Notes: generated from the sequence alone by a model not told the origin. A stretch of DNA of 64,000 nucleotides from Marsupella aquatica (GCA_973895155.1 OZ316892.1:22731168-22795167), one strand, 5' to 3'; numbered from the stretch's first letter, positions 1-64,000 are shown. Numbers and translations: made by a program.

Positions 1-91
1 TATAACAAAGGAGGAACAAACGCCATAGGTCAAACAACAAGTGAATTATGGTCTTGTTTTCACTCTTACTGAGTATAATATAGATCTCCAC

Positions 92-3000
92 CTTCAGCTC
101 CTCTCTTGTAGATTCGAACTCTTGCCTCTGCTCGTTTAGAGCCTTTTGAAACTCATTCTCCATGGCTGCCATCATATCTTTCAATTCCTAAGACAATCTC
201 CAGCCCCAGCCATGTTGTATTTACAACCGCATTCAAGAGATTTAAAAGAGAATACCACTCTAGCTAAAAGCACGTCTTTTAGGATATTGTCAAATTCAAT
301 ATTTGGATGTTTTGTGAGGTGACATGTTTTGAGGTCTTTTACAATGAACAGTTTGTAGAGCATCCCTTAGACATGCTCCCACATCATGGCTGAGAAAGAT
401 TTGAAACAAAGTCCCTCTTAGAAATGCTGCTTAATTGTTTACCAAGTAGAAATGATTTTCTTATGGGCTGCTAGCTCTATTGAGAAATTAAGTACCTTTC
501 TGTTTTTTTCATGGCTAGATGTAATGAATACTCTCTCTTTTGAGAATTCTTCTTCTATCCGCTGAAGTTTGCTTTGAAAGTCTACTTCCATGATCTTCAC
601 TTATGCACATGATATTATACAGTCATGATGGGCACACAATCAGACGTATCATCTCATCTCAACCAAGTTGTTTGGAAGAGACAAGCAACAGTCTTCACAT
701 GGACAAAATCTCTACCAAAGAAATGGTCAAGCCGTGGTTTTCAATTGAAATGTATGTTGAAGGGTGACATACACAATAATGCACACTGTGCATGGGTTTG
801 AACTTCAGGTAGAATTTTTACATTGTCAAAGCTTACTGACAAGACATCCATTTCAAGAAACTCCATGAGAATTTCAACTGCAAGTTATTACAATTAGGAC
901 GTCACAGAAAGACTCAAAGCACACATTGTCTGTGATAGAGAGTAATAATATACCTGAACTCTTGTGTGATGAAGGTCAATCAATGTGCTTAAAGTCTGAG
1001 CATGGTTATTGAAGGCAAATTCATATTGTTCATCAGCTTCATCCAGTCTTGTTGCAAGTCGTTCTATAGTTCCAGTCTTCACCTTTATCTGGTTTTGCAG
1101 CATCACAGTTGCAACATAGAGTCATGTGTATTCACCTTGCATGATAAACTGTGGACAAGAACATAACTAGAGAGGTTGTTAACTATATCAGTTATTAGTC
1201 ACTGATATCAGTTGGCTTAGCCTCCTAGTCGAGTGAAAATAATTAAACATTTTTAACTCGAAGATGTTCACCAAGTGGGGCGCCAAGCCTGCCGAGTGGG
1301 GCAGAATAACTTGGAGGCCCAGCAAGGTACTTAATATCATGGGAAAAAGTTGTCTCAATGCATAAGAGAAACTGATACCTGATATGAGTGATGGATACCT
1401 GACATTGGTGCACTACTCATCTAAAATGTGGGTGACAAGCCCCAAATTTACTGTAACTTAACTTTGATGCAAGAATGTTAGGGTGTTGGAAGAAGTGCCT
1501 TGAAAATTGATGCATTAAAAAAGTTATTTATTGTGTACAATAAATGTTCTATGCCATGAGTAAGCTTCTCCCATTCCAACACATTCAAAATGACAGTTTT
1601 GATCTTTCAACCATCCACAGCCAATAAGAGGGGCTTACATGTTGAGTCAGAAATACAGATTCTGTACTCATTTTTCTGCATTCAGGACACTAGAGAAGAA
1701 GTGGCATATATAATACTTACTCTGTGATCATATTCTTCTGCAATTTTTTCAATACTCTCGTGCATGGCTTGAGCATTCTCACTCCTCATCACAGCCCTCC
1801 AATCCATGTGTATTCTGTGCATGTTGAATCTGCTTATTTTCTCTTCTGCCTCCTGCAATTTCAATGCAAGCCCAATATTATAAAAGAATCTCTTTGAAGC
1901 AAGGTAAGTATGCTGGTTGAGCACCTTATGTAAGGTCATGCTCTACTTTAATGCTGCCCCTAAACTAATTCCTCCTTCCACAAAAGTCATGTTTAAAGTT
2001 GGGTTTTATTTTAATTGTTGTAAGGGAGAAAGGCAAGAGCCAAAATCTTCATAACATGAGAAAAGTTGCAGAAAGAGACCAAGGCAAAGCTAAGTTTGGT
2101 CAATAAAAAGAGGGTAGCTCAAAACAAACTATAAGGTTGTATTTTTCCTTCAAGAAAAGGAACACGAGAGTAACATGTACATAAACACTCTCACGTGTGT
2201 TGTATTCTCTGACTATCACTAGTAGAAACCGGGGTGTTTTGTGACCCGACCACTTATGACAGGCTTGACCACCATTGTGCGCAGCCCACACTTCAGTCAT
2301 ATTACGACTGGCTTGATACCCCCCAAACTTTAGTCACAAGGAGTCATGGGCAGTCGTAAAACTTAGTCATAAAACACCCCGGTTTCTACTAGTATATTGA
2401 GTGGAGGCTAAAAGATGGAGATTTATTGTGGCTTGAGCTAAATAATTGAAAATCTAACGTACTGTTTGAATTTAAAGGAGACTGAGGCCCTTTCCTACTC
2501 TTGTTTTTTGCTTTTTCCTAGTCATAAGCATTCAAAACATTACACCTCAAGTGAGACAATTTATTTAGGGTATAATATGTCTTCTTGACACTGTCTGACA
2601 AAAATCAGCTTGCTACTGTAGTGCTATAAACTAAACTAAACTAAACTAAACTAAACTAAACTAAACTAAACTAAACTAAACTAAACTTTAAAGGATCACA
2701 CCTTGGCTTGAAGTATACTGTCTCTCCTTGCTCGGATTTTCTTTTTGCGAGCTTCTTCAGCCTGTCAAACATTTGCACTTTCAATTCTGGGACTCTAAGT
2801 TTGTCAAATCAAATAGGACTTGGAAACAGTCAGACTAGACATCTCACAGCTGAGACCTTATTTGAAAGATGATTTAGTTACATGGAATTGGAAAGCTTAT
2901 AACATAGATTTGTCAGTAGACAAATAAATGCAAACATCATCTAGGCATATATGACCAGTTTTTATCAAATAGACTTTGGGAAGCTTGTTACTGTGCAAAT

Positions 3001-3930
3001 CTAACAAACTCCCACCTGAAGAGCCAGTAGTTCTGCTTTGGCCTGTTTCTCCTCGTCAGTGAGCTGTCTCTTTGCCTACATCAAAATATAGTCCATCTAC
3101 TCATTAAACCCCGCAGTTTTGAGATGCTTATGTACACGTTAAACTGCAACAATATTAGCTACAAAGCCTCCTTCGTAAGGCAACTTTGGCACAAAATAAT
3201 ATATTAGAGATAGCGCTCCTGATCAAATGCTTGAATTTAATCAGGAGATGCCCATAGTCATGTTAGTAAATTAGCAGAGGAGCCATGCAAGGAGCTTGAA
3301 ATTCAACAATAGTTTGCTTTAAATTAAGGGCTTGAGGGCCAAGATCTCATTAAGGCAAGCTGACCAAATGCTTGAATTTGATCAGAAGAGCTGCACATAA
3401 TTCTGATTATTTATAAAAACTTTGTTGATCCTGGTCCAAGATTCATTAAGACAGGGAATCCCATGAAGGGTTCAATAACTCGAGGCCAAGTCTCTGCAAT
3501 TGCCAAGGTTTCATTAAGAGGAGAAATCCCTTGGAGGGTACAAGAGACTCGAGCCAGACTAGTAAGGCCAAGTCTAAGCAATTGAGTAGTGGAGAAATAA
3601 CAGAGAAAATCGACAACCATTCTGTGAGCAGACTTTTGCTTATTCTTCAAGGTTTGCTAGAAACACTGGAAGAGTAAACTACAAATCCAACTGAATCCCT
3701 CCATTGGCCAAAACCTCATGGAGCAGCGTGCACGTGGAGGGTTTGAATTTTGAGCTGCCTGAGCTGTAACAAAGAGGAGAACATAAACTCTAAAGTATCT
3801 CCAATTTGAGTTTTGAGAAGAATCCAAGAAACAAATCCACAGTGATACCCTCGACTTTCAAAATGTAGGATTGCAAATAGTTAAACCCATGATTATTGAA
3901 TTCAAGTACCTTTTTCTTCTTGGGCCCCAT
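92..3930 (-). CDS. DRC2: Dynein regulatory complex subunit 2 (CCDC65/DRC2/FAP250), 5' part; the gene continues off the left edge
   Basis: Seven phase-0 GT-AG exons (3930-3910, 3075-3016, 2761-2702, 1852-1721, 1088-954, 594-496, 187-92) splice into MGPKKKK-AKRQLTDEEKQAKAELLALQ-AEEARKKK...IHMDWRAVMR...LDEADEQYEFA...EEEFSKER...DMMAAMENEF...RQEFESTREELK. This coiled-coil sequence follows the CCDC65/DRC2 pattern (W-R..MR, L.EAEEQY, EFE.ER, AAME.EF). Confidence 0.85.
2217..2394. mobile_element. Non-autonomous CACTA-type miniature element in a DRC2 intron
   Basis: Terminal inverted repeats CACTAGTAGAAACCGGGGTGTTTT...AAAACACCCCGGTTTCTACTAGTA, with a 3-bp target duplication TAT (2214-2216 and 2395-2397). 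Confidence 0.85.
2626..2686. repeat. (CTAAA)n pentanucleotide microsatellite, intronic
   Basis: About 12 perfect CTAAA units just downstream of the exon 3 donor on the minus strand. Confidence 0.95.
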
Positions 3931-5443
3931 CTCTTGAGATCAAATCGTCAAAAACAAGGGTTGGAAATGAATGTCTGTCAGATGTGAGTCAATTTCCTCC
4001 TCCTTCCTCTGCATCTTGCTTTGGTGGCCATCTCAACTTCCTCACCCATAGCACGAATGGCAATACCAGTGCCTTCCATTGGTTTTGTTTGTTGATTTGG
4101 GTAACTCCACAAAAATTTTGCTAGGAGAAGCAACCAGTGGAGGAGTTTGGAGAATTACAGCTAAGGCGGTGCAAAAGGTTCAATTGAGGGGGACAGGAAT
4201 AGGAAAGGCAATCTTATCAACTTATGTGATTGAATGGGAAAGGCAAGAATGCAGAAATTTCCAAGAGTAATATAGTAGAGAGATTACAAAGTGTAAACTT
4301 CTTCGCCCGATAAAAATGATGCATGCTTGTGCTCTCCCATTCTAAAGGTTTTAGGTCTGACTAACGCTGTTATTGCTTCTATCATGACATCTTGTGATGT
4401 CAACACACAAAGAATCTCTGAATATGCTCGAACCTCAGTGGTGGAACCTGTTAATTAATCAGAAACAAAAATTAATTAGTGAAATCGAGGTTGTCAAATA
4501 CGAAACCTTCCCAATGGGAACACTCTATAGACATGTTCTATTGCTCAATAATTTGACTTAAATTGCAGTTTTGGGGCCATGGGAAAGGGTCTTTCGGAAT
4601 TCATCTCCAAAGGTGAAAATAGCCTCTCTGGTAGTCTTGTTTTGGCCCTTCCATGCAAAACAGGGTAGTGGTTCTCATTGGGCCAATATTCTGGTGGTTT
4701 GGCTGAATGCAAAACTTGGATTATAGTAGGTAAATGGGGAATAATTAACTCCATGGGAATAATAAATTTTGTGAGAAATCTCCAAGAGCATACCATGTCT
4801 AATGCCTCACAATGAGTTGGGCAAACACTTCCTTGACAGTGTAACCTGCAAGTGTAGGCATTTTCTTTGTTCCACCCCAACCTCTCCATTCTCGATATGG
4901 TCTTCAGCTGCGATTGACTTCTTAGTTAAGTAATTACACCAAGAGCAAGCTCCAATAATATCTCAAACCCCCTTCTCAAAAGAAACGCCAGGGTAGACAT
5001 AAAGGTTTGACTAGATCCTTGAATGGACTCACAGAACCCTGATAGACAACAAACCAAACATACAATTATACTCCAATGACACTTTTTACAGTTTTTTCAG
5101 AGGATATTACTTCTGTTTTGTTACACTATATTTTAAATGTGTCCATTGGAAGTTTCCATAACCAACCATTGTCTATGGGAGTTTTTCTTTCCTCCTTCAA
5201 AGACCATTGTCATCCAGTTGTGATTTTAATACTTGAAGAACTCTTAAAAATACGAAAACCCAAAATAGTGGTACCAAGGCAACTAAAAATCCAGTGTCAT
5301 TGCAGGATATTGTGACTACCCTCCTCCCATGAGTAGAATGCCTGGACGGTCTACTCAAATAAGAAAAAGCGCCTACTAGGAGAAAATCTGGTTTATACTC
5401 ACATAGAGCATGATAGGCGATCTCAATAAGCGTACCTCATTTG

Positions 5444-5656
5444 TAATCCTGTTGTCATCATGCTTTTGCCTCTCATTTTCTTCTTCAATGAGCAATAATT
5501 GATAAAGTTTAAGCTACTATGAACCACTGTTCAAACAGATGAGGGGCATCATCAGATGAGCCACGTCTAATCCTGTTGTCATCATCCTTTCCCCGCTCAT
5601 TTTTTCTTGAGTGAACGATAATTAGTAAATTCTAAGCTGCTATGAACCACTGTTTA
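5444..5656. repeat. Degenerate ~124-bp tandem duplication downstream of SOQ1
   Basis: taatcctgttgtcatca...ctatgaaccactgtt occurs at about 5444 and about 5568. Confidence 0.75.
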
Positions 5657-5861
5657 ATCATATAAGCTCGCATAAACTTGGGCATACTCAGATGAACCAC
5701 TTCTAAACACAAAGGCAGTTCATTGGAGAATGTCAAAGTTCATGGGAGCTGATACTTTTAGAACGTGATTTATTAAAGCTTTCAGAGCATAAATTTACAT
5801 ATTGGAATGACTCGTAAGAAAATCACCATCATATAGGTCCATCCTAGAAAATCGTTGAAAT

Positions 5862-8800
5862 TTATGCAAGACCGGACAATGAATTCTTTGTTGATGTTTT
5901 CGATTGTACAAGATAAGAAATTGTAATCGATTGTGATGCCTCCTTCTGCTCTGAGCTGACAGGTACCTCAAAAGCCAATGCCTTGTAAAGGCAAACCTCG
6001 TCCTGTTGACAATAATAAACCTTGCAGGAAATTCTAACACTGCTGGAGCTTGAGCTACCAGGGATTCTAGAGAATTGCAGCTTGGCTCGACCATCAGGAC
6101 CAATGTTTCCACTTGCTGGCTCAATAGTCACACCTGAGTCTTGTTCAACATCGGCTTCGTATTTACTCTGAGCCTCTGTGGTAAAATGAAATTCTGAAGG
6201 AAGTTTGAACTCAAGCTGGAGTTCGCCGCTTGTGGAAGATATTGGAGCAACTTGAACAATCTCTGTGTCTGATGACAATCGCCGCCTCAACCGTCTAGGT
6301 GCAGTCACAGGGGATGGGGGAGGCGGTGCGACTCCTTTCAGTTCCAATGTTTTGAGAGTTGGGCTGCCCTTTGCACTAATATCCAGTACTCTAATTACGT
6401 TGTTGTTAGTGTCTGCAACAAATAGCGTGCCATTGGGACCTTGAGCCAGTCCGGCAGGTTCTGAGAGCTGGGCAGACTGACCCTTCCCATCTTTGAAGCC
6501 TGCTTTTCCTGTTCCTGCAATGCTTGTAACCTTTTGACTTCCCTTCTCAATCGCTTTCACCTTGTGGTTGTACGAGTCGGCAATGTAGATGAGACCATCG
6601 GTCCCATTCAGAACACCCAGGGGATGCTGGAGCAACGCTTTTGATCCGACGCCATCCTTGTCTCCAAACTGAAACAGATTGTCAGCAAACATAGGATCAC
6701 CACCAGCAAGGAGCTTAGATCCTCCCGTCTTCAAGTCCATCAATCTGACAGAGCTGCTCTCGCTATCAGCAACGAAGATCTCTTTTGTATCTGTTCCCAA
6801 GGACAGGCCTGAAGGTTGTGCATATGATGTATTTGAACCACTCTTTCCATTAAGATTGCGCTCATAACCATCTCCACTGAATACCTTCGCGACACCATCT
6901 GACAGGTTGATCTGCCAGATCTGATGCTGCCCGGCCAGTGCAACGTAGAGGACTCCATAACTAGAGTCAAGGCACACATCCCATGGAGAATTCAGGACCT
7001 GTGACAAGCCTTTATTGCCACCCTTGTAGTCTGCGCCTTTTTCACCATTACCGGCAAGCGTTTTGACACTCTCATTGACGAAGTCAATCTCCCTAACAGC
7101 ATGATTCTCGGTGTCTGCAACATAGAGCACATTCTTGCTTGGATTGTAAGTCAAACCCTGTGGACGATTGAAAGCTGCATACTCGAAAGAGCCATCTCTG
7201 AAGCCTTCACCTCCACCACCACCCACTTGCAATATGAACTTCCCTTCTAGATCAGTCACCACAACGCGGTGATTGTTGCTATCGGAGATAAATAACCGCT
7301 GGTTGGCAAGATCAGTTGCAAGTTTCCCTGGAAACTTGAGGGGAGAGGCTGCTAGTCGAGAATCTTTGTCCTTTTCCAACGCTTCAGGAACTGGGCGATA
7401 ATCTAGCAACTGTTTCTCTCCATAATAATTCAATGCAGCTTGGACTAGATCATCCAAATCCTTCCTATGACCTTCACCTGCAAGCTGGGCAATCACCTTG
7501 CCTTTGGGGCTAAGGACCATTAAAGTGGGCCATGAACTCACTCCCAGTTGCCTCCACATCACCATGTCTCCATCATTTACCACCGGGTGAGTAACATCAT
7601 AACGAAGGACTGCGTTACGGATGGCACTTGAATCCTTCTCATTGTCAAATTTGGCAGAGTGTACTCCCACAACAGTAAATGCCTGGTCAGCGTACTTTTT
7701 TTCAAGGTAAGATAGATCGGGGAGAATGTGCATACAATTGATGCAGCAATACGTCCAAAAATCAAAAACCACAACTTTGCCTTTGAGATCCCTTTGCAAG
7801 CTCAGGGGAGGTGAATTCAGCCACTCCAATTGTGGCTTGAAATCTTCAACCGACTCCCCACCTCCCTTGGCCTCCATGTCGGCAATGTACTTAGTGAACT
7901 GCTTGATACGTTGAGAAGAGGTTGCATCTGAATCATTTACCATGGGGCTACTCACCCCAAAAACTGCATTAAGCAACGCTTTTGGGGATGCATAAGACAT
8001 TGCTTTCCAATTTGACGCAGCAACCCCTATGCAACTGAGCCCAATCAACAGGCTACCAAATCTGAAAACGTCACGCCTTGTTGTCATAGGCCCAAGAGGA
8101 AGGACCAGTTCCTTATCAAGGCTCAAATTCCCTCCTAAATCTGAAAGAAAGGAGCTCGCCCGATCCACAACAGAAGGAAACTCAATGTCGGCCATCGGCA
8201 GTTCTTGAGATTCAGGTGCTGTTGAGCTTGGGCCACTCCCTGATTCAGGAGGCTCCTGCAGTGTGAGCAGGTCTTCCACAGATATTTTCGAGATGTCCTT
8301 TCTAATCAGAGAAGGTCCTGCTGGCTGCAGTCTTTCCTCGTCAAGGGTAGTAGTCACAGCAATGCATCTCATTCCAGCTGCCCTAGCTGCTTGAACCCCA
8401 GCAAGTGCATCCTCTACAACCACACACTCTTCTGGGGGAAGGCCAAGAGCCTTGGCTGCAGCAAAAAAAATGTCAGGAGCTGGCTTTAGATTTTTGAACA
8501 AATCCGCTGACACAATTGCATCAAAGTTGTCTTGAGGGAGGCCTGCAGCAGCCAGATTGGCATCCACCTTGACCCTGTCCGCACTTGAAGCCACTGCCAT
8601 CTTAAGACCTGCCTCCTTGCATTGCAGAATGAGGTCCAGTGCCCCTGGGTAACCTAAGCCAGAATTCGGTAGGGCATACTTTGCAATGTATATTTCGAAG
8701 AAGCGTTTTTTGGCTGCGATCACATCAAATTGATCTACACCATATTTTGTTGCAACTCCTCCCAGAAAATTTGCTTCTCCTGTGCCCATAAAGGGAACGA

Positions 8801-9254
8801 AATCTTCCGCAACCACAGTGATCCCCATTTCAGCAAAGAGAGCAACTCCTGCATCCCTTGATGGCTCCTCGCTATTGCACAGCACTCCATCCATATCAAA
8901 CAGCACTCCTCTCACTTCAGGAGCTTTTTCTCGCTCCTCCTCTCCTGCTGTCTCGCTCTCAACCTCCCCCACCTCATTAGCCAGCGCTCGACCAATCTCT
9001 GCTCCCTTCTTCCTTGCTGCTGCTCGGGAATTGACCAATTCACCAACGGGCCCTGAATCTCTGGATGAACTCCTCTTCTTCAGCGAGCTCTGCAAAATCG
9101 ACAGAGCTGAAGGAAACGCGGAATTCAGTGGAAATGGGGCAGGACCCACAGATTGTTTCAGCTCCTCTGCATTTCTGCGCAGTTGTGAGGCCCTCGCCAA
9201 GCTGTTGACTCCCGGGCGTTGTGCACAAGGCAACAGTAGAAGCTTCGCCTCCAT
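5862..9254 (-). CDS. SOQ1: SUPPRESSOR OF QUENCHING 1 homolog (transit peptide, HAD phosphatase-like, TM, thioredoxin-like, NHL beta-propeller, C-terminal domain), single exon
   Basis: Uninterrupted ~1130-aa ORF from the ATG at 9254. It has HAD motif I FDMDGVLC, KPAPDIF and VVEDA, a hydrophobic TM segment, thioredoxin-like DFWTYCCINC, NHL repeats (FPGKL, ISDSNNHR, FNRPQG, LNSPWD, LQHPLG, LSEPAG) and C-terminal VYYC...VCLY. Confidence 0.95.
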   Translation of the reverse strand: MEAKLLLLPCAQRPGVNSLARASQLRRNAEELKQSVGPAPFPLNSAFPSALSILQSSLKKRSSSRDSGPVGELVNSRAAARKKGAEIGRALANEVGEVESETAGEEEREKAPEVRGVLFDMDGVLCNSEEPSRDAGVALFAEMGITVVAEDFVPFMGTGEANFLGGVATKYGVDQFDVIAAKKRFFEIYIAKYALPNSGLGYPGALDLILQCKEAGLKMAVASSADRVKVDANLAAAGLPQDNFDAIVSADLFKNLKPAPDIFFAAAKALGLPPEECVVVEDALAGVQAARAAGMRCIAVTTTLDEERLQPAGPSLIRKDISKISVEDLLTLQEPPESGSGPSSTAPESQELPMADIEFPSVVDRASSFLSDLGGNLSLDKELVLPLGPMTTRRDVFRFGSLLIGLSCIGVAASNWKAMSYASPKALLNAVFGVSSPMVNDSDATSSQRIKQFTKYIADMEAKGGGESVEDFKPQLEWLNSPPLSLQRDLKGKVVVFDFWTYCCINCMHILPDLSYLEKKYADQAFTVVGVHSAKFDNEKDSSAIRNAVLRYDVTHPVVNDGDMVMWRQLGVSSWPTLMVLSPKGKVIAQLAGEGHRKDLDDLVQAALNYYGEKQLLDYRPVPEALEKDKDSRLAASPLKFPGKLATDLANQRLFISDSNNHRVVVTDLEGKFILQVGGGGGEGFRDGSFEYAAFNRPQGLTYNPSKNVLYVADTENHAVREIDFVNESVKTLAGNGEKGADYKGGNKGLSQVLNSPWDVCLDSSYGVLYVALAGQHQIWQINLSDGVAKVFSGDGYERNLNGKSGSNTSYAQPSGLSLGTDTKEIFVADSESSSVRLMDLKTGGSKLLAGGDPMFADNLFQFGDKDGVGSKALLQHPLGVLNGTDGLIYIADSYNHKVKAIEKGSQKVTSIAGTGKAGFKDGKGQSAQLSEPAGLAQGPNGTLFVADTNNNVIRVLDISAKGSPTLKTLELKGVAPPPPSPVTAPRRLRRRLSSDTEIVQVAPISSTSGELQLEFKLPSEFHFTTEAQSKYEADVEQDSGVTIEPASGNIGPDGRAKLQFSRIPGSSSSSSVRISCKVYYCQQDEVCLYKALAFEVPVSSEQKEASQSITISYLVQSKTSTKNSLSGLA

Positions 9255-10018
9255 GGAGCCCAACTCCCAAAATTCTCACAAAAGCGTTCAGCAATTCCAC
9301 GAGTGCTTCAGACTCCAACCTACGAGAAATTCATAACATTTTCGCTCATGAATGGCGAGAAGGAAGGATTCTGTTTGCTGATTATGAGGATTTGAAGCTC
9401 TTCTTCAAAATCTCGCAGTCCCCTCGTCTTCAAGGGTGATGGTTATACTCCTCTGAGACTTGGATTAGAGTACAGTAGTTCTATAGGTCTATCCACTTCT
9501 CTTTCCATTTCACATATCGGGGCAACGTATCAGCATTCACACCCACACAATTTTTGGGATTAAAATCTGGCGATGGCGAAAGATCTATTGTGAGTACAGA
9601 CATTTACTGTAGTTACGAATGGGTAACCCATGGTCTGGAGGAGGTTAGACCATCTCCAAGGTTACTGGGTTTGGTTACTGGGTTTGGTTACTGTGCTACG
9701 TGGACGGTAACTAATGGCCCAAGGGGTTATGGGTTGTAATCCCTGAGAGCATTGAGCTCAAGTGGGGTTATAGCCATGGCCCTTGAGTGACCATGGATTA
9801 CCGAGTGTAAGCCATAAGTGTATTTTTGCTCTACTTTTTTATTTGAAATTGCACATGACATTGGATGACACTCTAGGCAGGCTAGCGACGAGGCCAAAAT
9901 CTCACAACCCCCGGCCAGACTGGCAGGGGGTTAGGACTCAGAGCTATCCATAGAAATACAAAGCAAAATGTATAGGAGGGATTTATGAATGGATAACCCA
10001 TGGAGGCAAGGGGATTTA

Positions 10019-10579
10019 GAGCATTTCCAAGGTTACTGGGTTTGGTTTGGTTTGGATACCCAGGCTGATCTTAGTGGTATCCCAGTTTGTGCAAAAACTA
10101 AAATATTATTAAAAATTGGACCTGAGTGACAAAATGATTTCGCTTATGAAACCTCAAAAAGAATTCTGTGATGTAAATTTTAAGAATGTTCTAAGCATAT
10201 TTATATTAACACTCAGTGTATGCATCATCTAAAATATTATTGTGATGTTTGAGTTATATCCTGAAATTAAATTTTATTACTTTTGGAGCAGGTCCTGCAT
10301 GACACGACTGTATTACAAGTAGCAGTCATGGAAGTGAAACACTTTTTGGACAATTTTACTCCACACCAGAAATTCACACCACCTTAGATTATAATCTACA
10401 AAATCTAGCAATGAATCGTAGATTGTCTTTCCAATACAAATCTAGAAACCCAAAAACCCAGTGTTTGAAAACGTGATAGTTTTACACTGAATTCTAGAGA
10501 TGACTTTTTACGTTTTACTTCTTGGGTTCAATCAACAGCCAATTAAATTAAGGCTTTCCGGTAAGGGTTGGAGATGCTC
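10019..10579. mobile_element. Tourist/PIF-type MITE; a related 5' end lies at 9648
   Basis: Begins GAGCATTTCCAA after TTA and ends TTGGAGATGCTC (GAGCATCTCCAA-type TIR). AT-rich interior. The right flank is GTA, so the TSD is imperfect. Confidence 0.55.
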
Positions 10580-12162
10580 GTATGGGGTGTAATTTGTGAG
10601 GGCAGTGAGCCCTAGGGGGTGACAGAGCTTAAACCCTCATTGTGTCGCCCAGAACTATGCTTGCAAGGAGAAAGACTCACAAGGAGGGTTAATTTTTTTT
10701 GGGCAAGGTCTGCCGGGAGCCCTGCATCCCACAGCAATTGGGTGCTTTGACAACACAGTATTAGGGGCTTTCCAAGAATAACTGGACCACAAATGACCAG
10801 TAGGTTTGAAGATTTTGCTTTAGGATGCCTTCACAAGAAGTGGGGGCCCATAGCTTAATTCTGTTCCCTTTGAGATTAAATCTGGACCTTATGATGAGTA
10901 GGACAGAGTATTGTAATAGGCCAAGAACTCAACTTGGTAAGGTGAATTTCTCTTATGGCTGACAAAAGGGTAGTATAATAGATGATGGTGAGGAGGCAAT
11001 TTGGGTATTTGACCTGTGGCTGTTGCGTCGTAGGGTTGGGCTTTCTTGGTTTGCTAGTATGGGATGGGGCCTTTGGGGAGGATACTTTGGCTCCCCCTCC
11101 CTTCAGGACTTTAGTGGTGCTTTTGGGTTTTTCCTTCCCTGGTTGGTTGTTGGACATTTGCTTTTGTTGCTGGCCGTCCGGTGGACACTGTGCCTGGTTG
11201 GTTTGCCTTTGGCTACTTGTTTTCCCCTCATCAATGGGGTTTTTGCGGAATCATGTTTTTGGGTGTTATGTTAGTATGTTCCATAATTAGTTTTCTATGA
11301 CAACTTCTCTACTCACACTATTTCCAGTGTCATGCTATTCCAGGAGTCACACTAACTTCATACTAACCCTAAAATACACTACCTTCGTACAAACGGTAAA
11401 TCACCTGCTTTTAATAACATTTCCAACCCACACTTCCCACACCCAGGTAATGTGACTACACTTACCACAAGATTCATTGTTTCACACAACATTTTCGGTA
11501 TCAGTAGTCCCACCACAATAATGTGGCCTGATTCCTATAATTAACATTACTTGTAACACAATGAGTCACTTTCAATTATTGTTAATACTAGTTAGTGTTA
11601 GTAAGGCTGATTCCAGTTGGTTTTGGTTATGTGTACACACTTAACCCTTTCGTTGCCACTGATTTCTGGCAGCAGCGACACTGTCTACTTTGGGTCCGCC
11701 TCCGATCGTTTGCCCTTTTTTGTTGGTTTTTCCAGGCCCTCTTTCGGTGTTTCTTTTGCCGGCCACGGTTGTGATCCCGCCTCGGCCGCCGCGCGACCAC
11801 CTTCCGGTACCCACGGGTTGCAGGTCGATGCCTTTATTTTTGCTCATAGCCTCGTAAAGGGTCGCGTGCCAGGTTTATCGCCACCTCGCGGCTGTGTGTT
11901 TATAGGGTGCCCTTCTCCCTCTGTGTATACACATCGGGGGCGACAGCCCTTTCCTTACCATTTTATTTTCCTTTCGCTTGCCGGTACTGCATAGGCCATC
12001 GTGCCCTCCACTCTTTTCCCACCCGCCATTTTCTTTATTTTCCCACTCGCGGTTTTCTCTCCTTTTCCCCCGTTGCCAGCACTTAAAATAGGGGAGAGGG
12101 AACGAGTACAAGCAAGAGCCGAGAGGGAGAGGGTACGAGGCCCTATGGCAAATTAAGAGGGC

Positions 12163-12273
12163 CAGCCTGGTGATTTTTGTGTGGCCTGTAGTACCGGGTT
12201 GGAAGCCCATAGCCCTTTCTCTCTCCTCAGGACTAGGTTCATCCCATGTACCGGTAGAATGTCGATAAACCAG
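12163..12273 (-). pseudogene. Remnant resembling the C-terminal motif IX region of a C5 cytosine DNA methyltransferase inside the retroelement polyprotein
   Basis: Minus strand reads LVYRHSTGTWDEPSPEERERAMGFQPGTTGHTKITRL, fitting the C5-MTase motif IX pattern (..E.eR.mGFp..yT). It lies just downstream of the protease region on the same strand. Motifs I-VIII are not visible. Confidence 0.55.
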
Positions 12274-12376
12274 GCAAGGGGAAACGGCCCTGAGTACAAG
12301 TCGTTTCCCATCAACACTGACCCATTTCTATTCAAGAGTCACAAGACAAGAGCAAAACCTAAGAGTCATCAGTATG

Positions 12377-14933
12377 TCAATCAACTCTATAGTATGCATG
12401 CTCATGCCAATTGTCAATTGTGAAACCCGGTGGGAACAAAGCCTCCTGGCCAATGAGCACATCATACGTAGTGGCATTTGTAACCAAGCATCTGACTGGG
12501 AAATGAAGCTCCTGATTTGTACCTCCATTAAAAGTGAGAGTGAATAAAATAAAACTCTCACCCAGCACGTCCTCCACAGTGCCACTAGTAGTCTGAATGT
12601 GCCACCTGGATTGCTGTAAATTACCAGTCAGAAGTCCCATCTTCTTGGCAAACTGAATGCCCAAGATCACTGGTTGAGCATCTATGTCTAGCATGACCAC
12701 CTGAGGAGTGTGACCCTCCAACTTGACCACTGAATTCCTGTTGTTAACAATGGCAATGGTGGTGGAAAGTGAAGTCCTGTCACTAGGCACCACTTTCGGC
12801 AAATGATGAGGTACCTTGTGAAGGGAGTCAGTGTCCACGGTCTTCCTACTCAGCAGCATAGCCAGGAAAGATGGAGCAACATGACCAACATCAAGTGTAG
12901 CTCTGGTCACACAATCAGCAACAATTGGTACCGGGACAGCCAAAACCAGTGGAAGCATGTAATGGAGAAGAAGGTCCAGTATGTACATGAGATTGGACCT
13001 CCAAAACTGGTGTCACAGGGATTGATAAAGAATGCAGTGAACCCTCTAGCGCTCTGATGATAGCTCTGGCATCCAACTGTAAATCGTGGTAACTAAAAAG
13101 TGAAATTGTAAGAATCTGTTGTGCCATATCGGAGGTGAAATGCTCAAGCAGCTTAGGAGAAACAACTCCCTGTGAAATGTTAGTAGCACCTGGTGGTGGA
13201 ATGGATGTAGCTGCAGCTCCCTCCCCCCTTGCTAACAAGGTGCGCTCTTCAACAAATGTGAGTGGCTGAAAAGATTGGGGCATTATAGCCCGAGCTCTCC
13301 TAGCTCTAGTCATAGGACCGGCAACAAGACCATCAACCTGTACAATACGGCGTGTGGGAGCAGTACGGGAGACAGCACTGGCCTACTGGTAAGCAAAATA
13401 GAATGGGCAGAATAAATCTGAAAATTCTGCTGTAAGGCCAGGCTGTGTAACAAAGGACAGCATGCGCTCACCCATATGAGTATCAAAGGGCAAGCCATAG
13501 AAAGAGCGGGGCAGACCCGGGGGGCAGAGGTGCTGAATTGTCAGTGGTGCTTGGACCAGGGATGGGTTACACATGACCGGCAGGTTGAGAAGGACCAATA
13601 GAGGCAGGTGACTTGCCTTTGATGTTGGCAAGTTGGACACGTAAAGATTCAACCTCATGAGTCAAAGACTGTAGTTGAGTAGCTTGTGCGTTGTGAGCCT
13701 CCTTCTGAGCTAGTTGCTTTTGTTGTTGCTTCCAGGGTGGCCTGTTGGCGCCGGGTGTTTGGCACTAGAAGGAGGAGCAACTGATGCAATAGGAGCCCTC
13801 CTAGCTGGTGGGGGAGTGGAAGCAAGAGCATAATGAGGGGCCTGTTGTCTTAGCTACTTCCTCTTTGGGAATTTGGCAAAATACACTGCCTCCAAGTGAC
13901 CCACTTTCCCACAAAAATCACAAGACAAGTCCTCAGCAACAATGTCACATTCATTAGCCTTGTGATTAGGGTTACCACAATAGTTGCAAGATGGCAACAT
14001 GAAAGCAACTTTATGTGTTGGCTTGGGCTTGGAACCATACTGTGGCACATGGAAAGGAGTGGCTAGTGTAGGGGCAGCAGCCTGATACCTGGATTGTGGC
14101 GGACGTGCAATGATGGCCTCATAATGTGCATGAGCCAACTCCAGTTTCTCAAGAGTGTCATATATATTGAGCAATGTGTAGCTGTCTCCAAACTTTGAGA
14201 ATACTTACTATAACACTTGCGAATGGAGAGCTGGTGTGCCCTCCAATGCATGAAGATAGCAATGAGTAGCCTCCAGGTTAGTGATGCTCTGGGTGTCCTT
14301 CTTCAGGTTGAGAAGCCGATGATACATCATCTTCAATGTTTCATTGCACTCCCGATCTCGCTGCCTCATAAAGGTGGCCAACTGCATGATTTTGTCAACA
14401 CTCTTGATTGGGAATTTCAATTCAAGAACCTAAAAAAACTCAGCCACTGGATCAGCAAAGGCAAGGAAATCAATGGTGGGAGAAATGCCCGATGTAGCCT
14501 GTGCCAATACAGTGGGAGTAACTGGCGTAGTGGTAGGAACTGGAGTAGGAGGGGTAGTGGCAAGAGCAACAGCATGGGCTGAAATGGCATTTTGTAATGC
14601 CAGTTGTGAGGCAACCACAATTGCACTAGCATAGGCATGATTAGGCAATTGTGTGACAACAAGCAGCCATTGAGAGTGCTGCTCATACACATCCAAAGCC
14701 TCATGGTGCACATACTTGGCTAGTTGCTTAAATGCAAAAGCATTTGTGAAATTGCTGCCGTACTTCAACTCCAATTCGTAAATGATAGTGTAGAAAGTAG
14801 ATTTGAACTCACGCAAAGAAACAGTGCCTGGCCGCCCGTTGAAGCGCTCAATGCGGCTAGATGAGTGACTGACACCCATGTTGTATGTCGGTGAAGCAAG
14901 GACAACCAGTGATGAAGATGGAGTAAAGGGCAA
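12377..14933 (-). pseudogene. Retrotransposon gag (two zinc knuckles) and aspartic protease, frameshifted
   Basis: Gag-like IERFNGRPGTVSLREFK and LATFMRQRDRE..LKMMY.RL. Zinc knuckles CNYCGNPNHKANEC and CDFCGKVGHLEAV. Protease-like VMLDIDAQPVILG (decayed D-T-G) followed by YDVLIG. Confidence 0.8.
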
Positions 14934-15633
14934 AGAAGCAATAGCAGGCTTTGGGGTAGTGGTGAAGCGACCACCAAATGTAGCAGAAGGATTGTGTGGT
15001 GTGGGTATTGTTGCTCTTTGCTAACGTTGTCAAAATTGCCAAAACTCCAATGAAATTGGCACCAACGGTTGTGGATGAGCTGCTACAATTCGGCTCCTCT
15101 ACTAACATGCTGCATGCTCACCCGGGGTGCCTAAATCAAAAATGCCCCCCTTCCTAGTGGTACAAGGTGACGATGGGAAAGAAACTGGCAAGAAAAAGGA
15201 ATGACAACCCCAAGGCTAAGAAATGAAACCCACAAAGGAAACAAACAGGGTGAGACAAAAATGTGTAGACCGGCCCTGCCAAAAATGCTCAAAAAAATGA
15301 AGCAAAAGAAACCAAGAGGAAACAGCGAAAAGGGGTCCCCAATGTGTATGCACAAGCAAGAGGTGTCTACACAAACCGGTCTTGCATCCCTATATAGCAA
15401 CTGGCCCTGGGAAAGAAATATAGAGAGGGAGGGCGAAAGTGATCGGACGCCCAATGTGTACACACGGGGCAGGCACGCCGAGAGCAAGCCCAATTGAAGC
15501 AGAAAAAAAGGTCAATCTTGTATATATGTGTACACACAGGGGTAGTAGTGGCACGATGCCCTATGCACCGACAACTTGCGATGACGGTAACAAAGAGGCG
15601 GAAAGGAGGCAAAGGAGAAAAAAAGGGGACCCC

Positions 15634-15980
15634 TTTTAATGATGACTCAAGCCCTCCTTATGAGCTCCCAAATGGAATTCCCTCCGCCTTCTTAATGATC
15701 CGTGGGGCCTCATGCCCTCTTGGCAAAAGTACTCCCCAGAGAAGGGAGTTGTATGTACTCCCCCCTCCTTTTAATGCAGCATAGGGCCTCGGGCCCTCCC
15801 CTTGTGCTCCTGCCTCGGCTCCCCCTCCCCACTACTTTAATGGTGTTGAATGGGCTTTGTGCCCTGCATGAGGACTCCCAAAGGGAGTCTACGTTAACTC
15901 CCCCCATTAATGCACTGTGGGCCTCGTGCCCTGGCAAGAGGACTCCCAAGAAGGGAGTTGAATGTACTCCCCATTCATCC
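15634..15980 (+). repeat. Array of five degenerate 56-79 bp units each starting TTAATG
   Basis: TTAATG at 15636, 15692, 15771, 15837 and 15907. Most are followed by GGGCC/TC..GCCCT, and three contain an ACTCCC-n-GGGAGT stem. A homologous unit lies on the minus strand at about 12080-12160. Confidence 0.7.
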
Positions 15981-16009
15981 AGCATCAGGAGTTCCAGCTC
16001 TACTCCATG

Positions 16010-19000
16010 TACGGTACTGCTACATGGCATCTAGACCAGGTGCACTTACCTCTATTCAACACTCACCGCTCCAGTCCAAGTGTTGGGGGGGAGGAGGTTC
16101 CTTTGAATGTGGCTGACATTATTTTTGAGTTTCATGGTGTGGACCATTCCAGATCAGCAGGTACAATAGGCCTTGGAGAGGTCTCATCACCTTATCAACA
16201 ACATACTAGCAGCTTGGACAGTGAAGAGGCCAACACTTCTGGTTATTCAAGCACGAGTACATCAGGTCCTATTCCTAGTGTACGTTGCCAACTACACATT
16301 CATCATGGGCAACCATTTGAGTAAAAGACAGATTGAAGGACCAGCTGCTGAATTTGCTCCTCAAGCATGAGAACGTGTTTGCTTTCTCTACGAAGGACTT
16401 GGGTAAGTGCAAGACTATGCAGTTCTCCATTGAGTTGATTGATGAAACACCTATCTTTAGGCGGAGACATCATTTGAGTAAGCATGAGTGGCAGTTGGTG
16501 GATGAGAGATGCCAATAGCTCTATGCAGCTGGTCTTATTCAGCCAACTACATCAGATTTTGCAGTAGCTACAGTGATGCCAACAAAGAAGGATTCCAGTG
16601 AATTGTGGACAGAGAAGCGCATGTGTGGGGACTATAGGCCACTGAACCTGGTCACACCTCAGGATAGGTACCCCATGCCACGGCCAGAGGAGCTATTTGA
16701 CAGCATTGGAGACTCAGACATCTTCACTCTTGTGGCTTTAACCAAATTTTGCTGCTTGCAAAGGACAGCAAGAAAACAACTTTACATGGTAGTAACCAAC
16801 TATGGGAGTGGTTGGTGATGTCATTTGGCTTGAAGAATGCGCCCATATTCTTTCAAAGAGTCATGGAGTCCCAAGTTCTTCAAGGTGTTGAGTTTCTAGA
16901 ATGCTACATTGATGATGTGTTGGTCCACAACAAAGGATTTGACCAGCCTCTACTTGACCTTGAGGAACTATTCATGAGGCTTAAGAAGGTGAACCTAAAG
17001 ATACACCCCAAGAAGCCTGAATTTGCTGTCAGATCAGTAGTATATCTTGGGCATCGGAATCTTCCAAATGGAACCATGGCTCACTGAGCCAAGGTGGTAT
17101 CCATCTTGGAAATGCCCACTCCTACTGATGTTCAAACTCTTAGGAGCTTTATTGGGTTGTGCAATCACTACCGGATCTACATCAAAGATTTCAGTACCAT
17201 TGCACATCCATTGTACTCTTTGTTGAAAAAGAATGTGACTTGGACATGGAGTACAAATGTTGAGGCAACATTTGCCACTTTGAAGGAGAAGCTCTCAAAA
17301 TACCCAGTGCTGAGAAGACCTGATTTCATCAAGGTCTTTGTGCTACACACGGATTGGAGTGCCCTTGGGATTGGTGCCATTATGGGCCAACATGATGAGG
17401 AAGATAAGGAGTACGTCATTGCCTATGCATCCAGGAGCAATAATCAAGCAGATAGTCATTATTCTTCTTATGAGGGTGAATGTATTGCTGTTGTGTGGGC
17501 TGTCATACATTACAGGCCCTACCTCTATGGGACCAAGTTTACTCTCTACACCGACCACCAGCCCTTGAAGTGGTTGATGACCAATGACAAGCTTACTGGC
17601 CAGCAAACTTGCTTGTTGGGCGCTCATACTCTAGGAGTATGACTTTGAGGTAATTCATAGGCCTGGTGTGACACATCAGAATGCTAACACTATGTCCCAT
17701 AGCCCTTTGATTACCTCTGATGTGTACTCAGATGCACGACAGGATTTTGACCAAGTTTCTATTCTGCCTACATTTCATGCATCTACCTATCTTGCTTTGC
17801 TGCCATGCTACGTTGTTGACCAACCTATGGTGGACATATGGGAGGACAACGACACCCTGATATTTTTGTAGCATGGGAGTACCCCGTACATGTTACTGCA
17901 GCCCAAAGAGATTGAATTCAGCAAAGGTCCAAGTGTTACTTGTGGAAGGGAGATCATCTCATGCGCCGTTTGCCAGACAGGGAAGTGGTGGTTTCACCCA
18001 TTCATGAGAGGGTTGGCCTTATCCATAAGGTACATTATGAACTTGGTCATTTTGGCGTTAAGATGACTTATAGCCTCTTGGTCCCCCATTATCATTGGAG
18101 AGGTATGGCCAGGTTTGAGATGTTATTGCCCGATGTGAGCAGTGTGATAGGATGAGGACTTCTTTCACATCTCGGTAACCCACACTTCATCCACTCCCTA
18201 TTCAGGGTATGTTTTATTGTTGGTCATGTGATTTGGCTGGAGAATTGCCCCTCACATCTCGGGGTAACCTCTACATCATGATCATGATAGAACATTTCTT
18301 TAAGTGGATAGAACTTGTGGCATTGCCGGATAAGACCTCTCGTAGTACCAGCCAGACATTCCTTCAACAAGTTCTTAGCCGCTTTGGAGCTTGTGCAGAA
18401 TGTCTCACTGACCAGGGATCAAAGTTCAGAGGAGAGTTCCAGGAGCTGCTTGATCAGGCCCTCATTGATCATCGCCAGACGTCACGAGATCATCCACAAG
18501 CAGATGGCTTGGTAGAGCGCATGGTTCAAACATGCAAGAAGGGTCTCCGAAAGATTTTCCTCACCAAAAAGGAGGATTGGGACTTGGCCTTACCCTACAT
18601 TGCCATGGGGTATAGGATGTCTAGACATGCATCACTGTCTAACTTTTCTCCCTACTTTTTGTTGTTTGGTCGTCACCCAATTCCACCTTCTACTATTGCT
18701 GCTCACATGCTTCAGGTGGTGGACTTGGATTCAGTCGTGACTTGGTCTGATGTGATCTCTGAGAGAGCTGCCCTATTCAGGAGGGTTATGTCCATGGCCA
18801 TGGAGAATTTGGCCATTGCACAACACAGAGACACACTGCGTTATGCACACACACGAGAGGGCACTTTTCAGCCCAAGGTCAGGAAATTTGAAGTGGGAAA
18901 TTTTGTGTACTTGCAGCGGCAAGCTAACAACACCCTGGACACCTCTACCAGTCGTACTATTCTTAGGGTTAAGGCTATTCAACCTTCTGGAGTGCTAGAG

Positions 19001-19273
19001 TTACAAGGAGCAGATGGGCCCACAATTGCTAACAATACCATAAATTGCGCCCCTTGTCATCTGCCTAACCTAGATCCCACCATTGTGACTTCTACTTGGA
19101 TTCCACCTGTGGACTACCTGTGCAAAGTGTGTTTGTGAATTGACGATGTTGACCAGATGCTGCTGTGTGACAATTGCAATGGAGGGTACCATCTTTCCTG
19201 CCTTCGGCCTGAACTTACCCGGGTGCCAGAAGGGTTATGGTTTTGCCCTTCGTGTGCTCCACGTGCTACCTGA
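16010..19273 (+). pseudogene. Ty3/gypsy pol: reverse transcriptase, RNase H, integrase and C-terminal PHD finger, with stops and frameshifts
   Basis: RT: RMCGDYRPLN, DRYPMP, MSFGLKNAP, YIDDVLV. RNase H: LHTDWS, YEGECIAVVWAV, LYTDHQPLKWL. Integrase: GHFG, LTDQG, HPQADGLVER. PHD after one in-frame TGA: CKVC*-IDDVDQMLLCDNCNGGYHLSCL..VPEGLWFCPSC. Confidence 0.92.
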
Positions 19274-19312
19274 ATTTTCTTCAGCCCTCATTTTGGCTGT
19301 GGTCTGGGGGGG

Positions 19313-19992
19313 ATACAGAGGTTTACACCTCCACTACGTACATACCACCTCATTTGCTTTTTCTTGGCACTTGTAAATGTGATGGGACTTTTTCTATGCA
19401 TGTTGGTTGCTAGTAGCTTGCACATGTGCATTGCCGGTGCCTTGTATGTTTTCGATACACTATGCCTACGATACTATATGTCATGACAGCTGTCATGCCA
19501 AGGGACAATGCCTCTTATGCACATCGATATGTCCCTCGCATGCCCGTTAGGTATGTAGTTAGGGCTAGTGTACTACTTAAGTTAGCGACATGTTCTTGTA
19601 GCAAGTCTGGGCTGTTCTTGAAGCAAACACACTTGTTAGTGTGATGCTTGGACTTGACTTACTTAGGGCATGTCTTTCTTTGCCGTTTTTCAGTTCTTCT
19701 TGAATTGCTGTTGACAGAGCTCAGATAGTGCTCGTTGGTCCCGTACACTGGATTCACACAGTGATTTGTTAAATGCTCCCGACCGATCTTGGCATCTCGC
19801 CGGTTTTCGATTCGATATACAAAGGTTTACACCTCCACTACGTACATACCACCTCATTTGCTTTTTCTTGGCACTTGTAAATGTGATGAAACTTTTTCTA
19901 TGCATGTTGGTTGCTAGCAGCTGGCACATGTGCATTGCCGGTGCCTTGTATGTTTTTGATACACTATGCCTACGATACTATATGTCACGACA
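19313..19992 (+). repeat. 3' LTR-like region with an internal 176-bp direct repeat
   Basis: 19313-19488 is repeated at 19817-19992 with few mismatches. The segment 19491-19992 has TGTCATG...CACGACA inverted ends. It is preceded by the polypurine tract GGGGGGGA. Confidence 0.75.
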
Positions 19993-20531
19993 AGAGAGAT
20001 CTGGCGGAATATTTATAGCATCCCTTCACATAAGGTGCCATTTGCCACCCTGGGAAAAAAACACTTAAAAATTATGCTGCCCTTTTATTTGGAGTACCCT
20101 AATCCCATCAATAGGGGGACTCAAATATAGCCACCTTATCAACCTGGTCTAGGTTCGGCAGGGAACGGCTGAAAAGTGTGCAACACAGCCAGTGCCTAGC
20201 CTGCACACTCAAGTCACAGAATTTCTTCTTTTCCCGAAGGCCAGTACCCCCCACCACAGCTTGGCTGTTGAGAGACTGAAAAAATATCAACTCAAAAAAT
20301 CTTCATATCATCAACAGGTCACATTGCTGGCAGAGGCCCTATCCTGCGGAAGAGCAAAATGGATGAATATTGGAGACCCCCTAATATTGAATCCCTCCCA
20401 TCCGTCACTTGTCTATGAAACGTTTTTACTCACCAAGACCCCTAAACCGTAACCCTGAAAACTCAGCTGGGCTGCCAAGTTGAAAAACGACTCAGCGAGC
20501 TTATTTTTAGTTGAAAAACCAAGCGAAAATT

Positions 20532-20829
20532 TTTCCATGTCGGTGTGGCCGCCCAGAGAAAAAAAACCCACCTTCAAATTGATGAGGCAGCCGAGCTCCA
20601 CTGATATAGTGATATGGGCGACTGATCCAATTTCCATCTCGGTGTGGCCGCCCAGAGAAAAAAAACCCACCTTCAAATTGATGAGGCAGCCGAGCTCCAC
20701 TGATATAGTGATATGGGCGACTGATCCAATTTCCATCTCGGTGTGGCCGCCCAGAGAAAAAAAACCCACCTTCAAATTGATGAGGCAGCCGAGCTCCACT
20801 GATATAGTGATATGGGCGACTGATCCAAA
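20532..20829. repeat. Near-perfect 99-bp tandem triplication
   Basis: CGGTGTGGCCGCCCAGAG... starts at 20541, 20640 and 20739. The ORF track shows the corresponding 33-aa repeats. Confidence 0.95.
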
Positions 20830-21074
20830 TGGACCATCGCAGACTTCGTAGAAATGCGACCAACATATATATGGAGCATGATTATCCGTGACCCAGCATC
20901 ACAGATTTGCACATCCAGAAACCCAGAGCTGTGCAAAAATCCAGCTGCAGGATCCCACATCGCCATCCTTATTTTTCACAGAGGTACAGAGTCACGCATA
21001 ATTCTGCTCACATTGGAGGTAATTCAATGGCTGTCGTGTACTACCGTTGTCAAATGCAGAAGCTCCGTCTGTTC

Positions 21075-24000
21075 AGGAACTCGCTGGGATGACGCCTCTG
21101 CCTATTCTCGGAATGGCTCTTCGTTTGAATGGACCGTGAGTGCTCCCTCACGCTCCATACGAAAGTGATGGAGTTTCCGAAGGACACGCAATTGAGGCCG
21201 CGGAGTGGTAGACACAGAGGACTGACCCTCGGAGCGACAAGGAGGAGACGAGGAGATGAGGAGGAGTCTCCTTGACGAAATAAAGCAAGGAAAGGCGACG
21301 AGGAGAGCCCACATGTTCAGCTGCTGTTCTGCGTTCCTGGTGACTGCCGACTGAAGAGATTAGCGGAGAAGAGTCCTGGGTCGGGGTTGTAGTAAGGAGA
21401 TTAGTTGTTAGCGTTGGGATTCTGAAGGTTCTTTCGATTCTAGGTGAGGAATTGCTGCATAGTGCCTTGCTGTATAGAAGCCTGATCGCGGACAGTCACC
21501 CTGTGCAAAGGAGAGCGACGGTGTGCGGGACGAAGGGCAAGAGAAGAAGCTTTTGGGGGTTGTGTGTCTCTCGATTCTCTGGCGTCACCTCGACCGGTTG
21601 GTAAGGTTCTTCTTCAAGTTGTCTTTTCCTGTGAATGATAGAATGGGGAGTGCTGAAGGTGATTATTGTCTCATTCCTGTCCTTAACCGCATCTCATCTT
21701 TGACAATTTTTCTGCGGCTTGAGCTCTCCTAGGGTATCGTGTTTACGATGCTCCATCATTTCAGGGACTCGCTGGGATGAAGCCTCGGCCTATTCTCGGA
21801 GTGGCCCTTCGTTTGAGTGGACCGTGAGTGCAAATGCGAGTGAATTTTTTTCGGATGATTTGGGAGCGCCCTCTTGTCATCCAGGATTACAAGCTAATAA
21901 CAACTAAGCTGAATTTTGAAGGACACGCCATTGTCATCCTGGTTTTGCGATGGCTATTCTCAGTTGTACGATGGCTATTCGCAATTGGACGATGGCCAAG
22001 CTGTCAATTGCACACCTATCAGTGTCTTGGTCACTAAAACGCTCACTCGCTTCTCGAGCATTCAATCCTTTCCCTCCGTTCTGTCTGTCTTCTCAACCCG
22101 GTCGGTCATTCTGTGTGAGCAGCTTAGCTTGCCTTTCCTTCCTTCCCTTCCACATTGTTCTCGGCCTTAGTACACAACACAGAGGACTGACTCGGAGCGA
22201 AGAGGAGGCGAGGAGGAGGAGGCCCCTCGACGAAGTAAAGCAAGGAAGGAAAGGCCGAGATGCGATAAGGAGAAGAAGCAAGCCGGTTGTTAGAGAGAAC
22301 GGAGTCTTCCAACGTGGTGCTGCTCTACTGCGTTGCTGGTGACTGAAGAGATTATTGGAGAAGAAGACGAGGCCAAAGGTTACGGAGAAGGTTGCTTGCA
22401 TCCTGGGTCGGGGTTGTAGTAAGGAGATTACTTGTTAGCGTTGGGATTCTGAAGGCTCTTTCGATTCTAAGTGAGGAATTGCTATATAGTGCCTTGCTGG
22501 ACAGAAGCCTGATTGTGGACAATCACCCTGTGCAAAGGAGAACGACGGTGTGAGGCACGAACTTGAGAAAAAGCTTTTGGAGATTGGACGTTGTGTGTCT
22601 CTCAATTCTTTGGGTCACCTGGACCGGTCCCTAGACAATTTTTCTGCTGTGGCTCTCTTAGGGTATCTTGTTCCACCCCCTAGTCTTAGATACGAAGTGG
22701 GTTGTGTTTCGTGGATTGCATCACAGGAGTGCAAGCTTCCGTTTGATCGTACTGAAATTGGCCAGTTGCCCAACGCTTGCTTTCCCTCTTCCGCCAGTCG
22801 TCGGTTGATTCACGTGAGTCTTCATCTTTGATTTTCCCACTGGTTGTCATCTTGCAAGGGCGGGTTAGTTCCCAAGCTGTCAGCCATACCTATGGGTTTC
22901 AGGTGGTTTCGGTCCGGTCATTGCATTCCTCGCTTTCCAGTTCCCGTAGCGAACCAAGTTATGTCTCTTACTGGGCTGTGAAACGTCTTTTCTCTACAGT
23001 TTGCGTTGCGGTCTCTACTGTCACACCCTTCCTCACTTCCAGAGTTAGGATCATCTGTTTCATGGCCAGAGCAGGAATCAGGATCAACCATTCCCATGGC
23101 CAGAGCAGGGTTCCTGTTTCCATGGCTCGGGCAGAGGTTCTCAAGAGTAAAGATTGGTCAGTGTCTCCCTTCGACTAATTTCCAGACATGTTTCTTTATG
23201 GCTTGTTCATTGCAGTGAAGCAGAGCACTAGGATGGCAAAGAGAAAGGCGGATTCGCATTCTGTCAAGCCCTTGAAGGATTCCGAGGAAAGCGATTCCCT
23301 TGGAAGTTTGCCATTGCCCTCTGCTTTTGAAATGTGAGTTTCTTTTCCATGTTTTCTCTGCTTTTTGTTTGGAATATTTTTGCTGCCCCAGATCACAAGT
23401 GGATGTTAATTTTCTCATGTTCTGTTTTGTCACCACACTTTGCAGTCCGGCAACACAGGTCCAAGATGTGCCCAGTTCATCTGAATTGGTTGATCTACGT
23501 GAGTCTTCATCTTTGATTTTCCCACTAATCTCTTTCTTGCAAAGGTGGGTTAGCTCTCAAGCTGTCAGCCATACCCATGTTTTTCAGGAGGCTTTGGTCC
23601 TGTCATTGCATTCCTCGCATTTTGGTTCTCATAGCGAACTAGGCTTACCTCTTTTCCCTGGGCTGTCACATGTCGTTTCTTGATAGTTCCCGTTAATTCT
23701 CTACTGTCACACCCTTCCTCACTTTTGGAGTTAGAATCATCTATTTTCATGGCCAGACTAAGGAGTTAGCCAGAGCATAGTTTATGTTTCCATGACCCGG
23801 GCAGAGGTTTGTTGGAGTGGAAATTGGTCAGTGTTTCCTTTCGACTAATTTCAAAACATGTTTGGTTATGGCTTGTTCATTACAGTGAAGCAGACCGCCA
23901 GCATGACAAAGAGAAAGGCGCATGGAAGTTTGCCACTGCCCTCTGATCTTGACCTGTGAGTTTCTTTTCCAGGTTCTTTTCCCTTGGAAGCTTGTTATTG

Positions 24001-24120
24001 CATTCTTTTTCTTGAAATGTGAGCTTCTTGTCCATGTTTTCTTTGTGCTTTGTTTTGAAACTTTTTGCTTCTTCAATTTCACAAATGGATGTTAATTTTT
24101 CCATGTTTTGTGTTGACAGC
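21075..24120. repeat. Degenerate segmental duplications (about 21075-21600 vs 21760-22625; about 22800-23420 vs 23490-24120)
   Basis: Shared blocks such as actcgctgggatga..ctattctcgg, tcctgggtcggggttgtagtaaggagatta, cgtgagtcttcatctttgattttcccact and attggtcagtgt..cttcgactaatttc each occur twice. Confidence 0.8.
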
Positions 24121-24585
24121 ACAAAGTGCATTCCAGAAAATGCAGCAAAGGAAGTCCAACAGTTGCTGAATTTATCTGAATCACAGTTGAATACTTTGAT
24201 TCATGAGCTAAACGAAACTCATGAAGATCCAATTCTTGCAATTCAGGTGAATCCTGATTGGATTAGTATCTATGGTGAGGAAATGGCTGCCAATGTTCTG
24301 GATTTTATTGCACAGTTTCAGATGCCTCAAAACAGGAGGAGAGAACCTCATGGTGGGTATCATTTTTTGTTTCATTTCAACTATTCCTCTGACATCTCAA
24401 AATGTCGTGAAGAAACAATGGTGCAGTTTCCGGAGGCATTTGAGCTGAGTCCTAGAGGTAATGCTTTCGCTACTGCTCGTGGAGCAGTTGGTGTCACTAG
24501 TATTCCTTTGGCCCGTTGTGCCATTGTGCACAAGCTTGCAACGCGCATGGACGATGTGCAAAAGTATGATTTTTTTTACTTTTGA
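24120..24585 (+). other. Unassigned open frame or possible exon
   Basis: About 155 codons of protein-like composition following a plausible acceptor (ttgtgttgacag). No family recognised. Confidence 0.25.
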
Positions 24586-25149
24586 TTAGCGCAGATGTAC
24601 TTGAGTAGATTGTGCGCTGTCCATGGCGGCGGCACTTGTGGTAGGGCACCGTTGTGACATTCAAAGAATTTCGTCTTTCAACACTGAGCAGGAAAAATTC
24701 TCTGAGATCTTGGGGTATAGAGACAACGAGTTACTGTTTTGTGTTTTGTTCCCACAGGGTGACCATTGACATGTGCATTTTGAAAGACACTTACAAAAAG
24801 TGTACCAATTTAATTCGTTTTTGCAGAAGCACTACTGCACATATTCAAATTGAGTTCAGTCTCGGATTATGCCCCCCGTTGTTTGCCTACCTTGTTTTAG
24901 GGACTTGGGAATCTGGGTTTCTTTTCCAAGGTGCAAATGTATTGCAAATCCTAGATTCCTTTTACATTTGCAATACATTTGCAAATGCTGTGCATTTCAT
25001 TCTCTTTTACAAAGCATCAAAATCCATAGTCCTTTATAAGCAGTTCGTCAAAGCGATTTGCAAAGGAGGATAGACAGCCGGGTTAAACTTGTGGCAAGCC
25101 TTTTTCTCGAGCTGTAAAATCCAGCTCAATTATTTGTGGCAAAATGAAT

Positions 25150-25530
25150 CAGAGCTATATTCACAAACACGACCAATTCAAATCCATCAAACAAGTCCCA
25201 AAATAACAGTGCTTCCCTATGCTGAGCCATATTCACAACCATTACCAATCCAAAAACCCATCCAGCATACTAAGTCCCAAAATACCAAACCCATCACACA
25301 CAAGTCCAATTCAAAAACCCATCCATCAACAAGTCCCTCTAAAACCCATCCAGCATACTAAGTCCCAATATACCAAACCCATCACACACAAGACCAATTC
25401 AAAAACCCATCCATCAAACAAGTCCCAAAATAACCGTGCTTCCCTATGCTAAGCCATATTCACAAACACTACCAATTCGAAAACCCATCCAGCATACTAA
25501 GTCCCAAAATACCAATGCTTCCCTATGCTG
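25150..25530. repeat. C/A-rich degenerate minisatellite
   Basis: aaaacccatccagcatactaagtcccaaaatacca recurs three times and acaagtcccaaaataac.gtgcttccctatgct recurs twice. Confidence 0.8.
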
Positions 25531-26132
25531 CAGTTCCACAATGTCTTGCAGCACCGAAACAGAATTTGACCCCAAGGCTGCCATCTCTCGTCTCTCACAT
25601 AACAACGTTCTTAAACGGTCAGCCTGAATTGCTCCCTCCACGAATCTGTCTGTCTGTCACTATTATGAATAAATCACGTTCCCAATTGACTCACAAACTG
25701 GGTTCGAGGTCCCCGGAATTGCAACGTGGTCGGGATATGAAAGGGAACCTACGGCGTCGGCCTCTGCTTGAGCTCGTGTGGATTTTTACAAATGACTGCT
25801 CTGAACAGACGAGGAAGTCACATTCACAAAGAAATTGACAAAACCAGGATGATAATATCTCCAGAATGGGAAGCGACTGTAACCTCGTCTTCAATTGCTG
25901 ATGATTTTCACAAATCACTAATCAGCACTGACATTTGTAGTCACATTCAGGGATGAGCTTGAGCTTATCAGCAAAATAACATCTCGAATCCCACATCAGA
26001 ATGCTTCAGATTAAAAAACGCCTGAGGCAAACCAATGTGATGCTTCAATCACAACCTTGTCACTAAATACTACCATAGTTCAGCCGGATTCTTTCCCAAA
26101 ATTTTAACAATAGAATCCCTTTTTCCAAATTT

Positions 26133-27012
26133 CTACATGGCCTCGATTTCCTTGCCAACGAAAGGCTTTGAAGAAAACTCCTCTTCATTTGGAGCGTGGA
26201 TGGTCACCATATCTGGAAGGGGGGTCATGGGCCCTAATTTGGACTTTAATTCCGGAGACACCCTGCGTTGCCAGAGGTAAAATGCAAAAGGCATCAGATT
26301 TGATCGCTTTGCGGCACTTATCGCCCAAACCCACCAAAGTTTAATCACAAAACAGAAGGCCAAAACTGTCAGAGGAAGTTCAACAAATGACCCGGCATAC
26401 CTGTCGGAGCAGTAAGTCTGACAGCAGAGTCGACGTATTCATTAACGGGTTATCCAAATGAGATCATGTAGCCATCCTTGAATTTCATTGACTTTGCCCT
26501 TTGAGCTCTCAGCTTGCCACTGACGATCACCTATCGCGAAACAAGTCTGTGTTACATACTCTTGCAATAGCCTAGTGTCACAAATTAGGACAAACAAGAT
26601 CAAGTTACATACCTCACAGGCCTTTGCCCCTGATTCCATGATGAACCGCAAGACAGTATAGTATGTCCTGCACACGGAGGATCACACTAAGACATTGCAA
26701 AACACTCTCGAGGGCTCATTTGCAATTGATCGTTTGAGCCACATATTCACTCAACACAGCAACAACACCATCAAACCCATTGATAATAAGCAGGGAGATC
26801 TTGAGCTGGGAAATAAGCAATGGATAAAGGCATATACCTCCGGACTGCGAGACCCTAGAAGAGCCTGTAGTGCAAAGACTCTGCCTGTGCAATGGCGCAG
26901 GACCATCCTTGTTCACCTTCTTGGTATACAACTCAACGGTGCCTTCTGGAAAATTGAAATCTTCTGCACGACCAAGGTCAACACATGAATTCTCCGGCCC
27001 TTCTCACCTGGA
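26133..27012 (-). pseudogene. RPS3: 40S ribosomal protein S3 pseudogene, 5'-truncated, introns retained
   Basis: GEKGRRI..LT.VVQK/FNFPEGTVELY..KVN..G/CAIAQAESL, then [50 protein letters not shown] and LGPMTPLPDMVTIH. These blocks are separated by GT-AG intron-like sequences and carry frameshifts and a stop. Confidence 0.9.
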
Positions 27013-27799
27013 CCCAGCGCCCCCACCACAGCTCAGTTGCTTGCCTGCACTTACATGGTCAGCGTCAACCTGAAAATTAACGGCAGCAAAAAGAACCAGC
27101 AGACGAAGAAAAAACGTACATACCCTCTGAGTAGATATGGTACATCGTCCTGCTTTTGTTGTGCTGATCATTGCGTGATCTATGGTGATCTGTGGAAAAT
27201 TGCAGGTCTACTCTACAAACGTGTTTCAATTTTAGCATCCTGGGAAAGCGAACCCGAATGATCTACCAGGGATCTGTACTTGTTGATCTGTTTCAGCTCA
27301 ATTAATCGAGGAGATAATTTGCTTACAATCAGATCATGATTTCCCAGTTTGGAGCGAAGCAAAATAAATCTTATCGTGGCCCTTTTTGGGCTGCCCTCTC
27401 TGTTGTTCTCAGTTATTTAATTGGACATGGTTGCATCCCTTTCTGGGCTGCACTCTCTGTTGTTCTCAGTTGTTTCATTGGACATAAACTGAGTTTCTTG
27501 AAGACGCAAAAATTGCGAGCTGGTGAGGACTCGTCCAAATCACCACGAGTATCTGTGTCAGAGAAACTGGAACTCGAGGTTCATACTGCAACATGGAATC
27601 TCTACCCTGGCTTCATGTAATATGAAAGACAACCTCCCATCCATTCAAGCTTGGGTCTTCATCTTATGAAATTCTTGGAAAGAAAGGCCTTTGTTTTCAT
27701 ATGTGGATGGATTATTTTGCATGGCTTTGAGCCCCTGCCATCTCTCAACTTTTCCCCAAAAATGTCGGAGCATTAACCTTGACGTTCCCTTTGTTTGTG

Positions 27800-30160
27800 A
27801 TCGAAGATGTCAGGTGAAGGTGAATGACAGTGTCTATGAACTTCACAGACCAGAAGGTACTCCCAGCATGCAAGTTCTCTCTTTCCATGGCCTACAAATG
27901 GCGGATATCTCTAATGAGCATTTTTGCACCTAGAAATCTGAGGATGGTTGTATTGTTTGGCCGCGTGAATGGTTGGTCCAGGAGTTTCCTCAAGCTCATA
28001 TATTTACTGCATCATACAATGAAGGCGTTAGAAACATGGACATGGTCATATTTAGGGAGAACTTGACCTCCGATTTGATAGATGGGAATATTGGGCATTG
28101 TGTAGGGGGTTGGTCATGAAGAAGATATGCTTGAACTTATGTGAGAACCTCTATTCAAGTAGCATTTCCGATGGCGAGAAGGCGAAACATGACACCTTTC
28201 TTGACAATTTGAGGGGAATATTCTATAATCCTACACCTCAATGTGGGAGCTCTGTTATTGGTAAAGTTCAAGATGGCCCTTTCTTCAACTTACTTTAAGC
28301 TTTTGAACCAAGATGCCGCACGATTGAATTCAAAGTTTGATCACCTATGGAAATTGTATCCGAAGTGGCAAGTCCACGGACTGGGGGAAAGTCTACCTAC
28401 AAAATTGGTATACATACATTCTCTTCCTTGTCTAATTAATGTGATCATCAGCTCTATGCAAATTGAGTGTCTAGCTTTGTCCCGACACAATTATAGACGT
28501 GCTTTGGGTGATGTCTGTTTGTGATTATTATTATTGTAAGCATTTAGCATCTAAAAGCAAATTGATGCTTACCATATGCCGTTTGTCGAGTCGGTCTGGT
28601 TTTGGACTCCATACACTCTGTAGGATTACTCTATATATTAATAGCAAAGTTTGTGGCCTTGATCAAGAATAGTTGCTGACAAATGAAGACGTATTCCAGT
28701 ACTGTTTCCAGAATCTTATGAATTATTGGCTCATCCTTGTTCTGCCATGGCCTGTTTCAATGTGTTGTGGCTGTACCAGAAGCTTCTTCAAGAGAGGGGG
28801 AGGTGTTTAATGTAGTTAAAGCGGACCATAATTTCATCTGTCAGCCGCGTGATAGAAAAGACCTGAGGTTTTTATGCCCTGAAAACGTTACCACAAGGAT
28901 GAAGGTGAGTAGTCTGAATGGTTGTGTTGCAAGAGGATCCGATGGTCTTAGTCATTGCTGCAGTTTTGGTTGATTGTGAGCTTTCTGCTCTGTCCAGAGC
29001 TGAACCCCAATTTGATCTCTCACATGAAATCCAATTTTGATCCCCGCTTTGTTGTTAGAAAATCAGGAAGAAGAAGCCATGGTGCGGGAACAAATAAATG
29101 TGCAAGACCCTCGTCCACAAAGCTTCCAACGTTTGCCCCAAGAACAGATAAGTATCGACGCTAAAATGGAAGAAATAATGGGCAAATTGGATGATGCAAT
29201 GATAGTGGGTTTGGTAGGGATTGGGGGATTGGGAAAGACTACCCTTGCCATGGCAGTGTTCAACGCTTTGGGCTCCAGATTTGAATATACTTGCTTTGTA
29301 CAGGATGTAAAGTGGATCACAGGGGGAGAAGGTACTGTGAAGGGTGTAGTGTGGGACCACCTGTACTGGAATGGCAAGAATGTTGAAGGAAACAGAAACT
29401 GGTCTAACCTTACACGCAAAACGTTTTTGCTTGTTTTAGATGACATCTCTTATTGTGAAGAGAGAGTTTTGTTGGACTTGGCGGATGATCTAGCTGCAAA
29501 AAGTTGATTCATTGTGATATCTCATGATCAACAGCTTTTGAAAAGCATGGGTGAAGTTTATCTGTCCCTTTTTTTAACAAGAATAGTGCCCAAGTGTTGT
29601 TCAAGGAACATGCATTTCCAAACCTAGAAAACCACCCAAGAACTTGGAAAGCCTTATAGAATCCATTATTGAGACGTGTGATGGGTTGCCTTTAACACTG
29701 AAAGTTCTAGGAAAGTTTTTGCAGAAGAAAAAACAAGTATGAAGATTGGGAGCAGACACTCAGTGATTGGAGAAAGGAGAGGATGTGAGTAACCTTAATG
29801 AGAGATTGTGGACTAAGCTACAAGTGAGCTGTGATGATCTTAGGCCAAAGGAGAAGCAAACTGTTTCTAGATGCTACCACTTTCTTTGCTAGTGGGCCAT
29901 GGACTCTGCAAGATGCCCTAGCTGCATGGACGGTAGCCTATGAAAACAACCAGTTAAAGGTTGCTATGGCAAACATTGGTGGACAAATCTCTTGTTTACT
30001 TGGTTGAAGTACATGAACACTTCAAAATACACAAACAACCATGGTAGTTGGGAGAAAGGATAGCAGTGGAACCAAGTAATCATGACAAATACAGAGTTTG
30101 GAGCAGCGAGGAGGGCTTGGAGATGCTACAAACTACCAATGAGTTCGATGGAAAGGTAAA
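27800..30160 (+). pseudogene. Alpha/beta-hydrolase-NB-ARC (HNL-type) NLR pseudogene; no LRR visible
   Basis: Hydrolase-like blocks SFHGLQ, WP.EWLVQEFPQAHIFTASY, GLVMKKIC, FLDNLRGIFY..TP..GS, VPEASSR and ADHNFICQP. Then P-loop IVGLVGIGGLGKTTLA, kinase-2 LLVLDDI, RNBS-B S*FIVIS, CDGLPLTLKVLG and RNBS-D-like FLDA..FF. Several stops and frameshifts. Confidence 0.8.
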
Positions 30161-31801
30161 TTGGATTGGCATAGATTAGACATAAGTCTCATTTTTCTTG
30201 TCCCTTTCCTTCCCCTCTGTCAACTATTAAACTAGTTCTTCTCCTCTTTGTCTACTCCCTCTCTGTGTCTGCTGTCTTTGTTTGACCTCCCTCAGTTGGT
30301 CTCAGATTGTGGCAAATAGGCCCTAGCTATGACGTGGTGAGAAACTGGCTAATGAAACCCAATAACTGGCAAATTTTCACCAGAAGTGGTGAAGGTTTGT
30401 GGACAAGGTGAGTGTTAAGTTTACTATATTAGGGCGTCTCAAAGTTCAAAAGTCGAGGATAGCTATGACTGTTAAGTTTACTATATTAGGGAGTCTCAAA
30501 GTTGAGGATGATGACTTTTGGCCATAGACAAATGGTCATAGCTTTTGCTTAGGGTTACGTAAAAGATTTTATTTCTTTGTTTTCACTAGCCTCTACAATG
30601 ACTTATGGTCATGGCATATGTCCAATTTTTATGGCAAAAAGTTATGGATTATGAATTTGGTAATCCATAATTTTCTGTCCACAACCTTAACTTAGTAGTT
30701 GAGGTCCATCAATTTTGAAGCTGTGAGACACCCTATTCAATTCACCACATGGCAAATGTTATCTTGTGTGAAGGAGAAAATACTAGATATATTCTTTGTT
30801 TCAATTTCCTATATTTGTCGTGAGCATTTGATCTCCTGAAGGAAAGCCACCCCAGGACCCATTAGACTGTGGCTAACAGGCCCTCTGACTTTGTGGAAAA
30901 CTGGCTAATGAAATCTAAAAACTATGGGAAATTTCTACCAAATGTGGCAAAGTTTTTTGGACAAGGTGAAATTTGGTGAGACTTTGCCGTCTAAAACTGT
31001 TGAGTTGGCCTATCCCTTTGAGCTATACTCTGGCATCGGATTCTTCCTAAACCCTTTGCTCAGATAGGATTCTTAAACTTGCAGGGGGTACATGTCCAAA
31101 CATCATTTTCTCTGGGATGACATGGACCTAGAATAAATAAGTTGGAATTTCCTACAAAGTCCCATCCAAGTTTAGAGGTTAAATGGAGATTATAGACCTT
31201 TGGCGGTCATTTTATCAAAGTTTTTTTAAAAACTTAAATCAAAGTTGATGCTAGAAGACCACAACTACAGCAGGGCGTCTCAAACCTGCTCTTCCCCAGA
31301 TTTTTTTGGTCAGCTGCTGTGGGAGATTCCGTCCGTGACCTTGACTAAAACCCAATTTCTGGGCAAACTTCACCTAGGGGATTTTCGGGTTGAGATGGGT
31401 CACAACACCAGCCCATGGGTCAAATCAACTTGGTCAGTTTTCTTAAGGGCACTGATGCATTTTCATGAACCAATTCTAGGTGGGAATACTGGTGCACTGA
31501 CCACTTGATTGAGTTAGTGCATGGCGGTGGTGCTTGGGGAATTGTAAATTTTGACCCAATCTGGCCCGCAACATTATGGTGATGGAAAACCTGCACACAA
31601 CAGCCGGTTTGAGGCCCCAAGTAGATCATCTGTTGAGCTAACTACAATAGCTAGATAGGGGGTCTCAAACCTCAAAATTTGACCTTAAGTTAGTAGTTAA
31701 GCTAGGGACAGAACTATATGAAGGTAGTATTCATAAAGTCCATGCCTTTTTCTGTCCCTTTGATATGAAATGGGCCAAGCAGCCTATTGAAATAAGCCAA
31801 A

Positions 31802-31937
31802 CTTCAAATAGTCTGCAAAACTCCCTACGAAAACGAGCACAAGCCCGAGTTAAGGCAGACAATTATATTTCGAATAGTCTGCAAAACTCCCTACTAAAAC
31901 AAGCACATGCCCCAGTTAAGGCAGACAATTATATTGC
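31802..31937. repeat. 69-bp tandem duplication upstream of MED30
   Basis: aatagtctgcaaaactcccta...agttaaggcagacaattatatt occurs twice. Confidence 0.85.
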
Positions 31938-32009
31938 ACCTAGTGTAGTGGGTCGAACGCTACTGCAGCTGCCACTGCAGCCGATGGATAGAACGAACAG
32001 GCAGAGAGA

Positions 32010-32495
32010 AAACAGGGAAGGACCACCGAGGAGAGCGAGTTTGCGTCCATCTACTTCTTCTTCTTGTTTTTGTTCTTGTTCCTCAGCAGCTGACAAAAAG
32101 CACGGAAGGATCAACGAGGGAGAGTTGCATCCTCATACTCCTCTTCTTCTTCTTCTTCAGCAGGCAGACTGAAAACAGGGAACTATCATCGAAGGAGAGT
32201 GACTTTTCATTCTCTCACTTCTTCTTCTTCTTCTTCTTCTTCAGCAGCAGCAGCAGACAAACGCAGGGACGGATCATCTAGGGAGAGTGAGTTTGGATTC
32301 TCATACTTCTTCTTCTTCAGCGGACAGAAAACAGTCAAGGATCATCCAGGGAGAGTGACTTTTCATCCTCATACTTCTTTTTCTTCTTCCTCTTCAGCAG
32401 CAGCAGGCAAAACACAAGGAAGGATCATCGAGGGAGAGCGAGTTGGCTTCTTCTTCTTCTTCTTCTTCTTCTTCTTCTTCTTCTTCTTCAGCAGC
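32010..32495. repeat. Compound repeat: about five degenerate units, each a (CTT)n tract plus CAGCAG..GGATCATC.AGGGAGAG
   Basis: CTT tracts at about 32054, 32142, 32218, 32306, 32374 and 32447-32489, separated by similar purine-rich spacers. Confidence 0.75.
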
Positions 32496-32810
32496 GGCAA
32501 ACGGTGGAGAGTTTTGCCAGTAACCCACTATCCTTTTAACCTGTCTAGAGCTGGTTGGAAGGAGGAAGAGGAAGATTGGGGTCAGGGTTTAGGGGTTTTC
32601 ATCTAGAGCTGTTGTTTGTAGTGAGAAAGAGGAGATGAGAGGGAGATGTAGAAAGAAAGGGACGGAGAGTTAGTTTGCATCCTCATACCTCTTCTCGGGT
32701 TGCAGCAGCAAACATTAGAGAGAATTGTCAGCAACCCACTAGCTTCCCCTGTTGTCAAGAGCTGTTTAGAGGGAGGAGAAGGAGAGAGAGAGAGAGCGAT
32801 CAGAAGGAGG

Positions 32811-34871
32811 ATGGAAGATGGGGGTCAGGAATTGTCGCCGGAGAGTGGCTTGAGCTTGCAGGATCAAGCGGCGGAGGGGCAGAGGTTTTTGGAGGGCACG
32901 GTGGAAGCAGCGCATGAGATCCTGGCGTCCCTGGACGAGGTTCTTGGGAACCCGCTCTTGTGGGCTCAGCCTGCTCCCTCTCCTGCAGGCGATGCGAGCG
33001 GTAGGGTGCTTGGAGGAGGCGTGCCACAGCAGGAGCAGGGCTGGGTTGCGTTGGAATCAGGCCGCTTGCGCTACAAGTCCACCTCTGCTGCTCTCCGTGC
33101 TGCCATCACGTCTATCTTCAACCATCCCGGGGTCAGTGTTCAATTTCTCTCTTAATTTGGCTTCCACCTCTGAAGGGCCTTTGCCACTGTCTTAGAAATT
33201 GTAGCAATCTAGGGAATATGTTTCAGCCCACCTTTCTCTATCGGAAGATACAATAGCAGTCATAAAGGTAATGTTTTCAATCATCCTAGGAGAGTTATCT
33301 AATTTCCCTCCCTCCCGGCTCTTCGCCTCTGGTCCTTGCTTCTGTTGGACTCACAGGATGGGACTCACAGGACATGCATCCTCCAAACGACCATTCCCAG
33401 GGAAGAATTTTCGGGAAACTAATTTAGTCGGGTGTAGTTGGGTCCTCTGTGTGCTTAAATCTAACTTGAAGAGGGTCACTGGTTTAGGAACTTGGACCGA
33501 CGAGACATTGAAATCTGACTTGAAGAGGGTCACTGGTTTAGGAACTTGGACTGACGAGACATGAAACCCCCAGGAGTACGGTTTCGAATTCCCCAAGGAG
33601 TATGGCATGTTCTGAAAATTTTCTCCACGCAGGTTTAGTTTGTGGACCCAGGTCTATTTGAGTACGCCGTGTGTAGAATTCAATGGTTGGACATGCGTAA
33701 ATGAGGCATGGACGCAAACAATGTTGTTCTGGACTTCTGTTGAGTTGTCCCTGTATACGCTGGCCCCACGAAGTACCAATATGGGGGAGATGCGCACCTT
33801 ACATGCCTCTTCAAGATAGAATGACAATAAGACTTAGTTGAATTAGAGAATGCAGAATCTAAGACCTCAACACGGCGTTGAGTGGGTCTGTCTAGATGGC
33901 GGCAGTGGGATTGAGCATCCATGACTGAGGCACGGTAGCTTACACTGCATTTTTGGCCGTGTTGGTCCCTGCAGATGAGACTGCAGGAGGGTGATTCTGC
34001 GAAAGAGAAGGGCCCAGCCGTTGACCTACACCAGTTGGAACTTCGAGCAGCTCAATTGAGAGAGGTATGCATAATTCTTCACTAATTAGGAACGAAATTA
34101 TGTGTTGTGGGCTAAATAATCATATACCAGTGCTAGGTTAAAGCTGGGTCTTATCCTGCTCTCGAGAAGTTGCATGTTTATAATGCTGTGCACAGTCATC
34201 GTATTCCTATCTCCGCCCTTGACTTTTTCTGTTGTGATAGTGTTAACAAGAACGAGGGAGTGCATGACACTGTTCTGTACATTTGCCTATGCGCAACGTC
34301 CAAGGACCCACAGAAATAGACGTTATCGTAATTTGAATATCGAGGAGGATATCGTTGGCAGAAATGCACAACAATGTAAGAAAGGAAATGCAAGACATAC
34401 CGAAAAATGATCATTTCATAATTCGAATGTTGGGCATTGGAAGTTAGACCCTGAGCTTAACATTCGAATTATGAATGCTCATTGTTGGGCCTTAAATAAA
34501 AATTATATATTCCGTCATAGATATCTTTTGTGCCAAACCAAAATTGTTCCTCTCTTCCCTCGAGATCAGGTTGACCCGAGAGACGCATGTCAAGGACGTT
34601 ATACAAGCTTAGCATGTGCAGGTTGCTAGTAATATTGTCATAATCATGTGAAGGGATGCCTGGTGTATGTGGGAGCAATTCTGGTGTCTGGGAACTGTAC
34701 ACAAGAAGAAGGTTCTGATTGTTAGCGGTCACATGTTCTCATTTCTTTCCCACTTGTGGCCTATGTATCGAACAGGAGGCTGCGAAGAAAAACCAGATGC
34801 TGAAGCTTGTGATTGATCAGTCCCGCGAGCTCGTGAGCGATATATCTATGTGGCAAACTGCAGAGTTATGA
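32811..34871 (+). CDS. MED30: Mediator of RNA polymerase II transcription subunit 30
   Basis: Exons 32811-33131, 33975-34064 and 34776-34871 (phase 0, GT-AG) give EGQRFLEGTVEAAHEILASLDEVLGNPLLW...LESGRLRYKSTSAALRA...LELRAAQLRE-EAAKKNQMLKLVIDQSRELVSDISMWQ, matching plant MED30. Confidence 0.88.
33458..33561. repeat. Short tandem duplication in MED30 intron 1
   Basis: aaatct.acttgaagagggtcactggtttaggaacttggac.gacgagacat occurs twice. Confidence 0.85.
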
Positions 34872-36485
34872 CGGCACGTCCCGATTGAGTTCCATTATTG
34901 TCTTAAAGATTGGTATAATCGTCACACCAGGCTCAAGAAGAAATTGTCGCCTGCCAATTCACATTCTTTTCTTCATGGGCGATTTGAAGCAAGGGGTCAG
35001 CATCGAAGTACGGTTGTGACTGTGATGAAAAGAAAACGTTGGTCAGTTTGGCTGCGAGGTGTACATTACAAACCTCTGTGGAAATCCTCATTGCCAAGGA
35101 AGTTACATTTACATCTGCTCTGGTAATCTTCTTCTTGTAGTCCTGTAATCTGGGCATGCCTTCTCCACTCTAGCCAATAGTCACGGTGACATGCCCATTC
35201 TATGAGTCCGGTTGGGTAAACAGGACAAGAGAGTGGGAGCTGTCCTCGAGTGGCAAGTGGATTTACAGCCATGATACACCTCTCTTGTCGGGAGAGGAAT
35301 TGAGGTTGCCAAACGTTTAACTTCTGGATTGGAGAGTTCTGGTCACAACGCGCGCGCCCCCCCACCTCCCCCCCCCTTTTCCAAAACAAGTTCTTGCCCT
35401 TCTATTTCGAGTGGTACTTACTTTTCACTATGTACATTCTCAATCGATCAGAAGTCTACTACAGCCGAGGATTTCCAAAGTGGGCAAGTCAGATGACAGA
35501 GTGTATGCACAAATATCATTAGGTCATTTTTTGTGTGCTTGCATCTGTGGGCGCATTGATCATGCTGAGTTTTAATGAGTACTGCGAAATTAAGCCAAGT
35601 CATCCATTTTCTAAGGTTACGCCTAGATTTGGGGAATCCTCGAATAAATCCCGTTTTCTAGAAAATGAATAGTATCTTCTGCATTTGAAACAGAAGCACC
35701 GTCGAACTGTGGAAATGGCTGGGAAGCATGCGAGATATAGCCCCACTTTCCTATTGATTGATTGGACGGAACTGAAAGTAAGATATCTCAGGACCCAACT
35801 CCCAAGGAGGTTCTCACGTTCGGAGGTCGACCGCAAGGGGACTTTGAATTGAACTAACGCTGCTGATGGGGTGTGCCTTTAGGCAACGCGAGGGCAGGGT
35901 AGTGCTTTATTTCGTGTGCCTCGTGCATTGAACCTGCTCTTTTCCGTCAACGCTCTTGATATCATTGAGTTTTACGCAAAGCAGTTGATGTCACTGACAA
36001 AAAAAAATGGACAGTAGGTAATCATCCTGGGTTGTGCCTTGTCTTTGACGGCTTTGGTCATAGAATTCGCAGGGTGGGAATGCATGCACGGGTTCATCAA
36101 GAGGCTTGTGGTGTGGTGCATCTTCGGGAACTGCAGAAAGGATGAAGGATGGAGTTTCCATAGTTCAATCTATGTGATGGGATCCGTATTTTACTCTTTT
36201 CATTCATGTCAGCATCAGTGGGAAAGATTGGGTTCAGTGTTGTGGATTTTTGCTGCACTTCAATGGGTCACTTGCAACCCTTAACGAAACCCTTTCGACT
36301 GTGAAAGGACCTTGAGAAAGAGAAGGGACAGGGAGGAGTGATGCCGAACCCCGGGTGCCGAACTGAAGGGCAAGACGGGTCTTTTGGACAGACAAACTAA
36401 TCGTAACAGAGGTCCCTAAGAAGCTGTGTATCACGGAGCATCAGTCGTGGCCTTTTCTTCCGGAAGAGGAACAGAGGGAATACAG

Positions 36486-39317
36486 ATGGCATGGACGTAT
36501 ACTTTGGACGGGAGATCTTATCATCTGAAAACTGGAGCCGTGATTCCGGCGCTGGGGCTGGGAACCGGAGGCGGTATGTCGAGATTGGACACGAAAGCTG
36601 CTGTTCTTCATGCGCTTCATGTACTAAGACTCCGCCTTCCCCATTCACTATTGTGGAATGAAGTGCACAAGGGGGAGAATGGGTTAATGGGCTTTCCTCA
36701 TGGGCGAATGCTCTTTGTCGCCTGGATAGATGAATTGCGTGAAGAATTCCGGAAAGGGATATACAAAACATGAGCATGTAGGCTTTTGGGCGTGCTTGAT
36801 GTTGGTTGATTGCTGCTGCAAACGTGAGGCATGCCGCTTGCAGTGCTCTGTATCCATGTAGTAAATAAACCTTAGGATCTGGAATTCATATGAGCATCAG
36901 TGACGAAAGATTTCTGGGGTGTCTCAAATTTTGAATTCTCGTTGAAAAAACTCAGAATGTCCTTAGTGTTTGTTCTTAAAGAATCAATTCGACAGTTGTC
37001 GTGGTTTAAAAGTTCAGTCCGTGGAGAAATTTAAGCAAATTGCCTTCTGATGTGCATGATGGTCCTGAAGGCTGGGTACAGGCACCTTGACTGTGCGCCA
37101 GTCTATGGTAACGAGGTCCAAGTTGGAGAAGCGCTAAAAGAGGCTTTCGAATCAGGGCTTTGCCCACGCGCAGACGTATTTGTTACATCAAAACTACCCT
37201 CTACGGCCCATGATCCTGGTGATGCTATGGCAGCACTGCTGCAGAGTCTCAGGTGGTCTCGAAGACCAACCTTGTTCAGAATATGTGCATTGTCCGGCTC
37301 GACACGTAGTTCGTAATGAGACTGAATATCTTTCTAGCTTCTGGATACGAAATCTGTTAGGCAAAGCTGTGGTAATGGAATGGACTTTCAAAATTTAGGT
37401 TTCAAGTTATCAGAGGTGGGGCGTCAGTCCTGTCTGCTTGAGGGTCGCATCCTTGGGAGGCTACATGTTGTTGGAGCCTGGTTCTTAATGAGGACAGTTG
37501 AAGGAAAAAATGGACCTATCAATGAATGGGTTGCTCCCAGACTGGCTTGGGGCTCATTGTGTTCACAAGCAGCCAGAGTTTTCTCTTTAAGCATCTTTAT
37601 ACATTTGCATTTTATTCACAAGAAGGTGATGACAGAAGTTTTAAAACACGGATATTTCTTGTAGTACACCTCTTATGTACTAGATATTCCATGGTAAACT
37701 GTGCGTTCGCCATAACCCTATGAATTCTTGTTGGTTGGGCATTCGGAACCCTTTGAACTCATTGTGGAAACCGCAAGGCATTTATATATCAATCGCGTTA
37801 GAGCCTGTGAAGCCTTGTCTTTGATTAGTTAGGTTTAAAGCAATCCAACACCGTTTTGAGAAGTGCTGGTTCTTTTGGTGTCTGTTCTTAAAGCAGTGTA
37901 AGTGCTTTTGTTTATCAACCAGCAGAGATCTGAGCCTGGACTATTTGGACTTATATCTGATTCACTGGCCAGTCAAGTTGCAAAAAGACGCAAAAATTTT
38001 GCCAACCGAGGCTGATTTCTTGCCAGTAGACATACTCGGCACATGGCAAGCTTTGGAGAACATGGTGGAAAGAGGATTTGTTAGGTCCATTGGTGTGAGC
38101 AACTTTTCTTGCAAAAAACTGGGGGATCTACTGTTAGTCGCAAGAATTCCACCAGCCGTGAACCAGGTGATTTTTATGAGCATCTCTGGTGAAAGCAATC
38201 CTGAGCTTAGCAAGCCATGTAGGTGGACAATTGTATACTGATTTAATGATTTTTATCAAGCCTCTTGCTTATTTCGAAAGAAGCTGTGGTTCCTAGTTCT
38301 TGCAATTAGCTTAGAAACTCTTGGTCCTGCCCGTATTCTTTGTCGCGTGCTGTAATTACTCTAGGGGAAGATTTGAGGAGTCTTCATTTCGCACCATGGT
38401 CTTTGCACCGAGCGTCCTGAGACAACGTATGCACCATAGTTACGTGCTGTAGCGACAGCTTTGCGTAAGTGAGCTTCAGCTGTCAAGTTCGAAATGAAAT
38501 TCGATAGATGTACTATGTAAGGGGACTTTGTCGAAGATATAGACCATTGTCGGGCTCTTGGCAACTTTTCATTAGTATACTGGGAGTGCAATGGAACTGC
38601 ATTTGGATCGGAGCTCGTGATTTATCTATTGTGTTGATTGTGACAACTTGCAGGTTGAAATGCACCCAGGCTGGAATCAAAGAAAATTGATACCGTTCTG
38701 TAGGGAAAAGTTAATACATGTCACTGGCTATTCACCACTTGGTGCCCCACATCTGGGTTATGGCAGAGATGACCTCATTGTAGACGGTTACGTATTAGAA
38801 GAAGCGAAGCGGCTGTCAAAGACTCCAGCTCAGGTGTGACAGTTGTATCTCCTCTTGGTCTGATGGTTTATGGATTGCTTCTCATGCATGGGTTGTTTTA
38901 GGCTCGACACCATTGGGGTTAATTGTGGGGTCCCGTGGGTATAGGCTATGAGAGGAGACTGTTTGATGTCGATGAACATTCTTTCAGCAAAACCGTTGCT
39001 TTTGTTATTTCAGTGGATTCCCAGATTGCACTACTTTAAAACCATTGACAAGGTTTTAAAGTGCATTGCTAGGGTGTTGTATTGTCCTTCAGGTCTTGAT
39101 AAGATGGGGCCTACAACAAGGCGTGAGTGTCATTCCAAAGAGCAGTGTGTTTGAGCACATCTTGGAAAATCAAGATGTCTGGAACTGGTCTATTTGTGAG
39201 GAATCTGTTCAAAGGCTCTCCACCCTTGAGCAAACACGACAGAAAGTTGATTACTATTGCAATGACACAACTAGCCCTTTTAAGACTGCTGCAGATTTGT
39301 GGGATGGCGAAGTTTGA
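36486..39317 (+). CDS. NADPH-dependent aldo-keto reductase (AKR4C-like), about 320 aa
   Basis: Exons 36486-36620, 37071-37252, 37926-38166, 38654-38833 and 39093-39317 splice in frame. Motifs [64 protein letters not shown] and DLWDGEV; the catalytic D/Y/K/H tetrad is present. Confidence 0.93.
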
Positions 39318-40392
39318 TTCTATCATCCACTTATTACAGCACTGAACTTCCCAGGATAGTGATACCCTGGGTGAAGTTTGATTCTATCATCCACTTATTA
39401 CAGCACTGCACTTCCCAAGATAGTGATACCCTGGGTGAAGTTCAATGATTGTGTGTCGCTTCATTGGATATCTCTATGGTGGTTGTTCTTGGTCTCTAAA
39501 GAGCAGTCGTTGTTATATGAAGGCAATGAATGATGTTCATCTACTTGCTTGCTTCTGATAATCCACGGAAAGAGAGAAGAATGTATTGCAAGGGAAAGCT
39601 TAAATCATAAGCCATATGCAGATGATGTTCATCTACTTGCTTACTTCTGATAATCCACAAAATTAGAGAAGAATGTATTGCAGGGGAAAGCTTAGATAAT
39701 AACCCACATTCAGGGGAAGGCTTAAATTGTAAGCCACAGAGTCGAAGGTGAGGCGTATGTTGCTGTACTCGATCAATTTTTAGTTGGAAACGAGAGCTTC
39801 ATCTAGCTGTAATTTAGTATCATTTATCTCTCACAGAGTTGTCTAAGTCCTTTCTATCCAGGGTGCAGGGTTTAGGAATATATGGCCACAGCTAAAGCCT
39901 TCCAACGAGCCTAGCGCTGAAAGGTAGAAGGTCTGTCGCTGGTAACTCTACAGCACCAAAGTCTGGATTTATGTAAATAATTTAGCTCTAACCGACGCTT
40001 CACCTGAAGGTTCATAATGCCTCACCCTCTGAAGGCTCATAATGCCTCACCGTCTTGATCACAAGGTCAGGACTGAGGGTCCTGAGCTAAGTCGGTTGCA
40101 AATTCTACCTACCCAGTACCAATGCTTCACAAATGAAATTGTTTCCACACAGGTTGAATCACCTTGGCATACCCATAAAAGAAGTATATGGCATACCCAT
40201 AAAAGATATTGACTGTAAGTTAATTCATTCATGCTAAATCTAGGGCACCCACTTCTATACTTTGGGCAAAAGAACTTTCAAAATGCATGTGAAGTTACTT
40301 TTAGGTAACCAACTCCACCCTCACATTCATCTTGTGCGTGTGAAGGGTAAGCTTTCCACCTTCACATTCATCTTGTGCATGTGAAGGGTAAG
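39309..40392. repeat. Cluster of independent short tandem duplications 3' of the AKR gene
   Basis: 64-bp unit at 39309/39373, ~92-bp unit at about 39531/39622, ~25-bp unit at about 40004/40029, ~22-bp unit at about 40165/40189 and ~41-bp unit at about 40315/40356. Confidence 0.8.
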
Positions 40393-41499
40393 CGCTTGTA
40401 TCTCTGCCTCACCTGCTGTAGCATTGACACTTGCAATAGCCCTAGCTTGAGAAGGAAACATGCTACTAGGATTGGTTGTACAAGTGTGAAAATTTGAGTT
40501 CAAAATGAGGGCAAGTATACATGGACGATTGCGCTTGCAGGTTCAGATTGGGGGCTCCAAGTGGGAGAGAGGATGGGGATAGCTTCTTCCTCTTTTAAAC
40601 CACCACTAGTCATGACAAAAGCCTAGTTAGACCAGGTTTTACCATTAATAGTTTCCGTTCCTGAATTTGTGGAGAAGTATGGAATGAGAGAGAAGAATGA
40701 GAGGAAAGTGAAAAAGGGAGAAGTCTTGGACACCTCCCCGTCTTACATGGCTAGTGGCAGTTTAAGAATGAGGATGCCTTGGGACAATGAAGGTGAGGTT
40801 GTGGGTTGCGGCTTGGTTTTGGGGAGAGGGCAGACATGCGGGCTATAGCAATGATGGTGCTTGTATAGGCAACCACTGTCAGCCATTTACTGGAACCTGC
40901 ATCCAGGACCTCACACACAGATGTATATTTCTCTAACTCAGATGAATGTTGGTTAAATCCAGGGAAGATCTATCATAGAGCGTGAAACTTATAGCTGCAC
41001 CATATGAATGCCTGAACTCGCCTTAACACCAGCCAGCACAACTCAAAGGTCCTGCGTGCAAGATCACAAGTTTTTCTTAGTTTTTGCAGGGGACCAATCT
41101 TTAGAAGGATCCAATGGCTAGAAGAAAAGCGCATAGTAAATGGGCCTAACATTCAAATGTCTTCATATAATGACTGTTAGATATTTTAATTCTGTCCCTG
41201 TGTAGTTTTTCTTTGACTTAGGGGAAGAAAAACGCAATTGGAGAAGTAGGATAGAAAAAAAACAATAGAAAAAAGTTTGTGTGAGCAAAAGAACAGAAAA
41301 AGAAGAGGGCGACGGAGAGGGAAAATAGTTGAAAAAAAGGAGGAAAAAGAAAGGGAGATGTAATTGAGAAACCAAGGACAGAGGCAAACTTAAGCTAAAG
41401 AAGTGGACAGTACAAGATTTGATTAAGAGGGAAGGAGGAAAACATGGACGGAAAGAAGTAAGATTATACATAGTATTATTGGAGCACATTTTCAACTTA

Positions 41500-42530
41500 C
41501 ATAAACTTTCCAGTGTAAATTTTCCTCAACTTATTACTAGTTGAGGTATTTGCAGGATTGGGTAAGAGAATGTGAACAACAGTTTGCCTTGGTAATTAAT
41601 CGTTGTGGAGTCTATCGGTAAAATAGAGTGGATACCCAAGGAAATTGTCTCTTGTATTTTTTGTAAGTGGGGTGGACTCTATAACGCCCAGCTAGCTGAC
41701 ATAAAGTCTGGGGTGGGGAAACATAGTCAGTTTGTCAAAAGGGCCAAATTCAAACAAGACACAAAGTTGAGCCTATTTCCATCTCTTGGTGGTTAAAGCT
41801 AACAAAAGATTGTGTCAAACTAAACAAAGGTTTACACCAATTCTCCTCAACTTATGACTAGTTGAAACAATTGCAGAATTGGGTAGCAGAATGGGAGCAA
41901 TACTTTCTCCTTGGTAATTAATAGTTGTGGAGTCTGTTGGTACAATGGACTGGACAGGCAACTTATTGTCTTTTGTGGTATTTTTATATGGGGTGGACTT
42001 TATAACACCCAACTGGCATAAAGTGGCTTGGGAAACATAGTCAATTTGTCTAAACTTGGAAGTACATAGGTTCACCACCAACCGGCGTGATGCTTTCTTC
42101 CAAATATATTTTGGCCTGGCCAAATGTTAATTGTGGATGGAGATCTTCTCTTAAATTCGCCATACCGTTTAGATACGGCAGACAACTTTTCTTTTTTATT
42201 TTAAGGCACGAGATCACAAGTAAGTTGTCGCCAGATAGAACAAGAAGACCCGTATTCATGGGACAGTTGTCCACTTGAATCCAAATGTGCCCAACATGTC
42301 ACATAAGGTCAAGCATGTTTCAAAAAATACGAATTGAATAAGTATTTAATGAAAACCAAGTTGAAGGTTCTCTTATACAACAGCTGCCACTATAAGGGGC
42401 CCTCCCCATAACCAGCCACTTTCTTTTGCCTAGGTGAACAGTCTGCCTATCTTACAGGCTTTCCCACTTACTTCCCATCATAGTACCTGCAAATCCTCAA
42501 ACTAGTCTTTCGTGATTTCGTAAAAAATAT
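41500..42530 (-). mobile_element. Possible highly decayed LINE (L1-like) ORF1 fragment with an internal duplication
   Basis: Minus-strand peptides LGKRKWLVMGRPLIVA and HIWIQVDNCP weakly resemble plant L1 ORF1 (DUF4283 region). 41525-41740 is a diverged copy of 41845-42050. Confidence 0.3.
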
Positions 42531-43139
42531 GGACTACGCTTAGTGTGGAACACAGATATAGGATTCTTAAGAAATAGGAACTATTTGTAGATGTGGACTT
42601 TTGTGGAACACAGATCTTGGAGATCTACATTTTCAGCCGTAGATCTCCCCCTCTGGTGAACTAGTTAGACGGACGAAACTGATACACGATATGTTCTGTC
42701 GTATACACATTATATTAGATGTGAAATCAATAGTACGGGTTATCTGGAGTTCTTTGCAGAGGAAGTTGTGGTTTCATTGTCAACATAAATGAGAGAATTA
42801 AATGGCAAGTAATTAAATCTTCACGGACAAGCAAGGCTTAGCTGTTTCACACTGAAGCTTAAAGGTGTTAAAACACTGTTCAGTTATTTTGTCCAAACGA
42901 AAAAAAAATCACTCCAGTACATCACACATGATTTCCCTCATGCATTGGGTCTCCTACCTTTGGGATCTTATCTCAGGGTCTGCAAAACATAATCACAAGT
43001 GAAACATGACACATGCTGCTCCATAGTAAGAGAAAACCACGTTCCACACATTTGGCATATCTCTAGTAATTTCAATGTTTCATCGAAAGAGATCACTCAC
43101 ATTAACTATGTGTATTTCGAAAACTCAAAGTGTATTTCA

Positions 43140-44385
43140 AAATCCAGCCTGGAACTCATCCCTCGTCCTTTCCGGAGGGTCCTTTCCTTTCCCGAGGATG
43201 TGCTTTCTGTCCTCTTTATTTATGGGTATCTGTGCACTTCTTTTAACAAAAAAGTCGAGCAGGCAATAGTGAGCTTGCAGTGATCGTGTGAAGGACTTTC
43301 TTGTAGAATTTGAGTTGCCATCTTCAAATGTTTGTGCTCTTAATTTATGGATATCTGTGCCCTTCTTTGGACACAAGAGTCAAGCAGGAAATATTGAGCT
43401 TGCAGTGATTGTGTGAAGGTCTTTCTTGTAGAATTTGAGTTGTCATCTTCAAATTTTAGTGCTTTAAATTTTTGGGTATCTGTGCCCTTCTTTCAACACA
43501 AAGGTCAAGCTGGAAATTGGGAGCTTGCAGTGATTGTGTGAAGGTCTTTCTCATAGAATTTGAGTTGCCATCTTCAAATGGTTTGTGCTCTTGAAATAGA
43601 GGGATTTGCTTGGTGGGACCCCAAATGAAAATGTTTTACTTGATAAGACCCCTGAGTGATTCACACCATTGATTTACCTTGAATAGACGGACCTAAACTT
43701 TCAAGGGTCCAATTAAGTAGAACATTTTCATTTGGGGTCCCACCAAGCAAATCTCTCTCTTGAAATACAGGTATCTGTGCCCTACTTTCAACACAAAAGT
43801 CATGGAAATAGTGAGCTTGCAGAGACTGTGTGACGGTCTTTCTCATAGAATTTGAGTTGCCATCTTCAATTTGATTTGTGCTCCTTATTTATAGGTATCT
43901 GTGCCTTCTTTTAGCAAAAAAATCAAGCTAAAAGTCAAGCTTGCAGTGATTGTGTGAAGGTCTTCCTCATAGAATTTGAGTTGTCATCTTGAAATTGTTT
44001 TGTGCTCTTAATCCACGGGTATCTGTGCCCTTCTTTCAGAAAAAAGTCAAGCTGGAAAAATAGTGAGCAAGTTTGCAGTGATTGTGAACGTCTTTTTCAT
44101 AGAAGTTGAGTTACCATCTTGAAATTGATGCAAACAGACCACTAGTATAACTGTGTCCATTGCAAGTGCATTTTGAAAACAAATCTGAAGTGGATCCCAA
44201 AAGTCAACCTGGCATTCCCTCTTCATGTCAGAAGGGTCGTTTCCTTTCTGAGGATGTACTTGTTCTGTACTATTAATTTATGGGTATTCGTGCCCTTCTT
44301 TCAACTAAAAAGTCAAGCTGGAAATAGTGAGCTTCCAGTGGTGGTGAAGATTTTTTCAATAGAATTTGAGGTGCCATCTTGCTGA
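43140..44385. repeat. Satellite-like tandem array, unit about 120 bp
   Basis: gggtatctgtgcccttcttt...gagcttgcagtgattgtgtgaagg.ctt...tagaatttgagttg.catcttc recurs about seven times. Confidence 0.85.
43599..43757. mobile_element. Mutator-like MITE inserted in the satellite
   Basis: Long TIRs GAGGGATTTGCTTGGTGGGACCCCAAATGAAAATGTT / AACATTTTCATTTGGGGTCCCACCAAGCAAATCTCTC, with a 10-bp TSD TCTTGAAATA (43589-43598 and 43758-43767). Confidence 0.85.
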
Positions 44386-45916
44386 GGTGCATTGAAGACT
44401 AGTACAAAATTCAGTAATGTATTATAAAACCATTCAGGTTTTCCATATTTGTTTTGCCTTCATACAACAACGATTGCTATCTTCCAAGTGTTGAATATTT
44501 GTTGTCCATCCACAACTAACTCTATAAGACCAGTGACGCTCTTGTTTTTCTAGGGTTGGGGTGCATGTGTGAAAGCGCATCCAGTTTCATAGCAAAGGAA
44601 ATTCAAAATCTACCTAGCAGGCCAAGACATTATGGATGAAGTAAGCTGCCCTAGGGACAAGGGCTACCGGACAATAAGGACCAAAAACTGCCCTTATATA
44701 TGGACACTGGTGGTTTAATTGAACCTTGCAAGGTCTCTTGACTGTAGGGGGTGACGTCCCCTTTTTGCTCATCTCTTAAATTGCAAGCAGGTTGAGAGAG
44801 AATTTATTTGGTATCCTTATTTGATGCTTAATTTGTCCTTTTTTCCTGACCTCTTATAGAGTGAAGTATTCATGTGAAGAGGTCAAATGCCACAAAACGG
44901 TGCTGCCAATGAGAGGCTTGACCCTAAAATTCCCCCATCATGTTGGTATGCTCATCCTTTGTTTTGCAGTGATATTTAATTGACTGATGGATATGTTCTT
45001 TGCCTAGAACCTCAAAATTAAATCCTACAAACTCTACAAATTGCAAAGCAACGCTTTACATACTCTGCCACTTTTTGGTTCCAGTTACATTTGGATATGA
45101 CCACGATCAAATTTGCTTTGGATTGGTTGCACACACAAATCTACCCTTCTCCCAATCGATTGAAACCCTTCGCCTTCCATGGCCAAGAGAGTCCATAGGT
45201 AGCCTCAGAATATATTGGGCCACACACACTCAGGCAACCAAGAAGAGGAAAAACATAGGACTTCCCTCTCTTTACATGAACCAATAGATTTGTGTGTGTA
45301 TTTTTCACAAGCTATTGTGCCAATAATTATTATGTGCTGTCTGCATTCACAAACTAGCGCCACATATTTCACTCATGTTAGGGACATCTCCTTTCTACCC
45401 AGAAAAGCCTCTGGGACCCCGTCAAGGCCACAGATGTAGTAGGGGTTCTCCTGTTTTTGTTGGTCAGTCGCTGTGGGAGATTTTTGTCTGTGACCCTAAT
45501 CAAAACCTAACTTCTGGGAAACCTCTACCCATTTTGCTTTTGGTTTGAGATGGATCACAACACGTGCCCATGGATTAACTCGACATCATCAAATTTTCAA
45601 ATTTAGTCATTTTTCTGAAGGGATCCGGTGATTCTTGAAGGGTGCCAATGCATGTTCGGGGACCAAAGTTTGGTGCAGATGCTGGTGTACTGACTGCCTA
45701 AGTTGTTGATGGTAGTACTTTTTGGGAACCACAGAATTTGGTTTGTGGCCCCTACACATAGCATTCCTGTCACAAAACAATTGGTTGGTCCAGGAGCCAC
45801 CCCAATAATATTCATAGGCCCATGAAGCACGTGTCTCACGTTCCCGCTCACGTTTGGGACTCATTTGGGTCAAAACAACAATAAAATAAACAAAACGGGA
45901 GGAATGACATTGTATC

Positions 45917-46726
45917 CCCGGTTTGAGCTGTCGGACAACTTGTCGTGTTGTCGGACACGACAACTTGTCATTTGTCGCCCGAAAATGACCCTATTTGTCG
46001 CATATTCCTTTTTATGCCCCGGCCCGGCCCAATCCCTTCCCGGCCCGGCCCATTCCCTCCCCGACTCTTCCCGGCCCCTTCCATTCCCGGCTCGGTCCGG
46101 CACCCGGGTCGGCCCGGTCTCTTCCCGGCCCGGTCCCGCATCCCGCCCGGCCTCACAAACACTAGGTGAGGGCGGGCCGAGTGCGGGGCCGGGCGGGATG
46201 CGGGGCCGGGAAGGGGCCGGGCCGGGAATGGGCAGGGGCCGGGCCGGGAATGGGCAGGGGCAGGGCCGGGAAGGGAAGGGGCCGGGAAGGGGAGGGGTAG
46301 GGCCGGGCCGGGAAGGGGGAGGGGGAGGGGGAGGGCTGGGCCGGGAAGGGGGAGGGGAAGGGAAGAGGCCGGGAAGGGGAGGGGTAGGGCCGGGCCGGGA
46401 AGGGGGAGGGGAAGGGAAGAGGCCGGGAAGGGGAGGGGTAGGGCCGGGCCGGGAAGGGGGAGGGGGAGGGGGAGGGGGAGGGCCGGGCCGGGAAGGGGGA
46501 GGGGAAGGGAAGGGAAGAGGCCGGGAAGGGGAGGGGTAGGGCCGGGCCGGGAAGGGGGAGGGGAAGGGGGAGGGAAGGGGAAGGGGAAGGGGCAGGGCCG
46601 GGAAGGGAAGTAGCCGGGCCGGGAATTACCGGCCGGGAGCCGGACCGGGGACCGGGGTGGACCGGGTGACAACTTGTCGGTTGTCGAGTCCAAAGGCCTC
46701 TATTTGTCGGACAAGTCCAAACCGGG
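45917..46726. mobile_element. Non-autonomous hAT-like element with an extremely G-rich interior
   Basis: Imperfect TIRs CCCGGTTTG..TGTCGGACAA / TTGTCGGACAAG..CAAACCGGG, an 8-bp TSD ATTGTATC (45909-45916 and 46727-46734), and subterminal gacaacttgtcg motifs. Confidence 0.85.
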
Positions 46727-48277
46727 ATTGTATCATACCTGATCTCATTGAACTACCACATTCTGGATGAAAACAATTATAGAGTTAGTCTGAGGTGTTT
46801 GTGTATGTCACTAATGTTCTGAAGCCTTCCTTTCTACCCAAACATGTCCCCTCGGACCCGGTCAAGGCCAATCATGTATGTATAATATGCACATGCTCAT
46901 GAATCATGGGAACTGATAGCAATAAAACTAACAGCCAGAAAGGACGAAAGAATTTGTGTCATATCTGATCTCATTGAACAACCACATCCTGGCTAGAATG
47001 ATTATACTAGCATGAGGTGTTTTGTATGTCACTAATGTTCTGAATGCCTCGTTTCTTCCCAACAGAGGCCCAATAATATGGTGCCTTGGGACCCAGACAA
47101 GGTCAAGCACGTATAATATGCCATATGCTCACGAATCATTTGCCTCTTGGGGACTCATTTGGGTCAAAAAATAGCAATAAAATATGACAGCGAAAGGGGA
47201 GGAAAGAAACAGTGTCATATCTGATCTCACTAGCTACCATATCTTCGCTGAAAATAACTATAGGAGGCTGATGTGTTTGTGTCTAGCAAAGTCTCTTTTT
47301 TTAATTTAAATTAGGGGAAATCTGTGAAACCTCACAGGAAGCAAGAGGTCGGCCACAATAGTTGAACCCAAGGCCTATCAGTCTCAACTCAAGTGAGCTA
47401 ACACAAATTCATCTCTCTCTAGAAATTTTTTATCCCCCAATTTCTCCCCTCACTGGTTTCTTAGTCAATATATCAGTGATGCCGTGTTAGGGAGCCTACT
47501 CTGGTTACTTTGTCTTATTGAGATTTTCATAATATATTTTGCTTCTATTTATTTAAGTCCAAGGTGTATTCTTCATATTTTTGGACTTTGGAATTATTTT
47601 TACCCCCTCTTAACTTGTTAATTTTCTTGTTTAAGATCCCCCTTTAGGTCTATATTTATTATTCAATCTTGCCCATCCTTTGTTAGAATATGTTGTTTTA
47701 TCCTTACATTTGAGTTATATTAAATTGATTCTTCATACACAATAGATACCTAGACCCTAAGCTATCTATTCTGGAGCATGTGATGAATTCCACCAGTTGT
47801 GAGAAACAAACGTCTCACCCCCTCCCTGATTTTTGCCACATTTGCTAGGAATGATGAGGACCTCGGTCCATTCAAGGTAGTTTTAGTTCCTCTTTCTTGG
47901 TTTTTAGAGGTTTCCTTTTGTTCACTTCTTTTGCATTTGGTTTTGTCCACTTGGGACCTCTTTTGTTTCTTCTTTTGTACTCTATTTGGCCCTTTTCTGT
48001 AAAAAGGTTGTATATATTTTTCTTTTCTATAAGAAGTTTGTGTATATTCTCCTCTTAACTAGAGCTCAGAGTTAATATGTTTACTGCGTTTATAGAATTG
48101 AGTAACTTACGTGTGGCTAGCCTACTTACGTCATTATGAGAAAAACATGAGAGGCCCACCATTTTTTGAAAGTGAGTCACAGTCGTTTAGAAGCTAACAT
48201 ATGTCTACTAGAAAAATGGCATGTTGGGATAGACACAAGTACCAAGTCACCCAAAATGAATTTATTTTTGCTGCTTT

Positions 48278-48396
48278 AATTAGCCAAAACTAATCCTATT
48301 CTAGCTATTACCCTATCTATTACTATGTTCTCATATGCAGGAATACCCCCATTAGCTGGATTTCGTAGCAAATTCTATTTGTTTTTGCCGCTTTTG
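48278..48396 (+). other. nad2: NUMT: fragment of mitochondrial nad2
   Basis: Translates to LAKTNPILAITLSITMFSYAGIPPLAGFRSKFYLF, the conserved plant Nad2 AGIPPLAGF segment, with no flanking gene context. Confidence 0.85.
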
Positions 48397-50997
48397 TATC
48401 GGGCCAGCAGGAGCCTGCTTCTGGACCTAAAAAATATTTCAGGGGGCTACTAAAAAATCCATCCAATCTCTAGAAAAGAATGATTAATTATTCTTCTCAA
48501 CATGGGAATCCTTTTGAACGGAAACCACTACAAGACAAACTATTTTACATTGGGGGGGGGGGGGGATTCTCCACACTTTTGGGTACCTTAAGATATATTT
48601 GTTTTCTCATCTATCTAGATATGATAGTCCTAAAAGCTTTTTAGTACCATTTGGAGCAGATTGTTTAAAGTTGGAACACCCCTACTCAGCTGGTGTATGT
48701 TGCACTATAGATTTCCCAGGCAAGCACTATTCTTTGTCGGGCATGGCTATTGGTTTAAAGGCTTCTAGACAAATTCCTCTTTAGGCCCCTCTTAAGCAAT
48801 TTACTCTGGAGCTTTACCAGGCTCACGAGGGCTTTTGTTCTTTTGCCATTCAATTGGGGACTCTCTGGCTTTTTTTCCTCTGTGGCCTTCCCTAGCTGAC
48901 TTTCTCTACTTCACTATTGTAGAGGTCTCCAGTCTTTTTGGATCCTGTCTCCCGCTTTGACATTTCTCCCCTTCAATGGATCCCTGGCCTTTAGGATTGT
49001 GTCTCCCAGGTGGGCTCCCAGGTAGGTGCTTCTTGGTCATTGGCAAGGTGATATATACTACCGCATCCTGGCTGAAAACTAGCATGAGGTGTATGTGTTT
49101 GTTACTAGTCTTATGAATGCAGCCTCCTCCTTCCCAAGAAAGGCCCAATAAATATGTTGCCTTGGAACCCCATGAAGGACAATCATGTAGTAATATGCAT
49201 ATGCTCATGAAGCATCTCTCTTGTTGGGAACTCATGTGGGTAAAATCCATAACAATAAAATAAAACAGCAAAAGAGGAGGAAGGAAATTGTGTCGTATCT
49301 GATCTCATTAATTCCCGCATTAACTACCAGTGGCTGAAAACACCTATAGCAGCCTAAGGTCTTTGTATATAGCTGACGGGATAGTTCAGGCATTATACCA
49401 TTTCACCCAATTTCTATCCTCAATGGCTTCTTTTGTCAACAAGTGTTTGTTGCACTACAAAATGGTCAGAAATTCACGATTCTTTAGGCTCAGGCTATTG
49501 GTTTTAGGGATTCTAGACAAATTCCTTGTTGGGACCCCCCGATGAGGTTTACTCAAGAGCTTTACCAGGCTGTTAAGTTTGTTGCTTAATATGGCTTTAG
49601 TTCATTGTCGTAGTTGGGGACTCACAGACTTTTTGGCTCTTTGGTCTTCTTGGTCCCTGCTTTTCTCCCCTTCATTGGGTCTCCGACCTTTGGAATCCTG
49701 TCTCCCAGTTAGATGCTTCTCCCCTTCATTGAGTCCCCGGCCTCTGGCTTCTTGTCTCCCTGTGAGAGGCTTTTTGTTCATTGGTGATATATACTAGGTA
49801 CCACGTACATTGTGGCTGAAAAACAATGATACTAGCCTGAGATGTTTGTGTATGTCACTAATGTTCTGAATCACTCCCTAAGAAAGGCCCAAGATAATAT
49901 GTTGCCTTTCTACCCAATGAAGGCCCAGGTGAAGGCCAATCATGTATCATAGTGGTGGGCCTAGCCACCTAGCGCCCTCATTCCAGTAATCTTGCCTTTT
50001 TACTTTTGGTGCTCAAATGCCTCCATGGAACTCCACAAGCAAGCAACTCGATGCCTCTATCACCGCCAACGGCAACTCCCATACAAGGCCGCACTTGCTT
50101 CTCTACACGACCATCGCTTAGTGTCCCCTACTGTCTGCACACACAACCAACCGCATCGGTAAGTAACTCTCCTTGATCTTGGATCCCAAGACCATTTTCC
50201 CATTTTTCTTGCCTCAAGCTTTAACGGTTGTTAGTAACTAAGTAGGTTAGTGGATAGAGCCTCCCACGCCCGTGTGGCCTTGCCATAAGCTGAAGCTAAG
50301 GTTGACACCCACTATTTGTCTAGAACAGCCCCTTTATTGGGTGTCGCCCAAGCTTCCTCACTTTTGATCCATCATCGGCTGACCTCCCTGCCTCCAGGGC
50401 ATGCCCATGGACCAAATAACTAGCTTGTCCCAAATGGTGGGAGCTGTTTGACCTTGACTCTAGCAACCATATCTGTGGCTCTAACTCAACTGAGAGTCCA
50501 AGGGCAAGATTCACTTGGACCTCAACACCCTCCCTACTCTGCGTGCCTCCCCAATGCAAACTTCCATGGGAAACTGAAATTGGCTTGGCTACTATTTTGG
50601 TAGGATCAGCTAGTGGGTGAGATAGCCCTTAAAAACCATGAGGACCAAAGGCACCCCCAAACCCAGATGACATAGGAGGATGTAGGCATTTCCCCTTAGT
50701 GGCACAACCTCCACGCTTCCCAACTTGGGCTCCCGCTTGGGCTCACCCCTGGCCCATTGGGAGACACCACTCCTCTCATATATGGCTTTGGAGACCTAGC
50801 TTGTCACCCCCGGATCAACTTTGGTCCCCTATTTTTGGCCCTCTACCTCGACTCCAACCCTCGCTCCAACCCGATTGACTAAACACAAAGTTCACTTGCT
50901 AGGCCCATGACTTTCTAGTTAGATATCCGTGAGATGCTTTAGCCTGTTGAGATGGGTCCAACACGGTGCTCATGCTCAGGCCCTCGGAACTCATTGC

Positions 50998-53900
50998 TGT
51001 TGGGTATTTACTCTTACGTCTAGGTTAGGTATGACGTGGTTGGTACAACAACGTGGGTTGGTACAACTACGTGGTTAGGTACAACTATGTGGTTAGGTAC
51101 AACTACGTGATTAGGTACAACTATGTGGTTAGGTACAACTAAGTTGCACACTATATCATAAGAGGCATGTGTGCTTGGAGAGGTAGAACCAAGGCTCATT
51201 GTTATGGAGCCACTTGAGAGATAGGGAGAGCTTACACTGTGGAGACTCGGTATAGCCGACGGGCTTAGAGTTCAGTAAAGCTCTCTTGTGTGTTCTCGTG
51301 GACGTAGCCTCAAGGAGGTGAACCACGTATCTCTTGTGTCGACTATTGTGCGTTGGATGGTTCATGGGCTTGCCGTTGCGATCGTCGTCTATGCTCAACA
51401 ATTGGTATCAGAGCATGCTTGGGAGGTGGCGTGTGTTCGTGATGGGATTTCATGACGGTTTTTCCAGCGTTGAGTATTGGTGGATTTTCCAGAGTTCCAT
51501 CGCATGGAACTTGGAGTTTATGGGCTCAACGGATAGATCAGGGCAAGAGCTTTCTAACGGTGTGAAGAAATCGTTGAACGGAGCTCGTGGTGCAGAGAGA
51601 TCTAAGTTTTCGTCGTTCTGGATTTTGTGAAGAAAGTTGGCAATCGACTCGGAGGGAGAAGCGTCAAGTGTTTTGACTCAACGGAGAGATTGAGGCAAGA
51701 CGATTGTTTTTGAGTCCGGGATTGGCTCTTTGATGCAAAGAGGAAGGCTAAGCAAAATCAATTACCTTGTTGGACTTGGTGACGGCACCAAGTGCAATTG
51801 ATCAACATTCGTTGTTGACAAGACGTGGAACTTGAAGCACGAGGATCACCGCGGAGGTTTCAGGGGCAGAGAGAGGAGCAGGAGGAAGAGCACGTGACAC
51901 CGATACCATCACCGGTGCGGCGTGTGGTGGAGGAAGCAGTACTACTACCGGAGCTCACGGTAAAGAAGAAGATGGGGACTTTCAAGCTTGGGGGACCCAA
52001 GTATGAAGTGACAAAGTATGATGGGCGCTCTGACTACTTGCTATGGGAGAAGCAGGTGAAGGGAGTGCTTTATGCGTCAGGGATGGGCCAACTGCTGAGC
52101 CCTCGTGAAGACGATGTTGATGAGAAACAATGGGACCGCATGCAGGAGCAGGGAGTGTGGTGTGTTACACTCTATCTCATGCCTCCCATCATCAAGCAGT
52201 TGGGTGCACATAAGGATTGCATGTCCTTGTTTGCAGAATTGCAGAGCAAGTATCACCGCAAGGAGTTGTCGAACCGGCTCTACACTTCCTACAAACTGAT
52301 GAGTTTCAGGATGAAGGAATCTGGTACGAAGTTGCAAGACCATGTGGATGCTTTCAACGACATGGTTGTTGACTTGGAAAACCTTGGGGAGACTTTGAAT
52401 GATGAGACGAAGGCTCTGCAGCTTCTTAGTTCATTGCCTCCATCTTACCAGTCCCTATCACGAGTGTTGTTGCATCGTGATAGGGATACCATTTCATACA
52501 ATGATGTGGTAAGTTCTCTGCTTAGTGATGATCTTCAGCAGAAGATGCACATCACGTCACAGCCTTCATCATCTGGTGCTGCCCTCAATGTTAACCGTGG
52601 GAGGAGTATGCAGCGACCAACTGGGGACCGTAGAACCCAGTTTAGATCTAAATCCAGATCTAAGTCCAAGGGTAAATCCCCTCAGAGGAGGCAGGTGACA
52701 TGTTGGAAGTGCAACCAAGTTGGATACTTCAAGCGAGACTGTAAGGGAAAGGCAGCGGAAACTTCATCGGCAAATGTGGCTAGGGCTGATGGAGAAGCTG
52801 ATTTACTCAATGATGAGTATGTTTTATGAAGCCGGGGGTATGCCCTGTGCACGTCATCTAGGAGAGCAGATGATGTGTGGATTCTTGATTGTGCTTGCTC
52901 TTTTCATATTTGTTACATTCGTGAGTTTTTCAGTTCTTACTCTATTTCAAACGGTTCAGTTCTGATGGGAAATGATCACTCCTGTCAAATTGAGGGAATT
53001 GGGTCTGTGAAGATTCAAATGTTTGATGGCGCTGTGCGCACAGTGTCCGGAGTCAGGTATGTACCTGGCATGCGTAAGAATCTGATTTCACTCGGTGTGT
53101 TGGATTCAAATGGTCATCAATGAAGCGTTATTGATGGTGAACTTCAAGTCAGGTCGGGAGAGACAGTGATTTTGAAGGGGAGTAGAAAAAATAATTTGTA
53201 TGTGTTACAGGGCAATACTGTATGTGGAGAGGCCAATGTAACCAAGTCTCACGAGGAGATGACTCAACTGTGGCATTCACGGCTAGGCCACATGAGTGAG
53301 AAGGGTTTGGCTATCTTACGGAAGAATGGACTCATTTCTGATTTGCAATCTTGTAAATTAGAGTTTTGTGAGCATTGCATTCTTGGAAAGCAGCATCGTC
53401 GTGCTTTTGATATTGGAACTCATCGTTCCAAAGCGGTTCTTGAGTACATACATAGTGACGTGTGGGGTCCATCCCCGACTCCCTCACACTCTGGAAAGTT
53501 ATACTATGTATCATTTATTGATGATTACTCAAGATTTGTGTGGATTTATTTCATGACGCATAAGTCTGATGTCTTGTCCATTTTTAAGAAGTGGAAGGCC
53601 CAGGTGGAGAATCAGACTGGAAACACGATCAAGTGTTTGGATACAAGGGTGAAGAGTCTGAGGTCAGACAACGGCGGGGAGTACACTTCAATGGAATTTG
53701 AAGAGTACTGTTCAGAACAGGGGATAACTCGCCATCTCACCACAGTTTATACTCCGCAGCAGAATGGTGTCGCTGAGAGGCTCAATCGGACACTGTTGGA
53801 GCGGTCATGGAGTATGTTGAGCCAATCAGGTTTACCACAAGAATTTTGGGCAGAAGCTGTCAATACCGCAGCTTATTTGGTAAATCTTTCTCCTTCTAGT

Positions 53901-56700
53901 GCTATCAATTTCAAAACGCCGTTTGAGATGCGCTATAAGCGGCAAGCAGACTATCATGGCTTGGTAATTTTTGGAAGTGATGCATATGCTCTCACACCAA
54001 AGCAGAATAGGACCAAGTTGGATCCTACCTCCAGGAAATGTGTTTTTCTTGGGTACCAGAGTGGTGTGAAAGCCTATAGGCTATGGGATCCTATTGCCTG
54101 TAAGCTCGTTGTCAGTAGGGATGTTTCCGTCAATGAATCCAGATTATTGAAGGAGGGGGAGAATACTCAGGTCTCCCGTACTGACAAAGGAAAATCTCCT
54201 ATCCCGGATCTCGTTGAGGGGGAGATTGGTTATGAGGTGCATGACCGGAGAGAAGGAGTTGCTCCAATTATGGAGCTGGTTCCTATGCCAGAGGAACCAG
54301 AGGAGTTTGTTGATGCTGGTGAGCAACAAATGGATGCTGTTGAGCTTCAAATTGTACCAGCACACGCAGATCAACCGGAGTCATCGGCTAGAAGAACATC
54401 TGGTCGCACTGTACGCGCTCCATCAAGGTATGGACAGTGGGTTGATTCATCTCAACTGCAAGAGGATGATTTTACAGCTGATGATGAGGGTGATGCGTTA
54501 ATTTTGGAAGAAGGAGAACCTTCTTCATTTCATGAGGCAAGTGCTTCAAAAGAGAAGCAGAAGTGGACTGTAGCAATGCAAACGGAGATGCAGTCACTAA
54601 AGGACAACAAAACTTGGGAGCTTGTTAAGCTGCCTAAGGGTCAGCAAGTGGATTTACAAGCTGAAGGATAATTCCATAGGAGGTGGATCGAAGGTCTACA
54701 AGGCTAGATTGGTAGCAAAGGGATTCACACAAGAGAAAGGTGTGGATTACAATGAGGTCTTCTCACCAGTTGCTAAGTACTCTACAATACGACTATTGTG
54801 TGTACTTGTTGTAATGTTTGGTTTGCTCCTAGATCAGATGGATGTTGTCACAGCTTTCCTCTATGGCACATTGGAAGAGGTGATCTTCATGAGACAACCG
54901 CTAGGTTTTGTGAAGAGAGGACAGGAGGAATTGGTTTGCAGATTGCTGAAATCCTTGTATGGGTTGAAGCAGTCACCAAGACAGTGGAACAAGCGGTTTG
55001 ACGATTGGATTCGGTCATAAGGTTTTCACAGAAGTGTATTTGACCCTTGTGTGTATTTGAAACCGGTGAAGAATGTTGTCTTTGGGTTCATTGTTTTAGT
55101 ACTTTATGTGGATGACATGCTAATTGCAGCCAAGGATAGGTCTGAGATTGTTAAGCTCAAGGCACTGCTTAGTGCAAAGTTTAAGATGAAGGACTTAGGG
55201 CCAGCTAAGAGGATTTTGGGTATGGAGATCACTAGGGACTTGGAGGCTGGCAAGCTATGGTTGACGCAGAGCAGTTATGCGAGGAAGGTAATTGCAAGGT
55301 TCAACATGGAGAATAGCAAGCCAGTAAGTACCCCGTTGGCTCCACACTTCAAGTTATCATCAGCGTTCTGTCCTACGGATGACACAGAGAAGGGCTTGAT
55401 GTCAAAGGTTCCATATGACAAGGCAGTGGGGAGTCTCATGTATTTGATGACTTGCACTAGACCTGATCTTGCCATGGCTATGGGCAAGGTGAGCAGGTAC
55501 ATGTCGAATCCAGGGAAGGTACACTGGGAAGCAGTGAAGTGGATTATCAGGTACTTGAAGGGTACCGTGGATCATGGTCTTTTATTTGATGCGAATGCAA
55601 AGAATGCTAGATCATTGATTGGCTATGTAGATTCTGACTATGGACAAGATTTGGACCGAAGGAGATCAACAACAGGATACGTGTTCACACTTGGCGGTGG
55701 ATGCATAAGTTGGAGGTCTACTTTGCAGAAGTGTATTGCTCAGTCTACTACAGAAGCGGAGTATGTTGCAGCTGCGGAAGCAGCAAAGGAAGCGATTTGG
55801 TTGGATAGACTTATCACTGAAATGGGATTGCCACAGGGGAATGTGAAGCTCCATTGTGATAGTCAAAGTGCGCTCCACCTTGCTGTGAACCAGGTGATGG
55901 ACAGCAGAGTGAAGCACATTGACGTCAGGTACCATTTTATCAGGTAGGCTGTGTCTGATAATTTGTTTGAGCTAGTCAAGATTGATGGTAAACTCAACCC
56001 GGCTGACGCATTTACCAAAGTGATTCCTTTGGAGAGTTTCTCTAGACACCGTGACGTATTGCAGGTTTTGCAATTGCATCACAAGTAGAGTTTTCTTAAA
56101 CATTCATTGTAATTACTGATATATGCTCTTCCTCATTCCTATGTATTAGGCTACGGCTTAGTTCTGGTTTGCTCTAGTTAGAGAGGGAAACCGGTTTGGT
56201 TTCTGTCCAGAACTTCCCGCTGAGGGATCATATACATTGGCAGTATTACTCTCCCCTAGACCAGAGTCAAGGGGAAGATTGTTGGGTATTTACTCTTACG
56301 TCTAGGTTAGGTATGACGTGGTTGGTACAACAACGTGGGCTGGTACAACTACGTGGTTAGGTACAACTACGTGATTAGGTACAACTATGTGGTTAGGTAC
56401 AACTACGTGATTAGGTACAACTATGTGGTTAGGTACAACTAAGTTGCACACTATATCATAAGAGGCATGTGTGCTTGGAGAGGTAGAACCAAGGCTCATT
56501 GTTATGGAGCCACTTGAGAGATAGGGAGAGCTTACACTGTGGAGACTCGGTATAGCCGACGGGCTTAGAGTTCAGTAAAGCTCTCTTGTGTGTTCCCGTG
56601 GACGTAGCCTCAAGGAGGTGAACCACGTATCTCTTGTGTCGACTATTGTGCGTTGGATGGTTCATGGGCTTGCCATTGCGATCGTCGTCTATGCTCAACA
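50998..56700 (+). mobile_element. Full-length Ty1/copia LTR retrotransposon
   Basis: LTRs 50998-51400 and 56280-56700 (TGTTG...CAACA), 5-bp TSD ATTGC, PBS TGGTATCAGAGC (tRNA-iMet) at 51403-51414, PPT at about 56266-56279, and domain order gag-PR-INT-RT-RH. Confidence 0.97.
51972..56088 (+). pseudogene. Copia gag-pol polyprotein with stops and one frameshift
   Basis: Gag with LLSSLPPSY and knuckle CWKCNQVGYFKRDC; PR WILDCACSFH; INT WHSRLGH, HSDVWGP, LRSDNGGEY, PQQNGVAER; [28 protein letters not shown]; RH GYVDSD, STTEAEY. Stops at 52827, 53121, 55018 and 55945; frameshift near 54645. Confidence 0.93.
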
Positions 56701-57468
56701 ATTGCCAGCCAAGGATCTCGGACGGATACACCTGAGCCGTGCCATATCTCATGTGCCAAGCATTTGTTCCGCCTGGACTAAATTTCTTTGCCTTGGGTTC
56801 AAGAGGAGCTCTCACCCAAGCGCTCAGAACTTAGAGTTTGTCCAAGGGTCCGGACAATCTTCCCTGAGCTTGACTATTCTGATGACCCAACAACTCCCAA
56901 CGCCAGTCTAAGTCCCTTGTATGTGTGCGCCACCAGCTCAGCGCATCATCTTTGCTAGTACAACGCTTCAAGCCCACAAGTCTCCCCATACTTAGTCTTC
57001 ACAAGATGGCCGTCCTGGGGTCTGGATCCTAGAGAAGCTCAATGTGGGAGTCATGGACGCTGGAGCTAAGTGGTAGGGTAGTCAAGTTTCATGACTGTCA
57101 TGAAACATCTCTCTTGTCGTGCATGAACTCACTTGACTACAAAATATAACAATGAAATACAACAACAAAAAGAAAGGATGGAAAGTGTGTCATATCTGAT
57201 CTCATTAAATACCACATCCGGGATAAAAGTAACAATAGTAGCCTGTGTGAACATGGTTGAGGCCTTAGGGCAGTATTCCATTAGCCCTCAACACTGTCGC
57301 CCACTTTTGTGTTTGAGGGTGAACTCAAGTTCATTCCATTGGACCCTTTCCTGACACATTTTGAATGAACAAGACCAATGGCGGACGGGCAACAAGTAAC
57401 AGTTGGGACATAAAAAGGGCACAAAAGGAGACATTACGGCAGAGGGGAACTACGTACAAACAGGGAAT

Positions 57469-58890
57469 GATTCCAAGCAAAGTGGAACAATTCTTGCAGA
57501 ACCTCAAGAATGGTTTTGAATTGATGGATTCAACTCACGATGACGATGGTTCAAGAAAGACAAGATTGGAATCCATGGCTGCTTTTGTAATCATCAATGC
57601 AACGGTGGCTGCATCACGTGTTGTTTTGGTTATGACTGGAACCATGTATGAGCTACTACATTCTAGGAGAAGAAGCAGCATGATGATGTCAAGAACAAGG
57701 CAACATGGGAGTGACATAGATTGGAAGACAGTTTGGTTATTCATTCAAGTCATCCAAAGCTTTTTCATGATGAAAAGGGAGATTGAATCCCCTTGGTACA
57801 TCAAACCACGGAGCATATCAATGGTTTTATCTGTTCATCAACTTTTTACCTTATGATGATCCTGATCAAGAGGTTTAAAGAGTTCTTTTGTGTGTGCCCC
57901 AATACCTTTCAATTGATGTAATTTGCAAGATGATACACAATGAAATGGTCACAAATCCACCACGAGCATTTTGTAGTTTGCCAAATAGACAACTCTCAGT
58001 CTAGATATTTTGAATGCTACAAAGACTTTCCACTAGAGATCAGTTTCTTGGAATTGCAGAGCTGTTCGGGGTTTCTTGCCCCACTGTGATCAAGGTAACT
58101 TGGAAGTTCATTTAGGCTAATTAATAAACCAGGCAGATGGCTTATCAAATGGCCAGCCGGATTAGAATTGGATGATGTGAAAAGACAATTGCTTTGACGT
58201 TGGGGATTCCCTAATTGTTGTGGTGCTATCGTGGGCACACACTTTCCTGTTGAATTACCATTAGCAAAGCGTAGCCAAGACTGTCATGATTTCAAGAAAA
58301 AAACTCCAGTTTCTATGCACGCTGTTGTTGATTTGAAACTAAGGTTCTTGGATGGTGTGGCTGGATGGCCCGATGGCATTCAAGAAACAAGACTACTCAA
58401 AGTGTCTACTTTTTTTAGAGATGTTGAATATAGATGAACAAAGCTGCACGGCTTGGAATATCACTGTCAAGATGGAGAATCAGTTTTGAGAGAACACATA
58501 CTTAGTGATGCAGATTACCGCTTGTATCCGTGGCTAATGGTGCCTTTCACAAGGGAAATTTCAGCAAAGCATGATTGGTTGAATTATTAGCACTCGCAAA
58601 GTAGGATGGCAACTAAAAGAGCTTTTGGGTAGCTGAAAGCAAATTGGTGCATTCTGAGTCAAATATTGTGGAAACCTCAAAAGGAAAGAATTGGCCTTAT
58701 GATCTATTCTTGTTGTCTTCTACATCATTTTTTGAATGAGAGAGGCAAGTATTTTTGCCCTGATTTACTCTGTGGTATCATTGCCCATCCAGGTGGATAC
58801 AATGGAGTCCATATGCCTCACAGAAAGTATATAGAAGGGGACCTGAGGCTTGGGACAATTTATTGAATGAGGTTTGGTTTTCTGATTAGC
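57469..58890 (+). pseudogene. PIF/Harbinger (HARBI1-like, DDE_Tnp_4) transposase, decayed
   Basis: GFPNCCGAIVGTHF, MHAVVD..LRFLD..AGWP, ILSDADY.LYPWLMVPF, KRAFG*LK.NW.IL and SCCLLHHF. Confidence 0.85.
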
Positions 58891-59778
58891 ATAGGAGAAA
58901 TAGAAGAATGTAAACATAGACCTTACAATTCAAATATCAATGGACATCCAGTACAAATGCATTGTCAACAAACGCATTATTGGGGCTGTCAAGTACCAAG
59001 GGGCAGGCCGGTCACATCTTCACATGATCTACACTGCAGGAATTGATCAAAGGGGCAAGTCAAATTTGTGCTAGGGGTTGGTTCTCACAGTTGGTCTTCG
59101 ACATTCATTGAGTATACAACAGGAGTCATTCATGGGTTTGCAAGTCTATACTGAGGGGCAAGTCACATAAAAAAGGTTCTCATGCTACATGCAGAAAAGT
59201 CAGTCACCTTGGCCATAGGGAGTCACTCGTTGGATTATTAGAACCGGGTGCAAACAAATAAAAGTTATTTCTAATATTGTCAAGCCAATAATTATAATCA
59301 AACAATTATACTAAAGGCATTTAAAAATCCAATTTTGAAAAAATTATTGATTTTTATATTCAGCAAGGTATTCAAAAATTTGTAAGGCATATAATAAAGG
59401 GTACAAGGGTTTCTTTAATTTAATTTAATTTTTAATTAATTTTTCAAATTTAATTGGTTTGTCTCACGTGTTTTAGGGGTTTTACACTAAGTGATTCCCT
59501 AGGGCACCTTGGTTTTTGCACAACTCTTTAGTTCATCTAACAGTTCCGGTGAGGGAGTGCAACTACTTGGCACTCCATACATTCTCAGGACGTATAGATA
59601 CTCATCAGTCTATGCAAATCTTCACTCGCATTTGGTTGCTTGGTAGATAGCTACAATCTTCTCTCATGCACTTGCTCGCTTTGTGGTTAGTTGCCGATTG
59701 TGTGCTCTGCCTCTCTTGATGAATTCAACTTGTTTGATTGCTGGTTGTGTGCAATTGCTTTGTGGTGGGCTCACCTCA

Positions 59779-60040
59779 TGTAAGAAACCATCGGCTTCGG
59801 ACTAGAAAGCAATGCAAAACATGAGAAGACACTCAATCAAACGCTACATCAATGAGACACTCCAAGTGGAGAAACTCCTGAAGGATTCATAGCATATGAG
59901 AGTACATGTGAAGAATGAGGGAGAGAATGCTCTCCCTCCAACCTATACCCCCCAAAGGAGGACTAAGATGTGTGAGCCTAAATAAGTGGATCTTATCCTA
60001 AACTAACTAGAAGTCAGGAATTGAGAGTCAATTCCTAACA
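59779..60040. mobile_element. Solo LTR nested in the PIF element
   Basis: TGTAAG...CTAACA ends and a 5-bp TSD CCTCA (59774-59778 and 60041-60045). It is homologous to the sequence starting at about 63896. Confidence 0.8.
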
Positions 60041-61299
60041 CCTCATTCAGATGCCTATTGTGTTTGCAACAAAGGTGGGAGTAGGGTTTGGGTTTGAAGG
60101 AGACAATGTGCTAGCTTGCCTTTGTGGTGGAGTGATCAGCTACCAATTGTGTCACTTTCTGGTTAGCTGCCGATTGTATGCTCTACCTCTCTTGCTTTTG
60201 TGGCGGAGTGATCAGCAACCAATTGTGTCTTCTTGCTCTTGTGGTCTTCAGTTGCTATGGATTCAATATGCCTCTAAAAACTGAAGTTTTTGATGCTACC
60301 CATCCCGTTACCCATCTTGGAAGAGGAGTTGAGGATACAAATCGGGATTCCAATGCAAACAAGGAGGTCATTGAGATACTGTCAGACACTGCACTTTCAA
60401 TCGACAAAGGCTCAAAGTCAATCAATGATGTGGGTGTGAAAGAAGATGATGGGAAGGAGGCTACTAGCACACCTCAGCCGACACCACAATCAACATATGG
60501 CCAAATTGGCCCAATGACTCTACTTAGTGAAGAAGTTCAAGTCCAGAAGAAAAGGGTTAGCCAGGCGGAAGAGGTCAAACATTTGGGACAGAGAAGAGGA
60601 TCGGAAGCACGAATCTCGAGAGGGGCAACACGACACTGATGGCAGCTCTGGAGACGGTGTGACATGTGGGGGATATCAATGGCAATATCCCTCACCCTGA
60701 AGCAATCTTTGGATACAAATTGCTAAGTATAGTGAATGGTGTCAAACCGATCGATTAGAGAGCACACAACCCAAAGCTACTGTAGTACAATGTTTTAAAA
60801 GAATACATAGCAGCTGCCTAGTAGAAGGCCTGGTATAAGCTTCATAGTTGTTTTGCAGAGTAGCATGCAGGTTTTTTTGGGGAGTTTTGGGTAACAATTT
60901 TGTATGGACAACAAGCAAGTAGGGATCAAGGCTATGTTTTGAGCAGATTGTGGCTCTCAAATTTTGTAAGCGTGTCTTAAAATCAATGGAACACAATGCA
61001 TTCACCAGCTTTCAATCCTCTATGCAAGATTGTGTAATGTAGACAATGCCTTCAGTTTCTTTACAACAAGCACAAAGTTGATCCCTAAACTTTGAGCACT
61101 TTCATTCTACGGAGAGTTTGAATCTGTACACAGTGGGCAAGTCTCACAGCTTGCTAACATCCAATGCTTTATTGCTCTTAATGTTGAATTCATTGATTCT
61201 GATCCTTGTTTTTGCATTCTGAAAGTAAAGTGAAGTATTGGTCAATCCAAGTTTTCCAAGTTAAGTACAATTTTGGTCAATCAGCAATTGGCCTTGCAA

Positions 61300-62400
61300 G
61301 TAACTACCTCTTTTTTGCCATCTTTGTTGCAAAAAAGCAAATTAATCAAATCTGCAATTCATGTAATTATGGCAATTGACATTGTCTCAATTGTCTTTGA
61401 CTGGTGCACTAAAACTTCCTGATACCTCTCCTTTCTGCAACTTGTTTCTTCCTGAAACAATTTTCTCTCAGAGTTTTTACCAAGATAATCTAAATAAATG
61501 GTAGTCGCATCTTGAATTGGTCATCAAGTTTATCTCTGCAACTTTTCTTCACCCTTATATATTATTGACTTCCGGATGGTGGCGTTCGCTGCTGCCCATC
61601 ATGTTCTCCATTTGATGGCGTCCTTTGGTGCTGCCCATCATGTTCCCCAGTTGATGGCATCCTTTGCTGGCCATCTCCTTCTGCCTATGATGCTTCCATT
61701 GGATGTGGCGGTGGAGAGTCAACTTCCACATCATCTCCTGGGGTGGTTGTATTTGTGAAGGGTGTTGTATGTTCTGAATTGAATTCCTGGGTCTGCTGCA
61801 TGTTTTCTTTGTGAACATCTCCACTGTCCACGACCTGGTTTGGTGATGGGTTGACAACTCTATGTGTGCCCATCCAACAATCCAAGTTCTCAAAAAGCTC
61901 ATGCGCAAAATTCACCGGGAGTTTCTTGTTCCTATTGACACTCCCCAATTCATAGTAGATCTCTTGTCCGCTCACTACATGGTTCTGGTAATCATACACC
62001 TTCTTGAAGACGGTCACTAATTGTTCCCAACATCTCTTCATCTGCATTGCCTGCCTCAACACCCCTTCTTTGGCCATGGCAATTTGTATCTCCCTCCACT
62101 TTTGATTTGGTGTCTTATCCTATCCCTCGATGAATGATTCAAAGAGGCTTCATGTTCCATGCACTTAATTAACTGCAATCAACACACACAATTCATGGAG
62201 CTTCCATTGCCTAGTGGAGGTTGGATCATTCACCCGATCATTCATGGTATTTACATTCTGATTCCCTGCTACTCTTGCACCAGCTGCACTATGCAAAGGA
62301 GGTCAAGCATTCACATTATCATTTCTAGCAGCTCCTGCACCACCAGCTCGAAGTGTCAAAGCTCCTACTTCGCTTTCATCACTTCCAGTGGGCACTTGAG
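61300..62400 (-). pseudogene. Myb/SANT (trihelix-like) second ORF of the PIF element, decayed
   Basis: QMKRCWEQLVTVFKKVYDYQ...YYEL...KLPVNF.HELFENLD matches the trihelix/Myb-like domain typical of Harbinger ORF1. Boundaries are approximate. Confidence 0.7.
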
Positions 62401-63895
62401 TTGAGATTATGACAGATAACTTTGAATCTGCAAAGGAACTTGATCGCGTAGTGAAATTTCCACAAAAACTCCCTTCAAGGACCCAAAGAACAATTGACCT
62501 CAATATGTCAACATACAAAGAATAAATGAAGGTTCCAATTGACAACATCCATTCCACAACTAGCAGGGAGGAGAATGCAAACGTTTACCAACAGCCAACA
62601 CCTCCAGTAAATGCCTTCTATCGAATGTGAGGATAATTTCAGGATTGACAAGAACGTGTGAGTGCATAGCAATTGTCCCCAACAAGGATGTATTCACCGT
62701 AGAATACCAAAGAATCATGGTAGCGCCATGAAATTGCTTGCCAAAGGTCAATGTTATGTGTTGATGGGGGAAATGTTCTTTGTTGTTTGACTGACTACCA
62801 ACCAGCAGTAGTCAGTCACAAATGCTTTGTTTGCAAGGTTCCCATTCACTCCAATCGCTGTGAGGGCCCACAAAACAGAGTGGAAGGCTTGCCGGGCCAT
62901 CCACTCTCATTTTGTATGAGAGGGTTTCTCTCACATGACAAACGGCTACGATACGCCCCCAGAAGTGCAGAGATATGGGAAAAACCCTCAAACAAGACTT
63001 AAGGGCTGATGGGATACTGCCCTTATCCCCCAATTTCTGTCCTCAGTGGCTTCTTTAGTAAACAAGTGCATCTTGCATTATAGAGATGTCAGACATTCAC
63101 TATTCTTTGTAGGGTTGTGGTTTTTGGTTTTAGGGTTCCTAGACATATTCCTCTTTAGGACCCCCCCCATAAGTTTAAGGGAAGGAACTTTAATACCAGA
63201 CTTTTCAATTTGTTGCCCAGTTTTGTTGCAGTAGTTGGGGACTCTTGGGCTTTTTGGCTCTTTGGTATATATTTTTTGTTGCCTTGAAACCAAAAGCTGA
63301 CCCATCCAACAGAGGAGAGACGATCAACTCCGGAGCATGCGCCTCTACAGGGTAGCCCACAAGGGGGTTATATCCAGGGGTCGGACAAGGACTCAGACCA
63401 GGAGGGAGAGAGGGTTGAATCAGAGCCCCAAAGCAGACTAGCCAGGGGCTGATCGAGGAGAAACCAGGAATCCTGTCTTCCGATTAGATGCTTCTCCCCT
63501 TTGTTGGGTCCCAGGCCTCTGGGATCCTGTCTCCCCATTAGGCGTTTTTTGTTGATTGGTGGCGTGATATGTACTACCACATCGTGGCTAAAAACAATGA
63601 TACTAGCCTCCCCATTAGGCAATTTTTGTTGATTGGCGGCATGATATATACTACCACATTGTGGCTGAAAACAATGATACTAGCCTGAGGTGTTTGTGTG
63701 TCACTAATGTTCTGAATCACTCCTTTCTACCCAAGAAATTCCCAAGAAATATGCCGCCTTGGGACCCAATGAAAGGCCAATCATGTCTCATTAAGCATCT
63801 TTCTTGTCGGGGACTCACGTGACCACAAATTACAACAATAAAATAAAACAGCAAAAGGGGAGGATGGAAATTGTGTCATATCTAATCTCATTAAG

Positions 63896-64000
63896 TGTAG
63901 AAACCGTCGGCTCCAAACTAGACAGCAATGCGGAAATATGAGAGACTCAATCAAACGTTACACCGCGAGTGGAGAAACTCTTGAAAGATCCATAGCATCT
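63896..64000. mobile_element. Start of another LTR of the same family as 59779-60040, running off the window
   Basis: tgtagaaaccgtcggct...ctagacagcaatgc...ctcaatcaaacg...gtggagaaactc aligns by eye with 59779-59895. Confidence 0.7.

Follow-up and report, generated by a model that had tools for sequence, protein, structure and literature searches.

Identity and layout of the element in the window

What kind of retrotransposon would leave a fragment of a DNA methyltransferase (DNMT) on one strand and a histone-reader finger on the other? A locus of Marsupella aquatica raises this question. In the window analyzed (the whole stretch of DNA, 64,000 nucleotides), gag, the protease (PR), and the DNMT remnant lie on the minus strand from 14879 to 12163, and the reverse transcriptase (RT), RNase H (RH), integrase (INT), and PHD finger lie on the plus strand from 16336 to 19255. 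As far as identity alone is concerned, the element is very probably a dead and rearranged member of a Ty3/Gypsy retrotransposon family that bryophytes carry at high copy number. The whole reading, in which the dead copy, a family encoding a DNMT3 and a PHD finger, and an inferred replication and insertion cycle are taken together, is one that we favor with moderate confidence. The features are as follows.

11615..12161, plus strand: left part of the 5′ leader in its original orientation; left edge approximate (11615-11654), repeat A1 missing
12162..15980, minus strand: inverted internal block (leader, gag, PR, DNMT remnant); strand switch relative to co-linear relatives, right break at ~15975-15992
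12163..12279, minus strand: DNMT3-like remnant, end of the target-recognition region plus motif IX; 77 to 85% identity to P0104, P0024, and P0063
12280..12367, minus strand: unrelated filler of ~88 nt, replacing 369 codons (linker, DNMT motifs I-VIII, and most of the target-recognition region)
12368..12871, minus strand: aspartic protease region; core 12709-12401, active-site triad decayed
12966..14879, minus strand: gag with two CCHC knuckles (~14000-13860) and a spacer; several in-frame stops
15992..16331, plus strand: DNMT-RT linker, frameshifted; matches P0104 1264-1371 and P0024 345-437
16336..17603, plus strand: RT and RH; frameshift near 16735, in-frame stops
17877..19100, plus strand: DDE integrase (zinc-binding part, core 18194-18685, C-terminal part); frameshifted near 18105, rve E 1.2e-10
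19121..19255, plus strand: C-terminal PHD finger of the integrase, C4HC3 type, interrupted by an in-frame stop (19136-19138)
19306..19312, plus strand: G-tract directly before B1, likely the plus-strand primer (polypurine tract)
19313..19488, plus strand: repeat B1, with TGACA as its last bases; identity to B2 96% over 176 nt
19484..19495, no strand: palindromic junction TGACA-gc-TGTCA, the predicted internal attachment site; same junction in relatives
19491..19816, plus strand: repeat A2, 326 nt, starting with TGTCA; position and first bases as in the A2 of relatives
19817..19992, plus strand: repeat B2, right end of the element (CGACA); depth drops toward flank level beyond it

The Gypsy-type order PR-RT-RH-INT was found together with a DDE integrase, and the best solved match was the RT of Ty3 (E 1e-62). 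RVT_1 (E 6e-16) and RT_RNaseH (E 5e-31) were recognized in the window in sequence 77 to 79% identical to P0024. The gag region was 49% identical to residues 1-633 of P0001 and contained zf-CCHC (E 4e-5), and the protease region was 65 to 73% identical to P0001, P0003, and P0014, with a weak match to PF13975 (E 0.033). The window copy showed similar identity to Calypogeia and to loci from peat metagenomes.

This copy has undergone a 3.8-kb inversion and a 369-codon deletion, and both motif X and the 5′ repeat A1 are gone. A preliminary description had called it a deleted copy spanning 11615..19992; the deletion stands and the right edge coincides with the end of B2, and to these we add the inversion, the missing motif X, and the missing 5′ repeat, the left edge (~11615-11654) being the start of the 5′ leader. 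Depth exceeds the flank level from ~11630-11654. After insertion, the copy would have lost A1, the 369 linker and DNMT codons, and motif X, the last at the inversion joint. The window copy is a poor representative of its family.

Inversion and deletion joints

Contigs from four public runs of the host show other copies running from the break points of the window into the missing DNMT parts, motif X included. Residues 832-1200 of P0104 have no counterpart in the window copy, and other host copies in these runs continue into DNMT sequence on either side of the filler, of which no second copy was present within the window. No contig among those listed bridged the deletion joint at 12280-12367.

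Two explanations other than the inversion of a single element were weighed. Two separate partial elements lying back to back would place the halves on opposite strands, as observed, and with the 5′ repeat missing no target duplication ties these halves together. However, they are complementary, with just 24 codons absent between them (between P0104 1239 and 1264), the leader units flanking the inverted block join in register, and other copies diverge from the window at 12157 into leader-type sequence and pass from 12160 into motif X; we consider such an origin highly unlikely. The repeat unit at 12126-12160 also pairs as an inverted partner with 15767-15801. An assembly error in this repeat-rich region would find its argument in the family being very abundant in the host runs, according to summed contig depth (which shows abundance, not copy number), and in the possibility that one run is the source of the window. 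Against it, three runs from two studies (X2, X3, and X4) contain contigs of flank-level depth that span the left joint without any difference from the window, and one (X3) contains such contigs across the right joint, leaving an artifact scarcely credible. A single element, inverted in part, is thus the reading that we retain.

The DNMT remnant and the architecture of the family

The remnant peptide, LVYRHSTGTWDEPSPEERERAMGFQPGTTGHTK(ITRL), occupies 12273-12163 of the minus strand and follows the protease on that strand, exactly as had been described. Pfam alone returned 0 families for the 37-aa peptide, but within the window the DNMT region of P0024 matched the peptide at 82% identity across 39 aa (E 6.6e-16), and identity was 77% with Calypogeia P0104 and 85% with P0063. 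Its earlier assignment to motif IX of a C5 methyltransferase holds up well, since the relatives to which it is 77 to 85% identical have motifs I-X between PR and RT; through the alignment of locus L013, it corresponds to the motif IX region of DNMT3A. The opposite outcome, an unrelated or unconserved peptide and a PR-to-RT interval devoid of methyltransferase motifs, was not what we saw. Synonymous divergence (dS) between the window and the loci was saturated for the peptide and mostly so for RT, yielding no ratio.

The relatives with motifs I-X between protease and RT were Calypogeia fissa CAM6101866.1 (P0104), Sphagnum, and the peat-metagenome loci, 80 loci being ranked by a PR-DNMT query. 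A single open reading frame of C. fissa (P0104) encodes gag, PR, a complete DNMT, and the start of RT, and L013 carries DNMT-RT-RH in one stop-free frame. In 80/80 loci, the DNMT follows PR on the same strand, and 26 of them have PR-DNMT-RT-RH-INT-PHD in order on one strand; the opposed layout of the window occurred in 0/80, and an antisense arrangement was rejected as a trait of the family. PF00145 scored above its cut-off in 4/23 protease relatives, and a PHD finger followed the integrase in 82 of the 85 DNMT-bearing proteins long enough to show one. P0104, L013, and the 26 co-linear loci support the polyprotein gag-PR-DNMT-RT-RH-INT-PHD that had been proposed from the window; judged by sequence, intact members encode it as one polyprotein, with a DNMT of the DNMT3 type.

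The land-plant carriers named were C. fissa and Sphagnum magellanicum, and in the chlorophyte relatives (Monoraphidium, Haematococcus, and Scenedesmus) the DNMT domain sits between RH and INT. Among the peat loci, 37 DNMT copies are full and in a single frame, and only 1 of them lacks stops; this population is therefore old. Viral contigs gave 114 pattern matches and 0 relatives, and an ESM Atlas query with P0014 gave scores all under 0.9, a lead at most. Because the RT tree included a single outgroup and four rows with the bryophyte-type layout, and 79 of 182 domains entered the DNMT tree, we claim no donor or order of events.

The DNMT3 domain of family members

Motifs I, IV (Cys), VI (EN), VIII, IX, and X were found in the relatives in unpermuted order, under a motif numbering that we take to apply to this domain. 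The best solved matches were DNMT3A (E 1e-8), followed by a non-DNMT3 entry at 0.003 and M.HhaI at 0.007; in a domain model of pLDDT 92, the Foldseek matches listed were all DNMT3A/B/C (TM ~0.7). The family enzyme is of the DNMT3 type, closest to DNMT3 in its sequence and its predicted fold. The motif I Gly, the catalytic Cys, the motif VI Glu, and residues of motifs VIII and IX varied little or not at all among 17 divergent proteins. Median dN/dS among decayed copies was 0.39 for the DNMT (153 pairs), 0.32 for RT, 0.35 for RH, and 0.72 for the linker; as measured by such ratios, the DNMT domain is under purifying selection.

A packaged DNMT3 would, somewhat more probably than otherwise, methylate the element's own new cDNA. 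C-to-T decay was observed at CG and CHG, which host silencing explains equally well, and CpG depletion, at 0.27 in the element versus 0.46 in the neighboring gene, does not separate methylation by the element from that by the host. The domain might instead have been kept for another purpose, as a DNA- or RNA-binding or RNA-modifying module: motif IV in the window's lineage reads W-E-C in place of the usual P-C, with Glu for the Pro of that motif, and SymbioLINE, another retrotransposon DNMT, failed to methylate DNA in yeast (de Mendoza 2018, PMC5890265). Yet the lineage retains the catalytic Cys, the motif VI Glu, and the motif VIII Arg, x-E-C and x-P-C are nearly equally frequent among the matched domains of the superfamily (WEC 104, WPC 93), and SymbioDIRS-Dnmt3 does methylate CG (PMC5890265). 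We regard a function other than DNA methylation as unlikely, and prefer an active methyltransferase.

The PHD finger

The finger at the integrase end, previously reported as a C4HC3 PHD, is real, with PF00628 recognized over 19139-19270 (E 1e-11) and all eight C4HC3 ligands present, although it is interrupted by the stop at 19136-19138 after the first Cys pair. The nearest solved PHD fingers included those of KMT2D, WSTF, KDM5 (PHD1), BAZ2, UHRF1, and AIRE. The specificities of KDM5 PHD1, BAZ2, UHRF1, and AIRE are familiar, as is the rule that binders of unmethylated H3K4 have no aromatic cage. By this resemblance, there is a slightly better than even prospect that the finger would anchor the integrase on nucleosomes whose H3 tail is unmodified and so guide insertion. 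Pfam scans of the relatives returned no chromodomain family, and membership in the chromoviruses was rejected, with a PHD finger rather than a chromodomain at the integrase C terminus.

Split repeats, target duplications, and a proposed insertion route

Two complete identical long terminal repeats (LTRs) were not found; instead, the ends of relatives consist of split direct repeats in the layout A..B-gc-A-B, with outer TG..CA (TGTCA and (C/T)GACA) and 4-bp target duplications. The enzymes are those of a Gypsy element, whereas the ends depart from the canonical LTR form. Of 14 non-duplicate copies, 10 showed the duplication, exact in 8 and with a single mismatch in 2; the remaining 4 had no clean right end. 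A search for A1 on both strands of the window gave scores of 23-28 versus 21-40 for shuffled sequence, indicating its absence, and with A1 lost this copy offers no identifiable target duplication. Other host copies depart from the window at 19816, as expected for A1 followed by leader; three short post-A motifs taken from other copies failed to locate the left edge in the window. The identity of B1 to B2 within a copy exceeded that to the best other copy in 3/8 elements and the mean in 8/8, and for A1 and A2 it exceeded the best other copy in 6/8. Membership in DIRS/PAT was rejected, as an rve integrase replaces the tyrosine recombinase and insertions have 4-bp duplications.

A tRNA primer-binding site behind the 5′ repeat is common, not universal, in Ty3/Gypsy elements. 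Read by eye, the rows of the loci had no TGG start behind A1, while sequence complementary to that following A1 was present downstream of the TATA box in 23/29 copies (p<=0.05). Transcription would start ~33 nt past the TATA box within A1, and the first bases of the RNA would pair just behind A1, self-priming the minus strand. In the window's subfamily, A1 is missing and A2 has no clear TATA, so the self-priming pair was seen in relatives alone. A G-rich run lies directly before B1 in the window and in 24/24 B1 rows of the loci, and this G-tract would prime the plus strand; since priming falls before B1, both ends would receive a copy of the unit B-gc-A during reverse transcription. Joining of the two cDNA ends would then give the A2/B2 joint, after which the integrase would open the internal palindrome TGACA-gc-TGTCA and insert there, a route that we think fairly probable. 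We know of no LTR element for which cutting of end-joined cDNA at an internal palindrome by a DDE integrase has been established.

Alternatively, ordinary LTR elements that integrate through normal linear ends may have given rise to the split repeats, through recombination at a later time or through tandem insertion. A2 and B2 joined do resemble one complete TG..CA LTR, and some copies have a single B (L052, L064, and L069). But the layout A..B-gc-A-B, enclosed as a whole by the 4-bp duplication, recurs in independent insertions, no A followed by B was found at the 5′ end among the ends listed, the G-tract precedes B1 rather than A2, and the primer-like site lies behind A1. A layout of this type is described for Klebsormidium too (PMC5890265). 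An ordinary LTR origin is improbable in our view, and the internal-palindrome route is preferred.

Tentatively, the relatives may represent a Gypsy superfamily with an active DNMT3 and an H3-reading PHD finger, extending from chlorophytes to mosses and liverworts, with tRNA-free self-priming and internal-palindrome integration of end-joined cDNA; as part of the same tentative reading, the DNMT3-PHD pairing would be a mobile analogue of the DNMT3-ADD pairing.

Comparison with known systems

The closest known system, compared by its published description, is KnitGypsy-Dnmt3 of Klebsormidium nitens, which shares with the bryophyte family Gypsy domains with a Dnmt3-type domain inside Pol, DIRS-like repeats (A1 .. 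B A2 B, Fig. 4 legend), and purifying selection on the DNMT, weaker in the bryophyte family (0.39) than the published <0.2 (PMC5890265). In the bryophyte family, DNMT-RT-RH share one frame, as do gag-PR-DNMT-RT. The bryophyte-type family differs in its occurrence in land plants, and also in chlorophytes, where the domain lies between RH and INT; the main text of the KnitGypsy-Dnmt3 account has 0 occurrences of PHD, and the passages compared mention neither target duplication, internal palindrome, nor self-priming (PMC5890265). No Klebsormidium-named proteins were among the matches returned.

SymbioDIRS-Dnmt3 of Symbiodinium is a tyrosine-recombinase element, whereas the bryophyte family encodes a DDE integrase and leaves 4-bp target duplications. 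The two share a Dnmt3 in Pol, shown in SymbioDIRS-Dnmt3 to perform de novo CG methylation, and split repeats (PMC5890265). Chromoviruses, the Tcn1 clade, and the PHD-bearing REM1 likewise carry a chromatin-reader domain on a Gypsy element, and Tcn1 elements are predicted to self-prime, as proposed here; as described, however, these groups have no DNMT and ordinary LTRs, and the bryophyte integrase ends in a PHD finger, not a chromodomain (Neumann 2019, PMC6317226; de Mendoza 2019, PMC6673714). The EpiLTRs of Cymbomonas and Euglena also join a DNMT and a chromatin reader in LTR elements, but their DNMT is sister to DNMT4 and accompanied by DAM and a chromodomain, and their authors set them apart from streptophyte Gypsy-DNMT3 (bioRxiv 10.64898/2026.05.21.726589).

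Significance

Retrotransposon DNMTs have been described from dinoflagellates and the charophyte Klebsormidium (de Mendoza et al. 2018, PMC5890265), and an opinion paper holds methylase-encoding transposons to be absent from land plants such as tracheophytes (PMC6338049). The published descriptions that we found of elements of the DNMT-plus-PHD type came from algae alone, to which the bryophyte family is an addition. Because standard LTR finders, as described, require two matching LTRs, split-repeat elements would escape them (PMC6317226). The pairing of split repeats with a DDE integrase suggests that insertion follows an unusual route. With naturally intact domains available in an abundant bryophyte family, the function of a captured DNMT becomes testable in land plants whose methylation pathways are known. 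If our reading of these sequences is true, the family likely methylates its new DNA copies and steers their insertion by reading histones.

Structure and rearrangement of the window copy

The element at about 11615-19992 is well supported as a dead copy of a DNMT3- and PHD-bearing Gypsy family of bryophytes with split repeats at its ends. Its parts were found as follows, the coding ones by six-frame translation and Pfam:

14879 to 12163, minus strand: gag with CCHC knuckles, protease, and a 37-aa peptide
16336 to 19255, plus strand: reverse transcriptase (RT), RNase H (RH), integrase, and a PHD finger
19313-19488 and 19817-19992: direct repeat of 176 nt, 96% alike, flanking a 326-nt segment at the element's right end

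Stops or frameshifts disrupt the coding parts, one stop falling within the PHD finger at 19136-19138. The preliminary description had noted the peptide, as a methyltransferase (DNMT) motif IX, and the PHD finger on the integrase; both are real, but the opposed strands of the two halves were absent from its account.

The peptide is a remnant of a DNMT3-type domain, 77-85% identical to DNMT-bearing relatives (E = 6.6e-16 against the protein P0024). Searching longer proteins with the protease returned 23 relatives, and four of them, one from Calypogeia fissa, exceeded the PF00145 cut-off. A Sphagnum magellanicum gene model combines in a single protein the protease, a partial DNMT, this same peptide, the integrase, and a PHD finger. 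In a second Calypogeia protein, P0104 (CAM6101866.1), one chain runs from gag and protease through an entire DNMT to the beginning of RT. Residues 832-1200 of P0104, comprising the linker, motifs I-VIII, and most of the target-recognition region, are missing from the window, where about 88 nt stand instead, and residues 1240-1263 (motif X) are also missing, at the strand switch.

We aligned contigs from four public runs (X1-X4, two studies), one of which may be the window's source, to the window. Read depth was in the tens of thousands over the coding parts versus approximately 60-160 in the left flank (X1 and X2), which indicates abundance, not copy number. At 12363 and at 12275-12279, other copies depart from the window, and what follows in them looks by eye like the linker and target-recognition region that the window copy lacks; at 12160 they continue into motif X (four of four runs) and at 12157 into leader sequence. 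Of the two inversion joints, the left is crossed by window-identical contigs at flank-level depth in three runs (X2, X3, and X4) and the right in one (X3); no bridging contig for the deletion joint was found among those listed for the four runs. A1, the first of the family's terminal repeats, is absent from the window copy. Together, the inversion bridges, the continuations of the other copies, and the missing A1 indicate one plus-strand element, inverted at about 12162-15980, with an additional deletion and 5′ loss.

In the neighborhood, 5862-9275 (minus strand) is one unbroken, intronless frame of 1,137 aa with HAD, thioredoxin-like, and NHL domains, whose product we take to be SOQ1-like. 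The angiosperm SOQ1 gene is intron-rich, and this gene is possibly a retrocopy or a case of intron loss. A Copia-type element lies at 51038-56637 (plus strand); its terminal repeats, 300 nt each, are 98% alike, and frames for gag, integrase, and RT/RH were recognized by eye. Tandem arrays occur at 20532-20828 (three 99-nt copies, 99% identical, 540 nt past the element's right end) and 43208-44390 (125-nt units), and a low-complexity GC-rich array with inverted arms at 46014-46669.

The family and its methyltransferase

Metagenome (peat) loci were ranked by a protease-DNMT query, and among the best 80 of the 520 confirmed, some being one insertion seen in several assemblies, the DNMT follows the protease on one strand in all 80, protease to PHD is in order in 26, and the window's opposed-strand layout occurs in none. 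The polyprotein proposed in the preliminary description, with the DNMT between protease and RT, was recovered. One locus, L013, reads DNMT-RT-RH in one frame without stops (847 residues) and is the sole stop-free copy among 37 full single-frame DNMT copies. Among solved structures it most closely matches DNMT3A and B (E = 1e-8; M.HhaI, 0.007). An AlphaFold2 model built from 17 sequences (pLDDT 92) retrieved with Foldseek only DNMT3A, B, or C among the matches listed (TM about 0.7). The catalytic Cys, within a W-E-C motif, is kept in 63 of 73 aligned DNMT stretches; in a wider DNMT set, W-E-C and W-P-C are near-equal in frequency (104 versus 93). Median dN/dS over 18 loci was 0.39 (DNMT), 0.32 (RT), 0.35 (RH), and 0.72 (linker), all inflated by decay after insertion.

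A profile search, with some flanking columns beside the DNMT in the profile, gave 645 clusters at 50% identity (E up to 1e-30). The majority of long members are arranged RT-RH-DNMT-INT-PHD (INT, integrase); examples are proteins labeled as Monoraphidium neglectum, Haematococcus lacustris, and Scenedesmus sp. In a FastTree phylogeny of 79 of 182 DNMT domains, this layout stands apart (support 0.97, one exception) from the protease-DNMT-RT layout, where the bryophyte sequences fall, and a small, thinly sampled RT tree agrees. Integrase is followed by PHD in 82 of 85 DNMT-bearing proteins of sufficient length. The closest solved PHDs are those of KMT2D/C, WSTF, KDM5, KAT6, BAZ2, and UHRF1, several of which bind the unmethylated H3K4 tail. 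Three proteins (P0060, P0268, and P0269), two of which served solely as outgroup, combine a related DNMT3-like domain with a classical RNase H, two also having RT and PF12237; they are probably DIRS-like elements.

In the accessible portions of earlier reports, KnitGypsy-Dnmt3 has DIRS-like repeats (de Mendoza 2018, PMC5890265), such transposons are said not to be present in land plants such as tracheophytes (Morozov 2019, PMC6338049), the earlier-reported hosts are called "streptophytes" (bioRxiv 10.64898/2026.05.21.726589 and PMC12344493, whose supplementary trees may include bryophyte sequences), and PHD fingers are widespread in retrotransposons (PMC6673714). A bryophyte case is absent from those portions of PMC11244446 and PMC6673714, and DNMT3, retrotransposon, and Sphagnum were not found together in the full-text literature covered, which includes few subscription journals.

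Element ends and a possible insertion route

Relatives are laid out A1..B1-gc-A2-B2, beginning with TGTCA and ending with GACA, and the palindrome GACA-gc-TGTC at their B1/A2 joint is also present in the window. Among 14 nonduplicate copies with both ends visible, a 4-bp target duplication is exact in eight and has one mismatch in two, while four have no clean right end. All 24 B1 rows show a G-rich run just before the repeat. No tRNA-type site was found behind A1 in the rows of family copies inspected by eye. A 14-nt segment at the border of A1 is complementary, in 23 of 29 copies (p up to 0.05 versus shuffled primers), to a stretch about 33 nt past a conserved TATA box within A; one of 30 copies lacks the motif. 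This pairing is similar to the self-priming predicted for Tcn1 elements (PMC6317226).

The pairing site, TATA, and G-run suggest that the reverse-transcribed repeat is B-gc-A, with the attachment site within it. By the simplest path to the integrated form, the cDNA ends would be joined, giving the A2/B2 joint, and integrase would then cleave the internal palindrome, a route that we infer tentatively. In most rows the A2/B2 joint is precise; a few show small irregularities. Identity between an element's own repeats exceeds that with the best other copy in six of eight elements for A but in only three of eight for B, and the latter counts against this route.

Several loci depart from the usual layout. 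L052, L064/L068, and L069 have A1 and one B, yet an intact 4-bp duplication; a single B without A2 is what recombination between B1 and B2 would leave. In L028 and L031, A1 is inverted (about 5711-6016), a second inversion in the family's 5′ region, where the leader contains inverted repeats. L021 (1252-11645) carries two family copies head to tail on one contig.

For this Gypsy family of bryophytes, DNMT3 activity, like the route of insertion, is a prediction drawn from sequence.
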